Below are positions 1 through 64,000 of a DNA stretch of 64,000 nucleotides, piece by piece. Position numbers and translations under genes: made by a program. The DNA comes from a virus. The notes below the pieces were generated by a model. The model saw only the letters and a program-made list of their open reading frames with translations. It was not told the origin of the DNA and did not search any database. Numbering within the stretch: position 1 is the first letter of the stretch; each line of letters opens with the position of its first letter. The DNA lies in IMG/VR virus record IMGVR_UViG_3300021168_000013; one strand, given 5' to 3'.

Positions 1-1304
1 GAGTGTTATATAATCACGCTAATGTATTTAGTGGAAGCGTTGGTATTGGAGCCATAGATGGCCAATCACTATCTTCTGGTAAAAATGATAAAATATTTTT
101 ATCATCGTATGAGACTTATCAGAAAAATTGGGCAACAAGTTCCTTGGCAAACAATGAATTATACGCAACATTTAAAACCGGCATATATTCTACGGCACAA
201 GCCGATATAATAGAGGTTGGAGCAAGAGGTAGAAAAGTATTTGTAAAAAATCCTGATTACGGATTTGGTGCAACTAATAATGGTGTGGCAAGAGATAATT
301 TGGATGCATTAATAAATTATTACGTCTACAATCCACAGGTCCCCGCACACAATGTCAAACCACCACAGAAATCCAACAATCTGGAACATTCATTTCCACA
401 GTATCAAGATGATGTTCTTACTGGAAAGAAAGCGGGATATTATGGATATCTTGAGGATTTGTATATTAATGCCGACTTCGTTATAAACATAGTTAAATCA
501 GCGACATCAACGGAAGAATTTTTCAATGCGTTATTACAAGGAATAAATGATAGTGTAAATGGATTTTGGGATTTACAATTAATTTCAGGAGCACCGAAAG
601 ATATGGTTTTCGTTGATCAGAAGCTTTTCCCTGATTTGGCAAAACAACCAATATTTCAGTTTGATGTGGCAAGTTCCAGAAATATTGTAAAAAATATAGT
701 ATTCACATCAACGATATCAAACATACAAGCCAATCAAATTATAGCATCCAGTACTAATAATCAGAATGGTGACGGTGAAGAATCCACATCTAACCCACAA
801 AATTTTGTATTTGGTGATAGATTATTCACAGATATTCCCTCAAATAAGCAATCATTGGATATTGATAATGGGAGTATAATATCACAATTACAACAATATG
901 GTGCCAACAAAGATGCGTATTTCATGACATTTAGAGACATCAATGGGAATAAGAACATAGTTAATCTGGTGTTACCAAATAAATCTTTATTAACGTCTAT
1001 ATTAAATGACATGGATTTGATTAACAATGTAAACGTTTATGGTGGGCAACAACCAAACTTTGTATTGGAGATAACATTGCAAGGTATAGCTGGATTGAAT
1101 ACATTTCAATGTTTCAGTATTAAGAATTTTCCAAAACCTTATAGTGAGGAAGATGTGATATTTCAGATTATTGATGTCAAACATTCCATAAATAACGAAA
1201 ATTGGGAGACTACCATTAAAGCTGGTCTAAGACCATTCGGAGCAAATCGTAGTTTGAAAGGAACTCCTAAGTTCGTGGACGGAAGTGAACAGGAATATAA
1301 TTAA
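1..1304 (+). CDS. Baseplate hub / tail-associated protein (5' end outside window)
   Basis: Open frame from window edge. C-terminal pattern EITLQGIAGL...IFQIIDVKHSI...WETTIKA resembles gp27/gpD-like hub proteins (recalled, not searched). Confidence 0.5.
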   Translation, partial: VLYNHANVFSGSVGIGAIDGQSLSSGKNDKIFLSSYETYQKNWATSSLANNELYATFKTGIYSTAQADIIEVGARGRKVFVKNPDYGFGATNNGVARDNLDALINYYVYNPQVPAHNVKPPQKSNNLEHSFPQYQDDVLTGKKAGYYGYLEDLYINADFVINIVKSATSTEEFFNALLQGINDSVNGFWDLQLISGAPKDMVFVDQKLFPDLAKQPIFQFDVASSRNIVKNIVFTSTISNIQANQIIASSTNNQNGDGEESTSNPQNFVFGDRLFTDIPSNKQSLDIDNGSIISQLQQYGANKDAYFMTFRDINGNKNIVNLVLPNKSLLTSILNDMDLINNVNVYGGQQPNFVLEITLQGIAGLNTFQCFSIKNFPKPYSEEDVIFQIIDVKHSINNENWETTIKAGLRPFGANRSLKGTPKFVDGSEQEYN

Positions 1305-1306
1305 AT

Positions 1307-1687
1307 ATGTTAGATATATCAACATACAATTCATTGGTTTCATCGGATATCAACTCTATAGTTTATCCTGAAAACCACATACCCACTCCACAGCCATCCG
1401 ATTACACTAATGGGTTTATCGTTAGATATTTTGCGCAGAGGATAAACACTGGACAAATTTACGAAGTGTCATCTGACAATTACAATCAAATTTCAATGTT
1501 ATTGTTTGGATTGACTTCTCTTAATTGGTACATAACTGGATCATTGAATGTTGTAAAACAAAATAATATAATAATGCAACCCGGAGTAATATCGTTGAAT
1601 AAAACCTCCGTTAATACTGCCAATCAAGCTATGGAAGGATTAACCCAATTCTTACCAAATCTATCCCAGTTTTATAAAAACGTTTGA
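1307..1687 (+). CDS. Conserved phage baseplate-region hypothetical protein
   Basis: 126-aa ORF 2 nt after the hub gene; motif PTPQPSDYTNGFIVRYF is typical of jumbo-phage structural-region proteins. Confidence 0.5.
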   Translation: MLDISTYNSLVSSDINSIVYPENHIPTPQPSDYTNGFIVRYFAQRINTGQIYEVSSDNYNQISMLLFGLTSLNWYITGSLNVVKQNNIIMQPGVISLNKTSVNTANQAMEGLTQFLPNLSQFYKNV

Positions 1688-1712
1688 CATTTCACCTGTT
1701 CTATGATATGAT
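1684..1712 (+). promoter_or_regulatory. sigma70-type promoter for polA-like gene
   Basis: TTGACA (1684-1689), 17 nt, TATGAT (1707-1712) with TGn extension; ATG 9 nt downstream. Confidence 0.75.
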
Positions 1713-1721
1713 TAATGTTGA

Positions 1722-3065
1722 ATGATCATATCCAGTGATGCAGAATATAATAAGTTCTTGATTGAAAACACAAATGGGCGTTGTATTGTCCATATTGTGA
1801 CCAATAACGATAATATTCACTCGGCCATCGCTAAACCCCTCTTAATATTCGTTAAAAACATAGATATTGATAAATTATATATAATTAATATAAACCATTA
1901 TGATATAGACTATAGGGTAGACCAAGAACTCTTCATAAAAGATTTTAATAACTTATACTGTATTAAATTTGTATTAGATAAGAAGAGGTTCATGCATCTC
2001 TTACCAATCATAAATTTGAAGGATTTACAGCTAATAGACTTCATGTTGTATGGAAAGCCTGATGAAACTAATTATATACCTAACGAATATAGGTTTTATT
2101 ATAATAGGTTTGAAGATTATGATGATATTAATAATGCCATACCATTGACCATTCATAGTAGGGTATTTGATAATATTTGCAATGTTTATGAGGAAACCAT
2201 TGAATCTTTCGTGGAGGATAGTGGATATATCGGAGTTAATGACAATATTTTGGATAACTTGCAACAAATTGAGAAAAATGGATTATATGTAGATAAGAGT
2301 GTGTTCTCCAAACATTTTGATGCAAAAGTGTCAAATAACTTGGTACATACCGAGTATAACATTTATACTGCTACTGGTCGTCCAAGTAATAGATTTGGAG
2401 GAGTCAATTATGCTGCTTTAAATAAAGATGACGGTTGCCGATCAAGTTTCGTATCAAGACATGGGGATGATGGAATATTGTTTCTAATTGACTACAGTGC
2501 TTACCATCCACATATTGTTGGTAAACTTATTAATTATAGTTTACCAACTGATGTCTATTCATATCTTGGTAAGTATTATTTTACCAAAGAAGAATTGTCG
2601 CCAGAAGAGATTAAATCGGCGAAGAATATGACATTTCAATGTATGTATGGTAATAACATTCCTACGGAGTTTTTGACTATACCATATTACGCTAAGATGA
2701 ATGAATATATCAATCATCGATGGGAATTTTTTAATGATAATGGATATGTCGAGACTCCCATTTATAAGCGAAAGATAACATCAAAACATATAATCGATCC
2801 AAACCCAAATAAGTTGTTCAATTACATATTACAGGCATCGGAAACTGAATTCGGTATGACCGTTGCAAATGATGTAAATCGATATCTACGGAATAAACAG
2901 ACAAAAGTAGTATTATACACTTACGATAGCTTATTATATGATGTACATAAGGATGATGGTAAACAGACTTTGGTTGATATCAAGGGTATAATGAGTAATA
3001 CTGGATTCCCCGTAAAGTGTTATATTGGGTATGATTACAATAAAATGATAACGGTTAATATTTGA
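1722..3065 (+). CDS. polA: Short divergent family A DNA polymerase
   Basis: TGRPS, motif A LIDYSAYHPHI, motif B AKNMTFQCMYG, motif C YTYDSLLYD; both catalytic Asp kept; N-terminal exonuclease domain degenerate. Confidence 0.8.
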   Translation: MIISSDAEYNKFLIENTNGRCIVHIVTNNDNIHSAIAKPLLIFVKNIDIDKLYIININHYDIDYRVDQELFIKDFNNLYCIKFVLDKKRFMHLLPIINLKDLQLIDFMLYGKPDETNYIPNEYRFYYNRFEDYDDINNAIPLTIHSRVFDNICNVYEETIESFVEDSGYIGVNDNILDNLQQIEKNGLYVDKSVFSKHFDAKVSNNLVHTEYNIYTATGRPSNRFGGVNYAALNKDDGCRSSFVSRHGDDGILFLIDYSAYHPHIVGKLINYSLPTDVYSYLGKYYFTKEELSPEEIKSAKNMTFQCMYGNNIPTEFLTIPYYAKMNEYINHRWEFFNDNGYVETPIYKRKITSKHIIDPNPNKLFNYILQASETEFGMTVANDVNRYLRNKQTKVVLYTYDSLLYDVHKDDGKQTLVDIKGIMSNTGFPVKCYIGYDYNKMITVNI

Positions 3066-3085
3066 GTATTTGGTCAATCTTTTAT

Positions 3086-3093
3086 ATATTTAT
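3086..3093 (+). promoter_or_regulatory. ATATTTAT putative phage late-promoter motif
   Basis: Motif lies 11 nt before ATG 3105 and recurs upstream of other probable virion genes. Confidence 0.45.
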
Positions 3094-3104
3094 TGATATA
3101 TAAA

Positions 3105-4607
3105 ATGAAGAATTTAGACCGTATTTTATTAGAGTATTTCACAAAAAGAGAAGATGGTGGGGCAAATTTCAATTCAAAAAGTTATGACGATTTGCAACAT
3201 TTTGAGACATTTTTGATCGAATGTGGATATATTCATAGTTTCGATAGAGCCAAATTGAACGAATTATTTGGTTCTTCCACGTTGTCTAAAACCATAAGTA
3301 CTGGTGTTGGTAAAGTTACATCGAAATTAAAGTCTTTTTGGCGTAAAATATTAGATATCGTAAAGTCTGGATATTCTCAAATAGTTAGACGATTCCATAG
3401 TGAATGCGGAAGAATTGAAAGTGATATCAAAAATTACGATTTAGGTGAAGAAATACTTATACCATTACCACGAGTTACCGAGCCAAACCTATCAGAATTC
3501 TCAGATGCAGTAAATAATGTCACATCATTACAAAGTGGGGTTGCTCCAGAAGGAGAAGCTGAGATAGGTGAAGCAAAAGAGGGTGCTACAGCATTTAAAG
3601 GATATTATAATGAATATCTTACTTGTGAATATATTTTAGCCATGGATAGTGGTAAATTGAATGAGGATTTTTCATTACTTCATGGTGTCTCTCCCGATCC
3701 AACCGTTAGACTAACTGATCCAAATAGAACTACCACACAATTTATCCGTAGCAAATCCCGTGAATATTATCAAAAATTGAAAGAAGTTTGTGGTGATGAA
3801 TTTGATGACACCAATAGAGTAGTAAATTTAGGCAGTAAACAAATGGCTGATTATCTCATTGATGCTGCTAAAAAATCAGGGGCGTTTATTTACGACATTC
3901 AAGCAGTCGGAGAAGATAAAGAAGGTGTGGCCGATATTTTGGTTAAAATGACTAGAACCGAGGGTGATTTCTCCAATGCTTATTCATTAAAAATATCAGA
4001 AGGAAAGAATATAAATTTGGCCAATAGAACATTCGGTACTCAAGTTGAACAATTATGTGGCAACGCCCAAGTCAAAGAAGAACTTAAGAAACGTTTAATG
4101 TCAGACCCAGAATATAAAAAAGCATTTGATCAAGGAAAAATATTGAATGCTGAATTACAGGCACAAAAGAGAGCTAAGAATACTAGTAAATTAGCTGATC
4201 TCAGAAAAGGAAGAGGATTGGCTAGACAAAAACTGAATTTGATTGCAGCAAAAGTCCTTTATGGATTCTTGAAAGATTTCAATGATAAGAATAAACTAGC
4301 ATTCAGTCAGAATTTACAAAAATTACTTGGTTTTTCGGATAAGGATATAGGAATTTTAACGGCGATAGTAAAGAAATCCAAAAAAGAAGGTGGTTATATG
4401 TCTGAACTATTAGCAAAAAAACCAGAATTTGATTTTTCTAATTTAAAGGTCACATATGACAACGGAGTATCTATTAAAATTATTAATGAAAAAGCAAAAC
4501 AAGTAATTGTCACAATATCTCTTAAAGAAGGTGTTGCCGCAGCAAACTGGGTAGACTTTTCATCCGTCACTCCATTCGATCAAGGATTCGTTCCATTTGA
4601 GGTATAA
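3105..4607 (+). CDS. Hypothetical protein, possible PD-(D/E)XK restriction-endonuclease-like domain
   Basis: ATG at 3105 preferred over TTG 3093. GYYNEY...ADILVK...YSLK resembles an E...D...SxK nuclease core. N-terminus resembles that of the next ORF. Confidence 0.45.
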   Translation: MKNLDRILLEYFTKREDGGANFNSKSYDDLQHFETFLIECGYIHSFDRAKLNELFGSSTLSKTISTGVGKVTSKLKSFWRKILDIVKSGYSQIVRRFHSECGRIESDIKNYDLGEEILIPLPRVTEPNLSEFSDAVNNVTSLQSGVAPEGEAEIGEAKEGATAFKGYYNEYLTCEYILAMDSGKLNEDFSLLHGVSPDPTVRLTDPNRTTTQFIRSKSREYYQKLKEVCGDEFDDTNRVVNLGSKQMADYLIDAAKKSGAFIYDIQAVGEDKEGVADILVKMTRTEGDFSNAYSLKISEGKNINLANRTFGTQVEQLCGNAQVKEELKKRLMSDPEYKKAFDQGKILNAELQAQKRAKNTSKLADLRKGRGLARQKLNLIAAKVLYGFLKDFNDKNKLAFSQNLQKLLGFSDKDIGILTAIVKKSKKEGGYMSELLAKKPEFDFSNLKVTYDNGVSIKIINEKAKQVIVTISLKEGVAAANWVDFSSVTPFDQGFVPFEV

Positions 4608-4609
4608 TT

Positions 4610-5386
4610 ATGATAGATAAAATATTAAATGCAATATGTTTAGACGAGAGAGTTACAGATGGAACCTTTCGTATGGATAATAATGAGCACATGGATATTC
4701 TTCAAGAGTATTTGGAAAAGAGCGGAACAACAAAAGCCAATAGTGTAGTATACCGAAATAAAATGATCGAGGGTAAGTTTCCAGAACGTCAAGCATATAA
4801 TACTAATGGTATATTGGTAACGTTTCCTACACCAGAATATAAACAGAAAGCTATAGCTAGAGGTACTCATTTTGAGGCCAATCCAAAAAAAGGACAGGCC
4901 AATGTATTTCAAACACCGCCAGCATCAGGGACAGCACCAGAGGCTCCAGCAGCATCCGGATCAGCATCAACTCCTCCTGCAACTCCTGCTAGCGGAACTC
5001 CACCACCCGCACCCACAACTTCTCCTGCTCCTCCAGCACCCGACACAAAGCTTGGCCCTGAAGATTTGGCAACACCAACTACTCCGCCGCCAACGGAACC
5101 TACCGACGGAAAAGAATTAACTGCTAACGCTGTGGAAAAGGACACAAGAACTCCAGCAGAAAAGGCTGAAGACGCAAAAGCAATACAAAACATACTTTCA
5201 TCCGCTCCAGCATCTATTGATATCACGAAAAATTATCCAAACTTGGAATCTTTGACTTATACTTTAAAGGAAGCAAAACAGAATAATTTTTACGAAAAAA
5301 ATGGTAAGTGGTATACAGACGGCGGCGAATATATTGGAGAAAAATGGTATAACGAAACACTTGGTAAGATTTTAATATCCAAATGA
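4610..5386 (+). CDS. Hypothetical protein with Pro/Ala/Thr-rich linker (probable virion protein)
   Basis: 258-aa ORF coupled to neighbours; low-complexity PAT segment at about 4910-5105. Confidence 0.6.
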   Translation: MIDKILNAICLDERVTDGTFRMDNNEHMDILQEYLEKSGTTKANSVVYRNKMIEGKFPERQAYNTNGILVTFPTPEYKQKAIARGTHFEANPKKGQANVFQTPPASGTAPEAPAASGSASTPPATPASGTPPPAPTTSPAPPAPDTKLGPEDLATPTTPPPTEPTDGKELTANAVEKDTRTPAEKAEDAKAIQNILSSAPASIDITKNYPNLESLTYTLKEAKQNNFYEKNGKWYTDGGEYIGEKWYNETLGKILISK

Positions 5387-5769
5387 GTTATCATCAATTG
5401 TTTTGCACTTTCAGTAATGATGTATCTTACAAAGAGGACGTAAGAAATATACGCAATTTTTATTCAACGAGTATTATAAAATTTTTTGTGTTTGAGTCTA
5501 CAAAGGTTAAAAAGGATACATATATTACATATAATATATCGGCTGTAAGCAGTTTTGATCGTTATCGATCCACTATCAACATTCATCGTAAAAAAGAAAC
5601 TAATACATTGTATACACTTAATGCAATGAATAGATTAATTACCGAGGAAAACAATGGGGTATTTGATAAGACCCATAACTTGGATTGGACTCTATATAAG
5701 GATTGTCTTATTCTGACTAATGACGTAGGAGTAAGAATAATTGACTTAAAACTCATAGTCATATTATAA
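5383..5769 (+). CDS. Conserved jumbo-phage hypothetical protein upstream of SSB
   Basis: ATGA overlap with upstream stop; QLFCTF...TYNI...INIHRKKETNTLYTLNAMN motif. Confidence 0.65.
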   Translation: MSYHQLFCTFSNDVSYKEDVRNIRNFYSTSIIKFFVFESTKVKKDTYITYNISAVSSFDRYRSTINIHRKKETNTLYTLNAMNRLITEENNGVFDKTHNLDWTLYKDCLILTNDVGVRIIDLKLIVIL

Positions 5770-5906
5770 TTAACTTTCTTGGATATAATAAATTGACCTA
5801 ATCACTTTTTTGGTATATTCTATGTCTATGTTAATACTTATATATAGAGCATAGTTAAGTGATTATGTTCTATAATTAACTAATTAAAAATAACACATTA
5901 AAACAT

Positions 5907-6704
5907 ATGGCATTAAACCTAGATATAATAAAAGCAAGACGTAATACATTGAGTAACCAAGACGCAAACAAAAAGTTGTTTTGGAAACCAGTAAAAGGTA
6001 AGCAAGTAGTTCGAATCATTCCTTATAAGTTCTGTCCCGAAAATCCATTCATTGAATTAAAGTTTCATTATGGCCTTGGTGGCAAGACTTATATTTCTCC
6101 TGACACATTTAACCGTCCCGACCCAATTTTGGAATTCGCTAACAAGTTGAAAAAGACTGGCGATAAAGAAGATTGGAAGAGAGGTCGCGCACTCGAACCT
6201 AAATTGAGAACGTATGTTCCAATCATTGTTCGTGGTCAAGAAACCGAGGGTGTTAAATTTTGGGGGTTTGGAAAACAAGTCTACGAAGAAATCCTCAGTA
6301 TTATTGACGATCCTGAATATGGTGATATCACCGAGTTAACATCTGGTAGAGATGTTACGGTAGAGTTCAAGGAAGCCGTTGAGACTGGAAAGAATTTCCC
6401 TGAAACGTCTATCCGCGTCAAGCCAAATAAGTCTCCAGCAGTTGATCCCAATAATAAGGAACAGGTAGCATTATTGGCAAAACAAGTTGACATTGTAACG
6501 TTGTACGAAGAAAAGACGTATGATGAATTAAAGGAAGTACTCAAGAGTCACCTTAATCCATCAAGTTCATCGGATAACAGTGGTGACAGTAATTCTACTG
6601 GCCCAGTTGATACCGAAGCACAGCCAGAGGCAGCAAGCGTAACTAAGGCTCCAAGTTCTAACAAGGACATTGAAGCAGCGTTTGATAACCTCTTTAACAA
6701 CTAA
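5907..6704 (+). CDS. Single-stranded DNA-binding protein (T4 gp32-like)
   Basis: FWKP...VRIIP...GVKFWGFGKQVY...GRD core; Ser/Asp-rich linker and acidic-aromatic C-tail (AFDNLFNN); precedes recA. Confidence 0.85.
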   Translation: MALNLDIIKARRNTLSNQDANKKLFWKPVKGKQVVRIIPYKFCPENPFIELKFHYGLGGKTYISPDTFNRPDPILEFANKLKKTGDKEDWKRGRALEPKLRTYVPIIVRGQETEGVKFWGFGKQVYEEILSIIDDPEYGDITELTSGRDVTVEFKEAVETGKNFPETSIRVKPNKSPAVDPNNKEQVALLAKQVDIVTLYEEKTYDELKEVLKSHLNPSSSSDNSGDSNSTGPVDTEAQPEAASVTKAPSSNKDIEAAFDNLFNN

Positions 6705-6710
6705 AAAATA

Positions 6711-6751
6711 AAAGAGAGTGATGGTTATATCACATAGCCATCACTCTCTTT
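6711..6751 (+). terminator. Long stem-loop between ssb and recA (terminator or processing site)
   Basis: AAAGAGAGTGATGGTTAT-ATCAC-ATAGCCATCACTCTCTTT, 18-bp stem with one G-U pair. Confidence 0.75.
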
Positions 6752-6767
6752 ACAGTTATATATTATT

Positions 6768-7952
6768 ATGGCAAAAGAAAAAACAAAAGGAAAGTCCGTT
6801 CATTTAGATACAGAACCAACCGCAGAAAGAGATGAATTATTATCTTCACTTGCCGATGAATTAAATAAAAATGACAAGGGTGGAGATAAATCAGCATTCT
6901 TCTTGGACACCAAGGAAGACGCATCGGCAATTAGTGATTGGATCACTACTGGAGCATCTACTCTGGATTTAGCAATTTGTAATAGACCACATGCTGGATT
7001 ACCAGTGGGAAGAATGGTTGAATTAACTGGGTTGGAAGGAACGGGAAAGAGTATGATGGCTGCACATATTATTGCTGCCACACAGAAAAAGGGCGGCAAG
7101 GCGATTATGATCGATACAGAAAATTCTTCTGCGCCAGAATTCTGGGAAAGTTTGGGAGTGAATATTTCCAAATTATTGTACATTCAGAAAGAGACAGTCG
7201 AAGAAATTTTTGACACTATTGAATCCGCAATTGCATATATTCGCAAAAATGAAAAAGACCCATTGGTAACGATTATTGTTGACAGTGTGGCAGGAGCATC
7301 AACCAAAGCTGAATTAGAGAGTGATCATGGTAAAGATGGATATGCTACTGGTAAGGCTATTATTATTAGTAAAGCTATGCGTAAAATCACCAATATGATT
7401 GGTAAACAAAGAGTATTAATTGTTTACACAAATCAATTGCGTCAAAATTTGAAAGCTATGGCATTTTCCGATCCATGGGTTGTTTCTGGTGGAAAAGCAC
7501 TGGCATATCATTGTAGTGTGCGTGTCAGATTAAGTAACTTAGGTAAGATCAAAGATAAAAATAACGAAGTTATCGGTGTTAAATGTAAAGCCGAAGTTAA
7601 GAAAACTCGTTTTGGCCCCGGAAATAGATCGGCTGAATTTGAAATCTATTACGATAGTGGTATCGCAGATTATGTAAGTTGGTTGAGTGTATTGAAAAAG
7701 AAAAGCTTAATCAAACAAGGTGGTGCATATTATACATTCACCAAGAAATCTGGAGAAGAAGTAAAATTCTCATCAAGAGAGTTCGTGGAAAGTATGCACT
7801 CAAATCCTGAACTTAGAGAAGAGATATATAGTACTATATGTGATGCGGTTATCATGGAATACAAGAAACCAAATAGCGTAGTATTTGAAGATGTCACAGT
7901 TGATACGGAAGAAGAGGAAGAATCCGTCGAGGTCATCGAAGATAATGGATAA
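6768..7952 (+). CDS. recA: RecA/UvsX recombinase
   Basis: Walker A GLEGTGKS, Walker B IIVDSVA, TNQLRQ, SGGKALAYH, KTRFG. Confidence 0.95.
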   Translation: MAKEKTKGKSVHLDTEPTAERDELLSSLADELNKNDKGGDKSAFFLDTKEDASAISDWITTGASTLDLAICNRPHAGLPVGRMVELTGLEGTGKSMMAAHIIAATQKKGGKAIMIDTENSSAPEFWESLGVNISKLLYIQKETVEEIFDTIESAIAYIRKNEKDPLVTIIVDSVAGASTKAELESDHGKDGYATGKAIIISKAMRKITNMIGKQRVLIVYTNQLRQNLKAMAFSDPWVVSGGKALAYHCSVRVRLSNLGKIKDKNNEVIGVKCKAEVKKTRFGPGNRSAEFEIYYDSGIADYVSWLSVLKKKSLIKQGGAYYTFTKKSGEEVKFSSREFVESMHSNPELREEIYSTICDAVIMEYKKPNSVVFEDVTVDTEEEEESVEVIEDNG

Positions 7953-9012
7953 TCTAACAAACACTGATAAGAGTCATTTATTCTCGTTGTTTGAGAATAT
8001 GGACAAGGAAAACGGTTTCACTGGACTTCAAAAATCCAGTGATTCCGACATTTTACTGATTGATTTCTATAATTTATTTATAAGATCATTCATGGCAATA
8101 CCAACATTGAATGACAATGGAATCCATGTCGGTGGTATTGCTGGATTTCTTAAAACATTGGGAGCGGCAATCAAATTATTGACTCCATCAAAGGTTATCA
8201 TTGTTGTGGACGGTAAGGGTGGCAGTCTAAAACGTAGAAGTATTTATCCCGAATATAAATCCAATAGAAAAACAAGTGTCAGATTTAATAGAAGTTATGA
8301 GGAATTATCAAGTGCGGAGTTAGAAGAACAAGGATTAAAGAAGCAATTATTTAGAGCGGTATCTTATTTAAATACATTACCTGTAAAGATTATAGCCATA
8401 GACAATGTAGAAGCCGATGACGTTATTGCATATCTTGCTGTTGACTATTATAAAACCAAGAATGTATATATAGCATCATGCGATAAAGACTTCCTTCAAC
8501 TTGTCAATGATAGAATTAAAGTGTGGAGTCCAAGTAAGAAAAAATTATATGGATGTGCTGAAATTTTTGGAGAATATGGTGTATCATGCCAAAACTTCAT
8601 ATTTTATAGAACATTGGAAGGGGATGCCAGTGATAATATTGACGGTATTAGAGGAGCGGGATTGAAAACTGTATTAAAATGTTATCCGTTCCTTGCTGAT
8701 GCAAAGAGGTCTACATTAGAAGAGATATTCAATTACAGTGATAATCATAAAGGAAAACTCAAGTTATATGACACGGTATTAGCCAATAAAAATATAGTAG
8801 AGCGTAATTATAAATTAATGCAGTTAACAGAATCGATAATACAAGATTTTAGTCAATTGCGTATTAACGATGTTATGAATACTCCTGTCAACAGACTTAA
8901 TAAATTACAATTCTTTAAATTGGTTGGGGAAGATAAGATGCGAAACAATCTTGAGAACAGTACAGTATGGCTTACGGAGTGTTTTGGTAAGCTTGATTTC
9001 ATGCAAAAGTAA
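7945..9012 (+). CDS. 5'-3' exonuclease / T4 RNase H-like (FEN family)
   Basis: LLIDFYN, DGKGGS..RR..YPEYK, VEADD, SCDKDFLQL, GDASDNI.G; ATG 7945 overlaps recA end. Confidence 0.9.
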   Translation: MDNLTNTDKSHLFSLFENMDKENGFTGLQKSSDSDILLIDFYNLFIRSFMAIPTLNDNGIHVGGIAGFLKTLGAAIKLLTPSKVIIVVDGKGGSLKRRSIYPEYKSNRKTSVRFNRSYEELSSAELEEQGLKKQLFRAVSYLNTLPVKIIAIDNVEADDVIAYLAVDYYKTKNVYIASCDKDFLQLVNDRIKVWSPSKKKLYGCAEIFGEYGVSCQNFIFYRTLEGDASDNIDGIRGAGLKTVLKCYPFLADAKRSTLEEIFNYSDNHKGKLKLYDTVLANKNIVERNYKLMQLTESIIQDFSQLRINDVMNTPVNRLNKLQFFKLVGEDKMRNNLENSTVWLTECFGKLDFMQK

Positions 9013-9132
9013 AACGGAAGAAGTGATTATATGTTCGACGAATTTTAATCATCTACTTCAGTTATAATACTTCTACCGTCTAATAATAAATATATAAAAC
9101 ACACATCAAATTACAAAATATATTTCATAAAA

Positions 9133-9161
9133 AAATCCCGATAATTACCTTATCGGGATTT
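9133..9161. terminator. Bidirectional intrinsic terminator
   Basis: AAATCCCGATAA-TTACC-TTATCGGGATTT between convergent genes, with A and T tracts on both sides. Confidence 0.8.
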
Positions 9162-9186
9162 CGTTTTAATATTTATATATTACGCA

Positions 9187-10062
9187 TTAACCTCTCCAAT
9201 CTCTTGGCGGATTAGCATATTTCTTGGTAAAACTTGATGGAAAGGAAACCTTACTCTCGTTACCAAGAGGAACTCCCATTTCCAATAAAGATTCACGACT
9301 GGCATAATAAATGTCATGGGAGAATAATGGAATGCCTTTCTTGAATTCAACTTCCTTGACTTTACTTTCTTTTGCTTTTCCCCATTCTGTTCCCATATCA
9401 AATCCACGAGACTTAACATCTGCGGTCAAGTTGGAACTTCTTAGACACTGACTAAAATCCATTGATGTATCACATATATTACTGTTATTACTGCAATAAT
9501 ATGAAGCATTCACAACATTATTACATATATTACCCATAGAATTTACAGAATGCATTGCTGCGTTATATCCAGTATTATATGTTCCCCCACTATTGGATGT
9601 GAATGTATTGAAGTAATCAATATTTGGATTTCTGGTAGTATATGATGGATAGTTATACACTGTAATAGGGATTGGTGGAAGTATTTCTGAAAACAATCTA
9701 ATACCAATTACTCCGACATTTTCTCCTTGACCTTTACCATCAGCATATGATTTGTTTTTGGCAGCAAATTTGAATGCCCCAACCTTTTCATCACTATATC
9801 TGAATCCCTTAATTCTCAATGAATCATATCCATTTATGACATAGCCGTTGCTATCTTCCGTAGCAGTTTCTCCAGTTAATACATCTAATCCATCTACAGA
9901 TGATACAGCTAAAATTCTTGTCCATGAACCATTATTTATTTTAATTTCGTATTCAGAATTATCTTTAGCTTCGATGAATTTCTTACCCTCGTGGGTGTAT
10001 TGTTTGCAAGTGTTTCCATTGACTAATACATCAACGGAATACAAAGTATTGTTTATACTCAT
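9187..10062 (-). CDS. Conserved hypothetical protein (SVDGLDVLTG family)
   Basis: 291-aa ORF opposite to the replication genes; conserved-looking N-domain and C-terminal GTEWG...YYASRE domain with an Asn/Ser-rich linker. Confidence 0.75.
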   Translation of the reverse strand: MSINNTLYSVDVLVNGNTCKQYTHEGKKFIEAKDNSEYEIKINNGSWTRILAVSSVDGLDVLTGETATEDSNGYVINGYDSLRIKGFRYSDEKVGAFKFAAKNKSYADGKGQGENVGVIGIRLFSEILPPIPITVYNYPSYTTRNPNIDYFNTFTSNSGGTYNTGYNAAMHSVNSMGNICNNVVNASYYCSNNSNICDTSMDFSQCLRSSNLTADVKSRGFDMGTEWGKAKESKVKEVEFKKGIPLFSHDIYYASRESLLEMGVPLGNESKVSFPSSFTKKYANPPRDWRG

Positions 10063-10223
10063 ATTTTTATCTTTCTTTAATTTAGTAGTTATTAAAAAAG
10101 CCGCTCATACTGCGGATTTCTTACCTATACATATAACTCAAATAATAAAAAAAATCGAAAATAAACAATATATTAACTTTTTTATATCTCTATATAGTGT
10201 ATAATATGATATCTATTGAAATT

Positions 10224-11603
10224 ATGAATGACAAAATTATTGACTCCTTGAAAAAATACGGTAATGAATTCCAAGTAAAATGTATCTCCGGCCTCCTAAG
10301 TGATAAATCCTTTATAGAAAGATTGAGTGATATTCTCGATCCCGAAGCTTTTGAAAGTGACGCCCATAAATGGATTGTTAAGAATATATTAACTTACTTT
10401 ATGGAATTTAAACAGATTCCGACACTTACCGCATTTAAAGTTGGATTTGAATCTATTGAAAATCCATTATTAAAAGAAGCAGTTAAAGGACAACTATTCT
10501 TGGTATATCAAAAACTTTCGGAAACTGATTTGGCGTTTGTTAAAGAACAATTTCTTGAATTTTGTAAGAACCAAAAAATTAAGGCGGCATTAATTGAAGG
10601 TGTGGAATTAATGAAATTAGGACAATACGATAAAATCAAAAAGTCTTTTGATGACGCCCTCAAAGCTGGTATGGAAAGAAATGTTGGTCATGATTACTTA
10701 AATGAAATTGACGCACGTATGAGTGTCATGGCTAGAAGCAGTGTTAAAACCAATTGGCTTGAAATTGATACTTTGTTGGACGGTGGATTAGCCAAAGGAG
10801 AATTAGGTATTATTGTTGCTCCAGCGGGGATTGGTAAGAGTTGGCTGTTAGCAAAAATTGGAGCAGAAGGTATGAGACAAGGATTGAACGTGTTACACGT
10901 CACTCTTGAGTTGAATGAAAACTATGTGGGTTTGCGTTATGATAGTTGTTTTACTGGAATAGATTTCCAAAAGATCAGAAATAACGTTGACTTGGTTAAG
11001 AACAAAATTGCCACTATTACTGGTAAACTATTCATTAAATATTTTCCAATCAAAACTGTATCCGCTAATAGTCTCAAATTACATGCCGAGAGATTACAGT
11101 TGCTTGGAACCAAAATTGATTTGATGATTGTGGATTATGCCGATATCTTGCGTCCAGCAGCTTCTGATAAGAATAGCAATAGTTATAGTGAAGCTGGCGG
11201 TATATATGAGGAATTGAGAGCAGTTGCTGGAGAACTACAAATTCCTATATGGAGTGCATCTCAAGCTAACAGAAGTGCGGCAGAGGAAGATATTGTTATG
11301 GCACATCATGCCGCTGATAGTTATAGAAAAATCATGACAGCGGACTTCGTTATGAGTTTGTCAAGAAAAACCGCAGACAAAGTAGCAAATACCGCACGAG
11401 TTCATGTAATCAAGAACAGATTTGGTGCAGATGGTATTACATTCCCTTGTAGAATGAATGCAAGTTGTGGTGATATTCAAATATTCAGTGAAGCTTCTAG
11501 AGAAGGAGCGGCTGTTTTAAATGAAATGAGTCAGGAAGAAAATATAGTCAAAAAAATGATGTTCAATAAGTATAAAGATTTGATGGAACCGACAGACGAA
11601 TGA
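10224..11603 (+). CDS. dnaB: Replicative DnaB/gp41-like helicase
   Basis: Walker A APAGIGKS, LELNE, IVDYADIL, SASQANR, KNRFG. Confidence 0.92.
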   Translation: MNDKIIDSLKKYGNEFQVKCISGLLSDKSFIERLSDILDPEAFESDAHKWIVKNILTYFMEFKQIPTLTAFKVGFESIENPLLKEAVKGQLFLVYQKLSETDLAFVKEQFLEFCKNQKIKAALIEGVELMKLGQYDKIKKSFDDALKAGMERNVGHDYLNEIDARMSVMARSSVKTNWLEIDTLLDGGLAKGELGIIVAPAGIGKSWLLAKIGAEGMRQGLNVLHVTLELNENYVGLRYDSCFTGIDFQKIRNNVDLVKNKIATITGKLFIKYFPIKTVSANSLKLHAERLQLLGTKIDLMIVDYADILRPAASDKNSNSYSEAGGIYEELRAVAGELQIPIWSASQANRSAAEEDIVMAHHAADSYRKIMTADFVMSLSRKTADKVANTARVHVIKNRFGADGITFPCRMNASCGDIQIFSEASREGAAVLNEMSQEENIVKKMMFNKYKDLMEPTDE

Positions 11604-11719
11604 TGTATAGTTTTAAAAATTCAAAAGTGATAATTTTTTTAAAAAAAGTTTCACACATTTGGTATTTTTGACATAACTAAAATATAGTTATTTCTTGCCT
11701 ACATTGGAGAAGAAAAAAT

Positions 11720-14635
11720 ATGATTATAACAGATAAATTTGCAAACAAATATAAAAATAAACAGCCTAATTGGGGATTTAATGGACTAGGATATATAGTA
11801 TACAAAAGAACTTATTCAAGATTGAAAGAAAACGGGGAAACCGAGGAATGGTATGAAACGGTACAAAGATGTATAAATGGAGCACAAGATATTGGTGCGG
11901 ATTATACACAAGAGGAAGCGGAAAAATTATATGATTTAATCTTCAATTTTAAATGTAATTTTGCTGGAAGAATGTTATGGCAACTTGGTACACCTACCGT
12001 TAAACGTTGGGGGGCCAATAGTTTACTTAACTGTCTACGAGGAACAACAAGAGTACTAACCAGACAAGGATGGAAAGAAATTCATACATTGGTTGATAAA
12101 ACAGTTGAAATTGTTACTAAAAATGGAAAATGGGTAAATGCTCCATTTAAATCTTATGGAAAACAAAATTTAATGAAAGTTGTTTTCGAAGATCGGTATG
12201 GTAATATTGAGGAAGTATACGCCACTAAAAATCACAGATGGTTTTATTTGGATAAGAATCATAATTCTATAGAAACCACAACAGAAGAATTGCAGACGGG
12301 AGTTAAAATACCAGTAATACGAGGAAAAAATTCATCAAAAGGATTAAGCCCACAAGGAATCCAACATGGTTTGGTTTTTGGTGATGGATCATGTAACGGA
12401 TATGAATCCTTCGTTGATTTGATAGATAATACTTATGATGAATGTGCTAATTATTTTAATTTGAATAGGATAAGTTGGACAAATCCCGATAATAGCAGAC
12501 ATGTTAGATATGGTGGAATGCCAAATTACTATAAATCCCTTCCGAATATCAATGAAAATAAACAATATTTGTCTGGATTCTTGGCGGGATGGATAGCCGC
12601 TGATGGAAGTGTGAACAAAAGTAATGGTAGGATTAGATTATTTAATCGTGATAAAGAAGTTTTAATGTTTGCTAAAGATGTTGCTGCTGTGTTGGGATAT
12701 AGAACATCGGAGCCATATTTAGAAAGGGATCATAATCCGTTTGATTTGGATGATGAATCTTGTGAATTATGGTCGATAACTTTTTATACATCCGATAACC
12801 CACATCATTTGATTATAAGAAAAGATCATCTATCTAAATTAAATGATTTTGATAGGGATTATAATAATTGGACAAAGGTTATAAAGGTTGAAACTACGGA
12901 TTTAAATGAAGAAGTTTTCTGTGCCGAAGTTCCCGAAACACATTCTTTTGTTATTCAAGGTAATATTTTAACAGGAAACTGTTGGGCAGTCGCTATGAGA
13001 GAACCAAAAGCCTTTTTATTCTTATTTGAGAATTTAATGCTTGGTGGTGGAGTGGGATATAGCATTCGTCGTGAAGATGTTCATGAATTACCAAAGATTA
13101 AAGTGGATGTAACAGTATCACATCAATATACAAAGGATGCCGATTTGATAGTTCCTGATAGTAGAGAAGGATGGGTTAAATTACTGGAAAATGTTTTAAA
13201 TGCGTATTATGTAACTGGCAAATCATTCTCTTATTCAACCATATTGATAAGAGGAGCAGGAGAGCCAATTCACGGTTTTGGTGGTAAGGCAAGTGGTCCA
13301 GCAATCTTGGTAGAGGGTATATCAAAAATTGGTTCTATCTTTAAATCCAGAGAGGGAAAGAAACTACGTAGTATTGATGTGCTTGATATCTGTAACATTA
13401 TTGGAAGTGTAGTCGTTGCTGGTAATGTCAGAAGAAGTGCTGAAATTGCATTAGGTGATCCCGATGATATTCTTTATCTCAGAGCAAAAAATTGGAGCAG
13501 TGGCAATGTTCCAAATTGGAGAGGTATGAGTAACAATACTATATATGCCGATGATTTTGATCATATTATGAATGAAATCTGGGAAAATGGATACATATTG
13601 GATAAAGAAACAGGAATGGCCAAAGGTGAACCTTATGGATTTTTCAATCTTCCATTATCTCAAAAGTTTGGTAGAATTAAAGATGGCCCAATTAAAGATA
13701 ATAAGATGTACCCAACAAATGTTGATAATTGTGAAATGACAAATCCCTGTGCCGAGATTAGTCTAAGCAATTATGAATGTTGTAATCTTTGTGAATTATA
13801 TCTTAATAATATAGAAAACAAGGAAGAATTGATTGACTGTGCCAAATTGTTGTATAAGACACAAAAGGCTATATCCGCACTTCCATTTATTCACGAAGAA
13901 ACCAATAAGATTGTTCATAAGAATATGAGACTTGGTTTAGGTGTCACAGGAATCTGTCAATCACTTGACAAGGTTGATTGGTTGGATGATTGTTATGTTG
14001 CATTGAGAAAACTTGACAAACAATGGAGTAAGGAAAAAGGTCATCCTGAGAGTATCAAGCTTACCACAATTAAACCTAGTGGAACATTGAGTCTATTAGG
14101 TGGAGCAACACCCGGTGTGCATCCAGCTTATAGTCAGTATTATTTTCGAACGGTTCGCATGGCAAGCAGTGATAAATTAGTACAGATTTGTAAGGATTTG
14201 GGATACCATACTGAATATTTATTGAATTTTGATGGTAGTGAGGATAGAGGCACCGTTGTAGTATATTTTCCATGCGAAACTCCATCTAATGCAATCTTGG
14301 CAAAGGATATGGATGTTATCAAACAATTGGATATGGTAAAGAAGTTACAGAACATATGGAGTGATAATGCCGTAAGTGTTACAGCATATTACAAGGAAGC
14401 CGAACTTCCTGCGTTAAAAAACTGGTTATCAGATAATTATAAGAACCATGTAAAGAGTGTAAGTTTTCTTTTGCATAAAAAACATGGATTTAAACAGGCT
14501 CCTTATCAAGAAATCGATAAAGAAACATATGATAAAGCCAAAAGTCTAGTAAAATCACTTAATAACATAAAAATTGGTGGAGGAGAAATTATTCAAGGGT
14601 TAGAATGTGAAGGTGGAGCCTGTCCTATTCGATAA
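11720..14635 (+). CDS. nrdJ: Class II (adenosylcobalamin) ribonucleotide reductase containing an intein
   Basis: YKRTYSR, LLN|CWAV, GNVRRSA, TNPCAEI, CCNLCE, TIKPSGT, C-terminal CEGGACPIR redox pair. Confidence 0.95.
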   Translation: MIITDKFANKYKNKQPNWGFNGLGYIVYKRTYSRLKENGETEEWYETVQRCINGAQDIGADYTQEEAEKLYDLIFNFKCNFAGRMLWQLGTPTVKRWGANSLLNCLRGTTRVLTRQGWKEIHTLVDKTVEIVTKNGKWVNAPFKSYGKQNLMKVVFEDRYGNIEEVYATKNHRWFYLDKNHNSIETTTEELQTGVKIPVIRGKNSSKGLSPQGIQHGLVFGDGSCNGYESFVDLIDNTYDECANYFNLNRISWTNPDNSRHVRYGGMPNYYKSLPNINENKQYLSGFLAGWIAADGSVNKSNGRIRLFNRDKEVLMFAKDVAAVLGYRTSEPYLERDHNPFDLDDESCELWSITFYTSDNPHHLIIRKDHLSKLNDFDRDYNNWTKVIKVETTDLNEEVFCAEVPETHSFVIQGNILTGNCWAVAMREPKAFLFLFENLMLGGGVGYSIRREDVHELPKIKVDVTVSHQYTKDADLIVPDSREGWVKLLENVLNAYYVTGKSFSYSTILIRGAGEPIHGFGGKASGPAILVEGISKIGSIFKSREGKKLRSIDVLDICNIIGSVVVAGNVRRSAEIALGDPDDILYLRAKNWSSGNVPNWRGMSNNTIYADDFDHIMNEIWENGYILDKETGMAKGEPYGFFNLPLSQKFGRIKDGPIKDNKMYPTNVDNCEMTNPCAEISLSNYECCNLCELYLNNIENKEELIDCAKLLYKTQKAISALPFIHEETNKIVHKNMRLGLGVTGICQSLDKVDWLDDCYVALRKLDKQWSKEKGHPESIKLTTIKPSGTLSLLGGATPGVHPAYSQYYFRTVRMASSDKLVQICKDLGYHTEYLLNFDGSEDRGTVVVYFPCETPSNAILAKDMDVIKQLDMVKKLQNIWSDNAVSVTAYYKEAELPALKNWLSDNYKNHVKSVSFLLHKKHGFKQAPYQEIDKETYDKAKSLVKSLNNIKIGGGEIIQGLECEGGACPIR
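12032..12979 (+). mobile_element. Intein with LAGLIDADG homing endonuclease (316 aa)
   Basis: Starts CLRGTTRV, block B ATKNHRW, LAGLIDADG motifs GLVFGDGS and GWIAADGS, ends HSFVIQGNILTGN followed by Cys+1. Confidence 0.93.
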
Positions 14636-14680
14636 AATTAACAAAACATAGTTATTATGTATGTTTCGATTAATTTAATA

Positions 14681-14688
14681 ATATTTAT
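14681..14688 (+). promoter_or_regulatory. ATATTTAT putative late-promoter motif
   Basis: 12 nt before ATG 14701; variant ATAGTTAT at 14648-14655. Confidence 0.45.
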
Positions 14689-14700
14689 TGTTACATTTGT

Positions 14701-15327
14701 ATGAATATTACCCCTGATGTATTGCAACATACTCAGCAAGTTACGGAATATATTGCCGCCATAGTCACAGCAGCAGTCACCATTCTTGCTTTTTTAGTGA
14801 AGTATGGACCCAAAATCATCAACCCAATAATTGCGCACATTAAAGAGCGAATTAAAATGGTTGAGACGTTAAAGATTATCCATGCCGAATTAACTCCTAA
14901 TCACGGCACATCCTTAAAAGACAAAATCACCAATATGCAGAGGGAATTGGTGGTTAACACAGAACTAACTCAAGAAAACACTGACATGTTAAAAGTTTTG
15001 AGCGCGAGGCAACAATGGATACTTGACATGCAAAAGGCTCCTATATTTGAGTCAGACTCCGAAGGATATTGTACATGGGTTAATGATGCATATGCTGAAT
15101 TGGTAGGTAGGGATAAAGATGATATATTGGGTAATGGATGGAAGAACTTAATACATGAGGATGATAGATATAGGGTAATAGCTGAGTGGGATAGGGCTGT
15201 AACAGAAGAAAGAAGTAGTCAATCCACATATAGAATCATGTCTAAAAACGGAAGAGTTCATGAAGTTGAATGTTATGCTACTAAACATAAAAATAACGGA
15301 TATTCAGGTAGGCTTAAACTAAAATAA
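14701..15327 (+). CDS. Membrane-anchored stand-alone PAS-domain protein
   Basis: TM helix YIAAIVTAAVTILAFLV; ELTPNHGTSLKDKI coiled coil; PAS core IFESDSEG...WVNDAY..LVG....LGNGW..LIHEDD...YR...NG. Confidence 0.85.
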   Translation: MNITPDVLQHTQQVTEYIAAIVTAAVTILAFLVKYGPKIINPIIAHIKERIKMVETLKIIHAELTPNHGTSLKDKITNMQRELVVNTELTQENTDMLKVLSARQQWILDMQKAPIFESDSEGYCTWVNDAYAELVGRDKDDILGNGWKNLIHEDDRYRVIAEWDRAVTEERSSQSTYRIMSKNGRVHEVECYATKHKNNGYSGRLKLK

Positions 15328-15351
15328 TGTGTATATTTCATTATTTTCATG

Positions 15352-15359
15352 ATATTTAT
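15352..15359 (+). promoter_or_regulatory. ATATTTAT putative late-promoter motif, 5 nt before ATG
   Basis: ATATTTAT-ATTAT-ATG (15365). Confidence 0.55.
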
Positions 15360-15364
15360 ATTAT

Positions 15365-16069
15365 ATGAACAAGGCACAGTTACAGGGATTAATTAAAGAA
15401 GTAATGGAAGATATGTCAAAACAAGCTTTAAAAGCCAAACTTAAAAAGCTTGTTGTTGAGTCTATGGAAGAGATCAAGTATGAAAAGGAAGATACTGTTG
15501 TCGAAGACATGGAAGCCATCGAAAAAATTGCCAAAGAATATAATAAAGATGCAACTGTTAAATTAGGTGATGACAAAAATTATTGGATTAACGAAACTGT
15601 ACCGCATAAATTTCACATCAGACCACAAAGCGAAGGCGTGTATGACGTACAATATTTTAAAGATGACACGGACAGAACCAAAAAATTGAATTTAAAATTT
15701 GAAGAATTAAAGAAATTTATCAAAGACACATTATCAAACAAAGACCTCAATTACGTCAAAACCGCATATAACAAAACCGCAGGAAACAGTGAAGATCAAA
15801 TTGAAAAAGGCGAAATCCCAACACATCACAAATTCGTAAAGAAAGAAGTTAAAGACACAAAGAACGATAATAAAGATTATACTGAACCAATGGTTAAAAA
15901 CGAAAAAGACTTACAAGATAAACCAATGTATGCCGTTGAAAAATTTGAAAAACAATCCGATCATTCAATCAAAGGCACAAAACCAGATTACACATATCCA
16001 AAACAAAAAGACAAAAAACTCTTAATCAAATTAAAAGCGTACAGAAACAAAACAAGAAAAAAAGACTAA
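15365..16069 (+). CDS. Lys/Glu-rich hypothetical protein (probable head-associated)
   Basis: 234-aa ORF; N-terminal LKxLI.E-type repeats; many C-ending codons; followed by a terminator. Confidence 0.65.
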   Translation: MNKAQLQGLIKEVMEDMSKQALKAKLKKLVVESMEEIKYEKEDTVVEDMEAIEKIAKEYNKDATVKLGDDKNYWINETVPHKFHIRPQSEGVYDVQYFKDDTDRTKKLNLKFEELKKFIKDTLSNKDLNYVKTAYNKTAGNSEDQIEKGEIPTHHKFVKKEVKDTKNDNKDYTEPMVKNEKDLQDKPMYAVEKFEKQSDHSIKGTKPDYTYPKQKDKKLLIKLKAYRNKTRKKD

Positions 16070-16085
16070 TATACCCTTTAACCCG

Positions 16086-16117
16086 AAGGCTGAATGTAAA
16101 AAATTCAGCCTTTTTTT
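16086..16117 (+). terminator. Intrinsic terminator
   Basis: AAGGCTGAAT-GTAAAAA-ATTCAGCCTT followed by a T tract. Confidence 0.85.
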
Positions 16118-16126
16118 ATTTTATGC

Positions 16127-16155
16127 TTGACTTTGTATATATTATAATATAGAAT
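16127..16155 (+). promoter_or_regulatory. sigma70-type promoter, leaderless configuration
   Basis: TTGACT-17-TAGAAT, 6 nt before ATG 16162. Confidence 0.75.
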
Positions 16156-16161
16156 ATTAGT

Positions 16162-16470
16162 ATGACGTTACAGCAGAAAAATACTGTCCCAAATATAGAC
16201 ATCCAAACCCAATTGGATAATTGCGTAAAACTGAAGCCAGATGACTTGGTTATCAGTGATATTAAGTGGAAATACTTGGTTCGCAGTGTTTTACGAGGAA
16301 AGAATGTTTTATTGACTGGCCCTACTGGATGTGCTAAAACGTTGGCAGCAGTTTCTTCCAGAGAAGCACTATATTCTGAGTATACCGAAGAAATGGATGA
16401 TACCCAATTATCTTTGTTAAAATTGGATAATAATATAAAAATTATAAAAATGGAAAAAATTGAGGGTTGA
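16162..16470 (+). CDS. MoxR-like AAA+ ATPase, N-terminal fragment (Walker A)
   Basis: KWKYLVRSVLRGKNVLLTGPTGCAKT, then a non-AAA tail of about 33 aa and TGA. Confidence 0.8.
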   Translation: MTLQQKNTVPNIDIQTQLDNCVKLKPDDLVISDIKWKYLVRSVLRGKNVLLTGPTGCAKTLAAVSSREALYSEYTEEMDDTQLSLLKLDNNIKIIKMEKIEG

Positions 16471-16528
16471 GAATAAATTATAAAAAAGCACTAAGTGGAA
16501 ATTATAATTTTATAAAAATAATAAATAA

Positions 16529-17284
16529 ATGAAACATAAAATAACATATAGAAAATATAGACCATTATTTATATTTAATTGTGGTAGTTCACAAGATGCG
16601 CGATCAACATTAATCGGAAATACATCTTTCAAAAAAGATGAAGGAACCGTATATAATCCGTCTGAATTTGTCAAAGCTATACAAACTGAAAATGCCATAA
16701 TTGTATTGGATGAATTGAGTAGAGGAAATCATGATTTTTTTAATATTATTATGTCAGTATTGGACCCAATTCAGCGTTATTTGAGACTTGATGAACGTGA
16801 TAATAGTGTATTGGTCAAAGTGGCAAATAATGTCACTTTTATGGCTACAGCTAATATTGGTAATGGATATACGGCAACCAGAGTCATGGATAAAGCATTG
16901 CTTGACAGATTCTCGGTTAAAATAGAAATGTCACCTTTGGATCAAGAAGAAGAATATGAGTTAATGATCCGAAAGTTTAAGATTACAGATGATGACATCA
17001 AGTTTACATTGAAAAGTATAGTGGCGATTGCTGCTCACACAAGACAACAGATTAAGATAGAAGATGGTAAATTAACCAATTTCTTATCAACGCGTAGTGT
17101 GGTTGAAATGACTGAATTATTATTGGATAAGTTCACACTCGAAGAAATAGCCGAAAATGCCATTTATCCAAATTTTCCCACAGAAGGTGGTGCCGATAGT
17201 GAACGAGTTTATATAAAACAACTTGTTCAAAAATATGTGTCCGTTGAACCAGACCCCGAAGATGCTAATATTGCTCCATTTTAA
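16529..17284 (+). CDS. MoxR-like AAA+ ATPase, C-terminal fragment (Walker B, sensor, Arg finger)
   Basis: RPLFIFNCGSSQDARSTLIG, IIVLDELSR, ATANIG, DKALLDRF, STRSVVE; different frame from the N-fragment. Confidence 0.85.
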   Translation: MKHKITYRKYRPLFIFNCGSSQDARSTLIGNTSFKKDEGTVYNPSEFVKAIQTENAIIVLDELSRGNHDFFNIIMSVLDPIQRYLRLDERDNSVLVKVANNVTFMATANIGNGYTATRVMDKALLDRFSVKIEMSPLDQEEEYELMIRKFKITDDDIKFTLKSIVAIAAHTRQQIKIEDGKLTNFLSTRSVVEMTELLLDKFTLEEIAENAIYPNFPTEGGADSERVYIKQLVQKYVSVEPDPEDANIAPF

Positions 17285-17286
17285 AT

Positions 17287-19320
17287 ATGAGTAATGTCTC
17301 ACATAGTGATTATTGGTCAAATGACATTGAGGAATTCAATACTAGGTTGACCGATAATAATCCACTATTGGATTTTAATATGATTCGATTAGCCAGTGCT
17401 AGACGAGCAATATCTAATTTTGTGAGGATTTTGACAAACAAAAGCATTCCAGTAACCTTTAATGGTAAGGAAAGTTTTACGGATGGTGAAAATGTAGTAT
17501 TGGGTGCCAGTATCATAGGCAAGGAAGATTTTGACTCGGCAGTGGGATTGGCATTACATGAAGGCAGTCATATATTATTAACTGATTTTTCATTAGTTAG
17601 AACAATTTGGATGAAAGTTCCACGAGAAATATATGATATAACCGATGCAAAAAACATCAGTAAAGATGTCGTTGGAACTACAGTTAAATATATATGGAAT
17701 ATCATAGAAGATCGTTTCATAGACAATTACATTTATAGGAACGCACCCGGCTATCGGGGATATTATATTGCATTGTATAAAAAATACTTTCATAGTGATT
17801 CCGTGAATGAAATGTTGCGGTCAAAAATGTATAGGGAACCAAGTATTGAGGCATACAAACGTCGTATTTGTAATTTAATGAATATCAATACTGATTTGAA
17901 AGCATTGCCTGAATTACAATTAATATCACAAATGATAGATATTAAGAATATTAACAGACTGGCTAATCCTATTGATCGAATTAATTTGGCATATGAAGTA
18001 AGTCTAGTAATATTTCGTAACGTGTGTGCTGATCCAATTGATCAGTCTGCACCAGACCCTACCGCAGTTCCGCTGCCCGTCTCTGGTTCTGCCAAAGATG
18101 ATCCCGCAACTGTTATAGGGGGTACAGAAACATCAGCCATTAGTTCTCCACCAGAAAAACAAAACGATATAGAATTTGATTTAGGAAATACCACCGATAT
18201 GTCTAAATCAAAATTAACCAAGATTAAGAATGCCTTGGATAAACAAGATGATTTCTTGAATGGAACCACAAAAAAGAAAAAGATATCACCATATCAAAAA
18301 ACGATGTTGGACGCGATTGATAAGAGTGGAATGACAATTGAAAGAGTTGGTAAAGAGGCAATCGAAGGACAAGCTATATCAGGAATTGATTGTGTTGTGG
18401 TCAGGAATTTAACAAAAGAACTGCTTTTATCGGATGGATTCCCATTAAAATCCAATAGTTACAGTAACAAGCCTTCTGATGAAATGGAAGCAGCTATTAA
18501 AACTGGTATCATAATGGGAAATTTGTTAGGTAAGAAACTTTTGTTGCGAAATGAAAACAATGTAGCCAAGTACATGAGAAGAAGTGAAGGAAACATTGAT
18601 TCTCGTATTATCGCTGAACTTGGATTTAACAACGACAGAATATTTTATACAAATCAAACGGAGAAGTATAATGATGCGTATATACACATTTGTATAGATG
18701 CCAGTGCAAGTATGGGTGGAATGAAATGGTATAAAACTATGTCTACCGTGGTAGCCATATGTAAAGCATGTAGTATGATTGAGAATATCAGGGTGGAAGT
18801 AAGTTTTAGGACTACTATATCAACAAAACGTTGTACCCAAAACCCATATATTATATTTGCATACGATAGTGCCAAGGATAAATTCTCAAAAATCTCCAAT
18901 CTATTTAAATATATTGAACCAAATGGATTCACTCCCGAAGGATTATTGTTCGAAATAGTCACCAAGATATGTCAAGAGAAGTTGACTGATCAGAATTGTT
19001 ATTTTTTGAATTTTAGTGATGGGGAACCATGTCTTCCATATGAAGCTGAAGATGGCAAAATATGTCACTATACTGGTGAGAAGGCAACCCTTCATACTCG
19101 AAAACAGGTAAACAGTATTAAAGACAAAGGATATAGAGTATTAAGTTATTTTATACAATCAAATGGAACCAGACATGATAGGCAAGTGTCATTAGAGAAC
19201 AGACTGGCCTATAAAAACTTTAAGACTATGTATGGTAAAGACGCTTCATTTATTGACGTTAAGAACGTAAATGCCGTGGCCAATACCATTAATGAATTGT
19301 TTCTAAAAAAAGTTGAATAA
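17287..19320 (+). CDS. VWA/MIDAS protein with N-terminal HExxH peptidase-like domain (MoxR partner, CobT-like)
   Basis: GLALHEGSH, NIIEDRFID, MIDAS DASASM, TPEG, SDGEP. Confidence 0.8.
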   Translation: MSNVSHSDYWSNDIEEFNTRLTDNNPLLDFNMIRLASARRAISNFVRILTNKSIPVTFNGKESFTDGENVVLGASIIGKEDFDSAVGLALHEGSHILLTDFSLVRTIWMKVPREIYDITDAKNISKDVVGTTVKYIWNIIEDRFIDNYIYRNAPGYRGYYIALYKKYFHSDSVNEMLRSKMYREPSIEAYKRRICNLMNINTDLKALPELQLISQMIDIKNINRLANPIDRINLAYEVSLVIFRNVCADPIDQSAPDPTAVPLPVSGSAKDDPATVIGGTETSAISSPPEKQNDIEFDLGNTTDMSKSKLTKIKNALDKQDDFLNGTTKKKKISPYQKTMLDAIDKSGMTIERVGKEAIEGQAISGIDCVVVRNLTKELLLSDGFPLKSNSYSNKPSDEMEAAIKTGIIMGNLLGKKLLLRNENNVAKYMRRSEGNIDSRIIAELGFNNDRIFYTNQTEKYNDAYIHICIDASASMGGMKWYKTMSTVVAICKACSMIENIRVEVSFRTTISTKRCTQNPYIIFAYDSAKDKFSKISNLFKYIEPNGFTPEGLLFEIVTKICQEKLTDQNCYFLNFSDGEPCLPYEAEDGKICHYTGEKATLHTRKQVNSIKDKGYRVLSYFIQSNGTRHDRQVSLENRLAYKNFKTMYGKDASFIDVKNVNAVANTINELFLKKVE

Positions 19321-19325
19321 TTTAA

Positions 19326-19354
19326 TTGACTTTATATCAAATATGAGATATAAT
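19326..19354 (+). promoter_or_regulatory. sigma70-type promoter
   Basis: TTGACT-17-TATAAT; AAGGA SD-like sequence before ATG 19372. Confidence 0.85.
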
Positions 19355-19371
19355 AATACAAAGGATCAAAT

Positions 19372-19773
19372 ATGAATAAAAATATACAAACAAAAAACAA
19401 GACTGGTAGAAAGAATAATACGGGCCAATTATTAACGTGGCCATCCGTTGAATTTTTCACCCAGAAAGATTTGGAAAAGACTAACCCAACCATGGTGAGG
19501 ATTACTCTCAGAACCAAATATAAAAAGCAGATAGGTAGCAAGATTAAGGAAATCGGAGTATTACATAATGGCAAGGGTCGTCCAACCAATGTATATGCTA
19601 TGATTCCAGTCAATGCCTCAACTATTGATAAGGCCAAGACTGCTGGCGTAATTCTTCACACTGAATATTTAGCCAAGAAGGTTGCTGATATCACTAGTAA
19701 CGCACCGACTGTAACAACTCCTGCCCCAACTATCCCAGTAGTTGCACCTGTTACCGAAGAAGTAGCGGTATAA
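19372..19773 (+). CDS. Putative winged-helix DNA-binding protein
   Basis: FTQKDL...VRITLRTK...EIGVLHNGKGRPTNVY wing motif; basic N-tail, PT/V-rich C-tail. Confidence 0.5.
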   Translation: MNKNIQTKNKTGRKNNTGQLLTWPSVEFFTQKDLEKTNPTMVRITLRTKYKKQIGSKIKEIGVLHNGKGRPTNVYAMIPVNASTIDKAKTAGVILHTEYLAKKVADITSNAPTVTTPAPTIPVVAPVTEEVAV

Positions 19774-19786
19774 TCAATTTAATTGA

Positions 19787-19825
19787 TTGACAATGTGTTC
19801 CGTATGTAGTAATATACATACGGAA
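19787..19825 (+). promoter_or_regulatory. Promoter overlapped by an 11-bp inverted repeat (also a possible terminator)
   Basis: TTGACA-17-TAATAT; stem TTCCGTATGTA-GTAATA-TACATACGGAA (19798-19825) puts most of the -10 in its loop. Confidence 0.6.
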
Positions 19826-19835
19826 CTTTCCATTT

Positions 19836-20108
19836 ATGAAACATATCTTAATATATTTAATCCAACATACCAAGAAATACGCCGTTTGGTTTACCGATGA
19901 AACTAGGTTACTTAATTTAAAAGACTTGGTTAAAGATATTCAGGATGATCAATATATTGGTAATGGGTTTGTGATAAATAGTGATCAGATCGGTGAAAAA
20001 TGGGAAGTGAAATCCGCCAAAGTTAAGAAAATTTCAAAGAATAGAAATCAATTAAAAGCCACAATTGAGGTTGAGTGTAAACTACTCTTAAGAAAAACAC
20101 AAGAATAA
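19836..20108 (+). CDS. Hypothetical protein
   Basis: 90-aa ORF downstream of a promoter. Confidence 0.55.
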   Translation: MKHILIYLIQHTKKYAVWFTDETRLLNLKDLVKDIQDDQYIGNGFVINSDQIGEKWEVKSAKVKKISKNRNQLKATIEVECKLLLRKTQE

Positions 20109-20122
20109 AATAATAAAACTTG

Positions 20123-20151
20123 TTGACATTATATCAACAATGTTGTATAAT
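20123..20151 (+). promoter_or_regulatory. Consensus sigma70 promoter with operator-like palindrome
   Basis: TTGACA-17-TATAAT; TTGTTGA-N7-TCAACAA inverted repeat spans the -35 and spacer. Confidence 0.85.
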
Positions 20152-20208
20152 CATACATAATACGTTGAGTTACTAAACTTTAACGAAATATAAAAAAGGA
20201 AAAAACAT

Positions 20209-20424
20209 ATGATGATAATCAAAAATAACAATAAGAACAAGACCCATTTTGTCTATGACAAGTGTGGACAATTAGAGACGTTTATCTCTACACCGTTCAA
20301 GAACTCTAAGCGTGGTACACGATTGACCGTCCGTGAAGGCGCAAATCGATTGGACTTGAACGGTCGTGAAGTTAAGCTTCTCGCCTCTGTTTTGAATAAA
20401 GCACTCGAATTGAGCAACAGTTAA
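20209..20424 (+). CDS. Small basic hypothetical protein
   Basis: 71 aa; AAGGA SD-like sequence 8 nt upstream. Confidence 0.6.
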   Translation: MMIIKNNNKNKTHFVYDKCGQLETFISTPFKNSKRGTRLTVREGANRLDLNGREVKLLASVLNKALELSNS

Positions 20425-20429
20425 GCATC

Positions 20430-20807
20430 ATGTGGAAAACAATTATAAAATATATAATTGGTATTTCCGTGATCATTGGACTGCTCGTTCTTGACTATAG
20501 TACTCCATTAGCCATACCACCCACTATTACGTTGGTGGTATGTCTCTTTATATATCAGGAACGAAAAATACGTTCCTTGACCAAGGAAACCCAAATCAAT
20601 GTTAATTACATTGAAGCACTGATGAAAAATATAAAAACCATAAATGATAATTTGAAGTCCTTGGACAAGGATTATCGTGTCATTTTTAAGAAATTGGAAA
20701 AGTGCGAATCAATTATAGATAAAGTTAAAGTAGAAAAAAAGCTTGAAATTAACCGAGTATATGGTAAAATAGGAAATGCGAACCAAGTCTCAAGAACCAA
20801 AACCTAA
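20430..20807 (+). CDS. Membrane protein, two TM helices plus coiled coil
   Basis: YIIGISVIIGLLVL and ITLVVCLFIY hydrophobic segments followed by heptad repeats. Confidence 0.6.
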   Translation: MWKTIIKYIIGISVIIGLLVLDYSTPLAIPPTITLVVCLFIYQERKIRSLTKETQINVNYIEALMKNIKTINDNLKSLDKDYRVIFKKLEKCESIIDKVKVEKKLEINRVYGKIGNANQVSRTKT

Positions 20808-21237
20808 ATCTTTATTTGATCATTTGAATGAAATAAAGCTTGGTAAGTCTCCTGACTATTACCACGATCTTACTGAGCAAGAAAAGAAGAACTTTAATCA
20901 ATATGTGATATTGATGGGATTAGGAATGGATGAAAATTGTTTAGATGTAGTAGCGATTATATCCAAATATCTAAACATTATACCAGATGAACAATTTTAC
21001 GAAGTGTGTAGAACATTGGTTCCATCAACTAGAAAATTCACTAAATGGATAAAAAGCGGTAAATCAAAGGTAAATAAAGAAATTCTACAGAGAATTGCGG
21101 AATATTACGAAATAGGAATAAGTGAGGCAGCGGAAGCCTGTGAAGTATATAGTGATGATGAATTGAAATATGTCATTAATGGAATATTAGGGAGATATGG
21201 TTATTCCGAGAAAGAAATTAAGGAATTAATGAAATGA
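20776..21237 (+). CDS. Clamp loader small subunit (T4 gp62-like)
   Basis: SLFDHLN..., FNQYVI, RKFTKWIK, IAEYYEIG..EA pattern. Confidence 0.75.
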   Translation: MRTKSQEPKPKSLFDHLNEIKLGKSPDYYHDLTEQEKKNFNQYVILMGLGMDENCLDVVAIISKYLNIIPDEQFYEVCRTLVPSTRKFTKWIKSGKSKVNKEILQRIAEYYEIGISEAAEACEVYSDDELKYVINGILGRYGYSEKEIKELMK

Positions 21238-21851
21238 GCGATATTAAATACATAGGTGTGACTGGTTTGGCTAGATCGGGTAAAAATCTATATTGTGACA
21301 TTTTATCCAACCAATTGAAGACTAAACATGGATTATCTTCTAAAACTTATGCTCTTGCTTATGAATTAAAAAAAGACTGCGAGGATTTCGTTAATAATAA
21401 GCTTGGATTGGATGTGTTTACCGAAGTAACAGACCAAAAATCAATATTTCGAGAAATGCTTGTGTGGTTTGCCGCCATTAAACGTAAACAGACAAAGGGT
21501 AGATACTGGTTGGAACTCTTAAATAAGCGATTGCTTCGTGATATAAACCCACCAGACGTTATTATCATATCCGATATAAGATTTGCTGAATTCCCAACAG
21601 ACGAAGTATTCTGGCTTAAAAATGAATTAAAGGGCAAACTTATTCATGTCAGTAAATATACCCACCCACTTTTGGATAAAACTCGTAGAATCTACATGGA
21701 ACCACCCAATGCAGCAGAAGCCAAAAATGATCCTATGGTTAAAGAATTGGCGGATTATAAACTCGAATGGGAAGATGTGGGTGGTGACGATCTTCTAAAT
21801 AATCAATATTTGAATTCGGTAGTAGAGAAAACCCTAGAAATCATCTTGTAA
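21234..21851 (+). CDS. Deoxynucleoside monophosphate kinase
   Basis: IGVTGLARSGK P-loop, YALAYELK, IIISDIRF. Confidence 0.8.
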   Translation: MSDIKYIGVTGLARSGKNLYCDILSNQLKTKHGLSSKTYALAYELKKDCEDFVNNKLGLDVFTEVTDQKSIFREMLVWFAAIKRKQTKGRYWLELLNKRLLRDINPPDVIIISDIRFAEFPTDEVFWLKNELKGKLIHVSKYTHPLLDKTRRIYMEPPNAAEAKNDPMVKELADYKLEWEDVGGDDLLNNQYLNSVVEKTLEIIL

Positions 21852-22113
21852 TAGTGGCCAAAGTGTGGTTATTCTGCTTGAATTCAATGTGACTTTCTCT
21901 AATCTTATTGAACAAGGTTGATTTATTAGCCATTATGGTTGAAATAGACTGGGAATAGATTCTATCACATTCTTGTAATTTGTTTTGCTTATCATGTGGT
22001 TTACAGGAACAAATCACACCATATTCCCTCACACAGTTCCCAATAGAGGATAAATTACTCAGTCCCGCTGAATTTAAGAGATTATTGAATTCCGTAAAGT
22101 TGTTTATGGTCAT
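21841..22113 (-). CDS. Hypothetical protein
   Basis: 90 aa, coupled by ATGA overlap to the upstream minus-strand gene; CTATTTAT motif upstream. Confidence 0.5.
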   Translation of the reverse strand: MTINNFTEFNNLLNSAGLSNLSSIGNCVREYGVICSCKPHDKQNKLQECDRIYSQSISTIMANKSTLFNKIRESHIEFKQNNHTLATITR

Positions 22114-22436
22114 AAAAGTCTAACTAATAAATAGTAAAACACTAATGACACAACGCAGACTATCGGAATATCAATATAATTAAATAACAATAAACAGCTA
22201 ATAATACAAAGCCATATATTAAGGCATATTGGACATGTGATCAGCCTCACAAGAAATGTATTATAATTGTATAGTATAAACGCATGATATTCTATAGTAA
22301 CGTCGTTGGTTTTAGCCACCTTATAGGCATTGATTTTGAATACATCGAATGGAACCCACCCAAAGTATTCAATAAACGCATCGGTGTTGAACCACACCAA
22401 TAATACCATAATATGTAAGCATATAAGCGAGATCAT
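22110..22436 (-). CDS. Small membrane protein with CPxC motif (DUF1360-like)
   Basis: Start reassigned to ATG 22436 because the longer ORF overlaps rfbH; LITCPICLNIW plus hydrophobic helices. Confidence 0.6.
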   Translation of the reverse strand: MISLICLHIMVLLVWFNTDAFIEYFGWVPFDVFKINAYKVAKTNDVTIEYHAFILYNYNTFLVRLITCPICLNIWLCIISCLLLFNYIDIPIVCVVSLVFYYLLVRLL

Positions 22437-22461
22437 ATTGCTTAATATATATTGAATTCTA

Positions 22462-22490
22462 TTGACAATTCCATTATTATAATCTATAAT
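22462..22490 (+). promoter_or_regulatory. Consensus sigma70 promoter for rfbH-epimerase
   Basis: TTGACA-17-TATAAT. Confidence 0.85.
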
Positions 22491-22511
22491 GTGTGGGTAT
22501 AACCAATAATT

Positions 22512-23840
22512 ATGAATAGACGTGAACTGATTGAAGAATTCCTCGAAAAAGTAAAAAAACAAGAAGGTAATATACCAAAATTTTGTCATAATTTAAACGC
22601 TCCACCAAATAAAGTATATTACTCAGGAGCATATTTTGACAATAATGAACTAATCGCGGCTATTGATGCATTATTATTTGGCAAATGGTCTAGTTCAGGA
22701 GAGATATGTGCTAAATTTGAGAAGGAATTCAGCAAACATATAAACCAAAAATCTTCATTTTTCACCAATAGTGGTAGTTCCGCCAATCTACTATTAATCG
22801 CCGCGTGTAAAGAATACTTTAAATGGAATGATGGGGATGAGATTATTGTATCGGCAGTGGGTTTTCCGACTACAGTATCATCCATAGTTCAGAATGGATT
22901 AAAACCTGTATTTACTGATATTGAATGGAATACTCTAAATTTTGACTTGGATAAGGTTGAGTCTGCATATTGTAGTGAAATTATCAAATCTTCTCCGGGA
23001 CATCACGTTAGAGCCATATTTCTATCCCCAGTTTTGGGTAATCCTCCTGATATGAATAGATTAGTTGAGTTTTGTAGACACAACGAAATAGTATTACTGT
23101 TGGACAATTGTGATTCATTGGGGTCTAAATGGAGAGGTAAATATCTGAATGAATATGTTACGGCATCATCTTGTTCTTTCTATCCCGCTCATGAAATAAC
23201 CACATTGGAAGGCGGAATGGTTTCTTCCAATGTGGAGGAAATTGTTCAATTGGCCAGAAGCTATGCTACATGGGGTAGAGATTGTTGGTGTGTTGGTACT
23301 GCTAATTTATTGGCTAACGGTTCATGTACCAAGCGGTTCTCTAATTGGTTGACGGACTTCCCCGACACTATTATTGATCACAAGTACGTATTTAATAGAA
23401 TAGGCTATAATTTGAAGCCATTGGATTTACAGGGGGCAATCGGATTAGAACAATTAAAGAAACTTGATTATATATGTGAAACCAGAGCTAAGAATCAAGC
23501 CTTGATACAGAGTTTATTCGATACCTATATTAAAAAATTGAGATTCCCGTTGGTTCTAACAGAAACTTGGTGGGTTCCGTTTGGAGTGCCCATTATATGC
23601 GATTCAAAAGAACAGAAAAATAAGCTAGTCGCGTACTTAGAAAAGAATGGTATTCAGACTAGAAATTATTTCGCAGGAAACCTATTGATGCATAATGGTT
23701 ATAAACATTTGGGAGATTTTAAAGATTTCCCAGAATCCAATAAAGTATTGGATTTGGTATTCTTTGTCGGTTGTTCACCCACCATATCTCCCGATAACAT
23801 TAATTATATAAAAGAGGTATTATCTAAATATGAAAATTGA
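22512..23840 (+). CDS. rfbH: NDP-4-keto-6-deoxyglucose 3-dehydratase (RfbH/DdhC)
   Basis: NSGSSANLL, LDNCDSLG, SFYPAHEITTLEGG (His in place of the PLP Lys), WGRDCWC...C Fe-S motif. Confidence 0.88.
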   Translation: MNRRELIEEFLEKVKKQEGNIPKFCHNLNAPPNKVYYSGAYFDNNELIAAIDALLFGKWSSSGEICAKFEKEFSKHINQKSSFFTNSGSSANLLLIAACKEYFKWNDGDEIIVSAVGFPTTVSSIVQNGLKPVFTDIEWNTLNFDLDKVESAYCSEIIKSSPGHHVRAIFLSPVLGNPPDMNRLVEFCRHNEIVLLLDNCDSLGSKWRGKYLNEYVTASSCSFYPAHEITTLEGGMVSSNVEEIVQLARSYATWGRDCWCVGTANLLANGSCTKRFSNWLTDFPDTIIDHKYVFNRIGYNLKPLDLQGAIGLEQLKKLDYICETRAKNQALIQSLFDTYIKKLRFPLVLTETWWVPFGVPIICDSKEQKNKLVAYLEKNGIQTRNYFAGNLLMHNGYKHLGDFKDFPESNKVLDLVFFVGCSPTISPDNINYIKEVLSKYEN

Positions 23841-24645
23841 TTTATTTGGAGGCACTGGATTCATTGGTAGTAATTTTAAACAATTATACGGTGAGGATGT
23901 GTTTGTTCATCCACGGGAAGATAACGTTCCCACAACAGATAATGTACTTTACATGATAAGTACCACACACAATTATCATGTATTTGATGATATTCATAAA
24001 GACGTGGACACCAATCTTACTAAATTATTGAGCGTGTTACAGCATTGTAAGGATAAATCTCTAACGTTTAACTTCGTAAGTAGTTGGTTTGTGTACGGGA
24101 AATGTCATTTACCAGCACGAGAAGAAACTACGTGTAATCCAAAAGGTTTTTATAGTATAACCAAGAAATGTGCGGAGGATTTAATTATAAGTTACTGCAA
24201 AACATTTGGAATAAAATATCGCATTTTGAGACTATGCAATGTATATGGCAAAGATGACGCGAATGTATCTAAACAAAAAAATGCTTTACAATATCTAATT
24301 GATGAAATAAAAAAAGGAAACACAATCAATTTATATTATAATGGAGATTTTTTTAGAGACTATATGCATGTCATGGATGTATGTAAAGCAATTTATTTGT
24401 GTATCATCATGTCACAACCAAATCAAATTATAAATATCGGGAGTGGCAGACCTCAGAATTTCAGAGAATTGATAGATTTTACTATAAAGGAAACTGGGAA
24501 CAATGTTATCATTAACAATGTTGATGCTTCCGATTTTCATAAATTGGTTCAGACAGAAAGCATGTATCTGGAGGTATCCAAATTAGAATCACTTGGATTT
24601 AAACAAGAAATTGACATTTATAGTGGTATAAGAAGCTTACTGTAA
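23830..24645 (+). CDS. NAD-dependent epimerase/dehydratase
   Basis: GGTGFIG, SSWFVYG, YSITK (YxxxK), RLCNVYG. Confidence 0.9.
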   Translation: MKIDLFGGTGFIGSNFKQLYGEDVFVHPREDNVPTTDNVLYMISTTHNYHVFDDIHKDVDTNLTKLLSVLQHCKDKSLTFNFVSSWFVYGKCHLPAREETTCNPKGFYSITKKCAEDLIISYCKTFGIKYRILRLCNVYGKDDANVSKQKNALQYLIDEIKKGNTINLYYNGDFFRDYMHVMDVCKAIYLCIIMSQPNQIINIGSGRPQNFRELIDFTIKETGNNVIINNVDASDFHKLVQTESMYLEVSKLESLGFKQEIDIYSGIRSLL

Positions 24646-25431
24646 TGATTTCTCATTAGTGTTAGAGTCGTGTTTCGGCAATCTTCCCCATTTATACTTG
24701 AAGTATTCAAAACATGCATTTTCAGTTTCTTGATTTGATTTGATTTTATCAGGAGTTCTAGTTCCAAGAGACACAAAATGATAAAAATGGCAATTATATG
24801 TTCTAAGCATTTTCATTCCAGCCATCTTACATTTCATGAAGAATTCCCAATCAACAACCCATGGTCCCGGATAATTTTCATCAAATCCACCGATTCTTAG
24901 ATAATCATTCTTGTGTATCAAGAAAGGAAATGTCGATCCACACTCGTCTTTAATATGTTGTTTTTTTAGGATATATTCTAATCGTATAGCACGTTCGGAT
25001 TTCAAAAATTCATCCAAGTTAAACACACTTGGATCAGTACCTAGATTTTTAATATAGAACTGTTTAAACATACTAGAATTTGGTTCTATTTGATTGGCTG
25101 TCAAAACACTGTTTGGTTCATAGTGGCCTTGTAATTTATCATCCCAACCATTAGGGAATACGTTATCATCCTGCACATGAAATACCAAATCATTTGAGGC
25201 ATTACAATGTCCATAGTTCATGGCTCTTATCATACCAACGTTATCCTCTAGATTTAAAACGTCTATGTTATTTTTATATTTATCGAGAATGGCTTTATTA
25301 ATATCGTAAAATCCATCAACCACAACTATTATTTGATTCTTGTTAGTCTGACCAGTTATGGCTGACCGTAAACATAAATCTAAAGCTTCTGGTTCTTTGT
25401 ATGTTGGTATGATAACCGATATTTTATTCAT
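24637..25431 (-). CDS. Glycosyltransferase family 2
   Basis: SVIIPTY, VVVDG, QDDNVF, GGFDENY...DWEF. Confidence 0.85.
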   Translation of the reverse strand: MNKISVIIPTYKEPEALDLCLRSAITGQTNKNQIIVVVDGFYDINKAILDKYKNNIDVLNLEDNVGMIRAMNYGHCNASNDLVFHVQDDNVFPNGWDDKLQGHYEPNSVLTANQIEPNSSMFKQFYIKNLGTDPSVFNLDEFLKSERAIRLEYILKKQHIKDECGSTFPFLIHKNDYLRIGGFDENYPGPWVVDWEFFMKCKMAGMKMLRTYNCHFYHFVSLGTRTPDKIKSNQETENACFEYFKYKWGRLPKHDSNTNEKSLQ

Positions 25432-26129
25432 ATTTTGGCCCAATCAACCAATGGAGTTAGCCAAGGTATTTCACTATGTGTGGATTTACCGGGAATACAT
25501 GATACTATGGAACGATTATATATTTGAACTAATTCACAACATGCTTCATAGTCTCTTGGATAAGAAGTCAATAAGTATTTTTCCCATATATCTTTATCTT
25601 TCTTAATAACATCACCATTTACGGCAAACGTCATTGTTACTGAATTTGTAAGTTTCCAGTGTATTGATTTGGTTAATACCACCCTAGTAATCTCGCCACC
25701 CCCATCGATCTGTGGATTTCCACCCATGTTGGCATCTATATATTTATCAGGATGATCATATAGAGTAGCATAATTACTAACTGATAATCCTTCTTTAAGA
25801 AGTTTAAACGAATTCGGTAGATGAAAATAATCATCTTCCACGAAATATGCAGTATCTTTATCACCAATGGTTTCACAGCACTTTCTCATACAATGTCTAA
25901 ACGTGTGAGCATTGTTTAATTTGGTTTCTTCTATTTTAATGTTAGATTTTTCTTTCGATCTAATAAATGACATTAATGCTGGTTCAGTTACATTGTCAGC
26001 GGCAATAAGTATATCATTTTCGGGAAAATCAAATTCGGCAAGGAAATTGTCCAGACAATGTTGTTTGGTAGCATTGGACAGTCTGTTCTTTTTATAAGAA
26101 TTATTGCTGATTCTGTAATATATCTTCAT
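25428..26129 (-). CDS. GT-A fold glycosyltransferase-like protein
   Basis: YFVEDDYFH DxD-like motif inside the glycosylation operon. Confidence 0.6.
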   Translation of the reverse strand: MKIYYRISNNSYKKNRLSNATKQHCLDNFLAEFDFPENDILIAADNVTEPALMSFIRSKEKSNIKIEETKLNNAHTFRHCMRKCCETIGDKDTAYFVEDDYFHLPNSFKLLKEGLSVSNYATLYDHPDKYIDANMGGNPQIDGGGEITRVVLTKSIHWKLTNSVTMTFAVNGDVIKKDKDIWEKYLLTSYPRDYEACCELVQIYNRSIVSCIPGKSTHSEIPWLTPLVDWAKI

Positions 26130-26334
26130 TTTGTTCCTTAAATACTTCTATACATAATACGTTCTTATCATTCACCATTACCATAGTTCCATCTTTCTTA
26201 AGAAACTTAGTAAATTGACCTTGTGATATAGATGATGACACTATTCCACTAAATGTTCGCTTTTCTCCACCAACAAAATGGATTATTTGGGTAACGGTAT
26301 CTCCCTGACTATTAACTGATGATTTTAGATTCAT
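26101..26334 (-). CDS. Small beta-rich hypothetical protein
   Basis: 77 aa from ATG 26334 (ATGA overlap with upstream stop). Confidence 0.6.
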   Translation of the reverse strand: MNLKSSVNSQGDTVTQIIHFVGGEKRTFSGIVSSSISQGQFTKFLKKDGTMVMVNDKNVLCIEVFKEQNEDILQNQQ

Positions 26335-27134
26335 ATACTTATACATTCCTGATTTATATTATGATAATGACATACACCAATCTCTTCTAGAAATATATTT
26401 TTATGACTACAATCGCATACTTTATAATTCTCCACTAAGTTTAACAATTCATTGAATGCAGCATCTGATATTAAATGTTTACATTTGAATTTGTTTCTAA
26501 TCACACATTTTGCCAACAATTTCTCACAACTGAAGTTTGGAATATATTCCCATACTTTACCATTAAAATTACGAACCGAATTGCAATAATTGTATGCGTC
26601 GTCCACATCCTTTTCATTATTGATATAATCCACTGTGTTTTTTATTATATAAAAATTGGTTTGGGGATATAAATAATCATCGGTCATGTAGTTAGCCATA
26701 TAATTTTGAATATTGTGATCGAATTTATTTAATCCTGAATATCCTATTGCTTGAAGGAAATAAAAATCATATTCATCCGTAACAGGATACTTTAGCAATC
26801 TATCTCCCAATAATATATCATTTACTCCCTTGTATATAAAGTTTATAGGTAACATCTTAGCATAATTAACCACGGCATTATCGCTATCCATGTATCCAAT
26901 GGTATGTCCTCTGTTTTTTTTGGGCGGAAGGATTATAACATCTTTGCCAAATACTGTCCTCCATACGGCATCATAATCAGATAGATATGGTTCTGCCACA
27001 TCTGAGCAATTTTGATGAACTACTATATAATTAAATTGGGACATGATTGAATAGTTATGTAACAACATACGATTCAATGTCTCTATGTCTTCTTTTTTAC
27101 TTAAATGTCCTATACTACAATAACAGTTATTCAT
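26331..27134 (-). CDS. Hypothetical protein, possible glycosyltransferase
   Basis: 267-aa coupled ORF in the glycosylation operon; NRGHTIG..D and NDILL motifs. Confidence 0.5.
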   Translation of the reverse strand: MNNCYCSIGHLSKKEDIETLNRMLLHNYSIMSQFNYIVVHQNCSDVAEPYLSDYDAVWRTVFGKDVIILPPKKNRGHTIGYMDSDNAVVNYAKMLPINFIYKGVNDILLGDRLLKYPVTDEYDFYFLQAIGYSGLNKFDHNIQNYMANYMTDDYLYPQTNFYIIKNTVDYINNEKDVDDAYNYCNSVRNFNGKVWEYIPNFSCEKLLAKCVIRNKFKCKHLISDAAFNELLNLVENYKVCDCSHKNIFLEEIGVCHYHNINQECISI

Positions 27135-28018
27135 GCAATCTTATTTAAAATATATCTAGCCATTTCCTTGGTGGTACAGTGTTGTTTAAAATGTAAAAAA
27201 CATTCATCCATTATATCATAATATTTAGTAATGTCAAAGTCTTTGTTTATTAACTCATTACCACGCTTAATTGCATCTTTCGGTAAAGTAGTCAATGTAT
27301 GTTCCGGACATTTATCTATGTCTAAGAAATAAGGCATACAGTAATTACCCATTATCTCATAATGTCTCATGCAATCCCATCCTGCTTTTTTCATTGTAAC
27401 TCCATAATATGAGTTATTATAATCTTTGAAATAATCAGTTTCATTACTGAAAATATACGTTGATTTTTCTCCGGGAATCACAGTACCATAGGATTGAATC
27501 TTCTCTTTATTAGGAGTGGATATCTTACATGTTGGATATGAAAATGATATTGGAAATACATTAGAATGATATGAATAACACTCTCTTTTGAAATACGGAT
27601 GAATATCAGATAAAGAATGAACATAACAATCATCATTGCCATCTAATAATACTATTTTCTTAGGATCGTATACTTTTTTTACAAGTTCAAAATAATCAAG
27701 ACATCTTCTGGAAGCACCATACACTATTAAATCATAATATTTATTCTCGATTTTAGATTGTATATTAATTCTATTAGGATTGTCACCATCAATTAACCAA
27801 AAAGCCGTCATTCCTCCCCACAAACATTGTTTTGGTATTTTGGATTGATTTTCTTTATATAATGATATGATCGGGGTGGAATCCACTATTTCATCTATAA
27901 CACCATCTTTAAACAATTCATAGAAACCATAGTAGGTTAAGTCATTTAAATAATCAGATATATAACCACCACTACATGCTGCAATAGAATTGTGATTTGT
28001 AATATACAATACTTTCAT
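27131..28018 (-). CDS. Putative GT-B glycosyltransferase (GWDCMRHYEI family)
   Basis: LLDGND, YFKRE, KKAGWDCMRHYEIMGNYCMPYF. Confidence 0.55.
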   Translation of the reverse strand: MKVLYITNHNSIAACSGGYISDYLNDLTYYGFYELFKDGVIDEIVDSTPIISLYKENQSKIPKQCLWGGMTAFWLIDGDNPNRINIQSKIENKYYDLIVYGASRRCLDYFELVKKVYDPKKIVLLDGNDDCYVHSLSDIHPYFKRECYSYHSNVFPISFSYPTCKISTPNKEKIQSYGTVIPGEKSTYIFSNETDYFKDYNNSYYGVTMKKAGWDCMRHYEIMGNYCMPYFLDIDKCPEHTLTTLPKDAIKRGNELINKDFDITKYYDIMDECFLHFKQHCTTKEMARYILNKIA

Positions 28019-28019
28019 A

Positions 28020-28844
28020 TTATAATGTTATCCATCCTTCTGGGAATAGAGTATCTATATTGGTTATATGAGTGACCGATTTACCGAACCAATGACTTTT
28101 TGGTGCCACTGTCATAGTGTCTTTGTTTTTGTTAAGATAAGCCGCCCACCAGCTAAATGTACTGTTACCTAATATATTATGATTGCATAGACTCATGAAC
28201 ACCAAATCGGATATGTTAGTTTCATTTTCTATAAAATTGACATTGTCTGGAAACATTCCCTTAGCAAAGGCGATATTGTCTGAAAAAACATTTATGTTTT
28301 GTATATCACGTAAATCGCATATCATATTGATAGCTTCTTGATAATACTCGGATGGCACAATAGGAAACGAATCTCTTAAAAGATGTCTATCTCCGCCTAC
28401 TCGTACATGGACAGCTATTGAATCGGGTATTATATTCTTATATTTATCCCGAACATAATTAACATGACTATCTCTGAACTTGTAATAATCATTCACAATT
28501 TTATATTTAATGTCGTTAAAATAACGATCACTCTGGAAATAACCAGATATCAACATGTTGTCTTTGGCTTTAACCGGTTGATATGAAAAATTATATTCTG
28601 GATTAGTGGGATGAACTGCATCATTATGATGATATGTATCATATCGCTGTGAAAACTCATTAACAAAATTGAATTTATGAGAAAATAGGTTAGGAATCTC
28701 TAATGGTCTATGATCGTTTGATATATAACAATCACGAATCTTTAAGATTTCATAATTTGTTCCTAGTTTTTCCGTAAGAGACAAACAGTTGGCCAGTTGG
28801 AATAAGTTATTACCCAATTCTCCAGAAAACATGCATGATATCAT
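28020..28844 (-). CDS. GT11 alpha-1,2-fucosyltransferase-like
   Basis: GELGNNLFQ, GYFQS, HVRVGGD, ILGNSTFSWWAAYL. Confidence 0.88.
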   Translation of the reverse strand: MISCMFSGELGNNLFQLANCLSLTEKLGTNYEILKIRDCYISNDHRPLEIPNLFSHKFNFVNEFSQRYDTYHHNDAVHPTNPEYNFSYQPVKAKDNMLISGYFQSDRYFNDIKYKIVNDYYKFRDSHVNYVRDKYKNIIPDSIAVHVRVGGDRHLLRDSFPIVPSEYYQEAINMICDLRDIQNINVFSDNIAFAKGMFPDNVNFIENETNISDLVFMSLCNHNILGNSTFSWWAAYLNKNKDTMTVAPKSHWFGKSVTHITNIDTLFPEGWITL

Positions 28845-29662
28845 AGACTATCATTATAAAGTATCGAAATACCTTTGTCGAGAGAAATCTTTGGTTCCCA
28901 GTAGTTTAATATATATGGATCAGGATCATTTACCATGCCCATTTGAACATTATCTACCTTATCACCTTTTATAATTTCGCAACCAGATAGACCACTTATT
29001 ACATTGGCAATATCCATGATGGAATTCCATTGAAAACTGGTGATATGATAATTTTTAGCTCTATCCAATGTGAAATAATTTTTAGCCAAGATTAATAGTG
29101 CTCTAGCACAATCCTCACCAAATAAGAATTGACGGACTTCATCTCCAGTAGTTCTCATTTTTATACTCTTATCTTTGATAGACATATTAATGAAATCGGT
29201 AATTACATGGGATTTCTCTTCATTGGTTTCATAACCATAAACATTCCAAAATTTAACGTTAATACCATTTAACGCGTCAGTGTGTCTCTCACCAATGGAT
29301 TTTAATATACCATAAGTAGAGTGATGCATGTTTGACATCTGAGAGGACGCGAATATAAACGGTTTGTTTAAGGATTTGAGTAATTCAAATGTATTACTCA
29401 TTATTCTCATGTTATTGTCTATGAATTCATAGGTATTTTGGTATTTGGCCATATACTTTGATCCACCGATATCAAATGCCAGAAAATGAACGAAATCCGA
29501 CTTAATTATCATGTCCGTAAGCAATAGATTGTTTCGAACTCGTAGATCATATAATCCATTATCCTCTATATCAAAGGTGAGTACCTCTTCATTTACAGAT
29601 TTTAAATATTGAACCAAATATTGGCCAACTTGTCCTGACGATCCTAATACTAGATGTTTCAT
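28841..29662 (-). CDS. NAD-dependent epimerase/dehydratase
   Basis: LGSSGQVG, FASSQM, YGILK, NVYG. Confidence 0.85.
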   Translation of the reverse strand: MKHLVLGSSGQVGQYLVQYLKSVNEEVLTFDIEDNGLYDLRVRNNLLLTDMIIKSDFVHFLAFDIGGSKYMAKYQNTYEFIDNNMRIMSNTFELLKSLNKPFIFASSQMSNMHHSTYGILKSIGERHTDALNGINVKFWNVYGYETNEEKSHVITDFINMSIKDKSIKMRTTGDEVRQFLFGEDCARALLILAKNYFTLDRAKNYHITSFQWNSIMDIANVISGLSGCEIIKGDKVDNVQMGMVNDPDPYILNYWEPKISLDKGISILYNDSL

Positions 29663-30474
29663 ATTATTTTTGGGGTCTTATAGTAGTTTTTTAACGTTTC
29701 GATATTCTCATTCTTTAGTTTAACATATAACCTTTGATTTCTATCGGTGTATTCCTTGTATTTATTTTGTAATACTCTCTCATGCTGCACATGGAATACT
29801 GGCCCGTATACTCTTGTCATTTTGATATTAAATAGATTCATCTTAAAGATGTATTCAGAATCCTCATATCCCCAACCATTAAATTCTTCATTGAAATATA
29901 CTAGATCACCAAGCAATCTCTTATTAACTATCATACAAAATCCCGTAGCATAAGCAATTGGTGGATATCCATCCTCGATATGACGATGTAACATCATTTT
30001 TGGAGCAATCTTAAATTGAAGATTGTAAAAGTCATAATCCGTCTCAAATTCCTTAAAGTAATCACGCTCAATGTGATATTCTGGATTGGTATAAGGAAAT
30101 ACCAAAGGAAATTTATCCTGACACAATTCCACACCTAATTCAATCTGTTCTTTTGGTAATAGAATATCACAGTCATATATTACACATATATCATTACTAG
30201 CAATCTTCAATCCTTCGTTGATTATCTTTGATCTATAATATGGGTCAGGCAAATCACAGGAAAATATGCGTATATTGCTCAATTCATATTCATGAAATAA
30301 TTTAGTCAGATATTGTACGCAATTAACCTCTTCGATTGGTGTGTTATTTTGTAATATCACTAAGTATTCAGCTTCATCTTTAAATTGGTAGGTGAGATAA
30401 ATCAACGATCTCAATAGGTTCGTTAGTCTATCAACACTGTCGTATTTAAACTGAATTATAAACGTAAACTTCAT
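29659..30474 (-). CDS. GT2/GT7-type glycosyltransferase
   Basis: YDCDILL (DxD), FNEEFNGWGYEDSEY, FHVQH. Confidence 0.8.
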   Translation of the reverse strand: MKFTFIIQFKYDSVDRLTNLLRSLIYLTYQFKDEAEYLVILQNNTPIEEVNCVQYLTKLFHEYELSNIRIFSCDLPDPYYRSKIINEGLKIASNDICVIYDCDILLPKEQIELGVELCQDKFPLVFPYTNPEYHIERDYFKEFETDYDFYNLQFKIAPKMMLHRHIEDGYPPIAYATGFCMIVNKRLLGDLVYFNEEFNGWGYEDSEYIFKMNLFNIKMTRVYGPVFHVQHERVLQNKYKEYTDRNQRLYVKLKNENIETLKNYYKTPKII

Positions 30475-31298
30475 AATAAGTAATTTTCGGCGATGTAATC
30501 ATCAGCAACTGGAAATTCACAGGCGATTTTAAAATTTTCTTCTATATATGGCATCATGGAATTATACAAATCATCAGTACAATCATTTAGATTGAAATTA
30601 TCTGAGAATATTACACCTTTCGGATTGAAATACTGTTCCACAACTGATTTACTGCCCCTATATATTGGAACTGTATATGTTGTCATTGGACTGGTCAATC
30701 TCTCCGTAAAATATGCATCACTAACATCATTTTCCATAGATACCGTGAAATTGTAGTTCTTATAGGCATCATCAGTTATTTTAGGTTCGTTTTCTTGTCC
30801 TCTCCCATATAAATTGAGTTTATTTTTATTATCAACCGCATATTCTACACGATATTTGTGTCCAGCCAACGTATAATTCTTAGAAACCAACATACTTATC
30901 ATTCGGTACTTAGTGTGGCGTTTTCTATTTTCGGATAATGTCCATGGCGCGGCATTGGATATAGCATAGTAAAATGGATGCCCAATCTGAACCAAATCCA
31001 TCTGACAGGTGAATATAAATTTATAATTATTCTGAAATTGTTGTAAATTTTTTAATATAACATCTATTACTCCCTGATTGTATCCTCGGGATTCCAATAA
31101 CCACCCGTATTTGTTAGGGTTATTATTCAACCCACTCAATATATTTCCGTCTATATACATATCAAAATCATAGTCACCGACATAATTTTTTGGTAACCAT
31201 TGAATATGTTTAGATGTATTCATATGAGAAGAACACACTGAATCATTTTCATTTGGGGAAATACATCCCCCAATTGGTTTCATTTTTAGCTTACTCAT
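30471..31298 (-). CDS. GT10-like glycosyltransferase
   Basis: WLLESR, FTVSMEN...YFTERL...VPIYRG. Confidence 0.7.
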   Translation of the reverse strand: MSKLKMKPIGGCISPNENDSVCSSHMNTSKHIQWLPKNYVGDYDFDMYIDGNILSGLNNNPNKYGWLLESRGYNQGVIDVILKNLQQFQNNYKFIFTCQMDLVQIGHPFYYAISNAAPWTLSENRKRHTKYRMISMLVSKNYTLAGHKYRVEYAVDNKNKLNLYGRGQENEPKITDDAYKNYNFTVSMENDVSDAYFTERLTSPMTTYTVPIYRGSKSVVEQYFNPKGVIFSDNFNLNDCTDDLYNSMMPYIEENFKIACEFPVADDYIAENYLL

Positions 31299-32116
31299 AA
31301 TTTAATCCATTCATCTAAAAACAAATCTTTTATATCCAATTTCTTAAGTGATCCACCGAACCAATAGTTGGCTGGAGCAACGGTTATATGACCTTTATGT
31401 TTATTGAGATAAGCTGACCACCAACTAAATGTACTGTTACCTAATATATTGTGATTACACATACTCATAAATGTTAAATCTGTTATATTAGATTCATTCT
31501 CTATGAAGTTTACTGATTCTGGAAATATTTCTTTAGCTATGGACATTTTATCGGAAAATACATTAATATTCTGTATATTAGATGAATCATACACAATGGC
31601 CAATGCTCTTTCATAGTATTCACTAGGCACTAATGGAAATATATCAGAACACAGTGATCTATCGCCTCCACCTCTAAAATGAATAGCAATTGAATTAGGT
31701 AATATGGATTTATACTTATCATTTATGTAATCAATGGTATCAGGATTAAAAGCGAAATAGTCATTGACAAGTTTATCTTTTATGTTCTCAAAGTATTTAC
31801 CGCTCTGAAAATAACCATTCAATTTTACGTTATCTTCATGGGGAATTGGTGAGTATGCAAATGTATAATAAGGACTATCTTGCTCGAATAGATCAGGGTG
31901 ACGATAATGACCATACTCTTGAGAATAACTATTAACGAAATTGAATTTATGAGAAAACAATTTACTTACCTCAATGGGACGGTCTTCATTGGAAATCCAA
32001 CAATGTCTGGATGCTGATATTTCATAATCAACATTTATAGCATCCTTTATAGAAAGACATGTGGCTAATTGAAACAAATTATTTCCTAACTCTCCATGTA
32101 ATCTACTGGTTATCAT
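31295..32116 (-). CDS. GT11 alpha-1,2-fucosyltransferase-like (paralog of 28020-28844)
   Basis: GELGNNLFQ, GYFQS, HFRGGGD, ILGNSTFSWW; start at 32116 by TAATG overlap. Confidence 0.88.
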   Translation of the reverse strand: MITSRLHGELGNNLFQLATCLSIKDAINVDYEISASRHCWISNEDRPIEVSKLFSHKFNFVNSYSQEYGHYRHPDLFEQDSPYYTFAYSPIPHEDNVKLNGYFQSGKYFENIKDKLVNDYFAFNPDTIDYINDKYKSILPNSIAIHFRGGGDRSLCSDIFPLVPSEYYERALAIVYDSSNIQNINVFSDKMSIAKEIFPESVNFIENESNITDLTFMSMCNHNILGNSTFSWWSAYLNKHKGHITVAPANYWFGGSLKKLDIKDLFLDEWIKL

Positions 32117-32673
32117 TATTTTAGTTTCCATCCTTCCCAGTCCCATTCATGATTATATGTCTGATCATGTGTAACACTTAGTAAATTTTGACAGGTTTTT
32201 CTTTCCTCGTCATGATTTTGTATTACTTTATGGAATTGAATTTGAATAAATTTTATATTATCGGCATGTTTACTTGCACAGAGTGTTTTGATTATCTCAA
32301 ATTCCCCGCCTTCACAATTTAATTCTAATAAATCTATAGATGTTATGGATTGATCTGAAATAAATTGTGATATATCCATAATATCAATAGATTCCGTTTT
32401 TCCTTTTGGACTGAATACCGATGTTCCTGCTCCGTTTATCTGGATATTTCTTTTTTCTGTTTTATTTCCTAACCCAAAATTATGGACTTTTATCTTGGGA
32501 TTGTTTTGGTATTTATTGACCAATCCATTGTAATAATCCCTTACTGGCTCAAAAATGTAAATATTGCAGTGATATGTGTCAAACATTTCTTGAGAGAATT
32601 CCCCAACGAACCCACCAACCTCAAATATTAGAGAATTTTCATTTAATGGGTGATTTTTTCTGTCATCTATCAT
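32116..32673 (-). CDS. FkbM family methyltransferase
   Basis: FEVGGFVG, IFEP, LELNCEGGE, QIQFH. Confidence 0.85.
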   Translation of the reverse strand: MIDDRKNHPLNENSLIFEVGGFVGEFSQEMFDTYHCNIYIFEPVRDYYNGLVNKYQNNPKIKVHNFGLGNKTEKRNIQINGAGTSVFSPKGKTESIDIMDISQFISDQSITSIDLLELNCEGGEFEIIKTLCASKHADNIKFIQIQFHKVIQNHDEERKTCQNLLSVTHDQTYNHEWDWEGWKLK

Positions 32674-33320
32674 ATTTTCCTATAAAGTGTGTCGTATTTA
32701 TATTTTTGCACAATCTCATAGTTTTTTGATAACATGAATGTGTGAAATTCATCTTCGTGTTTTATGTTGGATTCATATTGATGAAAATTAACAGTTTCGG
32801 TAAGTATGAACTTTACAGGCACATCACCAATGCCATTGATGATATTTTTTTCATAGGATTGGGCGTCAATATGCATGTAATCAATATGTGTGATGTCATT
32901 TTCTTCACAAACTGTGTCCAATCGTTTCACTGTGACATCATATCCATTCATGTCAAACTTACATCTATCAAATTCAATTTGCTCATCTACAGTCCCGTTT
33001 TTTATAATGGGTTTGTTGATAGACCCTGCCTGTTTATGGTATCTACCCTCGATGGATAAACTTGGATAAAATTTCACCACATCATTTTTATCCCCGAGGG
33101 CATAAGGATAAGTATGTATTCCAGCATCGATAGCAGAATTTCTATGATTTCTTATGTTTTCAATATCTGGTTCAAATGAATATACTTTGGCTTTTGGAAA
33201 CCATTGCTTAAAATATATCCCAGTAATGAAATCATATGCTCCCACATCAAATAATATTAAATCTGAGTGGTTTATACCTAGGTTACTTATTATAGTTTGT
33301 TCATCAGGCTCTTGTAACAT
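32670..33320 (-). CDS. FkbM family methyltransferase
   Basis: FDVGAYD, SFEP, MHIDAQSYE. Confidence 0.85.
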   Translation of the reverse strand: MLQEPDEQTIISNLGINHSDLILFDVGAYDFITGIYFKQWFPKAKVYSFEPDIENIRNHRNSAIDAGIHTYPYALGDKNDVVKFYPSLSIEGRYHKQAGSINKPIIKNGTVDEQIEFDRCKFDMNGYDVTVKRLDTVCEENDITHIDYMHIDAQSYEKNIINGIGDVPVKFILTETVNFHQYESNIKHEDEFHTFMLSKNYEIVQKYKYDTLYRKI

Positions 33321-33321
33321 G

Positions 33322-33990
33322 TTAGATTTTAAATCCTTTATTTAGTTCGTCGCTAAAATCTTTATTATATCTTAGATTGGTGGCGACCTGTTTTTCTATA
33401 GTCTTATTATGGATTATTGATAATTCAAACTCCGATGGAAGTTTGGATGTTATCTTAGCACCCTCTATTTTTTCATGTAGAGGTCTTTCCCATTTTAAAT
33501 GTGGAAGGTTCTTAAATAATCTAAATTGATAATCCGGAAAATTTACAATGTTTCTTCCTTCGTATAAAGATAATTTCCATCCCCAATCCGCTGCATGTTT
33601 TTCATTGACTCCAATAAAATCATTTATTCGAGGTATTAAAAAACAATCCACACTGGGATTGGACTCAATGATATCCTTTATATTAATCATTAATGTGTCA
33701 GTGGGAACTTCGTCATCATCCAATTGTAATATGTATTTACCAATACACAAGTCTTTTCCAAAATTTTTGTGCATGGAGTAATGGTTATCCAACGCATGTT
33801 TATATATAAAGAAGTTCTGTTTTTCTTTATATGAATCCAATAAATCCAAAGTGGTATCATTATCACTAAAGTCGTCTAATATGACACATTCGTTTCCATC
33901 TATGTACTTCTCAATACAATCTAACAAATCTTTTAATTGATTTGTTCCATTCTTGGTTGTAATTAGATAACTTATGAAAGGTGCATTCAT
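33322..33990 (-). CDS. Glycosyltransferase family 2
   Basis: ILDDFS, LQLDDDE, PDYQFRLF, HEKI. Confidence 0.85.
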   Translation of the reverse strand: MNAPFISYLITTKNGTNQLKDLLDCIEKYIDGNECVILDDFSDNDTTLDLLDSYKEKQNFFIYKHALDNHYSMHKNFGKDLCIGKYILQLDDDEVPTDTLMINIKDIIESNPSVDCFLIPRINDFIGVNEKHAADWGWKLSLYEGRNIVNFPDYQFRLFKNLPHLKWERPLHEKIEGAKITSKLPSEFELSIIHNKTIEKQVATNLRYNKDFSDELNKGFKI

Positions 33991-35324
33991 ACTACACTCT
34001 TGGATATATCATTTACTGGTTCCGATTTCTTGAGTTTTGGTAACTCTATTTTTTTGAGCCGAGGAAGCACAATTTTTTGTTCTATGGAAAATTCCGGCAC
34101 ATACTTATCGAGTAATCCATGCAAGTGTTTGTCCATGGCTTGTAAACTAAACTTATCAGCATTTTCCAATCTCAACGCTTCAGCTTTATTAAGAGATTTT
34201 TCACTATAATTGTTAAATAAGCTTATAATTTTCTCTTCCGCCAAACTGTAAGAAACATAGAACCAATTACCTTCTTTAATTAGCCATTGATTTGCAGAAG
34301 AAGGATCAATTTGTTTTACTGTCCCATCTAACAATCCAGCATATTTCGCATTTAAGAAATCAATATGTCCACTCCAATTAGGAGCCAATATTGGTTTACC
34401 ACTCAATGTAGCCAATAACAATGGGTGACCGAATCCTTCACCATGTGTAAAGCTAATGTGTACTTTGACTTTTTCATGATTAAGTAATGCGTTCATCTCG
34501 ACATCAGAAAGTTCTCCGTGTAATAGATAGACTTTTGGTAATTTACCAGATACACTGTCTTGGATTTCCTTGATTTTCTTTAACATGTCAGTTCTATCCG
34601 TGATACTGAAATTTACACCACTAGTTTTTAAAATCAAACATGGTTGTTTTTCTTTATCTTTAAAGGCATTGAGAAATGTCTTCACAAGATTTCCTATGTC
34701 TTTTCTGTCGTTGTATATTCCACCATGTGTCCATTGACCTACAAACAAGAAAGCGAAATTCTCGGGGATAGATGACATAACACCTTCTATAGTTTGAATT
34801 TTTTCATCGGTCTTTTTATAAATGCTGGTGTTTGCTCCCCAAAAACATACTTCGATTGGTTTGATACACTTTAATGGTTCTTTTCTTCCATCCTGATGTT
34901 GTTTAGTGTAATTGGCATTCTCAAAAACTTTTTTAACGAATGTAGAGGTAACTATACCTAAATTCATACGATTCATCCCCTCAATGAATTCCCCACTTGG
35001 TTTATCGACCTCGATACCAGCAGTTATACCAACATTGTATTTCCCGACTGGTTGAAATTCATTTGGAATGGATATTTGAATAAACAAATCAGGTTGTTTA
35101 TTCAAAGGTTGTCTCATAAAACAACTTAGAAGCTTTCTATCTTCGTCTGTGGCATTACTATCCTCGATAGTTTTTGGGGGACATCCTCCCCACTTAGTTG
35201 GCGCAATCAATAATTCATATTTATCATAACGAAGAATCGATTTGGCAATATCAGTTGATAGATCACCATAACCGCTTCGACTATACACGGGACACTGCAT
35301 CACACATAAAGGTTTGTTACTCAT
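33987..35324 (-). CDS. Glycosyltransferase family 4-like
   Basis: SRSGYG, TAGIE, FLFVGQW, HGEGFGHPLL. Confidence 0.85.
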   Translation of the reverse strand: MSNKPLCVMQCPVYSRSGYGDLSTDIAKSILRYDKYELLIAPTKWGGCPPKTIEDSNATDEDRKLLSCFMRQPLNKQPDLFIQISIPNEFQPVGKYNVGITAGIEVDKPSGEFIEGMNRMNLGIVTSTFVKKVFENANYTKQHQDGRKEPLKCIKPIEVCFWGANTSIYKKTDEKIQTIEGVMSSIPENFAFLFVGQWTHGGIYNDRKDIGNLVKTFLNAFKDKEKQPCLILKTSGVNFSITDRTDMLKKIKEIQDSVSGKLPKVYLLHGELSDVEMNALLNHEKVKVHISFTHGEGFGHPLLLATLSGKPILAPNWSGHIDFLNAKYAGLLDGTVKQIDPSSANQWLIKEGNWFYVSYSLAEEKIISLFNNYSEKSLNKAEALRLENADKFSLQAMDKHLHGLLDKYVPEFSIEQKIVLPRLKKIELPKLKKSEPVNDISKSVV

Positions 35325-35869
35325 ATATTCTTTTCGCGTTCTTTCATTATTTCACTATACTTAACTTTTGGGTTTACTTCTTCTGAATGCTTCTTTACAT
35401 ACATTTCTGTCAATGCCGATTTAACAGCCTCTGGGATTTTTATGGTTTTATCGCTCATGTCCGTTGATCCAAATCCACTATTTCCTCTTTCGGTAATTGC
35501 CAAATCATCTACCACTAAAAACTCATGAGCATACCAATGTTCAAATATTATTTGTGCAACTTTATCGCCAACTTTAATATCAAATGGTTCTTGACCTAGA
35601 TTAACCAGTATTACCTTAACTTCACCAGTGTAATCGGGGTCTATAACACCACCTAATACTTCTATACCAGCTTTTAATGCATTACCACTTCTTGGTGCGA
35701 TTCTTCCGTACTGATCGGTTGGAATAGAAAAACATACATCAGTTTTAAAGGCGTAACGTTCCAATGGTTTCAATTGATAATCAACGGTACTATATAAATC
35801 ATAACCAGCCGCATATTTACTGCCTTTAGTTGGTTTCTTGGCTTTCTCACTAAGTAACTTAATATTCAT
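35321..35869 (-). CDS. dut: dUTPase (trimeric)
   Basis: AGYDL, IAPRSG, GVIDPDYTGE, AQII, RGNSGFGSTD. Confidence 0.95.
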   Translation of the reverse strand: MNIKLLSEKAKKPTKGSKYAAGYDLYSTVDYQLKPLERYAFKTDVCFSIPTDQYGRIAPRSGNALKAGIEVLGGVIDPDYTGEVKVILVNLGQEPFDIKVGDKVAQIIFEHWYAHEFLVVDDLAITERGNSGFGSTDMSDKTIKIPEAVKSALTEMYVKKHSEEVNPKVKYSEIMKEREKNI

Positions 35870-35876
35870 AACTTAT

Positions 35877-35905
35877 ATTATAATCCTTTATCAAAACAAC
35901 CTCAA
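35877..35905 (-). promoter_or_regulatory. sigma70-type promoter for dut, leaderless configuration
   Basis: Minus strand TTGAGG-17-TATAAT, 7 nt before ATG 35869. Confidence 0.55.
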
Positions 35906-35911
35906 GTTATT

Positions 35912-36907
35912 TTATTTAACAGCATGGTTATGTCCAAGCCTGATTAATTCCTCTTGAATTTTTGCTTTATCAATAACTGGTATTTCACCACCGATACTAT
36001 CAAATGGTGGTCTTTGACCTCTAAACTCCTCAGCGGTATGAATGCTAAAATGATTGCTTGGAACAAAGTTATCAAATACATACTTGGCACCCAATTTAAA
36101 TTGTGCAGCCAAGTTCTTATGATTGATACCACCTTCATTCATTGCCCATCTACGACCTTCTGAACCACAAATCTCACGTTGTTCATCGGTCATCAGATAC
36201 CAGAACATGATAGCTTCTGCTACGTCTTCCCATTTACAAATATCATCAAATATATATGGAGTCGGTACACTTCCTTGAATATAACGTGCCGTCGGCCACA
36301 CAGGTTTAGCCCATATACCATGTTTTTTATATTTACCTGTATGATTGCTTCCAAACGTTATACCAAATTCAAAATCAGCACCATTTTCACACTTCTGATC
36401 GATTTGATCTTGTAATCCACCAGTAACATTAACAATGATTGGGGTTCCACTCATTATAGATTCAGCCGTACTTAGTCCAAACCCTTCATTGCTTGTTATA
36501 TTAACGGTGATGTCAGCAATGTTATAATTAAGATTCATTTCTTCTGGAGCACATTTAGCTTCGTCAAATATAACATTATATTTATTACATAATGCTTCTT
36601 TGACTGCCGGTAAATCCGTGCCAGCCTCTAATACTTTCTCAGTATGCATTAATAATACACATTTATCTGCTTGTTCTGGAGTCAAATTATCACAGAACGC
36701 TCTAAATGCTAAGATTAGATTACTGGTTCTCTTACGTTGAATATTACGACTGTTGTAAAATACAACAAATTCATATTCTTTATCACCAAACAGCTTGCGT
36801 CGGTGTGCTTTGAGAGCCTTGTCATCTTTTGGTAGAGGTCTAAACAAATCACTGTTTATACCATGGGGAACCAAGTGAATTAATGTTTTTCCGTTTTTTA
36901 GAGGCAT
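35912..36907 (-). CDS. GT4 glycosyltransferase, C-terminal fragment
   Basis: Begins near VPHGI (end of GT4 N-domain); NSRNIQRK, NEGFGLSTAESIMSG, TGGLQDQ. Confidence 0.85.
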   Translation of the reverse strand: MPLKNGKTLIHLVPHGINSDLFRPLPKDDKALKAHRRKLFGDKEYEFVVFYNSRNIQRKRTSNLILAFRAFCDNLTPEQADKCVLLMHTEKVLEAGTDLPAVKEALCNKYNVIFDEAKCAPEEMNLNYNIADITVNITSNEGFGLSTAESIMSGTPIIVNVTGGLQDQIDQKCENGADFEFGITFGSNHTGKYKKHGIWAKPVWPTARYIQGSVPTPYIFDDICKWEDVAEAIMFWYLMTDEQREICGSEGRRWAMNEGGINHKNLAAQFKLGAKYVFDNFVPSNHFSIHTAEEFRGQRPPFDSIGGEIPVIDKAKIQEELIRLGHNHAVK

Positions 36908-36910
36908 ATG

Positions 36911-37333
36911 TTATTCCTTAATGACGATCTTATCAAATGATAGTTTTAATTGTATGATAGCAATATCAGTATGTCCTGCCCAATCCAAGTCAGGCCCAGT
37001 TAATTCCACAATGGCACAATCAGTGGCCACCCAAATTTCAGCAACTTCTCCAGTTGGATGCAATTCCTTAACCTCCAATTCAATTTTTGGGTATGTACCC
37101 ATAGTATTGAACAACTTAAAATATGTATTATATCCAAGAACTTCGTATATATTTATCACAATATTATTGGACTTATTATATTGGGTGATTTCTGGTCGCC
37201 CGATCCCCTTAATAATGTGACTGGGGACAAATATTTTATCATCCAGAAATAATTTAGCAATAAACCTATTAGGCTGTTTAGGATTCCACGAGGTATTGTA
37301 CACCTCAGATATGTTTATTTTGTTACCGATCAT
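36911..37333 (-). CDS. Tail-tube (T4 gp19-like) paralog, internally shortened
   Basis: PKQPNRF, P..IIK...RP.IT, L.P.GEV.E.W, DLDW, I.L.L.FD pattern of gp19-type tubes. Confidence 0.65.
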   Translation of the reverse strand: MIGNKINISEVYNTSWNPKQPNRFIAKLFLDDKIFVPSHIIKGIGRPEITQYNKSNNIVINIYEVLGYNTYFKLFNTMGTYPKIELEVKELHPTGEVAEIWVATDCAIVELTGPDLDWAGHTDIAIIQLKLSFDKIVIKE

Positions 37334-37890
37334 ACATTTTCCTTTTTTAGTAAGTTACCAACCATATCAAACTCGTTTCCATAAATATTACAACAATTTT
37401 CAGCACCAATAACATGTTTATGAATATTGTTACTCTGTTTACTGATAGCAAATACTCCATCGCAACTCATATATCCCGGACGATTCCACATTGGATATGG
37501 AACATCGTCCCATAATGCCCAGTAGACAATTGGGATTTTGGTTCTGATCTGTCTCTCAATCGAAAATAACCATCCATAGAATCTGGGATCGGTGATCATA
37601 CATACCATGTCTGGTTTTTCTTGATTGATGATAGCAAACAGAAGATTCTCGTCACCATACCCATTAACTGGATAAAGTCTGACATATGCATCTTTTACTC
37701 CAGTCATTTGTCTTGTAGCTTCATCCAAATCAACAACTTTTCCAGCTTCAGGATGTTGGATAGCACCAGCCATACAACAAATATCATATTCGTCAACGAG
37801 TCCCAATACCAATTCTCTAAGTTGTGTTGCCACACCAGAATGCATTCGTAAGTCGTCTCCTATCCAAAGCATTTTCTTTTTCTTTGTCAT
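37330..37890 (-). CDS. GT4 glycosyltransferase, N-terminal fragment
   Basis: KMLWIGDDLRMHSGVA, TDPRFY, WDDVPYP, FAISKQS; lacks the C-terminal Rossmann domain. Confidence 0.8.
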   Translation of the reverse strand: MTKKKKMLWIGDDLRMHSGVATQLRELVLGLVDEYDICCMAGAIQHPEAGKVVDLDEATRQMTGVKDAYVRLYPVNGYGDENLLFAIINQEKPDMVCMITDPRFYGWLFSIERQIRTKIPIVYWALWDDVPYPMWNRPGYMSCDGVFAISKQSNNIHKHVIGAENCCNIYGNEFDMVGNLLKKENV

Positions 37891-37891
37891 A

Positions 37892-38125
37892 TTATAATAA
37901 GCTTGATCCTGTAATAGTAAGTGAAGTGGTTTGTGCAGCACTACTTAATGTGGGCATAATACAATTATAAACTTTATCTCGAAATACCTCATCATTAACA
38001 TATAACCACATGCTTCTAATGACTAAATCTTTAAGATAAAACCTATGTCGGATATTTAATATTTTGAATTCGTTATAGAGTGAGTTCTCTATTTTTATTG
38101 TAGTGGTAGTTACTGTGTCATTCAT
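37892..38125 (-). CDS. Small ribbon-helix-helix-like protein
   Basis: TTTIKIENSLYNEFK...LKDLVIRSMWLY beta-alpha-alpha pattern; start at ATG 38125. Confidence 0.5.
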   Translation of the reverse strand: MNDTVTTTTIKIENSLYNEFKILNIRHRFYLKDLVIRSMWLYVNDEVFRDKVYNCIMPTLSSAAQTTSLTITGSSLL

Positions 38126-38169
38126 AATTGTGCATATGTGTATATGTATAATTGAATGAGGCAATATAT

Positions 38170-38550
38170 TTATTTTATTTTATCAATAACACGGTCAATT
38201 ACAATTTGGGCACGGTTGGATGGAAGTTTTGTTAGAAATGATCGGTATACGCCATTGGCGTATGGTGGAGTTAATCCTTTTGATGTATATTGTGCGGCGG
38301 TAATGTCCAATATTTCTTTTGAATCGTTCTGTAACCACCAGTGGGATATCCCACTGGAATCTTTGTTTTGGTAAGGACGATAATTTATATATTTATCACC
38401 AAACATCATTGTCCATATGAAATAGAAAGCTGTTTCAGATGCAACGTAACAATGACCGTACATTGGATTTGTTGTGTTTTCTTTTCTATATGTTGGTTTT
38501 AATAAATCTGGGGTAAGACAGTCTTGAATAACTAACACAAGATCATCCAT
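38170..38550 (-). CDS. Conserved phage hypothetical protein
   Basis: GHCYVASET...HWWL...DITAAQY motif. Confidence 0.6.
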   Translation of the reverse strand: MDDLVLVIQDCLTPDLLKPTYRKENTTNPMYGHCYVASETAFYFIWTMMFGDKYINYRPYQNKDSSGISHWWLQNDSKEILDITAAQYTSKGLTPPYANGVYRSFLTKLPSNRAQIVIDRVIDKIK

Positions 38551-38557
38551 GGATTTA

Positions 38558-39466
38558 TTAAAAGTCAAGCTTGTCTGGTTTTGCATCACAGTTTACTTTT
38601 TTATGTGGGCAATATGTGCAATTTTTCTTGTTCTTGCCCGGAATTTTTGGGTATTTACCATTTACATTATATTCGCCCTTCACTGTAAAACATTCATTGA
38701 TGAAATTGGAAAAACTGTTAAGTGTTTCAGCCACGGCAGCATGAGTATGCGTTGGTCTATATAATTGTATGTGACTTTGTGGAAAATCAACATTCTCATA
38801 GAGTTTTCTCTTTAAAATAAAGAACTCAACTTCGATGTCATTAAGAGGAACACCGAATTTCTTGGAATAGAAAGCCTTATACAACAATATTTGTTCATAG
38901 GTGGCAGGGTCTTCCTTCTTACTATCTCTCCAACCTAGCGTAGATGTTTTAAAATCGTATATCTTGATTTTTCCCGTTGATTTCTCTTTCAATATCAAAT
39001 CAACGTATGCCACAAACTCCACATTATTCCTGAGTTTAGCATCTAGTGGTAATTCAGTACCGATGAATTCATATTTGTTATTTGGAAAATGTTTGATTCT
39101 GGTAGATGTATTAAGAAATGCTCTTAGAATGTCTTCGGAGTTATAAAAGAATTCGGTATATTCATCATCGGTATATGTGAAGTTTTTGTTTTGTTCCTTC
39201 GATTTGATAAGTTCTTCGTCAAATTTCTCTTTAAATAACTTATTTAAGTTAAGAGCATCAGCAACCTCAAATGATTCCTTATACAATTTCTCAATATAGG
39301 TTTGTAAGGCATAATGTATAGCTGTCCCGAAACAAGTATTCAAGCTTGGATCATATATCCGTTTGCCTTCTAAATAATTAAGTCTCCATGCATTAGGACA
39401 TCGTGAATACATTGCGTATTGACTGAATGATACCCTTTTCTTTCTTGTTTCGGATGTTTGTTCCAT
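38558..39466 (-). CDS. PD-(D/E)XK nuclease (RecB/Cas4-like)
   Basis: SFSQY..Y..CP, FGTAIH, VDL, IYDFKT, Q..LY, C-terminal CTYCP. Confidence 0.85.
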   Translation of the reverse strand: MEQTSETRKKRVSFSQYAMYSRCPNAWRLNYLEGKRIYDPSLNTCFGTAIHYALQTYIEKLYKESFEVADALNLNKLFKEKFDEELIKSKEQNKNFTYTDDEYTEFFYNSEDILRAFLNTSTRIKHFPNNKYEFIGTELPLDAKLRNNVEFVAYVDLILKEKSTGKIKIYDFKTSTLGWRDSKKEDPATYEQILLYKAFYSKKFGVPLNDIEVEFFILKRKLYENVDFPQSHIQLYRPTHTHAAVAETLNSFSNFINECFTVKGEYNVNGKYPKIPGKNKKNCTYCPHKKVNCDAKPDKLDF

Positions 39467-39474
39467 ATTTATAC

Positions 39475-39503
39475 ATACTAACATATATTACCATGAAAAT
39501 CAA
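39475..39503 (-). promoter_or_regulatory. sigma70-type promoter, near-leaderless
   Basis: Minus strand TTGATT-17-TAGTAT with TGn, 8 nt before ATG 39466. Confidence 0.6.
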
Positions 39504-40248
39504 TATATTATATTACCTTATAGTTTCGTTATCTCTATGCCTTAGTGTACATTCCCAACAATTTGGGTTTATTGATAGTAAAGGAAATCCCAACCTTGAA
39601 AATATAATAAACAACTCATTATCTGAGTCTCCTGTTCTAATCGGTAAGACATACAGTGTCAATCAAAACAATTATAATCTATCTACCAGCAATGATGTGG
39701 TGACACTCAAATTGTCATGTGATACCACAATCAAATTAAATAATAACACATCTTTAAATTTCGATTCTTTTGATCAATTCACTATCATTACACCTTACCC
39801 ACAACAAACTCAATATAATGATTTTAATTGTAATTTATCATTATTAAATGGTGAAATTGAGATAATTAATGAATCTGTCACCAATGGACTTTATATAAAC
39901 ACTGAATTAGCCTGTATAATCCTTGGTGATGGTAGATTTGTTATAAAAAGTGACGGACACAGTAGCACATTTATTATAATTCAAGGCAATGCCACTATAA
40001 TGGATAACATGGGGAAGAAATTATACAAAGTCAAGGATAAAGATATTATTACAGTGACACCACGACCAATTTTATCAGGTAAAGCGGAGAATTCCATGAA
40101 AAAGCAGAATATTGTGACTACATCCATTTTAGATGATATGGATGATGGAGTATTAGTGAATGAATTTAATATTTTGAATGTAGCACAACATCAATACATC
40201 TTTATAACAATTGATGGAATGAATAGGTTTGTTAAACTTAGAAATTAA
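39493..40248 (+). CDS. Exported FecR-domain-like protein
   Basis: Signal-peptide-like MKINILYYLIVSLSLCLSVHS; IKLNNNTSL, LLNGE, TE.A.I...G.F.I, IIQG.A FecR pattern; ATATTTAT at 39465. Confidence 0.6.
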   Translation: MKINILYYLIVSLSLCLSVHSQQFGFIDSKGNPNLENIINNSLSESPVLIGKTYSVNQNNYNLSTSNDVVTLKLSCDTTIKLNNNTSLNFDSFDQFTIITPYPQQTQYNDFNCNLSLLNGEIEIINESVTNGLYINTELACIILGDGRFVIKSDGHSSTFIIIQGNATIMDNMGKKLYKVKDKDIITVTPRPILSGKAENSMKKQNIVTTSILDDMDDGVLVNEFNILNVAQHQYIFITIDGMNRFVKLRN

Positions 40249-40519
40249 ACTGTAATTGGTTATCACCATCGTCATCAACGTAATCACTCCATGTCATTCT
40301 TAATGATGTTGGATCAATTTTCACATATTGAATGGCGTCATTTCTATGAAAATCTCCAAATGATGGCCCCCACGATTGATGGAATGTGTATTTCCTGCCG
40401 TCTTTTACAATATTTATAATAACGGAAACATTACTACATGCATCACGATAATCAACGTGTTCCGTGTAGTGATTAAGTTTACCGCTTTTACAGAATTTTA
40501 TAAGTTCTTTTGGACTCAT
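40238..40519 (-). CDS. Hypothetical protein
   Basis: 93-aa ORF coupled to the upstream minus-strand ORF. Confidence 0.5.
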   Translation of the reverse strand: MSPKELIKFCKSGKLNHYTEHVDYRDACSNVSVIINIVKDGRKYTFHQSWGPSFGDFHRNDAIQYVKIDPTSLRMTWSDYVDDDGDNQLQFNF

Positions 40520-40692
40520 GGTTGTACCGCTGTATTTTGCTCATCAATAATGGCTTTGATCTCACTTTCGATGTCTTTAATTTCTTCGTTGTACGTATCA
40601 TTAGCCTCTTTCTTCTGTCTCTTGATTTCCAAGAGTTGTTCTTGCAATTTATAGGTTTTTTGTTCGGCTTGGGTTCTTGTAAGTGCTGGCAT
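40516..40692 (-). CDS. Small coiled-coil protein (not in ORF track)
   Basis: Hand translation MPALTRTQAEQKTYKLQEQLLEIKRQKKEANDTYNEEIKDIESEIKAIIDEQNTAVQP (58 aa); TGA overlaps next ATG. Confidence 0.6.
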   Translation of the reverse strand: MPALTRTQAEQKTYKLQEQLLEIKRQKKEANDTYNEEIKDIESEIKAIIDEQNTAVQP

Positions 40693-40717
40693 AAGTTTAT
40701 TATTAATATATTATATC

Positions 40718-40746
40718 TTTACAAAACGTGAGTTTTGGTTTACAAT
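40718..40746 (+). promoter_or_regulatory. sigma70-type promoter for polB, leaderless configuration
   Basis: TTTACA-17-TACAAT, 7 nt before ATG 40754. Confidence 0.65.
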
Positions 40747-40753
40747 ATATAGT

Positions 40754-43363
40754 ATGTATAAATCGATTTATTACGATAAACTTAAAGGTCTTTTGCATCT
40801 TTGGGATGATGAGCTTGGATATGTCTGTAGAAAATACAGAAACTATGCCTTCATGAAAAGTGAATTCGGAAAATTCCAAACACTACATGGTGAAAAAGTT
40901 GATAAGATATATGATTTTAAATATGGTGACTACAATACATACGAATCCGATCTTACGGCTGAGACAAAAATTCTTGTAGATTTATATAGGGATCAAGATG
41001 ATCCTCCAAAAAATTTAAAAACGATAATAATCGATATCGAAACAGACACCACAGGAGGAAATCCAGATGTCAACATATTCAATAAAGAGATTACGGCTTT
41101 TTCTTATTATGAGAGGATGACCAATTTATATAAGTGTTTACTTTTAGATAAAGATGGTCAAGTTGATGGATATACAAAAGATAATACGGAAGTAATTACT
41201 TTTTCCGATGAAGAATCGCTGTTGAATGGTATATTGACCGTTTTTGAACAAATACGGCCAGATATCGTAACAGGTTGGAACATTTGTTATAACGGATATT
41301 ATGGTGATGGTGGAGGATTCGACATAAGATACATTTATGGTAGAATATGTAAGATACTTGGGGTTAATCAAGCAAATCGTTTGTCTGAAATCGGAAAATG
41401 TTATGTAAAAGAGCGAGATAAAACGGTTGTTATTGCGGGTGTAAACACATTAGACTATTTGTTATTATATAAGAAGTTTCGATTTGAACCTAGACAGAAT
41501 TATACATTGGATCACATTGGCACAGTTGAATTTGGTCAAGGTAAAATTAAATACGAGGGATCATTGCATAAATTATACAAAGAAGATATAAAAAAGTTCA
41601 TTGAATATAACCTTTGTGACGTTGAGATCGTAAAAAAATTGGATGATCAGTTTAAATTCTTGGATTTGGCCGTTGGTGTAACTTCCATTGGGCATGTTCC
41701 ATTTGAATGGTTTCATATGTCATCCAGATTCATTGAAGGGGCTATTATAACATATATGCGCAGAAATGGTAACATTGTTGCCCCAAATAAACCCATTGCA
41801 ATTGATGATGAAGTAGAAGAACAAGCAATGGCTCATTATAACAAACTAATGAAAGAAAAAGGTGAGGAAGAGGAAGATGATGACGACAGTTTCGTTGGTG
41901 CGTATGTAAAAAATCCTGTTCCACAATTATATTCATGGGTTTTCTCTGTTGATATAAATTCCCTATATCCGTCCACCATTAGGACACTAAACATTAGTCC
42001 TGAAACGTATATTGGGAGAATAGCTGACTGGAGTGTGGAAAATTATGTCGGCAATAAACTCACCGAAGTAAAAATAGCTGGCGAGACTTATTCAGTAGAC
42101 GAATTTAAAAATTTCATTAATACTGAACAGATAAATGTTTCATCCATTGGTGCTATGTATGACGGAAAGAAAGCGGGAATCATACCAACAATATTGGATA
42201 TGTGGTTTACTCAGCGTATTGAGTTCCAAGACTTAATGAAAAAGTATGGCAAAGAGGGAAACAAAGAAAAAGAGGAATATTATTCTCGCCGACAACACGT
42301 TCAGAAGATTTTCTTGAATTCTGTATATGGTATCTTGGGATTAAACAGTAGCAGATTCTATAGTAAGGATAATGCCGAATCAACAACTCTTACGGGGCAG
42401 ACAATCATCAAAACTTCCGAAAAAATAGTGATTGAATACTTTAAGGAGAAATATAACAAGTATAACAAGACTATTGATAATGTTGATAACGTTGTTCAGT
42501 ATATTGATACGGACAGTTTGTATGTATCCGTTGCCGCCCTTGGTGCCTTGGAAGGTATTAAGGAAGAGGATATGAAAGAATACACCAAAAAGGTTTGTAG
42601 CGAGATTGTGGAACGATTAAATGCTTTTTATCCTACAATAACCAAGAAAATGTTTAATTCAGATAATAACAAGATCAAAATCGCCGCAGACACAATAAAT
42701 TCCACGGCATTATGGAAAAAGAAGAAAGCGTATGCTCTAAATCAAGTATATGACATGAGTAAGAATAAGGATGTCAGTAAAATGAAAGTTGTTGGATTGA
42801 GTAGCGTAAGATCAGACTTTCCACTCAAGTTTAAAACTTTCTATGAACAATTTTTGAAGGATATATTAAATAGACAAGGTTTAACTAATATAAATAAGAA
42901 GGTTCTTGAACTATGTGAGAATTTAAAGAATTGTACTATCGTGGAGTTGGCAAAGAATACATCTGTCAAGTTTTTTAGTGAGAAAAAGGGAATAAACTTC
43001 GATCCAAAGAAACGACAGAAGTTTGTTATTGAGGATGGAGCTACGGCACAATGTAAGGCAGCTTTGATGTATAATGATCTATTGGTTAAATTCAAATTGA
43101 ACACCAAGGTTGAACCAATCTACTCAGGACAGAAAATTAAGTATGTATATTTGGCTGATAATCCATATGGAATTGATGCGTTGGCTTTTAAAAACGATGG
43201 AACCGATCCAAAAGAGATAATGGACATAATCAATGAATATTGTGATAAAAACAGGATGTATACGTCTGTATTAGAGAATAAGATAGAGGATTTTTATAGA
43301 ATATTGGGTTGGCAAATGCCATCCTTGGTGGAAGCCAAAGCTAGTGAGTTTTTTGAATTTTAA
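40754..43363 (+). CDS. polB: Family B DNA polymerase (T4 gp43-like)
   Basis: Exo DIETD, GWN..FD, YNLCD; pol DINSLYPS, KIFLNSVYG, YIDTDS, KKKAY. Confidence 0.97.
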   Translation: MYKSIYYDKLKGLLHLWDDELGYVCRKYRNYAFMKSEFGKFQTLHGEKVDKIYDFKYGDYNTYESDLTAETKILVDLYRDQDDPPKNLKTIIIDIETDTTGGNPDVNIFNKEITAFSYYERMTNLYKCLLLDKDGQVDGYTKDNTEVITFSDEESLLNGILTVFEQIRPDIVTGWNICYNGYYGDGGGFDIRYIYGRICKILGVNQANRLSEIGKCYVKERDKTVVIAGVNTLDYLLLYKKFRFEPRQNYTLDHIGTVEFGQGKIKYEGSLHKLYKEDIKKFIEYNLCDVEIVKKLDDQFKFLDLAVGVTSIGHVPFEWFHMSSRFIEGAIITYMRRNGNIVAPNKPIAIDDEVEEQAMAHYNKLMKEKGEEEEDDDDSFVGAYVKNPVPQLYSWVFSVDINSLYPSTIRTLNISPETYIGRIADWSVENYVGNKLTEVKIAGETYSVDEFKNFINTEQINVSSIGAMYDGKKAGIIPTILDMWFTQRIEFQDLMKKYGKEGNKEKEEYYSRRQHVQKIFLNSVYGILGLNSSRFYSKDNAESTTLTGQTIIKTSEKIVIEYFKEKYNKYNKTIDNVDNVVQYIDTDSLYVSVAALGALEGIKEEDMKEYTKKVCSEIVERLNAFYPTITKKMFNSDNNKIKIAADTINSTALWKKKKAYALNQVYDMSKNKDVSKMKVVGLSSVRSDFPLKFKTFYEQFLKDILNRQGLTNINKKVLELCENLKNCTIVELAKNTSVKFFSEKKGINFDPKKRQKFVIEDGATAQCKAALMYNDLLVKFKLNTKVEPIYSGQKIKYVYLADNPYGIDALAFKNDGTDPKEIMDIINEYCDKNRMYTSVLENKIEDFYRILGWQMPSLVEAKASEFFEF

Positions 43364-43366
43364 AAT

Positions 43367-43630
43367 ATGAGAAAAGGAACATACATTTGTAGAAAACATA
43401 ACAAGACTGCTAGGGGAGGTTTACATACACCACTTTGTCCCATATGTCGAGAGGAAATGGAAGGATTGGGGTTTAAGCAACGTATTGGACATTGTGGGCA
43501 GTTCGATAAGGTTGAGAGAAAAACACGCAATCTTGATGGACAAAGAGAAGTTATGTCAAGCAGAGTAAGAAAGCTTAAACGGCAGGAATTAATGGAGCAA
43601 TTTAAGAAAAGACAGAATTTTAGTATATAA
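43367..43630 (+). CDS. Small basic Zn-finger-like protein
   Basis: CxxH...CPIC; 87 aa immediately after polB. Confidence 0.5.
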   Translation: MRKGTYICRKHNKTARGGLHTPLCPICREEMEGLGFKQRIGHCGQFDKVERKTRNLDGQREVMSSRVRKLKRQELMEQFKKRQNFSI

Positions 43631-43634
43631 TAAC

Positions 43635-43662
43635 TAGACAATCATATAAAGTGTGTTATACT
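43635..43662 (+). promoter_or_regulatory. sigma70-type promoter for histone-clamp unit
   Basis: TAGACA-16-TATACT with TGn; AAGGA SD-like sequence 9 nt before ATG 43703. Confidence 0.65.
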
Positions 43663-43702
43663 AATTGAGTATTAGACAGTTATAAACTAAGGAAACTAAA
43701 AT

Positions 43703-43888
43703 ATGGAAACAAACTTAATAAATCGTAGTGCAGTAAAGAAGTTGGCATTAAAATATGCCACGGAAGCAAATAAACCCCAACTAACTCGTGTCAGTGCTGA
43801 ATTTGCTGTTAGAGCCAACGCCGCATTGAATGCATGGATTCGTAATGAAGTAAATGGTCACCCGACTGACGGTAAGACCATTAGGTAA
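43703..43888 (+). CDS. Histone-fold-like protein (bacterial/phage histone type)
   Basis: LINRSAVKKLA...RVSAEF...AAL..WI...DGKTI aligns by eye with short bacterial histones (alpha1, L1 RVS, alpha2, L2 KT); alpha3 absent. Confidence 0.65.
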   Translation: METNLINRSAVKKLALKYATEANKPQLTRVSAEFAVRANAALNAWIRNEVNGHPTDGKTIR

Positions 43889-43889
43889 T

Positions 43890-44633
43890 ATGAATAAAGT
43901 GTTGTTAGACACATTTATCAAAAAATACACTCTCGGTGGAAACGTTGAAAGTGTAAAAATGGTTGTTGATGATGTTGGTAAGACATTAAAGACATCAGCG
44001 ATTACCGATGACAAATCGGTATTAATAAATGTAGCATTGTCTGACTTTACAGCGACAAACTCCATATTATTTGGTGTATATAACACAACACAGCTAAAAC
44101 AGATGGTAAGTGTGTTGGGTGATGAAATTAATATTAGACCAAATATTAATGCCACCAATAATAAAGTAACGTCGTTGGTTTTCTATGACGATTCTACCGA
44201 AATCCAATATGTAACGGCGGATTTGGATGTTATTCCCTCCGCTCCAAACATTAAAAAAATCCCACAGTTCAATCTTGAGATTGATTTTAAAGAATCGTTT
44301 ATTACCAAGTTCATTAGAGCTAAAAATGCTTTGAGTGATATCGATAACTTCACGTTATTGATGAATAAGAAGAATAAATTAGAATTGGTGATTGGACATA
44401 GCAAACTTAACAGAAATCGAATAACATTGGATGTTATCACGAAGGTCGGACTAAATACGGTGGCTAAACCTATCAGTTTTAGTGCTAAATACTTAAAAGA
44501 AATATTTAACAGTAATAATGATTGCGATGATGCTGTATTGAAGGTTAGTGATGATGGATTAGCGTTCATATCATTTACCAAGGATAATTTTACATCAAGT
44601 TATTATTTGGTGGAAATTAAAAATGTTGACTAA
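43890..44633 (+). CDS. Sliding clamp (gp45/PCNA-like)
   Basis: About 247 aa; FIKKYTLGGNVESV, FGVYNTTQL, SFSAKYLKEI, SSYYLV; upstream of the clamp loader. Confidence 0.8.
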   Translation: MNKVLLDTFIKKYTLGGNVESVKMVVDDVGKTLKTSAITDDKSVLINVALSDFTATNSILFGVYNTTQLKQMVSVLGDEINIRPNINATNNKVTSLVFYDDSTEIQYVTADLDVIPSAPNIKKIPQFNLEIDFKESFITKFIRAKNALSDIDNFTLLMNKKNKLELVIGHSKLNRNRITLDVITKVGLNTVAKPISFSAKYLKEIFNSNNDCDDAVLKVSDDGLAFISFTKDNFTSSYYLVEIKNVD

Positions 44634-44670
44634 CTGGAGAAAAAGCAAAACCTACAAAATATTCAACATT

Positions 44671-44698
44671 CCCCGTATGCTGTTCATACGGGGTTTTT
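44671..44698 (+). terminator. Intrinsic terminator
   Basis: CCCCGTATG-CTGTT-CATACGGGG followed by TTTTT. Confidence 0.85.
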
Positions 44699-44706
44699 AT
44701 TTAGTA

Positions 44707-44735
44707 TTGACTTTTATCTTTTTATAACGTAAACT
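44707..44735 (+). promoter_or_regulatory. sigma70-type promoter, leaderless configuration
   Basis: TTGACT-17-TAAACT, 6 nt before ATG 44742. Confidence 0.65.
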
Positions 44736-44741
44736 ATTCGT

Positions 44742-45683
44742 ATGAACGATTTTATCGAATTTGAAACAGTACCAGAGAAAGAACATTTTATATTGGCCGA
44801 AAAATATCGCCCAACAAAAATTGAAGATTATATTGGTAATGATCAGTTTAAAAATGAATTGAAACGCATTTTGGAGACGGGTCAATTACCACATTTGATG
44901 TTACACGGCAGTTCTCCCGGAACAGGTAAGACTTCAGCGGCTAAATTGATAGTATCAAATATAAAATGTGATCATTTATATATTAATGCATCGGACACCA
45001 ACAGCGTGGATGATATTAGACTTAAAGTTAAGTCGTTTGCATCTACTATAGGATTCAGTGATCTTAAAGTTATCATTTTAGACGAAAGTGATTTCTTAAC
45101 GCCGCAAGCACAGGGAGCATTGCGTAATATCATCGAAACGTTCAGTGCCACCACCAGATTCATCTTTACATGTAACTATCTTGAAAAAATTACATCACCG
45201 ATCCTATCTCGATGCCAAGTATTTGAAATTATACCCCCAAGTAAGAAAGAAATCGCTGTACACATCAAAAATATTCTAGAAAAGGAAACTATCAAGTTCG
45301 TGCCAGAAGATTTGGGTTATATAGTTAACACTTACTATCCAGATATTAGAAAGATGCTTAATTTTGCACAACAGAGCACAGTAAACAAAGTATTGACTAT
45401 ATACAAGAAAGATAATGTTGTATCCGATTTAAAAAACAAAATCATAGAGTTGATTAAGAAGTGTGCCTTTATGGAGATTAGACAACTCATAGCTGATAAT
45501 AATGTTAGATGCTATGAAGAGCTATATCAATGTTTATATGATAAAGTGGGAGAATATGCCCCGAAGAATCCAGCTATTGTTATATTAATAATAGCTGAAT
45601 ATATGTATCAAAGCAATTTGGTAGTTAACAAGGAAATAACGTTCGCTGCGTGTATAGCAAAGATTATAGAAGAATTGAAATAA
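44742..45683 (+). CDS. Clamp loader large subunit (gp44/RFC)
   Basis: EKYRP, PHLMLHGSSPGTGKT, INASD, ILDESDFL, SRC, PDIRK. Confidence 0.95.
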   Translation: MNDFIEFETVPEKEHFILAEKYRPTKIEDYIGNDQFKNELKRILETGQLPHLMLHGSSPGTGKTSAAKLIVSNIKCDHLYINASDTNSVDDIRLKVKSFASTIGFSDLKVIILDESDFLTPQAQGALRNIIETFSATTRFIFTCNYLEKITSPILSRCQVFEIIPPSKKEIAVHIKNILEKETIKFVPEDLGYIVNTYYPDIRKMLNFAQQSTVNKVLTIYKKDNVVSDLKNKIIELIKKCAFMEIRQLIADNNVRCYEELYQCLYDKVGEYAPKNPAIVILIIAEYMYQSNLVVNKEITFAACIAKIIEELK

Positions 45684-45685
45684 CT

Positions 45686-47242
45686 ATGAGCCAAGATTAT
45701 AAAAAAGACTTCATATTATCCAAATATTGGGAATCATTAGAAACAAATTCGGATAATGGACTGCAATATAGGTGGACTAACAATAGTTCTACTATATACA
45801 TAACAAATAGTACAAATTATACATTCTTGAAGGTGCGGTTGTATAACGGGGTAGATGCTTTTAATAAACGTATATTGAATATACTAGTTGATGGTATATT
45901 GTACAAGTCTTATATCTTCACAGAGACAGCGGAATACATAGATGTCAAAATTGACATTAATGGAAAAAAATCTGTCACATTCTCAACCGATGATAGTTTC
46001 TGTCCGTCTAAATTAGATAAGCAGTCTAGGGACGTGCGTGTTTTAGGATTTAAAATATATGCTATCGTTATTGACAGTGACAATCACAAAGATGTATTAA
46101 TACCTATTAGAGATTTGACAACGGAAAGCGAAGAAGAATTTTTCGTTGATGTTGATAATTATAGTTATAATGTATCTAGAATTGCACTAAAAAATGATAG
46201 AGACACCATCATGTATATAGGACAATATGGAACATCTGGATATGCCACTGCTGCCAAGGGATATGTATATAGATATTTCATCAATAATTACGATATCAAA
46301 TGGGTTCCTTTGAGATTTGATGAAACTGAGTTAAGTAAGGATTGTCCATATAACTTAATTGCTGAATCGACCATAAATAAGAATTATGCTGAGTATGACA
46401 CATTCATATATCATACCACTCCTGATTTATGGGAGTCTTTGAATCATCAGTATAGCAATATCAACAAAAACAAGAAAATATTTGGTTATGCCGCATGGGA
46501 AACCAGCAAGTTGCCACCAAAATGGACGGAGTACATTAATGACAATGTTAATGAAGTGTGGTGTCCATCAAGTTACAATTATCATGTGTTTAAAGAGTCT
46601 GGAGTCACAATACCTATAAGCGTGGTGCCTCATGTATTCTTACAGAAGCCATTAATTGAAAAGAAGAACATTCAATTGATTAATATCAATGGACAACCCA
46701 TAACATCAGTAGAAGGGGTATACACATTCTATACTATAGGAGAATTTAATAATAGAAAGGGTATAGATGATATCATTAAAGTGTTTTGTAAGACATTTAC
46801 TAAAAATGACAAAGTCAGACTGTTGATTAAAACTCACTATAAGAATTATACACCGAATAACAAAAAATACTGCTTGGATAAGATAAGTGACCTCGTGAAA
46901 GATTATACCGATCTTCCTGAGATTCATTACTTGATTGACAACGCTAGTGAACGAGATATTTTGGCCTTACATAGTTTAGGCGACTGTTATGTTAGTCTAA
47001 CTAAATCTGAAGGGTTTGGTATACCTATATTTGATGCGTTCAATTACAGAAAACCAATAATTGTTACGGGGTATGGTGGTCATATGGATTTCCTTGGTAA
47101 AACCTATAAAGGGTTGGTAGATTTTAAGATGGATTATATTAAAGACATGGAGAGTTTTTCCACTAATTATAGTAATGACACAGTTTGGGCATATCCGAAT
47201 TTGGATACGGCTGGAGAATTAATGAAAAGTCATATAAAATAA
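45686..47242 (+). CDS. GT4 glycosyltransferase with N-terminal beta-sandwich domain
   Basis: N-domain YRWT...DVRVLG; GT4 SGYATAA, AWETS, SEGFGIPIFDA. Confidence 0.8.
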   Translation: MSQDYKKDFILSKYWESLETNSDNGLQYRWTNNSSTIYITNSTNYTFLKVRLYNGVDAFNKRILNILVDGILYKSYIFTETAEYIDVKIDINGKKSVTFSTDDSFCPSKLDKQSRDVRVLGFKIYAIVIDSDNHKDVLIPIRDLTTESEEEFFVDVDNYSYNVSRIALKNDRDTIMYIGQYGTSGYATAAKGYVYRYFINNYDIKWVPLRFDETELSKDCPYNLIAESTINKNYAEYDTFIYHTTPDLWESLNHQYSNINKNKKIFGYAAWETSKLPPKWTEYINDNVNEVWCPSSYNYHVFKESGVTIPISVVPHVFLQKPLIEKKNIQLININGQPITSVEGVYTFYTIGEFNNRKGIDDIIKVFCKTFTKNDKVRLLIKTHYKNYTPNNKKYCLDKISDLVKDYTDLPEIHYLIDNASERDILALHSLGDCYVSLTKSEGFGIPIFDAFNYRKPIIVTGYGGHMDFLGKTYKGLVDFKMDYIKDMESFSTNYSNDTVWAYPNLDTAGELMKSHIK

Positions 47243-47898
47243 TGTTTTATTATCACACATTTAAGGATTTAAATATACAAGGTATTTATGATCATGAACC
47301 TCTCTTGCAATATTATCATTTCCCCAATGATGAATTACTTAAGGGGAAAAAAGTATTAGATGTGGGATGTGCCTCCGGATTCTTTTCAAAATATTTTGCC
47401 GAGAGAGGTGCCAATGTAGTTGCCATTGATATTAATACTTCTGTTACTAATATGGTGAAGAATCAGACTAAATTGGAAATGGATATAGTGGAAGCAGATG
47501 TATTCAGTATTGATTCAATTGATACATTTGATATTGTATTTTGTGGATCATTATTGATGCATGTAATTTATCCAATGGAATTACTGAAGATCATAAATAA
47601 AGCTTTGAAGCCTAATGGATTATTCATATTATGTTCTGGTGGAATCGATTCGGTTGATCCCGTAATAAGAACCGAAAGATATTTAGGTAGGCAAAAATCG
47701 GCAATAGAGAAAGATGTTAATTCCGCGAATGAATCGTTGTGGTGGTTGTCTAAATCAGCGGGAGAAATAATGTTAAAGAACGTTGGATTTAATAATGTTA
47801 AGTATATGGATAGTTTCACCCTGACCTCAACGGAATTTGGTGTGAAAATAGGACATAACTTTTCAGCTTTACATCATGTTTGGCATTCTACGAAATAA
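47242..47898 (+). CDS. Class I SAM methyltransferase (CmoB/DUF1698-like)
   Basis: KKVLDVGCASG, VAID, FDIVFCGSLLMH..P; TAATG overlap with upstream stop. Confidence 0.85.
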   Translation: MFYYHTFKDLNIQGIYDHEPLLQYYHFPNDELLKGKKVLDVGCASGFFSKYFAERGANVVAIDINTSVTNMVKNQTKLEMDIVEADVFSIDSIDTFDIVFCGSLLMHVIYPMELLKIINKALKPNGLFILCSGGIDSVDPVIRTERYLGRQKSAIEKDVNSANESLWWLSKSAGEIMLKNVGFNNVKYMDSFTLTSTEFGVKIGHNFSALHHVWHSTK

Positions 47899-47903
47899 AA
47901 ATT

Positions 47904-48857
47904 ATGAAAAATGGATTATATTGTGATGGTGGTAAACGGTGGTTCAGTATTGGTAGTGAGGGCAGAGTATATACGTGTAATTCTCTCATCTACCACCCAA
48001 ATGCATTTCTTGGAAATATAATAACTGAAGACATTAAACTAAGAACAGAAGAATGGAATAGATGTCCCGTTCAAAAGTGTTATCAGATTTGTGATAGGCA
48101 TTGGTCTAAGAAACAAGTATATGAGGATGATAAACTAATTGATAGTCAAGATGTAGTAAATCCTGACCCATATAAAGGTATAAAGAATCCAGCATCTATT
48201 CTTTTTGCGCCCACATGGAAATGTAATTATTCTTGTGTGTATTGTGTATTACCTACCAAGAAAGTTTATCCGAATATTCCAGATGCATGTGATACGTTTC
48301 CTTATCAAACATGGATTGATGCATTTAAGAGATTTTTTACAACTAATGAGATTGGGGGAGGAATATGGCACACCAATGGTGGTGAACCATTGTTCTATGA
48401 TGGTATTGAGCACTTATTTAAGTTTTTCAAGGAGCAAAACTTTACTATTGCTTTAACGAGCAATATTACCGCAGATGTTTACAAGAAAATTGTGGCAGTT
48501 GCTCCTCCATCGTCTTTCGGTATCATAAATTGTAGTTTGCATCCATCTGATAAGAATTTTAGGTTGGATCAATTTAAAAGCAGAGTTCATTTATTAAAAG
48601 TTCTAGGATATCCGATATCTGTCAATTTTGTTGGTCACCCCGATCAAATCATGCTTGCACCTGATTATGCTGAATGGTGTAAGAGTATCGGTGTTGGATT
48701 CTCATTAATTCCATTATTGGGAAACAATGATGGTATTTTCTTTAAAACGATCAATGATTATCCAGAGGCATTGCGAAACATAATAAACAAATACTCAACT
48801 CCTGAATTAAAAGATGATAATAGATTTATCGATGGGGCAAGAGTGAACACTAAATGA
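47904..48857 (+). CDS. Radical SAM protein with N-terminal twitch/SPASM-like domain
   Basis: CNYSCVYC, GGEP, TSN, SLH core preceded by C-x17-GRVYTC...LGNI...CxxxxCxxxC. Confidence 0.85.
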   Translation: MKNGLYCDGGKRWFSIGSEGRVYTCNSLIYHPNAFLGNIITEDIKLRTEEWNRCPVQKCYQICDRHWSKKQVYEDDKLIDSQDVVNPDPYKGIKNPASILFAPTWKCNYSCVYCVLPTKKVYPNIPDACDTFPYQTWIDAFKRFFTTNEIGGGIWHTNGGEPLFYDGIEHLFKFFKEQNFTIALTSNITADVYKKIVAVAPPSSFGIINCSLHPSDKNFRLDQFKSRVHLLKVLGYPISVNFVGHPDQIMLAPDYAEWCKSIGVGFSLIPLLGNNDGIFFKTINDYPEALRNIINKYSTPELKDDNRFIDGARVNTK

Positions 48858-48866
48858 TAAGATACC

Positions 48867-50762
48867 ATGAAGAAGTTTCCGAGGACAATTTGTATATCAT
48901 TGAAGGACGATATCAAACGGCGAGAGTTCATAACAACTCAAACCAAAAAATTGGGCATAGATATCACTTTTATAGACGCCGTGGACGGAATCCGCCTAAA
49001 AATGGCGGATAATCCATGTGGATTGAAAATAGGTGAGTTTGGCTGTGCTTTATCGCATTATTGTACATTAGCATCCATAGATTTACTTCCCGATGAAGAA
49101 TTCTTGATTTTGGAAGATGATGCTATTTTTTGTGAGGATTTTTTAAATAAATTTGAAAAGTTCTATGATAACTTACCAAGTGATTGGGAAATGGCATATT
49201 TGGGTTGGTTACAATGGGCCAAAGTAGTTGATGTCATCAATATCAATGAATATGTTGGTAAAATGAAATCACTTGAATTAACCCACCCATTTAAGTTCAT
49301 GCTATCTAATCATGCCTACATGATTAAAAAACCTACAGCCAAAATTCTAAAAGAAGCTTTATATCCATTAAATATGGCACTTGATGTAGCTTTCATGCGG
49401 AAGATTTTACCGCATATAAAATATTATATATCCACATCATTTCTTGTCAGTCAAGCATCGTTTGAATATGGTCATGGTAGGAACACTAAGTTCAGTGGTT
49501 GGGAATCAAAGACTTGGATTGAAAGAAACCCCGAAATTGACTCTACAGAAATAACCACTGGATATGGATTCTTTCAATTGGAGTCATTCGGGAAAACTCA
49601 TTGGAAATGGACGGGTAATGAGTTTAAATTTTATATTACCGATGGAATTGCTAATATAGAAGTCGATTTTATTTCCCCCATAGCTAATGTTTTAACATTG
49701 GAGACTGATATCTCAAAGAAGGAATATAACATTGTTTCGGGCGAGAATACAATACGTTTTGAACCACATGGACTATATCCTATTATCGGTAGATTGAAAA
49801 ACGTTTATATCCCTGCCAAGAATGAAGATAAATCAAATGATATAAGGGAATTGGGTATAAGAATATTAAGAATGCGTACGGAATCAAATGGATCACTTAA
49901 AACATTTGAAATGAATACTATTCAATGTTATCTTCCGGAAATAGTGTTAGAAAAGGAAGTAAACAAGATAAAGAATATAGGTGTGTTGTTTTTACCAAGA
50001 AGCGGTAGTCATTGGATAGCATATCATCTTAATAATTTTAAAAATATATATTCATTAGATGGAGAAATGTTTAATAGTGATACTTGCTTTATCGACAAAG
50101 AATTGTATGAAAAATTGAAACCATATTACAGTATTCCTAAGAATTTCTGTTTTGAAAGTCTAAACATACTTGCCGCTGAGTTATTGAAGGATAGAACGCG
50201 TTTTCTTACCATAGTAAAAACATTCTTACCGCAGGATAAAATGTTTGCCTTTAAATTGGGTTATCCTCATGTTAATATCGATGACAAAGTTTATAGGACA
50301 CTTGATTATGTTGTTATATCATATAGACGCAATGTGTTGGAACAATGGATCAGCTATAAAAATGCTGAAATAACAAACAAGTGGTGTTGCTCCACAGAAT
50401 CTGATAAGTATCCAGTATCCAAGATACAATGGAATTCTGAGGAGTTTTTAAAGTTCAGGGAAGAGATATATAATAAAACCAAGATTTACAAGAGAATAAC
50501 AAAGAATGTACCGCATGTATTCATGGCGTATGAGGAATGGAACGTCGAAAATATCACGGTAGCGGAGCAAAATACAATATTGTATAATAAACTTAAAGAA
50601 ATCCATATCGATTGTGGTGATATCATTGACGATACATTTAAGAATAAGTTCATAAAACAATTAACGTATAAGACCTATGAAGAATGCTTCACTAATTATG
50701 ATGATTTTGTCAATTTCGCTAACAAGGAATTGTTTATGTTAGAAATAGCTGATATCAGGTAA
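48867..50762 (+). CDS. GT25 glycosyltransferase, beta-sandwich and sulfotransferase-like fusion
   Basis: CISL..D..RR, DAVDG, GCALSH, ILEDDA; middle WKWT...DIRELG; C-terminal LPRSGSHW (PAPS-binding loop) and YRRNVLEQWIS. Confidence 0.75.
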   Translation: MKKFPRTICISLKDDIKRREFITTQTKKLGIDITFIDAVDGIRLKMADNPCGLKIGEFGCALSHYCTLASIDLLPDEEFLILEDDAIFCEDFLNKFEKFYDNLPSDWEMAYLGWLQWAKVVDVININEYVGKMKSLELTHPFKFMLSNHAYMIKKPTAKILKEALYPLNMALDVAFMRKILPHIKYYISTSFLVSQASFEYGHGRNTKFSGWESKTWIERNPEIDSTEITTGYGFFQLESFGKTHWKWTGNEFKFYITDGIANIEVDFISPIANVLTLETDISKKEYNIVSGENTIRFEPHGLYPIIGRLKNVYIPAKNEDKSNDIRELGIRILRMRTESNGSLKTFEMNTIQCYLPEIVLEKEVNKIKNIGVLFLPRSGSHWIAYHLNNFKNIYSLDGEMFNSDTCFIDKELYEKLKPYYSIPKNFCFESLNILAAELLKDRTRFLTIVKTFLPQDKMFAFKLGYPHVNIDDKVYRTLDYVVISYRRNVLEQWISYKNAEITNKWCCSTESDKYPVSKIQWNSEEFLKFREEIYNKTKIYKRITKNVPHVFMAYEEWNVENITVAEQNTILYNKLKEIHIDCGDIIDDTFKNKFIKQLTYKTYEECFTNYDDFVNFANKELFMLEIADIR

Positions 50763-50790
50763 TAAAATGCTATTATCTATTAACTTCTTC

Positions 50791-50798
50791 ATATTTAT
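50791..50798 (+). promoter_or_regulatory. ATATTTAT putative late-promoter motif, 5 nt before ATG
   Basis: ATATTTATATAATATG 16-mer identical to the one at 52722-52737. Confidence 0.55.
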
Positions 50799-50803
50799 AT
50801 AAT

Positions 50804-51463
50804 ATGAGAAAACCTTTAATGGAGAAATTAATCAGAGAAAATGGTGATTTGGGAGATAGAATGATGCTCGGATTACCTATGACGGTTGGTGGAGGAGTGG
50901 TAAATCCCGGAGTTTCCACATTTTCCTCGCCAGATGTTAGTCAAGACCCCGATTCTTTTGATACTAAAGGTTTTCAAGATGCTGGCCCCGAAGGATACAA
51001 AAACGTAGAAGATACTGATGAAAAAAATCCAGAATTGCCACAACCAGCTTCTGATGCAACTTACGCACCAAGTGTAGCGGGTTCCCAGACCAACGTTAAT
51101 ACTGGTATCCCAAGTGTGTCTAATACCAAGCCAAATGTAGCAATGCGTTCCACGGATGTCATTCCTGATGAGAAGAAAGGTATTAATGCTATCAAGTTCA
51201 AAGTAACTCCTGATGAAATCATAGCAGGTATAGATGCTGAATTAAGAGACATGGTATTTAAAAGACCCGATGTGGCAAAAGCATTAGTCATTAAAAATTT
51301 ACAGAAAGACCCAAAATTTTATAGCAAATTGAAATTTCTTAACATTGATGACAAATTGGACGAATCATTGAAGGGTAAAACTCCACAAGAAATCGCAATC
51401 ATCAAAATTATGCGTGATTTGTATGATAAGAAATATGCATCACGTGATAAGAAATTGATATGA
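50804..51463 (+). CDS. Hypothetical probable virion protein
   Basis: C-terminal EIIAGIDAE...A...V..NL.KDP.FYSKL motif recurrent in jumbo-phage proteins; late motif upstream. Confidence 0.55.
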   Translation: MRKPLMEKLIRENGDLGDRMMLGLPMTVGGGVVNPGVSTFSSPDVSQDPDSFDTKGFQDAGPEGYKNVEDTDEKNPELPQPASDATYAPSVAGSQTNVNTGIPSVSNTKPNVAMRSTDVIPDEKKGINAIKFKVTPDEIIAGIDAELRDMVFKRPDVAKALVIKNLQKDPKFYSKLKFLNIDDKLDESLKGKTPQEIAIIKIMRDLYDKKYASRDKKLI

Positions 51464-51885
51464 ATAAGGTAGAGCAATATACTGCATTTAAGAAATTTTT
51501 GGATTCTCTAGATGATACCAAATTACAGTATTATTGGAACGATTTAATTCTCCCTTATATAAAAAATAGTGGAATCAGTGAAAGACAAGGATTTTTGTGG
51601 TGGGAATTGTATAAGTCCAAAAAATGGCCAACGACTTATAAATTAAAAGAAATTTTAAAACAGAAAGCCAATTGGAAAGTATTGGGGAATGGTAAATCGG
51701 ATGAAACTGTTCGTAGCAATATGAAGGGTAAATGGACGATAAAATTTTCTAATACAGAAAAGCCATTGGCTGAATATGAGGAGATTGAGACGAATGATAG
51801 TTTAAATGTTTCCAGCAAAAGTAAAGGTGATCTTGATTATTTAAAAGAGAATCACATGAAATATAAAAGTCACTTTAGAATATAA
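51460..51885 (+). CDS. Hypothetical protein
   Basis: 141-aa coupled ORF. Confidence 0.55.
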   Translation: MNKVEQYTAFKKFLDSLDDTKLQYYWNDLILPYIKNSGISERQGFLWWELYKSKKWPTTYKLKEILKQKANWKVLGNGKSDETVRSNMKGKWTIKFSNTEKPLAEYEEIETNDSLNVSSKSKGDLDYLKENHMKYKSHFRI

Positions 51886-51916
51886 GCAGTGTGGGTAGAT
51901 GAAGTAACTCTTCATT

Positions 51917-52708
51917 ATGAAGAAATTCTTAACATTAATGCTTTGTTTGGGGAGTATATCAAATCCACTTAGTGGAATGGATCTCCCTAGCGGTATAATA
52001 GAAATCTCCTCTCCGTTAATAATAACTCACAGCAATTTCTCCATAATTGGAAACAAAACCACCATACGAATAAAAGACAATGCTAATTGTCCAGCCATTA
52101 TAATAGGTAACATTCGTGGTAAGCCTGTCACCAATATTCTCATAAAAGACATCACAATTGATGGTAATAAAAGCAATCAATCCAGAGAATTTTACAAATA
52201 TACCAAAAAAGGTGTTATAAACAATGATGGCATCCTTATACAAAACGCCAATCATGTAAATATAGAAAATGTCACAATAAGCAATTGTAAATCAGGAGGA
52301 TTAGTTTCCACATTGGACTGTGATACTTTATCTATAGATCATTTGACTTCTTATAATAATGAGTATGATGGTATAGCATGTTACGAGACAACAAATAGTA
52401 CATTTAAGAATTTATGCTTAACCAATAATGGTGCGGCAGGAATATCATTGGATAATCATTTTAATGATAATATGTTCTCAAATGTTGATATTAATAACAA
52501 CCAGACTGGTATTTTCATGAGGAACAGTAACAATAATGTATTTTTGAATATAGCAATGAAGAATAATAAACTTGGTGCGTTCATATCACATATCGATAAG
52601 GACGAATCAACAGGATGTTCAAATAACATAATCTTGGGTAAATTAGACAAGGTTATAATAAATAGAACAACTTGCATGGGCAATCTGATCAAAAATAATA
52701 CGTTTTAA
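51917..52708 (+). CDS. Right-handed beta-helix (pectate lyase-like) protein with signal-peptide-like N-terminus
   Basis: Asn-ladder repeats (ITIDGN, GILI.NA.HV.IENVTISN, NN.DGI); MKKFLTLMLCLG leader. Confidence 0.75.
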   Translation: MKKFLTLMLCLGSISNPLSGMDLPSGIIEISSPLIITHSNFSIIGNKTTIRIKDNANCPAIIIGNIRGKPVTNILIKDITIDGNKSNQSREFYKYTKKGVINNDGILIQNANHVNIENVTISNCKSGGLVSTLDCDTLSIDHLTSYNNEYDGIACYETTNSTFKNLCLTNNGAAGISLDNHFNDNMFSNVDINNNQTGIFMRNSNNNVFLNIAMKNNKLGAFISHIDKDESTGCSNNIILGKLDKVIINRTTCMGNLIKNNTF

Positions 52709-52721
52709 TCGATATATTGGT

Positions 52722-52729
52722 ATATTTAT
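52722..52729 (+). promoter_or_regulatory. ATATTTAT putative late-promoter motif, 5 nt before ATG
   Basis: ATATTTAT-ATAAT-ATG (52735). Confidence 0.55.
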
Positions 52730-52734
52730 ATAAT

Positions 52735-53043
52735 ATGGAATATACCGATTTTTATAGCTATTTAAAAGAAGGCGATGTATCAGCATTGCAGAATCCTGCT
52801 AAAATCCAATATACAGATGATGTTGATTGTACCAATTTCACCAATGATATAACTCCAAACAAAGATGTACCTAATTTCAATCCAAGTATTAATAGAAATG
52901 CGGTATTGGATAAGGATAAGGTTGTTGACTTAGGTAAATTCTTGGGTGGTAGCTCCGAAGTAAAGAGTGATAATCCAGCTATCAGTGTTCCTGATATTGT
53001 AAATCAGAAATTGGATATCGATGTCACTGAACCAGAACTTTGA
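52735..53043 (+). CDS. Acidic hypothetical protein
   Basis: Start at ATG 52735 after the late motif. Confidence 0.55.
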   Translation: MEYTDFYSYLKEGDVSALQNPAKIQYTDDVDCTNFTNDITPNKDVPNFNPSINRNAVLDKDKVVDLGKFLGGSSEVKSDNPAISVPDIVNQKLDIDVTEPEL

Positions 53044-53900
53044 TAATGAATCCGGAGAAAAAACAGAGAATCAAGGAAGTCCTTAAAAAAATTGTAACAA
53101 AAGAAACAATTTATAAAGGAAACCTCGGTATTGCCGAATTAATGAGGTTCTATGGAATCGCTGATCCAGATAGTCGTTCTAAAGTTGATTCATTGTTTGC
53201 TAAAAAGCAAGATAAGACTGCATGGCATGTTGTGGTAGCATATTTAAAATCACACGGTATGTTAAAAGAAAATTGGAAAGGTGCATTGGCAGGATTAGGT
53301 ATTGCTGGATTGTCAGCAATTACTCCCAACACAACACATGATCCTAAACCATTGACTGGGCCAATTCATGCTAAATCTACTGTAACAACTCATGTACATA
53401 GACCCCCTGTCTATCATAAACACAAGAATATCATTACTTTGATTAAACATTATGAGAATAACAAGGAAAATCCTAATAGTGGATATAATAAAGAAAAACA
53501 GAGATGGTATCCACACAAAAGTGTTGAGGGTGGTAGTGACACCATAGCGTATGGACATAAAATCCAACCACATGAGAATTTCAGCAAAGGATTATCGGAT
53601 GTTGATGCTATCAGACTATTAAGAAAAGATATAGCTAGAAAGGAAGAAATAATAAGATCGGATATTCCAAATTTTGATAAGTTTCCCGAATATATAAGAA
53701 ATGCATTGGTCAATGCGTTTTACAGAGGCGACATGGAACCTAATGTAATAAACCTTATTAATCGTGGACAATGGGACAAAGTGGCATCAGCATATTTGAA
53801 TAATAAGAATTTTAAGAGTGGTGACTTTCAACAGATAAAAGATAGAATGCAAGACAATGCTAATGCGTTCATATCTTACGCCCAAGAGACTCAAAGATAA
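53040..53900 (+). CDS. Lysozyme-like (GH24-type) protein with N-terminal virion-type domain
   Basis: LIKHYEN...Y.H...G..TIAYGH...G.S...A..LL.KD, then AL.NA.YRG. Confidence 0.65.
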   Translation: MIMNPEKKQRIKEVLKKIVTKETIYKGNLGIAELMRFYGIADPDSRSKVDSLFAKKQDKTAWHVVVAYLKSHGMLKENWKGALAGLGIAGLSAITPNTTHDPKPLTGPIHAKSTVTTHVHRPPVYHKHKNIITLIKHYENNKENPNSGYNKEKQRWYPHKSVEGGSDTIAYGHKIQPHENFSKGLSDVDAIRLLRKDIARKEEIIRSDIPNFDKFPEYIRNALVNAFYRGDMEPNVINLINRGQWDKVASAYLNNKNFKSGDFQQIKDRMQDNANAFISYAQETQR

Positions 53901-53901
53901 T

Positions 53902-54117
53902 ATGAAAATAATCTATCAGTTCATAAAAGGATTATTTTTATTATTTACACCAAGGCCATCACCAGTTTCGTGTGCATATCGAGGAGTATCGGTGGCACCA
54001 GAAGATATTTGTAAACCACCTAATTCCGAATATAGAAAAGAATGGCTTCGACGTTTTCCTAATGCATATTGTGAATCATGTGGATTGAGAAAGCATTTGT
54101 TTTATCTACATAGATAA
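53902..54117 (+). CDS. Small Cys-containing hypothetical protein
   Basis: 71 aa from ATG 53902; CESCG motif. Confidence 0.4.
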   Translation: MKIIYQFIKGLFLLFTPRPSPVSCAYRGVSVAPEDICKPPNSEYRKEWLRRFPNAYCESCGLRKHLFYLHR

Positions 54118-54191
54118 TTATAATAATGTCCTCGTAAGTTAAAACACTATAGGAATACTACTTATAGGTTAAAGTAATATCATATAAAAAC

Positions 54192-54220
54192 TTGAAAATC
54201 ACCAATTTATACTGTATACT
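54192..54220 (+). promoter_or_regulatory. sigma70-type promoter
   Basis: TTGAAA-17-TATACT, 12 nt before ATG 54233. Confidence 0.65.
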
Positions 54221-54232
54221 TTAGACTAAGTT

Positions 54233-54532
54233 ATGAAATATTATATACAACACAACAAGTTAGGAACCAAACCTGTATTATTAAATACAATAAATGAAGT
54301 CGCCCAAAGATTGGGAGATTTATGTAAATCCACTAGTGGAATGAGTCGTTCAGCATTTATGCAGAACCGAGTTGATCTAGGTCATCCATCCGATGAATCT
54401 TCTGGAAGAACATTCATTGAGGCTATGTCGGAAACAGTTAATATTGGATTAGTTAAAGATGGACAATTACTTAGATGTAATATCTGTGATGCGAATCACT
54501 ATTCTAAGTACAAAGTTGAAATGGGTGACTAA
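54233..54532 (+). CDS. Hypothetical protein
   Basis: 99 aa, first gene after a promoter. Confidence 0.6.
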   Translation: MKYYIQHNKLGTKPVLLNTINEVAQRLGDLCKSTSGMSRSAFMQNRVDLGHPSDESSGRTFIEAMSETVNIGLVKDGQLLRCNICDANHYSKYKVEMGD

Positions 54533-54537
54533 TTGAT

Positions 54538-56178
54538 ATGATAGCGGGATTCCAATTAATTTGGCAAGAACCGTATCTGTTTACAGAAGAAAATGGCAAA
54601 TCTTCATGGAAAAGAGAGTGTTTAATTCCTGTAAACGTTAGGGGTGCGTTTTTTGCTTATTGGAAATCTAAAAGCTTTCTAATCAAACAGAAAGGTTACA
54701 GTGTAACGAAAAAAGACCAAGATTGGTATCTAGTTCAAACGTCAAAAACTAAAGAATCTCTCACATCCACACAAAAACATCAGTCCAGTGTGGATAATTT
54801 TCAATTAACACCAGTTGTGGTTAAAGACTCCAGTGGATTACGTCCATGGCAGGTTGACGCTGTTAGTAAAATATGCTCAGCTATAAATCATTGGGGTGCA
54901 TCCATTGATGGATCAGATTTGGGTGTCGGAAAAACTTATACAGCATGTGGTGTTGCTAGAGAACTGAATATGGATATATTGGTAGTATGTCCTAAAGCAG
55001 TTATGGAAAGTTGGAAGCGTGTAATTAAGAATCACTTTAAAATGAATCATAAATTAGTCGGAGTCATTAATTATGAGTCATTAAGATTGGGTAAGACTGA
55101 AAGTGACATAGCTAGTTATGTTAAACGTAGAGACACTAGACGTAAAGAGTTTATATGGAAGATACCAAAGAATACGTTGATTGTTTGGGATGAAAGTCAA
55201 AAACTTAAGAATGCCAAAACAAAAAATAGTGAGACATGTGTATCCGCATTAAAACAGGGATATAAAATGTTATTCTGTAGTGCCACCAATGCAACCAATC
55301 CTTTGGAATTAAAGACGGTAGGCATGGCCCTTAATCTATTTAAGAATAGTAAAGATTATTATGGCTGGTTGTATGAACATGGTTGTAGCAAAGGTCGCTA
55401 TGGATTAGAGTTCAATGGTAATAAGGATGTTCTAAAAAAACTTCATAAAGATATATTTGTTAATAGAGGAGTACGTCTCACAAGAGATACTATACCAAAT
55501 TTTCCAGAAACTGATTTGAATGCTGAGTGTTTTACAATAGAAGAAGAATCCACCGCTAAAATTAATCAGATTTATGCGGAAATGGCAAAAGAACTGGCTA
55601 TCCTCAATAGAAAGATAAAAAAGGAAAGTAAAGATAGTATAAATAGACTCACGGCTATAATTAGAGCAAGACAGAAAGTTGAACTGTTAAAAATACCGAT
55701 ATTCGTTGAACTGATAGAAGAAGCGTTAGAGTCAAACATGAGTATTGTAGTGTTTCTAAATTTTGAAGATAGCATCAAGGCACTGTGTGAGAGATTTGAT
55801 ACCAATTGCGTTATCAAGGGTAGTAATACAGATGAAGAGAGACAAAAGAACATAGATGATTTCCAAGCCGATAAACAAAGATTGATTATAGTTAATATCC
55901 AATCAGGGGGTGCAGGATTAAGCTTGCATGACATAAATGGTACATATCCTAGATTGGCGTTGATATCACCATGTTATAGTGCGGTATTAATGCGTCAGGC
56001 CACAGGACGTGTATGGAGAGATAGTGGTAAATCAAAATCCGTACAAAAGATAGTTTTTGTCGGCAATACCATCGAAGAAGAGGTATGTGAGAAAGTTAAA
56101 TTAAAGTTGGAAAATTTGGATACATTAAATGATGGAGACTTACAAAACAATGAAAAAAGTAGTGGTATTATTGGATAA
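54538..56178 (+). CDS. SNF2-family (SF2) helicase
   Basis: RPWQ, DLGVGKT, WDESQ, SAT, GGAGLSL, RQATGRVWR. Confidence 0.9.
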   Translation: MIAGFQLIWQEPYLFTEENGKSSWKRECLIPVNVRGAFFAYWKSKSFLIKQKGYSVTKKDQDWYLVQTSKTKESLTSTQKHQSSVDNFQLTPVVVKDSSGLRPWQVDAVSKICSAINHWGASIDGSDLGVGKTYTACGVARELNMDILVVCPKAVMESWKRVIKNHFKMNHKLVGVINYESLRLGKTESDIASYVKRRDTRRKEFIWKIPKNTLIVWDESQKLKNAKTKNSETCVSALKQGYKMLFCSATNATNPLELKTVGMALNLFKNSKDYYGWLYEHGCSKGRYGLEFNGNKDVLKKLHKDIFVNRGVRLTRDTIPNFPETDLNAECFTIEEESTAKINQIYAEMAKELAILNRKIKKESKDSINRLTAIIRARQKVELLKIPIFVELIEEALESNMSIVVFLNFEDSIKALCERFDTNCVIKGSNTDEERQKNIDDFQADKQRLIIVNIQSGGAGLSLHDINGTYPRLALISPCYSAVLMRQATGRVWRDSGKSKSVQKIVFVGNTIEEEVCEKVKLKLENLDTLNDGDLQNNEKSSGIIG

Positions 56179-56476
56179 CGAAAAACACGAAGTGGAGATC
56201 GATTCCGACGTATTCACTGACTATGGTTTAGAGGCATGTACTAGAGTAATCGAAAGATTAGTCGGTGCAGGTGATGATGGATTGCCGGGATTTCTATTCT
56301 GTGAAGAAATAACAGAGGATAAATTACCAGCAAGACTGAAATTCGGAACATATAACACTTATAAATTAATCATCAATGCAGGTTTTCACGAGAAGGCTGA
56401 AAACTTACGTGTTAGATTTTTAAAAGAAATGAATGTGGATTTGGCGGAAGAACCTATAAAAAGCAAATTTAATTAA
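56150..56476 (+). CDS. Hypothetical protein
   Basis: Start at ATG 56150 (MKKVVV) overlapping helicase end. Confidence 0.55.
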   Translation: MKKVVVLLDNEKHEVEIDSDVFTDYGLEACTRVIERLVGAGDDGLPGFLFCEEITEDKLPARLKFGTYNTYKLIINAGFHEKAENLRVRFLKEMNVDLAEEPIKSKFN

Positions 56477-56478
56477 TC

Positions 56479-57252
56479 ATGGATGATATCTTGTTACAGC
56501 AGTTACTTGAAAAAGTAAACAGTTTCCAAACCGAATTAGATAAAGTTAAAACTGAAAACGAATCTTTAAAAAAAGATGTTAATGAGGTTAAAACTTTAAA
56601 TGATATTGGAAGAGATGTTGCCCAAGAGGTTGCTCAGGAAATTGATTTATTAAAACAAAATGGGGTAACAATACAACATTTGGAAAAGAAAGCGGCTAAA
56701 TTACAGATCAGAGGCAAACGTGGTAAACAAGCTAAACCTATAACCAAGGACGAGATATTGGATATTCAAAAGGTATCAGTATCTGGTCACGAATGTGCCC
56801 GTAAATTAGGAGTCACATACCAAACATATAAAAAGTACGCAAAATTATATGGTGTTCATACCTTAATTCAATATCCATGGCCAAAGGGATACAAACCAAA
56901 AGGATTTTTAACTGATCCATACCTTGGTAAATATCCAATCGATGATATATTAGCCAATAAATTCCCAGACTTCCCTATCCATAGATTGAAGGATAAATTG
57001 ATAAGAAGTGGTAAAAAAGAGTCATGCTGTGAGCAATGCGGTTTTAAAGAAAGACGAATCACAGACGGTAAGATACCACTGTTATTAAACTTTGATGATG
57101 GTAACAACAAAAATCATAGTTTGGAAAACTTGCGTATTTTGTGTTATAATTGTTCATTTACGTCAGGGACGGCTTATATAAGGATAGGAGCGAAGCGATT
57201 TGATCCTGATACACTTCAAGGTTCCGCAAAGATTCTCCCTGCCAGACATTAA
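56479..57252 (+). CDS. Coiled coil, HTH and degenerate HNH protein
   Basis: HTH SGHECARKLGVTYQTYKKY; CEQCG...NFDDGN..N..LENL..LCYNC (usual HH replaced by NF). Confidence 0.7.
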   Translation: MDDILLQQLLEKVNSFQTELDKVKTENESLKKDVNEVKTLNDIGRDVAQEVAQEIDLLKQNGVTIQHLEKKAAKLQIRGKRGKQAKPITKDEILDIQKVSVSGHECARKLGVTYQTYKKYAKLYGVHTLIQYPWPKGYKPKGFLTDPYLGKYPIDDILANKFPDFPIHRLKDKLIRSGKKESCCEQCGFKERRITDGKIPLLLNFDDGNNKNHSLENLRILCYNCSFTSGTAYIRIGAKRFDPDTLQGSAKILPARH

Positions 57253-57290
57253 ATTAATTCAATTGCCACTCAGTCAAATATATATTTTAA

Positions 57291-57851
57291 ATGACTAAAA
57301 AGCTTGAACATCTATTATTGAAACATGGTATATTGAAATCTCTCAGTATAGCCAAGAAGCCGAATTCTGATAATATAAAAAATCTAATGGAGCAGATTAA
57401 ACCTATAGCCAAGAACAAAATCGACTTTAATAATAAGATGCGTGAGGCAATTGAGAAGGAGATCACAGAATCATTGTTAAACAATGATATTCCCGGCATT
57501 ATCGTTAACAATAGTTTAGCAAGACCAACAGTTGCTAAAAATACAGTAAAACCTACTCCACCATCCCTAATACCCGATAAGTCTAAACCATTAGTGTATA
57601 AAACAAACAAAGAAAGATTAGCGGAATTATATACATTGGCATCACAGTTCAATAGGGAAGCTTTACATAATAAGTTGACAAAAAATGACGTTTGCTTTAC
57701 AATATATGTGATACTGAGTTTCCTTGAGATATCACAAGATGATTTCAAGAACTTTCATAATGACTTAACTGCCAGTAATGAAAAACCTGAAGAACCAACT
57801 GATGATGAAGATGATGACGATGATGATACCAACGAAGGTGACTCAAAATGA
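57291..57851 (+). CDS. Hypothetical protein with acidic C-tail
   Basis: 186 aa, coupled to gmd. Confidence 0.55.
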   Translation: MTKKLEHLLLKHGILKSLSIAKKPNSDNIKNLMEQIKPIAKNKIDFNNKMREAIEKEITESLLNNDIPGIIVNNSLARPTVAKNTVKPTPPSLIPDKSKPLVYKTNKERLAELYTLASQFNREALHNKLTKNDVCFTIYVILSFLEISQDDFKNFHNDLTASNEKPEEPTDDEDDDDDDTNEGDSK

Positions 57852-58906
57852 GTAATAATATTGCTGTCATAACTGGAGCAAATGGAATGGATGCCAAAAC
57901 ATTGGCCCATTTTCTATTAAGCAAGAATTACAAGGTAATATTAACATACCGCCGAAATACTTACTTCGATGAATCTAAAATTAAAGAAATATTCTCAAAT
58001 GACTTGATTAAATATCCAAAATCTGAACTCCATTTACAAGTGTGTGATATAGCTTGTAATAACAGTGTTAAAGAAAGTATAAAGTCTATTTTAAAAGATC
58101 ATAGTAGAATTGATGAATTATATTTATTGGCGGCTAATAGTCATGTTGGTGAATCATTTAAAAACAAAGAATTATCAATTCAGACTAATGGACAGAGTGT
58201 TTATTACTTTCTCGATGTTCTTACACAATTAAGTCCAAAAACTCGAACATATTTTGCAGCAACTAGTGAGTTAGTCGGAGGTATTAGAGAGGGATCATAT
58301 AGTGAATCCGATCAATGGAATCCTAGAAGTCCGTATGCGATTGGTAAAGCATTGGGATGTAGATGGGTTAATTTTTACAGAGATAGTCTAGATTCTGGAT
58401 TATTTTGTTGTTATGGTATATTATTTAATCACAGTAATATATACCGAGGAAAAGACTTCGTAATTCGTAAGATAACCAACGCAGCAGCCAGAATATCATT
58501 AGGACTTCAATCGGAATTAAAATTGGGGCATGTTCATTGGGCTAGAGACGAACATTGGTCTGAATTCGGATGCGAGATAATGTGGAAGATGTTACAATTA
58601 AATAAACCTGATAATTTTGTCATTGGAAATGGAGAAACTCATTGGGGAGAAGAATATTTACAGGAAGCCTTTGGTCATTTTAATTTAAAATGGCAGGATT
58701 ACGTTAAATTTGATGAATCCTTAAAAAGACCAAATGAAGTGGTCAGATTGATAGCAGATTCAACAAAGGCTCAGAAAATACTTGGATGGAAGCCAAATAG
58801 AATACCATTTAAGGAACATATAAAATTGTTATGCAATTTTGATTATGAATTAGAGGGTGGATTGGTCAAACCAGTCAAACCTAATGTATTTGAATTATAT
58901 CCATAA
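57848..58906 (+). CDS. gmd: GDP-mannose 4,6-dehydratase
   Basis: ITGANGMDA, LAANSHVGESF, AATSEL, PRSPYAIGK, GILFNHS, FV.RKIT, RPNEV. Confidence 0.88.
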   Translation: MSNNIAVITGANGMDAKTLAHFLLSKNYKVILTYRRNTYFDESKIKEIFSNDLIKYPKSELHLQVCDIACNNSVKESIKSILKDHSRIDELYLLAANSHVGESFKNKELSIQTNGQSVYYFLDVLTQLSPKTRTYFAATSELVGGIREGSYSESDQWNPRSPYAIGKALGCRWVNFYRDSLDSGLFCCYGILFNHSNIYRGKDFVIRKITNAAARISLGLQSELKLGHVHWARDEHWSEFGCEIMWKMLQLNKPDNFVIGNGETHWGEEYLQEAFGHFNLKWQDYVKFDESLKRPNEVVRLIADSTKAQKILGWKPNRIPFKEHIKLLCNFDYELEGGLVKPVKPNVFELYP

Positions 58907-58911
58907 AAAAT

Positions 58912-58935
58912 CCCCGTATAATTTAATATACGGGG
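58912..58935. terminator. Bidirectional terminator between convergent genes
   Basis: CCCCGTATA-ATTTAA-TATACGGGG with an upstream A tract. Confidence 0.8.
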
Positions 58936-58952
58936 GCTTGATTATAGATACT

Positions 58953-59606
58953 TTATTTATAATTGACTAAGAACGGCATCCAAGATGGGTCTTTAGCTTC
59001 CGTTATCGTTTCAAACGCAAACATTGGTCTTGGAACGGTTGGCTGTCTTAGCAATTTCAAACCAATTTCGTGGTTAAGTTTGTTACCCTTTTTAAAGTTA
59101 ACTTCCTTATCGCAAAGCACCATGTTCGTCCATTGATCTGGATCACCCTTGAACTTGCTTCGTGGTAAGACGTGGTCAACAGAAGCACTGTTTCTGTCAA
59201 GTTTCTTACCAGTGTATTGACATACACCCTTGTCTCTCAACCAGATACCTTCTTTATTTGGCTTCTTGCGAAACAATTTAACGGGCATCTTTACGTAGTT
59301 GACGGCAACTGTTACGGTTGGAGCACGAACGATCATTTTTGGACTGTGAATCTCAAAATCCCATTCACGCACTGGCAATTCACACCATTCCTTCCAAGCA
59401 ACTGGTCTGATTGACTTTGCGTTATTAAAATCAGGAGTTCCATCAGCATTGAGTTCATAATCAATGTCCAATGCGAAACAGGAGTCGTCTCCCATTGACT
59501 CACTGGAGCAAAGGTCGGTCAATGCCGCACCAATGGTTCTCACGTTCACAGCTTGCCAGTTCTTGTTAAGGCACAAGCTTATAGGTTTATTAATTATGTT
59601 ACTCAT
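58953..59606 (-). CDS. HNH endonuclease
   Basis: LCLNKNW, RDKGVCQYTG, VDHVLPRS, N...C..VN..KGN. Confidence 0.88.
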   Translation of the reverse strand: MSNIINKPISLCLNKNWQAVNVRTIGAALTDLCSSESMGDDSCFALDIDYELNADGTPDFNNAKSIRPVAWKEWCELPVREWDFEIHSPKMIVRAPTVTVAVNYVKMPVKLFRKKPNKEGIWLRDKGVCQYTGKKLDRNSASVDHVLPRSKFKGDPDQWTNMVLCDKEVNFKKGNKLNHEIGLKLLRQPTVPRPMFAFETITEAKDPSWMPFLVNYK

Positions 59607-59615
59607 ATTGAATAT

Positions 59616-59643
59616 ATAATACCATGGATATATAAAAAGTCAA
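59616..59643 (-). promoter_or_regulatory. sigma70-type promoter
   Basis: Minus strand TTGACT-16-TATTAT, 9 nt before ATG 59606. Confidence 0.55.
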
Positions 59644-59644
59644 C

Positions 59645-59941
59645 TTATTTTTGCGTATATTCTTCAAGTTGTTCTTCAAGTCTGACCCTTGCCACCCCAA
59701 AATCGACTTCAAACCACTCATTTTTGGTGTTTTTGGCAAAAGGGCGCATGGATTCCTTGATTTTCTTCTCAGCTTCCTTGTATTCAGGATGATACAACGA
59801 GTAGATTAGTTTATAATCACGATAAGGACTGCTTGTCTGATATGTTTGTAATCTTTTCTCCAAATTATCAGTAATCCCAATTTTAAGCCAGTTTTCCCAA
59901 GCAGGATTCTGGATTATGTATAAATAACCACTCTTCGTCAT
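59645..59941 (-). CDS. GIY-YIG T5orf172/MUG113-like protein
   Basis: GYLYII, LKIGIT...KRL..YQT.SP, EK, NEWF. Confidence 0.85.
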   Translation of the reverse strand: MTKSGYLYIIQNPAWENWLKIGITDNLEKRLQTYQTSSPYRDYKLIYSLYHPEYKEAEKKIKESMRPFAKNTKNEWFEVDFGVARVRLEEQLEEYTQK

Positions 59942-59961
59942 ATATAATACGTATATGACGA
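59935..59961 (-). promoter_or_regulatory. Hairpin sequestering the start codon, containing a late-type motif
   Basis: TCGTCATATA-CGTATTA-TATATGACGA on the minus strand; ATACGTAT-N5-ATG lies inside it. Confidence 0.6.
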
Positions 59962-59984
59962 CTTTTATACAAAAACCGAAAGAT

Positions 59985-60608
59985 TTAATTTATTACGTCA
60001 ACAACACCAAATTCAAGTGCTTGATCTGCCGTTAAAAACAAATCGTGCTTGAGTAAATCGTTTAATTGCTTTGATTTAAACTTGGTATGTTCCAAATACA
60101 CCCTTTTTAGCACAGTCATGAACAAATCCAAATTTTCGGTGGCATCTTTGATTTCTTCGAGTTTTCCAATGGCACCACCACTGACTTGATGAACCAAGAT
60201 GTTGGAGTTTTTGGTGATGAAACGTTTTTTACCGACAACCGATACTAAAGTTGCGGCACTGGCGACTGCTCCTTCACAGAATGTGTAAACTGGAATTGGA
60301 TTGGTTTTGATTTTATCAACCAAAGCTAAAGCGGGACTGACTTCACCACCATCACAACTGATATGCAATTCAATTGGGGGAGGTTCTGTCATATTATATA
60401 TTAATTGCAATAACTTTAACTGTCTGGTTACTTCATCAATTTGCTTTGATATGGATAAAACCAACGAACGGTCAATATCGTCATATAAATAGATTCGGTT
60501 TCCTACAGGGGTTGCGTTGTTCAATAATCCATCTGTTGAGAGAGTGATTATTTGTTGTTTATCGTTTGAATCGTCGTCGTCCGCTAGTTTTGGTTTCCAG
60601 TGTATCAT
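59985..60608 (-). CDS. clpP: ClpP-like serine protease
   Basis: IELHISCDGG, ASAAT (Ser), VHQ (His), HDLFLTA..A..FG.VD. Confidence 0.92.
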   Translation of the reverse strand: MIHWKPKLADDDDSNDKQQIITLSTDGLLNNATPVGNRIYLYDDIDRSLVLSISKQIDEVTRQLKLLQLIYNMTEPPPIELHISCDGGEVSPALALVDKIKTNPIPVYTFCEGAVASAATLVSVVGKKRFITKNSNILVHQVSGGAIGKLEEIKDATENLDLFMTVLKRVYLEHTKFKSKQLNDLLKHDLFLTADQALEFGVVDVIN

Positions 60609-60629
60609 AAAAATAATTAACGGTCATCA

Positions 60630-60637
60630 ATAAATAT
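60630..60637 (-). promoter_or_regulatory. ATATTTAT putative late-promoter motif
   Basis: 21 nt upstream of the clpP ATG on the minus strand. Confidence 0.35.
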
Positions 60638-60671
60638 GCAACTCATTGATTAAACCGTTAATTATTTGCGA

Positions 60672-61439
60672 TTACAAATCTTTTAAATCTTTAATGATCA
60701 ATTTTCCATTTTTAATTAAAAGATATTGACCTAAATGGCAGTCGATATTCAAATTATCACAAGTTGTCAAATCAAGATTACCATCAGCATGATGCCCAAT
60801 GACTCTGTCACCTGATGTATGACCAACAATCTGTTTTAATCCATCAATTGGTTCAAATTCGTGTTTAAAATCTTGCCACACGATTCCACCAACCTTATAT
60901 CTTCCACCACGAGCACCACCACATCCATATAACCAGTGACGACCACCGTTACAAAGATGCAATTCAGCTTGAATGATCTGTTCATCCAACCATTTGCTAA
61001 TCTCTGATTTAATCGGATTGATTAATGGAGGGAAATGATATGTGTTTATTCCAGCATGGGAACAAAACCAATCATCGATCCAAATATACCATTTGAATTT
61101 GTCTCTGATTGCTGGTAAAAAATTACCTAAACAATCCATAATAAGAGTATTCTTGTCCTCTGTATATCCCGTACAAATAGTTGTGGTATTATCAAATAGA
61201 TAATGAATGTCATGATTACCGAATAAGGTAATAAAGTTATCTTTAAATGTCAATTTCTTTAAAAAATTACATGTTGCTTCCACATCCCATGGTGAATTTC
61301 GAGAAAAACTGTCGAACCAATCACCGAGACACACCACTTGATCATAATTCTCTCTATTGAGAATATGCTCAACGTAATCAATGTTCTGATGTGGATCAGA
61401 AAACACCAATATTGTCTTGTTGTTGCTATTAATTTCCAT
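60672..61439 (-). CDS. Calcineurin-like metallophosphoesterase
   Basis: SDPH, LGDWFD, GNHD, SHAG, VGHT. Confidence 0.92.
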   Translation of the reverse strand: MEINSNNKTILVFSDPHQNIDYVEHILNRENYDQVVCLGDWFDSFSRNSPWDVEATCNFLKKLTFKDNFITLFGNHDIHYLFDNTTTICTGYTEDKNTLIMDCLGNFLPAIRDKFKWYIWIDDWFCSHAGINTYHFPPLINPIKSEISKWLDEQIIQAELHLCNGGRHWLYGCGGARGGRYKVGGIVWQDFKHEFEPIDGLKQIVGHTSGDRVIGHHADGNLDLTTCDNLNIDCHLGQYLLIKNGKLIIKDLKDL

Positions 61440-61445
61440 TCACTG

Positions 61446-61473
61446 ATTATATCAGAAGATTATAAATAGTCAA
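61446..61473 (-). promoter_or_regulatory. sigma70-type promoter, leaderless configuration
   Basis: Minus strand TTGACT-16-TATAAT with TGn, 6 nt before ATG 61439. Confidence 0.75.
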
Positions 61474-61667
61474 GATTTATCTTTGCCAGTTGGTCCTTGG
61501 CAAATATCGCATACTCGATGGAAGTGGTTGTGGCAGTCACATTTAGGTTTGGATATTGTCTTACGACGAGTTCCCCAATTGATTTTATCCCAACGCAATT
61601 GAACATTTTTGAAATTTTCAGGACGACGTTTGCTTCCTTTGCCATTTTGTGGTGATTTATTTTTCAT
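61470..61667 (-). CDS. Small basic phage protein (GKGSKRRP motif)
   Basis: 65 aa; GKGSKRRP...WDKINW plus C-terminal Cys/His cluster. Confidence 0.55.
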   Translation of the reverse strand: MKNKSPQNGKGSKRRPENFKNVQLRWDKINWGTRRKTISKPKCDCHNHFHRVCDICQGPTGKDKS

Positions 61668-61971
61668 ATTTTAAATTTAATAAATAATTCATCATTTCAT
61701 TGGTTGCAAACACTATATGAACGTAATTTAAACTCTCGTCCAATAATACACCCATATGCATACCTTTATATTCATCATTTTTATCATGTGGATATAACTG
61801 CCATAGATATTCTGGATTAGAACTAAAATGTTTTACCATTTCATCGGTAAGTTGTTCTTTTGATTTAAAACTTCCTGCAATTATTTTAGGTTTATCTGAT
61901 TTTAGTAATCTATTAAGACAATCCTCTACTAATATTCTGTATGGAGGAGCGTGTGTCACATTATCATTCAT
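61657..61971 (-). CDS. Hypothetical protein
   Basis: 104-aa coupled ORF. Confidence 0.5.
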   Translation of the reverse strand: MNDNVTHAPPYRILVEDCLNRLLKSDKPKIIAGSFKSKEQLTDEMVKHFSSNPEYLWQLYPHDKNDEYKGMHMGVLLDESLNYVHIVFATNEMMNYLLNLKYEK

Positions 61972-62147
61972 AATTGTTCTTTAATGTCATTTTTTGATAC
62001 TATCCACATCTGAGCACTACCAACGTTTCTTCCTTCGGAAATATAAATTTTATCTTCGGTATCCTCCCTTAAATAAATATATCCATGATGTTCTTGTCCA
62101 TTGTATGTAAATGTGACCCGTGGTGTATTTTCTGGAAGTAACATCAT
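61968..62147 (-). CDS. Hypothetical protein (not in ORF track)
   Basis: Hand translation MMLLPENTPRVTFTYNGQEHHGYIYLREDTEDKIYISEGRNVGSAQMWIVSKNDIKEQL (59 aa); ATGA overlap with next gene. Confidence 0.5.
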   Translation of the reverse strand: MMLLPENTPRVTFTYNGQEHHGYIYLREDTEDKIYISEGRNVGSAQMWIVSKNDIKEQL

Positions 62148-62250
62148 ACCATTATTTTCCTCTGCTGTTCATTCATATGATATAATTATAATATAAATAT
62201 ATATAATGTCAAGATTTTTATTTTTTTATGACGTTTTATTCTATGACATA

Positions 62251-62258
62251 CTATTTAT
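62251..62258 (+). promoter_or_regulatory. CTATTTAT late-type motif before the homing endonuclease
   Basis: 4 nt before ATG 62263. Confidence 0.4.
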
Positions 62259-62262
62259 TAAT

Positions 62263-63096
62263 ATGGGAAATGATATAAATATATGGGAAGAAAAAAACTT
62301 AACCGAACCAGAGAAGAATTGCTTGTCGCACAACGTTTGCGAGCAAAACGATATTATACACGTCACAAAAATAGACTTAATAAAGAATCGCTGCGAAAAT
62401 ATTGGGAAAATAAGTGGAATTTACGCAATAGTGAATAAATTAAATAATAAATATTACATTGGATCATCTAAAAATATTAAACGTCGGTGGGATCGACATA
62501 TGTCTGAATTAAAGATGTATAAACATGCTAATTTGAAATTACAAAATGCTTACAATAAATATGGGAGAAAATCCTTTGTTTGTGTTATTTTGAAATTGGT
62601 AAATCCAAATATTAAATCGTTGTTGACAGAAGAGCAGAGATATTTAGATATGGCATTTAAACATGAAGAATTGGTTTATAATATATGCCCTATGGCACAA
62701 ATTCCACCGAATTGGTCAAGAAAAAAACATAAAGAGGAAACTAAGATAAAAATGAGGTTGCACAATCACAACTTAGGAAAACCACTTTCCAAAAAAACTA
62801 AAAAACTAATTAGTAAAAATAGAACAGGAAAATTTCATACGGAAGAATTTAAAAACAAAAGATCGATAAAATATACGGGGGTGAATAATCCTAATTATGG
62901 TAATCATAAAATAGCTGGAAAAAATCACCCTCTATTTGACAATAAAAAATATGACTTTTATAATAAAAAATTAAATACACAAGAATTGTGTACTAGATAT
63001 GAACTAAGAATTAAATATAATTTGGATAAAGATGCGATATCGAAACTTATATATGGTGTATACAAATCCACCAAAGGTTGGGTTTTAAACAAATAA
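62263..63096 (+). mobile_element. Free-standing GIY-YIG homing endonuclease with NUMOD3 repeats
   Basis: SGIYAIVN...YYIGSS...RW..H, YN; NUMOD3 KHKEETK.KM and LSKKTK.LIS; opposite strand to its neighbours. Confidence 0.85.
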
Positions 63097-63549
63097 TATT
63101 TCCTTGAACCCTTCACTATGTGTGGGTCTTTTATATTTATTGAGCATACGATCTAAAATTTCATCAGGAACTCGTCTACCACCATTTGCTTTGCGTTTCT
63201 CTTGATTCTTAATTAATTGATCACGAGTTCGTTCGAATACATAAGCAATGGCGTCAACATTGTACTTACTGGCCGCAATTAAATAATCTTTACGTTCTTT
63301 TGCATTTAAACTGGTAGCATCTATCATTACACTCTTACCAGCCTTCAAATATTCATCAAGATTTCTCTTAATTAAACCAAACACTTGTGGTGTGACAGTT
63401 TGGTCATCTTCGGATGTACCAAGAATGCCGCGAATTTTATCACTGCTCAAATATTTAACATCAGGATGTTCAGCCAGATATTTATCGGCAAACGTAGATT
63501 TTCCAGCGCCACTGATGCCCACTAATAATATTAATTGATTTTCACTCAT
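63085..63549 (-). CDS. Polynucleotide kinase-like P-loop kinase (AAA_33)
   Basis: LVGISGAGKST, SSDKIR, IDAT, R.VP. Confidence 0.88.
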   Translation of the reverse strand: MSENQLILLVGISGAGKSTFADKYLAEHPDVKYLSSDKIRGILGTSEDDQTVTPQVFGLIKRNLDEYLKAGKSVMIDATSLNAKERKDYLIAASKYNVDAIAYVFERTRDQLIKNQEKRKANGGRRVPDEILDRMLNKYKRPTHSEGFKEILFV

Positions 63550-64000
63550 ATATTTAAAATTTTAATTACTTTGTCAGCGTCGGCATCAGTCAATCCAAAT
63601 ACCGAATCCGTTCTAATAAATTGATTAGGATGAACTTCTTCAAACCCATAACATACATCATCTAAAATAGCATAAGCTTTTAATGTTTTTCTTAATAACC
63701 AAACAGAGACTTCATATTCTCTTTTGGTGGCACTAATATTCGGTGTAACATCAATAATTTTATTGGGATATAAAAAACCCTTGTCAACCATATATTTCTT
63801 CAAATTATTCAGTGAATATTCCGTTCTCCACGAGGATGAAATAACCACATCGCAATCGGTAGACTCTATTATTCTATTAAGAATATCTATCATTTTTGGT
63901 GATAGATAGTTAGCGGGATTCTCAATACCTTCACCATTATTAAAGGTTTGATGCCATAATGTTTTATTGTTTAAAACCCCGTCAATATCCGTAAATAATA
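63546..64000 (-). CDS. HAD-family phosphatase (RNA-repair type), 5' end outside window
   Basis: Frame open to the window edge: LFTDIDGVLN (DxD), VISSSWR, AILDD. Confidence 0.85.
   Translation of the reverse strand, partial: LFTDIDGVLNNKTLWHQTFNNGEGIENPANYLSPKMIDILNRIIESTDCDVVISSSWRTEYSLNNLKKYMVDKGFLYPNKIIDVTPNISATKREYEVSVWLLRKTLKAYAILDDVCYGFEEVHPNQFIRTDSVFGLTDADADKVIKILNI

Follow-up and report, generated by a model that had tools for sequence, protein, structure and literature searches.

The 64,000-nt stretch of viral DNA analysed here (IMG/VR virus record IMGVR_UViG_3300021168_000013), hereafter the window, encodes a 208-aa membrane protein in which an anchor module, consisting of one TM helix and a conserved motif set between two long helices, is joined to a PAS domain that is followed by no output domain. 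The architecture of this protein and the family to which it belongs are firmly established, its topology is predicted, and its anchor has remote profile similarity to DUF2746, the family that includes the mycobacteriophage lysis regulators LysF1b and LysA2b. Our best reading, held tentatively and at somewhat less than an even chance, is that the protein is a LysF1b-like membrane regulator of lysis timing that has acquired a PAS sensor at its cytoplasmic end. Taking together the architecture, the stand-alone and phage-borne family, the homology of the anchor to small phage proteins, the remote DUF2746 link, and a late-type box upstream of the gene, we infer that the protein may be expressed late, may act in lysis, and may respond to a cue sensed by its PAS domain. 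The features of the gene and its surroundings are listed in Table 1.

Table 1. Coordinates of the membrane-anchored PAS protein gene, its parts, and adjoining features in the window.
Feature	Position	Strand	Basis
Weak AT-rich hairpin 3' of the RNR stop codon	14644..14666	+	No better than shuffles (z 0.22)
ATATTTATTG box, a candidate late-type promoter element of the phage, with 10 nt between its end and the ATG	14681..14690	+	Same 10-mer 5' of other genes
CDS of the membrane-anchored PAS protein, 208 aa (208 codons)	14701..15327	+	Intact ORF; full-length homologues (n = 17, 35–100% identity)
N-terminal anchor module (residues 1–100): TM, helix, motif, helix	14701..15000	+	phrog_9869 matches in 17/17; hhalign 99.6% vs anchor-only forms
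TM helix (~residues 14–36), predicted N-out/C-in	14740..14808	+	Hydropathy; acidic N-flank and basic C-flank in most homologues
Signature motif ELTPNHGTSLKDKI (residues 63–76), turn between two long helices	14887..14928	+	Conservation; loop 65–71 of low pLDDT
PAS domain (residues 107–207), predicted cytoplasmic, no output domain 3' of it	15019..15321	+	Pfam, NCBIfam, AlphaFold2, Foldseek
K/E-rich 234-aa gene (orf234), its ATG preceded by a separate ATATTTAT box at a distance of 5 nt	15365..16069	+	Neighbour specific to this clade, within the same stretch bounded by a terminator
Intrinsic terminator at the end of the PAS/orf234 stretch	16085..16113	+	
Sigma-70-like promoter after the terminator	16127-16155		

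A preliminary description of this gene had proposed a single TM helix followed by a complete PAS fold that runs up to the stop codon without a kinase or cyclase, and this organization was confirmed by Pfam, hydropathy, AlphaFold2, and Foldseek. The start that it had given, at 14648, had to be abandoned: this position lies inside the 65-nt spacer 3' of the RNR gene, and a reading frame opened there would span the promoter-like box; the coding sequence starts at 14701 at the earliest. The AlphaFold2 model of the protein, built on 17 homologues (mean pLDDT 81), contains a helix at residues 4–64, a low-confidence loop at residues 65–71 that corresponds to the motif, a helix at residues 72–110, and then the PAS sheet at residues 115–207. 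What had been described as a coiled coil containing the motif is present as two long helices in this model, but the motif breaks them and no continuous coil is formed.

Residues 14–32 have a mean Kyte-Doolittle hydropathy of 2.03 and are the sole strongly hydrophobic segment of the protein. Among the 17 close homologues, the flank on the N-terminal side of the TM helix is short and has a net charge of 0 to −2 in every case, and the flank on the C-terminal side carries 2–8 K/R residues in all 17 and is net positive in 14 of them. Given this pattern of an acidic or neutral N-flank and a basic C-flank, the positive-inside rule predicts an N-out/C-in orientation that places the PAS domain in the cytoplasm. 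The protein is thus predicted to be a single-pass inner-membrane protein with a 13-residue stub outside and the remainder in the cytoplasm. In the signature motif, E63, P66, N67, G69, S71, L72, and K73 are invariant in all 17 homologues and D74 is present in 16 of them; four of these positions (N67, G69, S71, and D74) are also 96–100% conserved among 147 diverse relatives. Written as a pattern, the near-invariant motif is E-L-T-P-N-H-G-x-S-L-K-D, and its turn is P-N-x-G-x-S-[LIM]-[KR]-D.

The C-terminal half was assigned to the PAS superfamily by several profiles. Pfam PAS_3 matched residues 127–199 (E 4.4e-13, 49.7 bits vs a cut-off of 25.6), PAS_4, PAS, and PAS_9 were also above their cut-offs, and NCBIfam TIGR00229 scored 37.8 vs a cut-off of 22.9. 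In the AlphaFold2 model, the domain is a five-stranded antiparallel sheet (strands 115–118, 124–127, 173–180, 186–195, and 201–207) with 10-residue block-mean pLDDT values above 90, and the final strand stops at residue 207 of 208, with no further domain. Foldseek matched the model to PAS, short-LOV, and FixL structures with a probability of 1.0, the best solved PAS matches being ∼13–24% identical. Across diverse relatives, conservation within the PAS domain is limited to generic PAS_3 positions, among them G122, W147, and W163, and their alignment shows no conserved cofactor signature. The adduct-forming cysteine of the LOV motif GxNCRFLQ is absent: residues 144–151, positioned by eye, read G-N-G-W-K-N-L-I, and W147, which is 97% conserved among relatives, stands at the place of the LOV cysteine as judged by eye from the aligned sequence.

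This build is widespread and stands alone. A word-based search recovered 16 further proteins of 196–221 aa that are 35–59% identical to the window protein and begin and end where it does. With a profile of the N-terminal 100 residues, 380 clusters were found at E ≤ 0.001 among 1.8 billion cluster representatives; in the best 150 of these 380 clusters, 114 of 115 proteins of 161–260 aa combined a related PAS domain with the TM-motif build, 32 were anchor-only forms (≤160 aa, about 100 aa), one was a 396-aa protein with two PAS domains, and one match was a spurious repeat. In 148 relatives, Pfam detected PAS families but no kinase, GGDEF, DHp, catalytic ATP-binding, or other output domain. The concern that homologues might normally be fused to a kinase, in which case the gene would be a truncated host gene, can therefore be set aside for the best 150 of the 380 clusters, where the relatives are without kinase fusion. 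A word-based search also returned no longer proteins related to the PAS part, a blank that counts as weak evidence by the tool's own rating.

Three scans of IMG/VR yielded 171 viral loci, of which 118 held full-length PAS forms and 39 anchor-only forms, on contigs from ∼4 kb to 304 kb, and the phages that carry the PAS domain together with the anchor differ greatly in base composition. Two proteins of 195–205 aa in BFVD, both named "PAS domain [uncultured Caudovirales phage]", could be aligned over most of the model. No PAS form was found in 50,697 GenBank phages, either by megablast of the region or by tblastn with four different PAS-form queries; the members found in cultured phages were anchor-only forms, in Arthrobacter and Thermobifida phages. 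Matches in representative bacterial genomes were anchor-only or PAS-only fragments. Judged from this distribution of sequences, the PAS-anchor family is phage-borne and mobile.

All 17 close homologues matched phrog_9869 (function not assigned; best E 3e-7), nine matched phrog_404 ("minor tail protein"), and eight matched phrog_15431 ("holin"). When the N-terminal module of the window clade was compared with 31 anchor-only proteins by hhalign, the two aligned over 78 columns with a probability of 99.6% (E 6e-24). This combination of anchor and motif is an old unit specific to phages, and it also occurs by itself, in proteins of ∼90–150 aa. One such protein, gp22 of Arthrobacter phage Mufasa8, comprises 156 aa, contains both a TM helix and ELRPNHGGSIKDRI, scores 1e-64 with phrog_15431 and 1e-17 with phrog_9869, and has no Pfam match; its gene lies 3' of the tail genes and directly 5' of the genes for an endopeptidase, a holin, and a peptidase. 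In Laroye-type phages, the anchor-only homologue (e.g., Laroye gp72) comes after the minor tail genes. A PDB match was not found for the large neighbour gene of the short forms. The preliminary description had linked an xPNxGxSLxD motif to small phage membrane proteins near lysis genes, and the matches to phrog_9869 and phrog_15431 together with Mufasa8 gp22 bear out this link. The "holin" label of phrog_15431 is automatic, coming from RefSeq re-annotation only, and the GenBank submitters had used "membrane protein". Canonical holins (classes I–III) are small lethal membrane proteins whose genes adjoin the endolysin gene, and no lysin gene is adjacent to the gene in the window.

The relationship with DUF2746, which had also been proposed, stood as probable remote homology and fell as membership. 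The Pfam model (PF10874, cut-off 23 bits) matched neither the protein, nor its N-terminal 105 residues, nor the 148 relatives, nor the Mufasa8 record, and direct membership was rejected, as no set tried gave a match. We then aligned a true DUF2746 set of seven proteins, one from an actinomycete genome and six from phages. Against these seven, the anchor-only family reached an hhalign probability of 91% (E 1e-6) over 36–37 columns centred on the motif, vs at most 1.7% for 60 column-shuffled controls and 2.6% for a reversed alignment. The N-terminal module of the window clade reached only 78% against DUF2746, again over 36–37 columns, and a single-sequence comparison with one DUF2746 protein only 41%. 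Searching the ESM Atlas with the N-terminal module gave sub-threshold leads only (0.80–0.81), one of them a DUF2746 cluster. These profile comparisons suggest that the anchor module is probably a remote homologue of DUF2746 and not a member of that family.

The DUF2746 family is matched by ∼1000 mycobacteriophage and Gordonia phage records. The gene comes right after lysin A, lysin B, and the holin in ArcusAngelus, after the holin in Shweta, and after lysin B and a membrane protein in Gaia; in cluster A and Gordonia phages, it is found among minor tail genes. In DUF2746 lysis regulators, which have 92–150 aa, the C-terminal part consists solely of a highly charged tail in the cytoplasm, and deletion of LysF1b causes a severe lysis defect in F1-cluster phages (PMC13056207). 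LysA2b, the D29 homologue, is encoded 3' of the tape measure gene, far from the lysis cassette; its deletion also leads to a severe lysis defect, and it has been proposed to be an activator of the two-TMD protein LysA2a (bioRxiv 10.64898/2026.08.27.747656). Both are one-TMD, N-out/C-in regulators that mycobacteriophages require for triggering the two-TMD holin.

In the window clade, the gene order is gp32, UvsX/RecA, 5'-3' exonuclease, DnaB, class II RNR, the PAS gene, orf234, a MoxR-type ATPase, and a ∼690-aa protein, which is a replication and nucleotide module and not a lysis cassette. In the window, the PAS gene lies between the RNR gene and the MoxR-type ATPase gene, and neither beside lysin or holin genes nor 3' of a tape measure gene. 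Its neighbour orf234, which had no Pfam or PHROG match, was found at position +1 or +2 of the PAS gene in eight dereplicated loci, all of the window clade. For a family-wide tally, we dereplicated the PAS-form loci at 70% identity, which left 72, and searched their 132 immediate neighbours with Pfam, counting the 25 most frequent of 33 families. RNR and portal proteins were counted nine times each, Mom five times, patatin-like phospholipase three times, and the lysin types GH108/PG_binding_1 and Amidase_2 once each. Small membrane proteins made up 11–18% beside the PAS gene vs a background of 15%, which is no enrichment. Neighbour families varied by clade, and no conserved neighbour or partner was found across the 72 loci. 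In three loci (L013, L015, and L016), the PAS gene adjoins the patatin-like phospholipase gene, even across an inversion, and on a temperate contig (L025), it closes a rightward operon just before the integrase region. Rfam had no match in the whole window. T4 gp40, a membrane-associated head-assembly chaperone encoded between uvsX and gene 41, was considered as an analogue; it has no TM helix by inspection of its sequence and no motif, and is unrelated.

At the site of the weak hairpin after the window's RNR gene, three relatives (L006, L001, and L004) have a strong hairpin with a U-tract (z −6.9, −5.2, and −4.2, respectively), and AATATTTAT is kept upstream of the PAS gene in the same three. 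The ATATTTATTG 10-mer is also present 5' of the head-maturation-protease gene (59985..60608, minus strand) and of the gene at 3105. This box corresponds to the "late motif" noted upstream in the preliminary description; the related 10-mer TAATATTTAT, with five occurrences vs 1.95 expected, was not significantly enriched. Several other window genes have TTGAC[A/T]...TATAAT-type promoters, and a sigma-70 and terminator scan around the PAS gene was no better than shuffles. Given the strong terminators of the relatives and the conserved box before the PAS gene, this gene is probably not co-transcribed with RNR and may be expressed late.

If the protein is a lysis-timing regulator with a built-in sensor, the anchor module would intervene late, in the membrane, in a step that sets the timing of lysis, and would do so either through a holin partner that it switches on or holds back or by assembling with itself. 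Dimerisation of the PAS domain probably involves the helix in front of it, and the domain would make this step respond to a cytoplasmic cue, which could be a ligand, the redox state, or the energy state. A role in lysis timing is plausible and draws no support from the position of the gene in a replication module. This position is nevertheless compatible with such a role, because LysA2b sits among tail genes and yet is needed for lysis. In T4-like phages, lysis genes are scattered around the genome. Against the lysis-timing reading stand the presence of only two lysin-type Pfam neighbours in the 72 dereplicated loci (25 of 33 families), the lack of enrichment of small membrane proteins beside the gene, the automatic origin of the "holin" label, the unmatched Pfam DUF2746 model, the mere 78% that the window's own module reached against DUF2746, and a PAS domain that has no conserved cofactor signature.

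The strongest competitor, which we regard as unlikely, is that the protein is a moron-like, autonomous membrane accessory protein tuned by its PAS domain, acting either in superinfection exclusion, blocking the entry of a second phage, or in host takeover, altering a membrane process of the host. The clade-specific and unrelated neighbours tallied above would fit a self-sufficient mobile gene, the position before the integrase region on the temperate contig is a typical moron site, and imm and sp, which encode membrane immunity in T4, are found in an equivalent region of uvsX, helicase, and nucleotide-metabolism genes. However, the protein resembles neither Imm nor Sp nor the known Sie proteins, and its gene is preceded by a late-type box and not by a sigma-70-like promoter of the kind seen before other window genes, whereas early or lysogenic expression is usual for exclusion genes. 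The profile link, moreover, leads to lysis regulators.

Coupling to the upstream RNR gene offers another reading, in which the protein would be a sensor of redox state, oxygen, or nucleotide pools that, for example, tethers or regulates dNTP synthesis at the membrane. The PAS gene is immediately 3' of the RNR large subunit gene in 9 of the 72 dereplicated loci, and the adjoining enzymes are diverse: they include two class II RNRs that are only 23% identical to each other (L004), as well as a pair of class I small and large subunits, whose surroundings differ in other respects and whose neighbouring PAS protein is 35% identical (L003). We consider this reading improbable, as the other 63 loci have no RNR neighbour, strong terminators separate the RNR and PAS genes in three relatives, a promoter-like box of its own precedes the PAS gene, and small actinophages carry the anchor module by itself where tail and lysis genes meet.

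A still smaller chance is given to the preliminary suggestion of a dominant-negative decoy that heterodimerises with PAS sensor kinases of the host and silences them. It would suit a PAS domain that has no output domain, and the TM-linker-PAS layout is collinear with that of sensor kinases, as reflected by a match of NCBIfam MASE3_PAS_HK (NF047874) over residues 13–201 (E 3e-12, 46 bits vs a cut-off of 560). The idea is disfavoured because the PAS domain is without close relatives in cells, and hundreds of clusters retain it in combination with an anchor specific to phages. Even the closest solved PAS structures are as distant as stated above, and the word-based search found no relative of the PAS part among longer proteins, with the weak weight of that blank. 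A decoy should also track the kinases of its host; instead, the PAS domain has stayed with a phage-only anchor in phages of very different base composition. The weak collinear match to sensor-kinase N-termini is likewise all that speaks for a functionless host sensor-kinase gene that was captured recently and truncated. We reject this reading as almost certainly wrong, since all 17 intact homologues stop at the same point, the same length and build recur in over 100 clusters that include no kinase-bearing form, and the homologues of the N-terminal module are phage proteins and not kinases.

Lysis timing sets the burst size and the fitness of a phage, and few inputs to the lysis clock are known, namely the concentration of holin, the membrane potential, and, in T4, the sensing of superinfection via RI and RIII. 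If our preferred reading of a LysF1b-like regulator is true, a PAS-bearing relative of the recently characterised one-TMD lysis regulators would give the lysis machinery a direct route for sensing intracellular chemistry or redox state. Its presence in hundreds of phage lineages would make this a general principle and not a curiosity. The broader proposition, which is possible but which we find doubtful, is that these proteins form a very widespread, undescribed class of phage lysis regulators with a PAS domain of their own, feeding a metabolite, redox, or energy signal into the holin clock via a LysF1b-like one-TMD anchor in many uncultured phages, which range from actinophage-like to T4-like and jumbo phages. 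Even if the function is not lysis, few proteins with a sensor domain are as common in uncultured phages, and our literature search turned up no paper on the family. With anchor-only relatives present in cultured Arthrobacter phages, the module is already accessible to experiments.

Several known systems resemble the window protein in part. The lysis inhibition of T4, which relies on holin T with the antiholins RI and RIII, is similar in concept, in that a small phage protein signals to the lysis clock; however, there is no relation in sequence or fold, RI being a periplasmic sensor and RIII a soluble protein, neither with a PAS domain. Short PAS/LOV proteins (PpSB1-LOV, PDB 5j3w and 3sw1) are the best structural matches and share a helix-flanked PAS core that has no effector and presumably signals via rearrangement of the helix and dimer, but they are soluble and bind flavin via the cysteine of GxNCRFLQ, whereas the window protein has Trp147 and is tethered to the membrane. 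In membrane sensor histidine kinases (NF047874, MASE3_PAS_HK), the last TM helix, the helical linker, and the cytoplasmic PAS domain are collinear with those of the window protein, while the DHp and catalytic domains are absent from its ∼150 relatives. The phrog_9869/15431 proteins have the TM helix, the spacing, and the PNHGxS[LI]KD motif in common with it; they differ in ending ∼20–60 residues past the motif, without a PAS domain, and in adjoining tail or lysis genes.

The window protein also resembles the DUF2746 regulators, whose role has been shown for mycobacteriophage proteins only. These regulators differ from it in having 92–150 aa, a charged tail, and no PAS domain, as opposed to 208 aa with a PAS domain as the C-terminal half; in carrying N-T/S-H-x-T-N in place of the P-N-G-G-S turn; and in being encoded in lysis cassettes or among tail genes, in contrast to the replication module of a large AT-rich phage. 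On the other hand, LysF1b (Girr gp35, NormanBulbieJr gp33), LysA2b (D29), and Waterfoul gp32 share with it one N-terminal TMD in an N-out/C-in orientation, which is predicted here for the window protein, as well as a basic segment next to the membrane and a cytoplasmic part that is helical. They also share the core E-x-x-x-N-x-[HG]-x-[ST]-x-[LIM]-[KR]-D-x-[IV]-x-R-[IL], which is placed at an equal distance from the TM helix in both.

The class II ribonucleotide reductase (RNR) encoded upstream of the PAS gene has 971 aa in the window versus ~656 aa in relatives. Its residues 106–419 are missing from L001, L006, and L008–L010, viral loci carrying related PAS-anchor genes, and in the alignment the relatives' sequences run seamlessly over the gap. 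The insert begins with a cysteine and another cysteine follows it, which makes an intein carrying a homing endonuclease very probable. Large in-frame insertions also occur in L009 and L010, where DnaB is interrupted at residue 215 in one case and the RNR near residue 790 in the other, and Intein_splicing, LAGLIDADG_3, and Hom_end were present in two neighbor proteins in our tally of Pfam families next to PAS-form genes. Homing elements seem rife among phages of the window's group. In one relative (L004/L005), the RNR gene preceding the PAS gene encodes a distinct class II enzyme that shares only 23% identity with that of the window, and every gene flanking it is 50–77% identical to its window counterpart, which looks like gene replacement at a fixed site.

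Downstream, a gene encoding a K/E-rich 234-aa protein adjoins the PAS gene across the whole window clade. It has its own ATATTTAT box 5 nt upstream of the ATG and is delimited by a strong terminator (16085–16113), and searches of the protein against Pfam and PHROG returned no matches. In the gene for the MoxR-type AAA ATPase that follows, ~180 extra nt divide the coding sequence into two ORFs that lie in different frames; relatives have a single gene of 308–324 aa with just 36 nt at this position. A search of the whole window against Rfam, including group I and II introns, gave no match.

One ORF of 125 aa, hydrophobic in its N-terminal region and with a charged helical tail after it, is a holin-like candidate and a possible partner of the PAS protein; one segment scores as transmembrane, and a second looks likely, as judged by eye. 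In another clade (L013, L015, and L016), the PAS-anchor gene adjoins a patatin-like phospholipase gene, also where the pair is inverted, and these phospholipases are 64–67% identical across loci. Given that patatin enzymes attack membranes, this pairing may be functional. Member P0100 (396 aa), recovered by profile search, carries two tandem PAS domains after the anchor and likewise lacks an output domain. Elsewhere in the window, seven head-to-tail ORFs of near-equal size (267–295 aa) may represent a tandem paralogue array.

Coordinates of features discussed in the window and in related viral loci
Feature	Locus	Coordinates	Strand
Class II RNR gene	window	11720–14635	
RNR insert	window	~12035–12976	
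K/E-rich 234-aa protein gene	window	15365–16069	
Split MoxR-type ATPase	window	16162–17284	
125-aa ORF	window	20430–20807	
Seven-ORF run	window	26331–32146	minus
Divergent class II RNR	L004/L005	5934–7916	
In-frame insertion	L009	~1462–3049	
In-frame insertion	L010	~3817–5265	
Patatin-like phospholipase gene	L013	4956–5864	
Patatin-like phospholipase gene	L015	6555–7463	minus
Patatin-like phospholipase gene	L016	4963–5874	

Clear TTGAC[A/T]-N17-TATAAT-type promoters lie upstream of several genes in the window (16127–16155 and the 19372, 19836, 22512, and 44742 regions), so that the host probably relies on promoters of the canonical sigma-70 type. This argues against a Bacteroidota host, even though Flavobacterium phages are among the nearest matches of the window helicase.

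Follow-up and report, generated by a model that had tools for sequence, protein, structure and literature searches.

Two kinds of precedent are known for an enzyme that is encoded in separate parts, namely the genes in pieces of T4-like phages and split glycosyltransferases (GTs) of the GT-B fold such as Alg13/Alg14. In Aeromonas phage Aeh1, NrdA is split by mobE, and the tails at the break point are essential for activity (PMC3045599). In the Alg13/Alg14 UDP-GlcNAc transferase, Rossmann-like GT-B domains are separate polypeptides that assemble (PMC9527342, PMC8993221). Here we describe a GT4-type enzyme (GT-B fold) that is encoded naturally as two genes in a clade of phages; the unusual and so far unexplained feature of the locus is that a tail-tube paralogue occupies the junction between the two genes.

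The window (the whole stretch of DNA analysed, 64,000 nt, IMG/VR record IMGVR_UViG_3300021168_000013) comes from a large T4-like phage that belongs to a clade of uncultured, mostly freshwater T4-like myoviruses. It is a replication and nucleotide-metabolism region, with genes for a UvsX-like recombinase, a DnaB-like helicase, ribonucleotide reductase, a clamp loader and a family-B DNA polymerase, and it includes a glycosylation operon of ~13 kb encoding two GT11-like enzymes, one GT10-like enzyme, a GT2, two FkbM methyltransferases and an epimerase. The features considered here are, from upstream to downstream:

37892..38125, minus strand: conserved small ORF of ~77 aa, with its stop 1 nt before the ATG of the GT N-half
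37330..37890, minus strand: GT N-half, 186 aa, ATG start; the putative N-terminal (acceptor-side) GT-B domain
37330..37333, minus strand: ATGA overlap between the N-half stop and the tube-paralogue start, read from the sequence
36911..37333, minus strand: tail-tube-fold paralogue, 140 aa, between the GT halves
36908..36910, minus strand: 3-nt spacer (cat) between the TAA of the tube paralogue and the ATG of the C-half, read from the sequence
35912..36907, minus strand: GT C-half, 331 aa; the donor-binding Glycos_transf_1 domain, starting at an MP.K head

For the N-half, a longer frame that opens on GTG extends to 37941. The ATGA overlap and the 3-nt gap couple the three genes as the initial annotation had described, and the position of the small-ORF stop therefore makes a chain of four cistrons. 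The 77-aa small ORF matched no Pfam or PHROG family; phmmer placed a homologue immediately upstream of the GT in Flavobacterium phage immuto, in loci L164, L165, L167 and L210 and in most metagenome loci, so that it precedes the GT in most relatives whose upstream flank is available.

Transposase and intron signatures, which the initial annotation had reported as lacking, were likewise not found in our analysis: no transposase was present, and no intron or other RNA family in the locus gave an Rfam match at E up to 1. Unlike a group I or II intron or an intein, the insert is an ORF in its own right, complete with start and stop codons, and the sequence leaves no non-coding space around it. Counts of internal promoter-like and terminator-like sites were not above those in shuffled controls, and the GC content of the insert (0.348, compared with 0.36–0.37 in the halves) is uninformative as to foreign origin. 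A 14-nt A-rich direct repeat flanking the cassette (12/14 matches) was considered as a cassette signature and rejected, since two unrelated repeats within the same 650 nt are at least as good. The layout is carried by two independent assemblies, with the same three genes and both junctions: a JGI contig (L003; 925 nt, ~97% identical to the window) and an ENA contig of 4.1 kb. Differences between L003 and the window are clustered in the N-half tail and the C-half head and are in frame. A blastn search of the region against the phages collection gave no match.

The C-half matches the Pfam family Glycos_transf_1 (PF00534; 34.3 bits against a cut-off of 26.4; E = 2.1e-8) and has an intact EX7E motif (NEGFGLSTAE), whose residues E141 and E149 are invariant in the alignment of relatives; in the GT family alignments, neither the EX7E motif nor the N-terminal DD.R..SG motif varies. 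The N-half matched no Pfam or PHROG family, and its protein-language features resemble Glyco_transf_4 clusters (0.93), which we treat as a lead only. That enzymes of this type are normally one chain with two domains agrees with the intact homologues. Among cultured phages, tblastn identified a single-chain GT of 480 aa in phage immuto, to which the N-half aligns over residues ~15–175 and the C-half over residues ~178–470, with only a few residues between the two alignments. The two halves thus match complementary parts of a single-chain GT-B enzyme, and the break maps to the interdomain linker, separating a putative N-terminal acceptor-side domain from the C-terminal donor domain that bears EX7E. 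Since these parts do not overlap, we rejected the idea that the halves are two unrelated full enzymes. All of the 160 IMG/VR loci that hold this GT contain both parts, in one ORF in 156 of them, and the remaining four are interrupted at unrelated positions by a stop or a frameshift. The best PDB relative of a profile built from intact members is chlorovirus B736L (3oy2; E = 7e-14), followed by TreT and BshA, with matches that cover the C domain only.

The initial annotation held that the inserted gene had cut the GT in two and that the N-half ends in a novel tail. Neither claim survives comparison with relatives. A scan of metagenome contigs with the C-half alignment yielded 80 loci, which were annotated with the window proteins and a tube HMM. 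In at least 27 of these loci the order is small ORF, N-half, C-half and dUTPase, with nothing between the N-half and the C-half; these split loci without an insert come from more than 20 independent assemblies and include one GOS-style AACY accession. The distance from the N-half stop to the C-half ATG ranges from −10 to +30 nt in 27 insert-free loci and is at most 10 nt in all but one. With the exception of two outlying loci, the insert-free split loci have a conserved N-half tail, ENC.S..G(D/E)FD..GN(I/L)IKENV, and a conserved C-half head, MP(V/F/L)K(G/N)K.LLH(Y/L)VPHG. The split N-half thereby carries an extra tail of 14–17 residues (G.FD..GN.IKENV). In the window, the N-half tail is ENCCNIYGNEFDMVGNLLKKENV (of the form ENCC..G.EFD..GNL.KKENV) and the C-half head is MPLKNGKTLIHLVPHG; these are the same elements as in the split relatives, and the tail is therefore not novel and instead belongs to the whole family of split homologues. 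In the cultured Microcystis phage Mel-JY01, the GT has been split independently at this linker, and the gap there is 10 nt.

Phylogeny places the split before the insertion, contrary to the proposal that the insert caused it. In a maximum-likelihood tree of 78 GTs, the window and L164 fall inside a clade of 26 that are all split, which itself lies within a clade of 38 with 99% support. Seven intact GTs are nested among the split ones in the clade of 38, in a subclade of nine with 97% support, which implies that intact genes were re-fused or that the split allele moved laterally; the polarity of split and intact forms within the clade of 38 is accordingly ambiguous.

Both halves are under constraint. 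Compared with L164, the N-half has 82% amino acid identity (dN 0.14) and the C-half 76% (dN 0.17), while synonymous sites between the window and L164 are saturated (pS about 0.8). High amino acid identity at saturated synonymous divergence argues for strong purifying selection since before the window and L164 lineages diverged. Decay of either half, which had been named as grounds for discarding the proposal, is thus not seen: neither half is decaying, and EX7E is intact. As in genes in pieces, both parts are kept under selection and carry extra tails at the break.

The junction between the halves is a permissive landing site. Four relatives outside the window lineage carry cargo there: a 305-aa HNH homing-endonuclease gene in L165 and L275 (phrog_559, E = 2.5e-68; phrog_9084; phrog_7140), a 214-aa ORF with weak restriction-endonuclease-like matches together with a 59-aa ORF in L278, and ORFs of 80 aa and 167 aa that matched no family in L271. 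The window junction has no homing-endonuclease gene and is occupied by the tube paralogue, and a tube-like gene is found in the junction in the window lineage only (including L164). Recurrence of the three-gene order, one of the checks set out for the proposal, was thereby observed: L164 has the same order although it has diverged, with the middle protein 45% identical and the halves 76–82% identical.

The 140-aa ORF between the halves is as the initial annotation described it, and its gp19-like character is upheld by structure prediction. Sequence matches to known families are weak for the ORF itself, at 19.5 bits against PF06841 (gp19), below the cut-off of 28.2, and E = 1.3e-3 against phrog_4542 (tail tube protein), short of the sequence threshold for that family. 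A full HMMER scan of 1.8 billion representatives returned 32 homologues, and 21 of 30 homologues match phrog_4542 (best E = 1.4e-11); a word-indexed protein search found a 99% twin only, and tblastn against the phages collection found no match. An AlphaFold2 model based on a 30-sequence alignment reached pLDDT 90 and pTM 0.80 (a single-sequence fold was unusable, with pLDDT 37), and its top Foldseek matches were Pvc1, Afp1, the cyanophage A-1(L) tube, T4 gp19 and Hcp (probability 1.0, TMq 0.63–0.72). The gene product is therefore clearly predicted to have the tail-tube (Hcp/gp19) fold.

This gene is a member of a fast-evolving paralogue group that is distinct from the canonical tube gene. In these phages the canonical gene encodes 162–166 aa and directly follows the sheath gene (immuto, L200), whereas the middle gene lies outside the tail module, in the glycosylation operon beside replication genes. 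In a broader tube family with at least 600 IMG/VR matches, canonical tubes form a tight, slowly evolving clade, and the window protein and the other GT-adjacent copies fall outside it on very long branches (end branches of 1–3.5 in the paralogues compared with a median of 0.06 in the canonical clade). Two segments, of ~14 and ~13 residues, are common to all canonical copies but missing from the GT-adjacent ones, and may be needed for tube polymerisation. Contig G001 carries two copies, one canonical and near the baseplate hub, the other GT-adjacent, and the complete genomes of immuto, Mel-JY01, G002 and G003 have the canonical copy only. Divergence of the window paralogue from that of L164 is high (45% identity, dN 0.54); compared with L003, it shows ten synonymous changes and one non-synonymous change (omega about 0.02), and it is therefore a live gene.

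Tube paralogues adjoin this GT in eight lineages and in three arrangements. Most often the paralogue is just upstream, next to an intact GT in L167, L210, L259 and L282 and next to a split one in L278; in the window lineage and L164 it is inside the junction, and in L165 it follows the C-half. In L082, the paralogue is 2.4 kb upstream of the GT with two other genes between, and the contexts of two other family members are uninformative. Within the available flanks, the paralogue is absent from about 150 intact and at least 27 split relatives, and because most relatives have none, the GT does not depend on it. The tree of tube paralogues is poorly resolved, so that one or several acquisitions are possible. 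Treating the nine known GT-adjacent paralogues as one exclusive clade was rejected by the AU test (p = 1e-4); the test is uninformative here because rows of unknown context nest among the nine.

Taken together, we consider it probable that the locus encodes a two-gene GT-B enzyme that reassembles non-covalently, with a permissive junction into which a fast-evolving tube paralogue, dispensable for the GT, was relocated. The two GT chains would come together without a covalent link to form a GT-B heterodimer, and translational coupling would supply them in matched amounts, with the tube paralogue made alongside. By analogy with the NrdA tails of Aeh1, the conserved tail and the MP.K head are most likely docking elements. 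The starting point of the paralogue may have been directly upstream of the GT, as in the sister GT clade, and it most likely moved across the N-half while keeping its translational coupling. One route to the junction, which is conjecture, involves a duplication and two deletions: from the order tube, N-half, C-half (as in L278), a tandem duplication of the tube gene and N-half followed by loss of the outer copies would give the order N-half, tube, C-half.

The paralogue may serve the glycosylation module as a partner or an acceptor, or it may be an accessory in its own right, for instance a decoy. An accessory with no link to the GT that landed in a tolerant gene boundary, for example one that is expressed early as a decoy against host defences that sense tail tubes, is possible, though we lean against it. 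Tail-tube proteins trigger a defence such as DSR2, and the very long branches of the paralogues relative to the canonical tube clade, the position of the gene in a replication and early-gene region and the uptake of unrelated selfish cargo by the same junction are all consistent with such an accessory. However, a free accessory gene would not be expected to recur beside the same GT in differently arranged loci, and no defence-related family was matched in the Pfam and PHROG searches.

In a model that builds on the initial annotation, the tube-fold protein would be a working partner of the GT (a scaffold ring, an adaptor or an acceptor substrate), co-translated 1:1:1 with the two halves and linking glycosylation to a tail-tube-like assembly. 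We regard this explanation as unlikely. Immediate adjacency in eight lineages and three arrangements, the tight coupling of the chain of N-half, tube and C-half, and the retention of that order while the tube protein diverged to 45% identity all argue for it; the many intact and split relatives that manage without the gene, as far as their flanks are available, and the distant position of the L082 paralogue, beyond two other genes, argue against it. Moreover, homing-endonuclease genes use the same boundaries, and the adjacency of paralogue and GT may therefore be due to a hot spot for insertion; it is explained as well by a passenger in a tolerant site as by a functional link. A more specific form, in which the paralogue is a third subunit or a dedicated acceptor and an Hcp-like ring either joins the half-enzymes or is itself glycosylated, seems improbable to us. 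If true, a glycan-building machine would have co-opted a tail-tube protein, and the gene for that protein would have been drawn into the junction of the enzyme itself, fixing the stoichiometry.

It is also rather improbable that the paralogue is an ordinary virion part, such as a second tube-like protein that initiates or terminates the tube, whose gene happens to lie outside the tail module. The relative P0012, a tube-like protein of 175 aa, has its gene in a tail module, flanked by the canonical tube gene and a T4_baseplate gene; it lacks the same two segments as the window protein, and the window protein groups beside the P0012 clade in one tree. That grouping is, however, a long-branch join that shifts in a second tree, and no more than one member of the family could be detected in each of the complete genomes of immuto, Mel-JY01, G002 and G003. 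Finally, artefact or decay (misassembly, a pseudogene or two unrelated full enzymes), for which only the unusual layout speaks, is extremely improbable, because independent JGI and ENA contigs span both junctions and the halves are complementary parts of one chain, under purifying selection and with intact catalytic motifs.

Returning to the two-gene GT-B enzyme with a relocated paralogue, the same viral enzyme is found both as a single chain and in two chains, and the two-chain form either has no insert or carries one of four different cargos. This natural library of split enzymes makes domain-level fission, docking tails and possible re-fusion of GTs directly testable, and it extends the genes in pieces of T4-like phages from nucleotide metabolism to glycan building. 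The locus also points to a family of tail-tube paralogues that is undescribed, evolves fast and has its genes outside the tail module. We caution against annotation pipelines calling such halves pseudogenes or independent enzymes.

The resemblance to known systems differs for each part of the locus. Like NrdA-a and NrdA-b of Aeh1, the GT is an enzyme of essential type in a T4-like phage; its gene forms two cistrons that part at a site tolerant of breakage and bear extra tails there, and a homing-endonuclease gene lies at that break in the relatives L165 and L275. Unlike NrdA, the enzyme here is a GT-B, and most members have lost or never had the endonuclease; the occupant of the window junction is a tail-tube paralogue rather than mobE, and the docking role of the tails is predicted. 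As in Alg13/Alg14, GT-B domains are made as separate polypeptides, with an assembly that is inferred in the present case; Alg13/Alg14 belongs to another GT family, is eukaryotic, is anchored in the membrane through Alg14 and involves no phage or mobile element. Chlorovirus NY-2A B736L (3oy2, GT4) is likewise a virus-encoded GT-B enzyme, but it is a single chain with an unrelated host range and glycan, and the match is to the donor domain only. The middle protein is predicted to share its fold, over the whole 140 aa, with T4 gp19, Pvc1, Afp1 and the immuto-like canonical tube (phrog_4542), and its sequence is recognisably homologous to the canonical tubes of the phage group to which it belongs; canonical tubes differ in being encoded next to the sheath gene and in having the two extra segments, whereas the paralogue evolves many times faster and is encoded in a glycosylation operon.

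The split GT4-type glycosyltransferase (GT) gene lies between two further features of the window, one on either side, which are as follows.

24637-35324, minus strand: a downstream stretch of the GT operon, with a dUTPase and glycan-building genes.
37892-38125, minus strand: a small conserved ORF of ~77 aa with the motif TT.K.EN.LY.EFK, ending 1 nt upstream of the GT.

The downstream stretch encodes, besides the dUTPase, a 445-aa GT-B-like gene, a GT2, two FkbM methyltransferases, two GT11-like genes, one GT10-like (fucosyltransferase-type) gene, a GT-A-like gene and an epimerase, which together constitute a large glycan-building island. Placement of the dUTPase between the two GT genes is mainly a trait of the 38-member GT-tree clade that includes the window (~30 of 38 loci), and no relative outside that clade shows it. 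The small upstream ORF has a homologue directly upstream of the GT in most of the relatives for which upstream sequence is available, among them the Flavobacterium phage immuto; searches of Pfam and PHROG families returned no match for it, and to judge from its sequence pattern it may encode a small DNA-binding protein.

Homologues of the HNH homing-endonuclease gene found at the junction between GT half-genes also occupy other boundaries near intact GT genes, either downstream of the GT or upstream of the small ORF (L277:5930-6703, L295:1-642 and L300:764-1714), so the whole GT neighbourhood is a homing hot spot. In L275, a relative with a homing-endonuclease gene at its junction, the C-half (4992-5975) carries HPVLLGS in place of the family-conserved YVPHG motif and may be decaying. 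In four IMG/VR relatives (L012, L015, L110 and L115) the GT is interrupted by an isolated in-frame stop or a frameshift, at sites that bear no relation to the linker; sequencing error, pseudogene formation and recoding are possible explanations.

Two further proteins are related to the tube paralogue, the 140-aa tail-tube-fold gene at the window's junction. In P0005 (775 aa), ten separate stretches match the start of the paralogue's conserved core (its first ~30 residues, query 19-45), and the protein appears to consist of repeats of that short motif. On a 204-kb phage contig (L257:5400-6528), the 175-aa tube-like gene P0012 comes after a canonical 162-aa tube gene and before a T4_baseplate gene. 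P0012 is missing the two segments that the GT-adjacent tube paralogues also lack, and is therefore a possible source of their lineage.

Follow-up and report, generated by a model that had tools for sequence, protein, structure and literature searches.

The small gene that precedes the sliding clamp gene of a large tailed phage encodes a 61-aa protein with the predicted fold of a minimal histone. We consider it likely that this protein forms a handshake homodimer, that it is cotranscribed with the clamp and that it serves as a non-specific, double-stranded-DNA-binding architectural protein for the phage DNA. Computational analysis supported the reality of the gene, its fold, its homology to histones, the dimer (as a prediction) and the conservation of a cassette made up of the histone and clamp genes; from these elements we infer that the protein binds DNA, when it is made and what it does for the phage. 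The sequence studied here, a stretch of 64,000 nt with 33% G+C (hereafter, the window), is part of a large tailed phage, since the 61-aa gene occurs on a 183-kb contig.

The histone-fold gene (P0001; 43703..43888, plus strand) begins with an ATG codon at 43703 and ends with a TAA stop codon at 43886-43888, and its product is exactly the 61-aa sequence quoted in the initial annotation of this DNA. The gene was said to lie between polB and the clamp loader gene, and this is the case. A family B DNA polymerase gene, polB, is found upstream (40754-43363; Pfam DNA_pol_B, 5e-33) and an RFC/gp44-type clamp loader gene downstream of the clamp (44742-45683; phrog_168, E 6e-74). An 87-aa zinc-ribbon ORF (43367-43630), which had gone unmentioned, separates polB from the promoter region. 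A consensus scan located a predicted sigma70-like promoter with an extended -10 element at 43635..43662 on the plus strand (TAGACA-16 nt-TGtTATACT; 10 of 12 consensus matches, plus the TG), preceded by the sequence ATAATAAC. This agrees with the proposal that the gene has a promoter of its own. The accompanying proposal of a strong Shine-Dalgarno sequence stood only in part: an AAGGA motif (43689..43693, plus strand) is indeed found 9 nt 5′ of the histone ATG, but it is a tentative ribosome-binding element because the relatives carry GAAAGG at varying distances before the histone start.

The clamp gene (P0002, 247 aa; 43890..44633, plus strand) begins with an ATG codon 1 nt past the histone stop codon (TAA-T-ATG), as originally described. 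It is followed by a conserved motif, AAAGCAAAACCTACA (44642..44656, plus strand), which occurs once in the window, and then by a strong predicted intrinsic terminator (44671..44699, plus strand) with a 9-bp stem including 6 GC pairs, a 5-nt loop and a T run. The terminator ends the histone-clamp unit 5′ of the clamp loader gene. The arrangement of these signals suggests that the histone and clamp genes are cotranscribed as a promoter-to-terminator unit, in line with the initial annotation. Four orthologues of the histone-fold protein were found in metagenomes; they are 61-62 aa long and show 62-77% identity. Pairwise dN/dS values calculated by the Nei-Gojobori method for the window and three orthologues ranged from 0.06 to 0.23, with synonymous sites near saturation. 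Because of these values and of the existence of the four orthologues, the 43703-43888 interval can be regarded as a genuine gene, subject to purifying selection, and not as an ORF that arose by chance. An HMM search of all six-frame ORFs detected no other family member in the window.

Searches of the Pfam, PHROGs and NCBIfam profile libraries yielded no meaningful match for the window protein or for 79 members of its family, and a tblastn search of 50,697 phage records gave no match either. An exhaustive search with a profile against 1.84 billion representatives yielded a family with 285 representatives (50% identity, E <= 1e-3). Most of these are 58-64 aa long and conform to the consensus LINRsaVKkxAL...FTRVSxxF...HPSxGKT[IL]x. 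Seventy-nine members were aligned; they match no Pfam or NCBIfam histone model and are basic, with a median pI of 10.6 and net charges of +2 to +10 (pI 10.3 and +5 for the window protein). All 13 distinct contigs inspected that carry family members look like phage. By these measures, the 61-aa protein belongs to a large, unannotated, phage-carried family. Conservation within the 79-member alignment is concentrated in the two segments that correspond to loops L1 and L2 of the histone fold (see below). The best-conserved positions are N7, L16, R29, V30, P54, G57 and T59, among which R29, V30, G57 and T59 are conserved in at least 90% of the members. The RVS motif of L1 and the GKT motif of L2, picked out by eye in the initial annotation, are therefore among the best-conserved positions of the family.

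When the 79-member profile was searched against PDB sequences with HMMER, residues 7-58 matched chain A of 9F2C with an E-value of 5.6e-6. This entry is HTkC, the face-to-face (FtF) alpha3-truncated histone of Thermococcus kodakarensis (PMC11390915), so that the family has sequence homology to a bona fide histone. HTkC was the sole significant sequence match of the family profile to a solved structure. The next match, to archaeal histone A, was aligned at the RVSA motif with an E-value of 0.47, and a profile made from the five close orthologues alone found nothing in the PDB. The HTkC alignment contains a six-residue gap in L1, the window family being longer at this position; the L1 insertion reported at the outset is thus real when measured against HTkC.

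Nearly all singlet proteins of the family, including that of the window, end with the sequence G-K-T-[IL]-x, two residues past the L2 threonine. Other architectures were also found: three doublets (P0012, P0041 and P0047), a singlet with an extra C-terminal helix as in the published "phage histone" architecture (P0074), a protein in which the family domain is joined to a zinc ribbon (P0032), and another (P0044) in which it is joined to a WLM metalloprotease domain (Pfam 1.4e-18). WLM/Wss1 proteases are DNA-dependent and act on DNA-bound substrates. The latter fusion therefore fits the DNA-binding role predicted for the histone-fold module.

Modeling by AF2 with the 79-sequence alignment gave a structure with a pLDDT of 93.1, in which helix 8-21, loop 22-31, helix 32-52 and tail 53-61 were assigned to alpha1, L1, alpha2 and L2, respectively, with alpha3 absent. 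With a shallow alignment of five orthologues, the pLDDT was 67.7 and the model was one continuous helix. The order alpha1-L1-alpha2-L2 is the topology of the histone fold, and the top PDB matches of the model were all histones. In a Foldseek search, all but the last of the 43 PDB matches were histone-fold chains. The structural check suggested in the initial annotation thus pointed nearly uniformly to histones, but no match had an E-value below 1, and Foldseek searches against both the PDB and BFVD were used for ranking only. E-values above 1 are expected for a two-helix protein of 61 residues. The best viral match in BFVD was A0A516LIY4 (E 1.9, TMq 0.66), a "Phage histone" entry in the supplement of Schwab et al. 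(PMC11390915). The top ranks in VIA-align were occupied by HTkC (Z 5.4, rmsd 1.8 Å over 52 residues), HLp (Z 5.0) and HBb (Z 4.7). A Z of about 5 is modest for a short helical protein. Given these Z scores and the Foldseek E-values, the structural matches alone would be unconvincing, and the case rests mainly on the HMMER match to HTkC. The initial by-eye alignment with Bdellovibrio Bd0055 holds only approximately: it finds a counterpart in the structural match to HBb, with 24-31% identity, but HTkC provides the only significant link at the sequence level. Since the chain ends two residues past the L2 threonine, the protein has neither an alpha3 helix nor the aspartate needed for an R-D clamp, two absences already recognized by eye.

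The initial annotation had staked the histone reading on the formation of a handshake dimer, and such a dimer was predicted. The homodimer model had an ipSAE of 0.89, whereas the best of three controls scored 0.00; among solved structures, 20 of 30 homo-pairs and 1 of 23 single chains attained this mark. Three runs agreed in at least 98% of contacts, with a partner pLDDT of at least 92. Residue 42, in the middle of alpha2, contacts its counterpart in the other subunit, while residue 46 contacts residues 11, 14 and 15, and residue 50 contacts residues 15, 18 and 19, of the partner alpha1. Residues 26-31 of L1 and 57-61 of L2 both lie within the predicted interface. The model may have drawn on its memory of solved histone dimers; as these are well represented among solved structures, the score is a measure of likeness and not independent proof. 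With this reservation, the 61-aa protein most likely forms a handshake homodimer.

The neighboring gene had been called a sliding clamp by assumption. P0002 matches only phrog_12062, a family labelled "unknown function", and neither the single sequence nor the family profile had a match in Pfam or among PDB sequences. A profile of 17 relatives of P0002 (A4) was compared by hhalign with a second profile (A5), built from the annotated gp45 clamps of T4, Aeromonas phages 25 and CC2, pEJ01, S-CAM7, phiN3 and EniLVp02 (seven sequences). The two profiles matched with a probability of 93.4% and an E-value of 2.4e-7 over 154 co-linear columns (39-204 against 33-190). The match of A4 to T4 gp45 alone was weak (E 0.014), the homology becoming convincing only with profiles on both sides. 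Other, weaker data pointed in the same direction: 2 of the 17 relatives matched phrog_947, "DNA polymerase processivity factor", at 0.006; the closest named Atlas clusters to P0002 were gp45 and PCNA, at 0.94; and Microcystis phage Mel-JY01, which is the nearest phage in culture and has a polB of 35% identity, likewise carries the clamp gene flanked by those of polB and the clamp loader. The agreement of these data with the hhalign match identifies P0002, at the level of sequence comparison, as a gp45-type sliding clamp.

The histone gene is found directly 5′ of the clamp gene in seven lineages (the window, L001, L002, L003/L004, L005-L007, L010/L011 and L014), with histone proteins 53-77% identical to that of the window. 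The two genes are separated by 1-11 nt or by a single small ORF, which is conserved and encodes a basic protein of about 59 aa. The genes located 5′ of the pair vary from one lineage to another and include a zinc ribbon, a 132-aa ORF, a 68-aa ORF, a 325-aa ORF, a GNAT acetyltransferase gene, an AAA_28 gene and a TnpB element. The GNAT acetyltransferase gene, which adjoins the histone gene in relatives, was not found in the window. The promoter block, ATAATAAC-TAGACA-N14-16-TGTGgTATAGT, is kept in six of the seven lineages (the window, L001, L002, L003, L005 and L014); the AAAGCAAAACCTACA motif is present 3′ of the clamp at the equivalent place in L001, L002, L003, L005 and L010; and in each of the six relatives inspected the clamp gene is followed by a GC-rich hairpin with a T run. 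Because the promoter block and the 3′ signals are kept while the upstream genes differ, the promoter, the histone gene, the clamp gene and the terminator behave as one cassette, apart from the clamp loader. The synteny with clamp genes that the initial annotation proposed to check thus holds in seven lineages, but it does not extend to all relatives: related clamps in L012/L013, in Mel-JY01 and in the 484-kb phage LR756508 come without a histone gene, which is therefore not essential to clamp function. Four distant family members, located in replication or recombination modules of phage-like contigs, adjoin a DNA ligase gene, an SSB gene, an ERF recombinase gene or a helicase/PD-(D/E)XK pair, and none of them is beside a clamp. 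Since family members outside the phage clade have other neighbors, the link with the clamp is lineage-specific. One distant member has an AcrVA2-like gene about 1.4 kb downstream.

In the mechanism we propose, transcription from the host-type promoter would yield one short mRNA for the histone-fold protein and the gp45-type clamp, and because of this shared mRNA the protein would be made at the onset of replication. Two subunits would associate in a symmetric handshake, with the two alpha2 helices crossing at residue 42 and each alpha1 packing onto the alpha2 of the partner. Each L1 loop (T-R-V-S) would thereby be paired with the L2 loop of the other subunit (G-K-T). The paired L1-L2 loops, together with lysines K12 and K13 of alpha1, would touch the backbone of the DNA, in the way seen in archaeal and bacterial histones; in HLp, the L1 and L2 loops do contact the DNA backbone (PMC12701072). 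Being basic (pI 10.3), the dimer would bind double-stranded DNA without sequence specificity and would bend or coat it in the manner of HBb or HLp, acting as an architectural DNA binder during phage replication, recombination or transcription. The R-D clamp stabilizes L2 in HMfB, HBb and HLp, and with this clamp and the whole of alpha3 lost, the canonical mode of DNA binding could be changed or even absent. There are also histone-fold families that are not DNA binders, DUF1931 being one (PMC11390915).

The initial annotation went further and had the protein loaded with the replisome, shielding nascent DNA from nucleases or antagonizing the host nucleoid; the data did not support any of these roles. 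Two of the alternatives that we weighed are related to them. What these alternatives, and a third one discussed below, have in their favor is gene order or analogy. The histone-fold dimer could be a replisome accessory with two kinds of target, the duplex and either the clamp or the B-family polymerase, contributing to processivity or tethering, or being deposited on newly made DNA. The conservation of the cassette in seven lineages with different flanking genes, and its location with polB on one side and the clamp loader on the other, would fit such a role, which would have a functional analogue in Dpb3-Dpb4, the histone-fold subunits of eukaryotic DNA polymerase epsilon. However, gene neighborhood is the sole link to the replisome, and it is a link that dissolves outside the clade, where family members are not beside clamps, as well as in those phages that carry a related clamp and lack the histone gene. 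The 9-residue tail has no evident clamp-binding motif. We therefore hold a role as replisome partner to be improbable.

Nor do we give much credence to the idea of a weapon or shield, in which the dimer would disorganize or silence the host nucleoid or guard the phage DNA from restriction or CRISPR nucleases. The predicted promoter is apparently of the host type, so that expression is probably early. HLp and HMfB decondense the E. coli nucleoid when expressed heterologously, and HLp protects DNA from MNase (PMC12701072); the AcrVA2-like gene downstream of one distant family member could be read in the same sense. On the other hand, nothing specific points to this function: no defense or anti-defense genes flank the histone gene in the window or its close relatives, and a non-specific binder cannot tell host from phage DNA without some further feature. 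Least probable is a transcription factor, a histone-fold regulator like NF-Y of eukaryotes that would autoregulate the cassette or help to couple the clamp to late transcription. In its favor, the conserved promoter and the 3′ motif AAAGCAAAACCTACA could be binding sites, and in T4 the small RNA-polymerase-binding protein gene rpbA immediately precedes gene 45, whose product is described in the T4 record as a mobile enhancer for late transcription. Against it, T4 gp45.2 showed no relationship (hhalign probability 0.2%), the known small alpha3 histones have no sequence specificity in their DNA binding (PMC12701072) and the family is widespread in phages in clamp-free contexts. An architectural DNA-binding protein, made together with the clamp, thus remains our preferred interpretation.

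Lacking alpha3, the 61-aa protein represents the smallest conceivable histone fold, and it comes from a family missed entirely by annotation libraries. It offers a clean test case for phage histone folds of this type, which two surveys have catalogued as predictions, and the conserved two-gene unit with a replication clamp provides an unusually explicit functional hint. If the dimer did turn out to be a replisome partner, the gene would be coinherited and coexpressed with that of the clamp because the dimer binds to one of the two, clamp or polymerase, and is deposited on freshly replicated DNA; phages would then have their own equivalent of replication-coupled chromatin assembly, or of Dpb3-Dpb4. 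Knowledge of the action of the protein on DNA, and of any contact with the replisome, would show how far the histone fold can shrink and what makes phages retain it. Names could then be given to hundreds of "hypothetical" early genes of phages and to the unannotated clamp family phrog_12062.

The gene 45 region of T4 (45.2-rpbA-45-44-62-regA-43) resembles that of the window in that small accessory genes precede the clamp gene and in that the clamp, clamp loader and polB genes are clustered. It differs in having no histone-fold gene and in the order relative to polB, which is the reverse of that in the window; unlike in T4, a terminator splits the clamp from the clamp loader in the window. T4 gp45.2, a 62-aa protein encoded upstream of rpbA-45, was considered as a counterpart of the histone-fold protein and rejected on the hhalign probability given above.

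Among cellular histones, the closest are the cell-encoded HTkC and HLp, the latter from Leptospira perolatii (9F2C and 9QT0-2; rmsd 1.8-2.0 Å over 51-52 residues). They share with the phage-encoded protein the small size (57-63 aa), a short alpha2, an RVS-type L1 and a handshake dimer, predicted in the present case. The differences lie in L1, which is six residues longer in the 61-aa protein than in HTkC, and at the C-terminus, where the phage protein is without the 3-4-residue alpha3 and the RxTxxxxD motif, or R-D clamp, of HTkC and HLp. Alpha3-truncated histones, to which the FtF and bacterial dimer types belong, are characterized by an alpha3 of 3-4 residues and the RxTxxxxD motif (PMC11390915). 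The 21-residue alpha2 of the phage protein fits the shortened alpha2 of this class; with no alpha3 and no aspartate partner, the protein falls outside the class as defined by Schwab et al. in 2024. HBb/Bd0055 of Bdellovibrio bacteriovorus (8FVX, 9F0E), a histone of the bacterial dimer type, is likewise a small basic dimeric histone fold; the percentages of identity quoted above come from structure-based alignments, with no significant sequence match. HBb retains the RKTxxxD motif and a short alpha3, both absent from the phage protein, and it is an essential cellular chromatin protein, whereas the 61-aa protein is the product of an accessory phage gene. The DNA-bending dimer of HBb provides the best working model for function.

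The nearest phage counterparts are the "Phage histones" defined among alpha3 histones by Schwab et al. in 2024 (PMC11390915), and the 289 non-redundant histone-fold proteins of Caudoviricetes that Liu et al. described in 2025 and divided into VTTHFP, with a C-terminal helix, VHHHFP, without it, and Bd0055-like dimers (PMC13681535). The window protein resembles the proteins of both surveys in being a phage-encoded, alpha3-type fold with no RxTxxxD motif and with a conserved arginine near position 29-30. Since it ends at L2 and has no C-terminal tetramerization helix, its architecture is not that of the phage histones or of VTTHFP; it fits that of VHHHFP (an alpha3 fold with a short flexible tail and no long C-terminal helix), the likeness being one of description only. 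The proteins catalogued in these surveys have had no functional test, and neither survey contains the link with the sliding clamp (PMC11390915, PMC13681535). Because phage alpha3-type histone folds had already been catalogued by Schwab et al. and Liu et al., the 61-aa protein is not a new kind of protein, and the linkage with the clamp is a new detail added to that record. That alpha3 has been lost entirely, that the unannotated family is so large and that the cassette with the clamp is conserved are the new elements.

The sliding clamp encoded within the window (43890-44633) has 708 relatives and belongs to a family that carries no annotation: the corresponding PHROG entry, phrog_12062, is described as "unknown" and the family has no Pfam match. 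On the strength of profile-profile comparison, the phrog_12062 family is a homologue of gp45. This amounts to an annotation gap, a clamp family widespread in phages having been left unnamed. Past the stop codon of the clamp gene and ahead of the intrinsic terminator lies a 15-nt motif, AAAGCAAAACCTACA (44642-44656), which occurs only once within the window. The motif is kept directly 3' of the clamp stop in six phage lineages, represented by the window and the related loci L001, L002, L003, L005 and L010, and may be a regulatory or processing element of the 3'-UTR.

In three lineages, the histone-fold gene is separated from the clamp gene by a conserved and very basic ORF of approximately 59 aa (MGK.SK...; L005 2689-2895, L006 2529-2708, L010 3820-3999 and L014 about 4204-4431). 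This ORF has no Pfam match and is absent from the window. Directly upstream of the histone-fold gene, two distinct lineages carry a gene for a GNAT acetyltransferase of 425-447 aa, found at 1178-2455 in L005-L007 and also in the contig of family member P0010 (JGI 3300050339). Their histone-fold proteins are 71% and 49% identical to that of the window, where no acetyltransferase gene of this kind is present. The acetyltransferase gene in these lineages adjoins one for a lysine-rich histone fold.

Matches of the family profile search included several variant architectures. The histone-fold domain is fused to a WLM metalloprotease domain in P0044 (Pfam 1.4e-18) and to a zinc ribbon in P0032. P0012, P0041 and P0047 are true doublets, the alpha2-L2 segment is duplicated in P0138/P0151, and P0074 is a singlet with an additional C-terminal helix.

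Between polB and the cassette promoter, the window contains an 87-aa ORF (43367-43630) with a zinc ribbon made of two CxxC-like pairs and with neither a Pfam nor a PHROG match; unrelated small ORFs occupy the equivalent position in relatives. The otherwise near-identical phage contigs L010 and L011 harbor insertions of IS605/TnpB-type elements (Cas12f1-like_TNB), placed on different sides of the histone-clamp cassette (2048-3262 and 4908-6113, respectively). Finally, L001, the closest relative, encodes a SNF2-family helicase (11495-12186) approximately 5 kb downstream of the histone-fold gene; an association between histones and SNF2 has been reported in giant viruses (Liu et al. 2025, PMC13681535).
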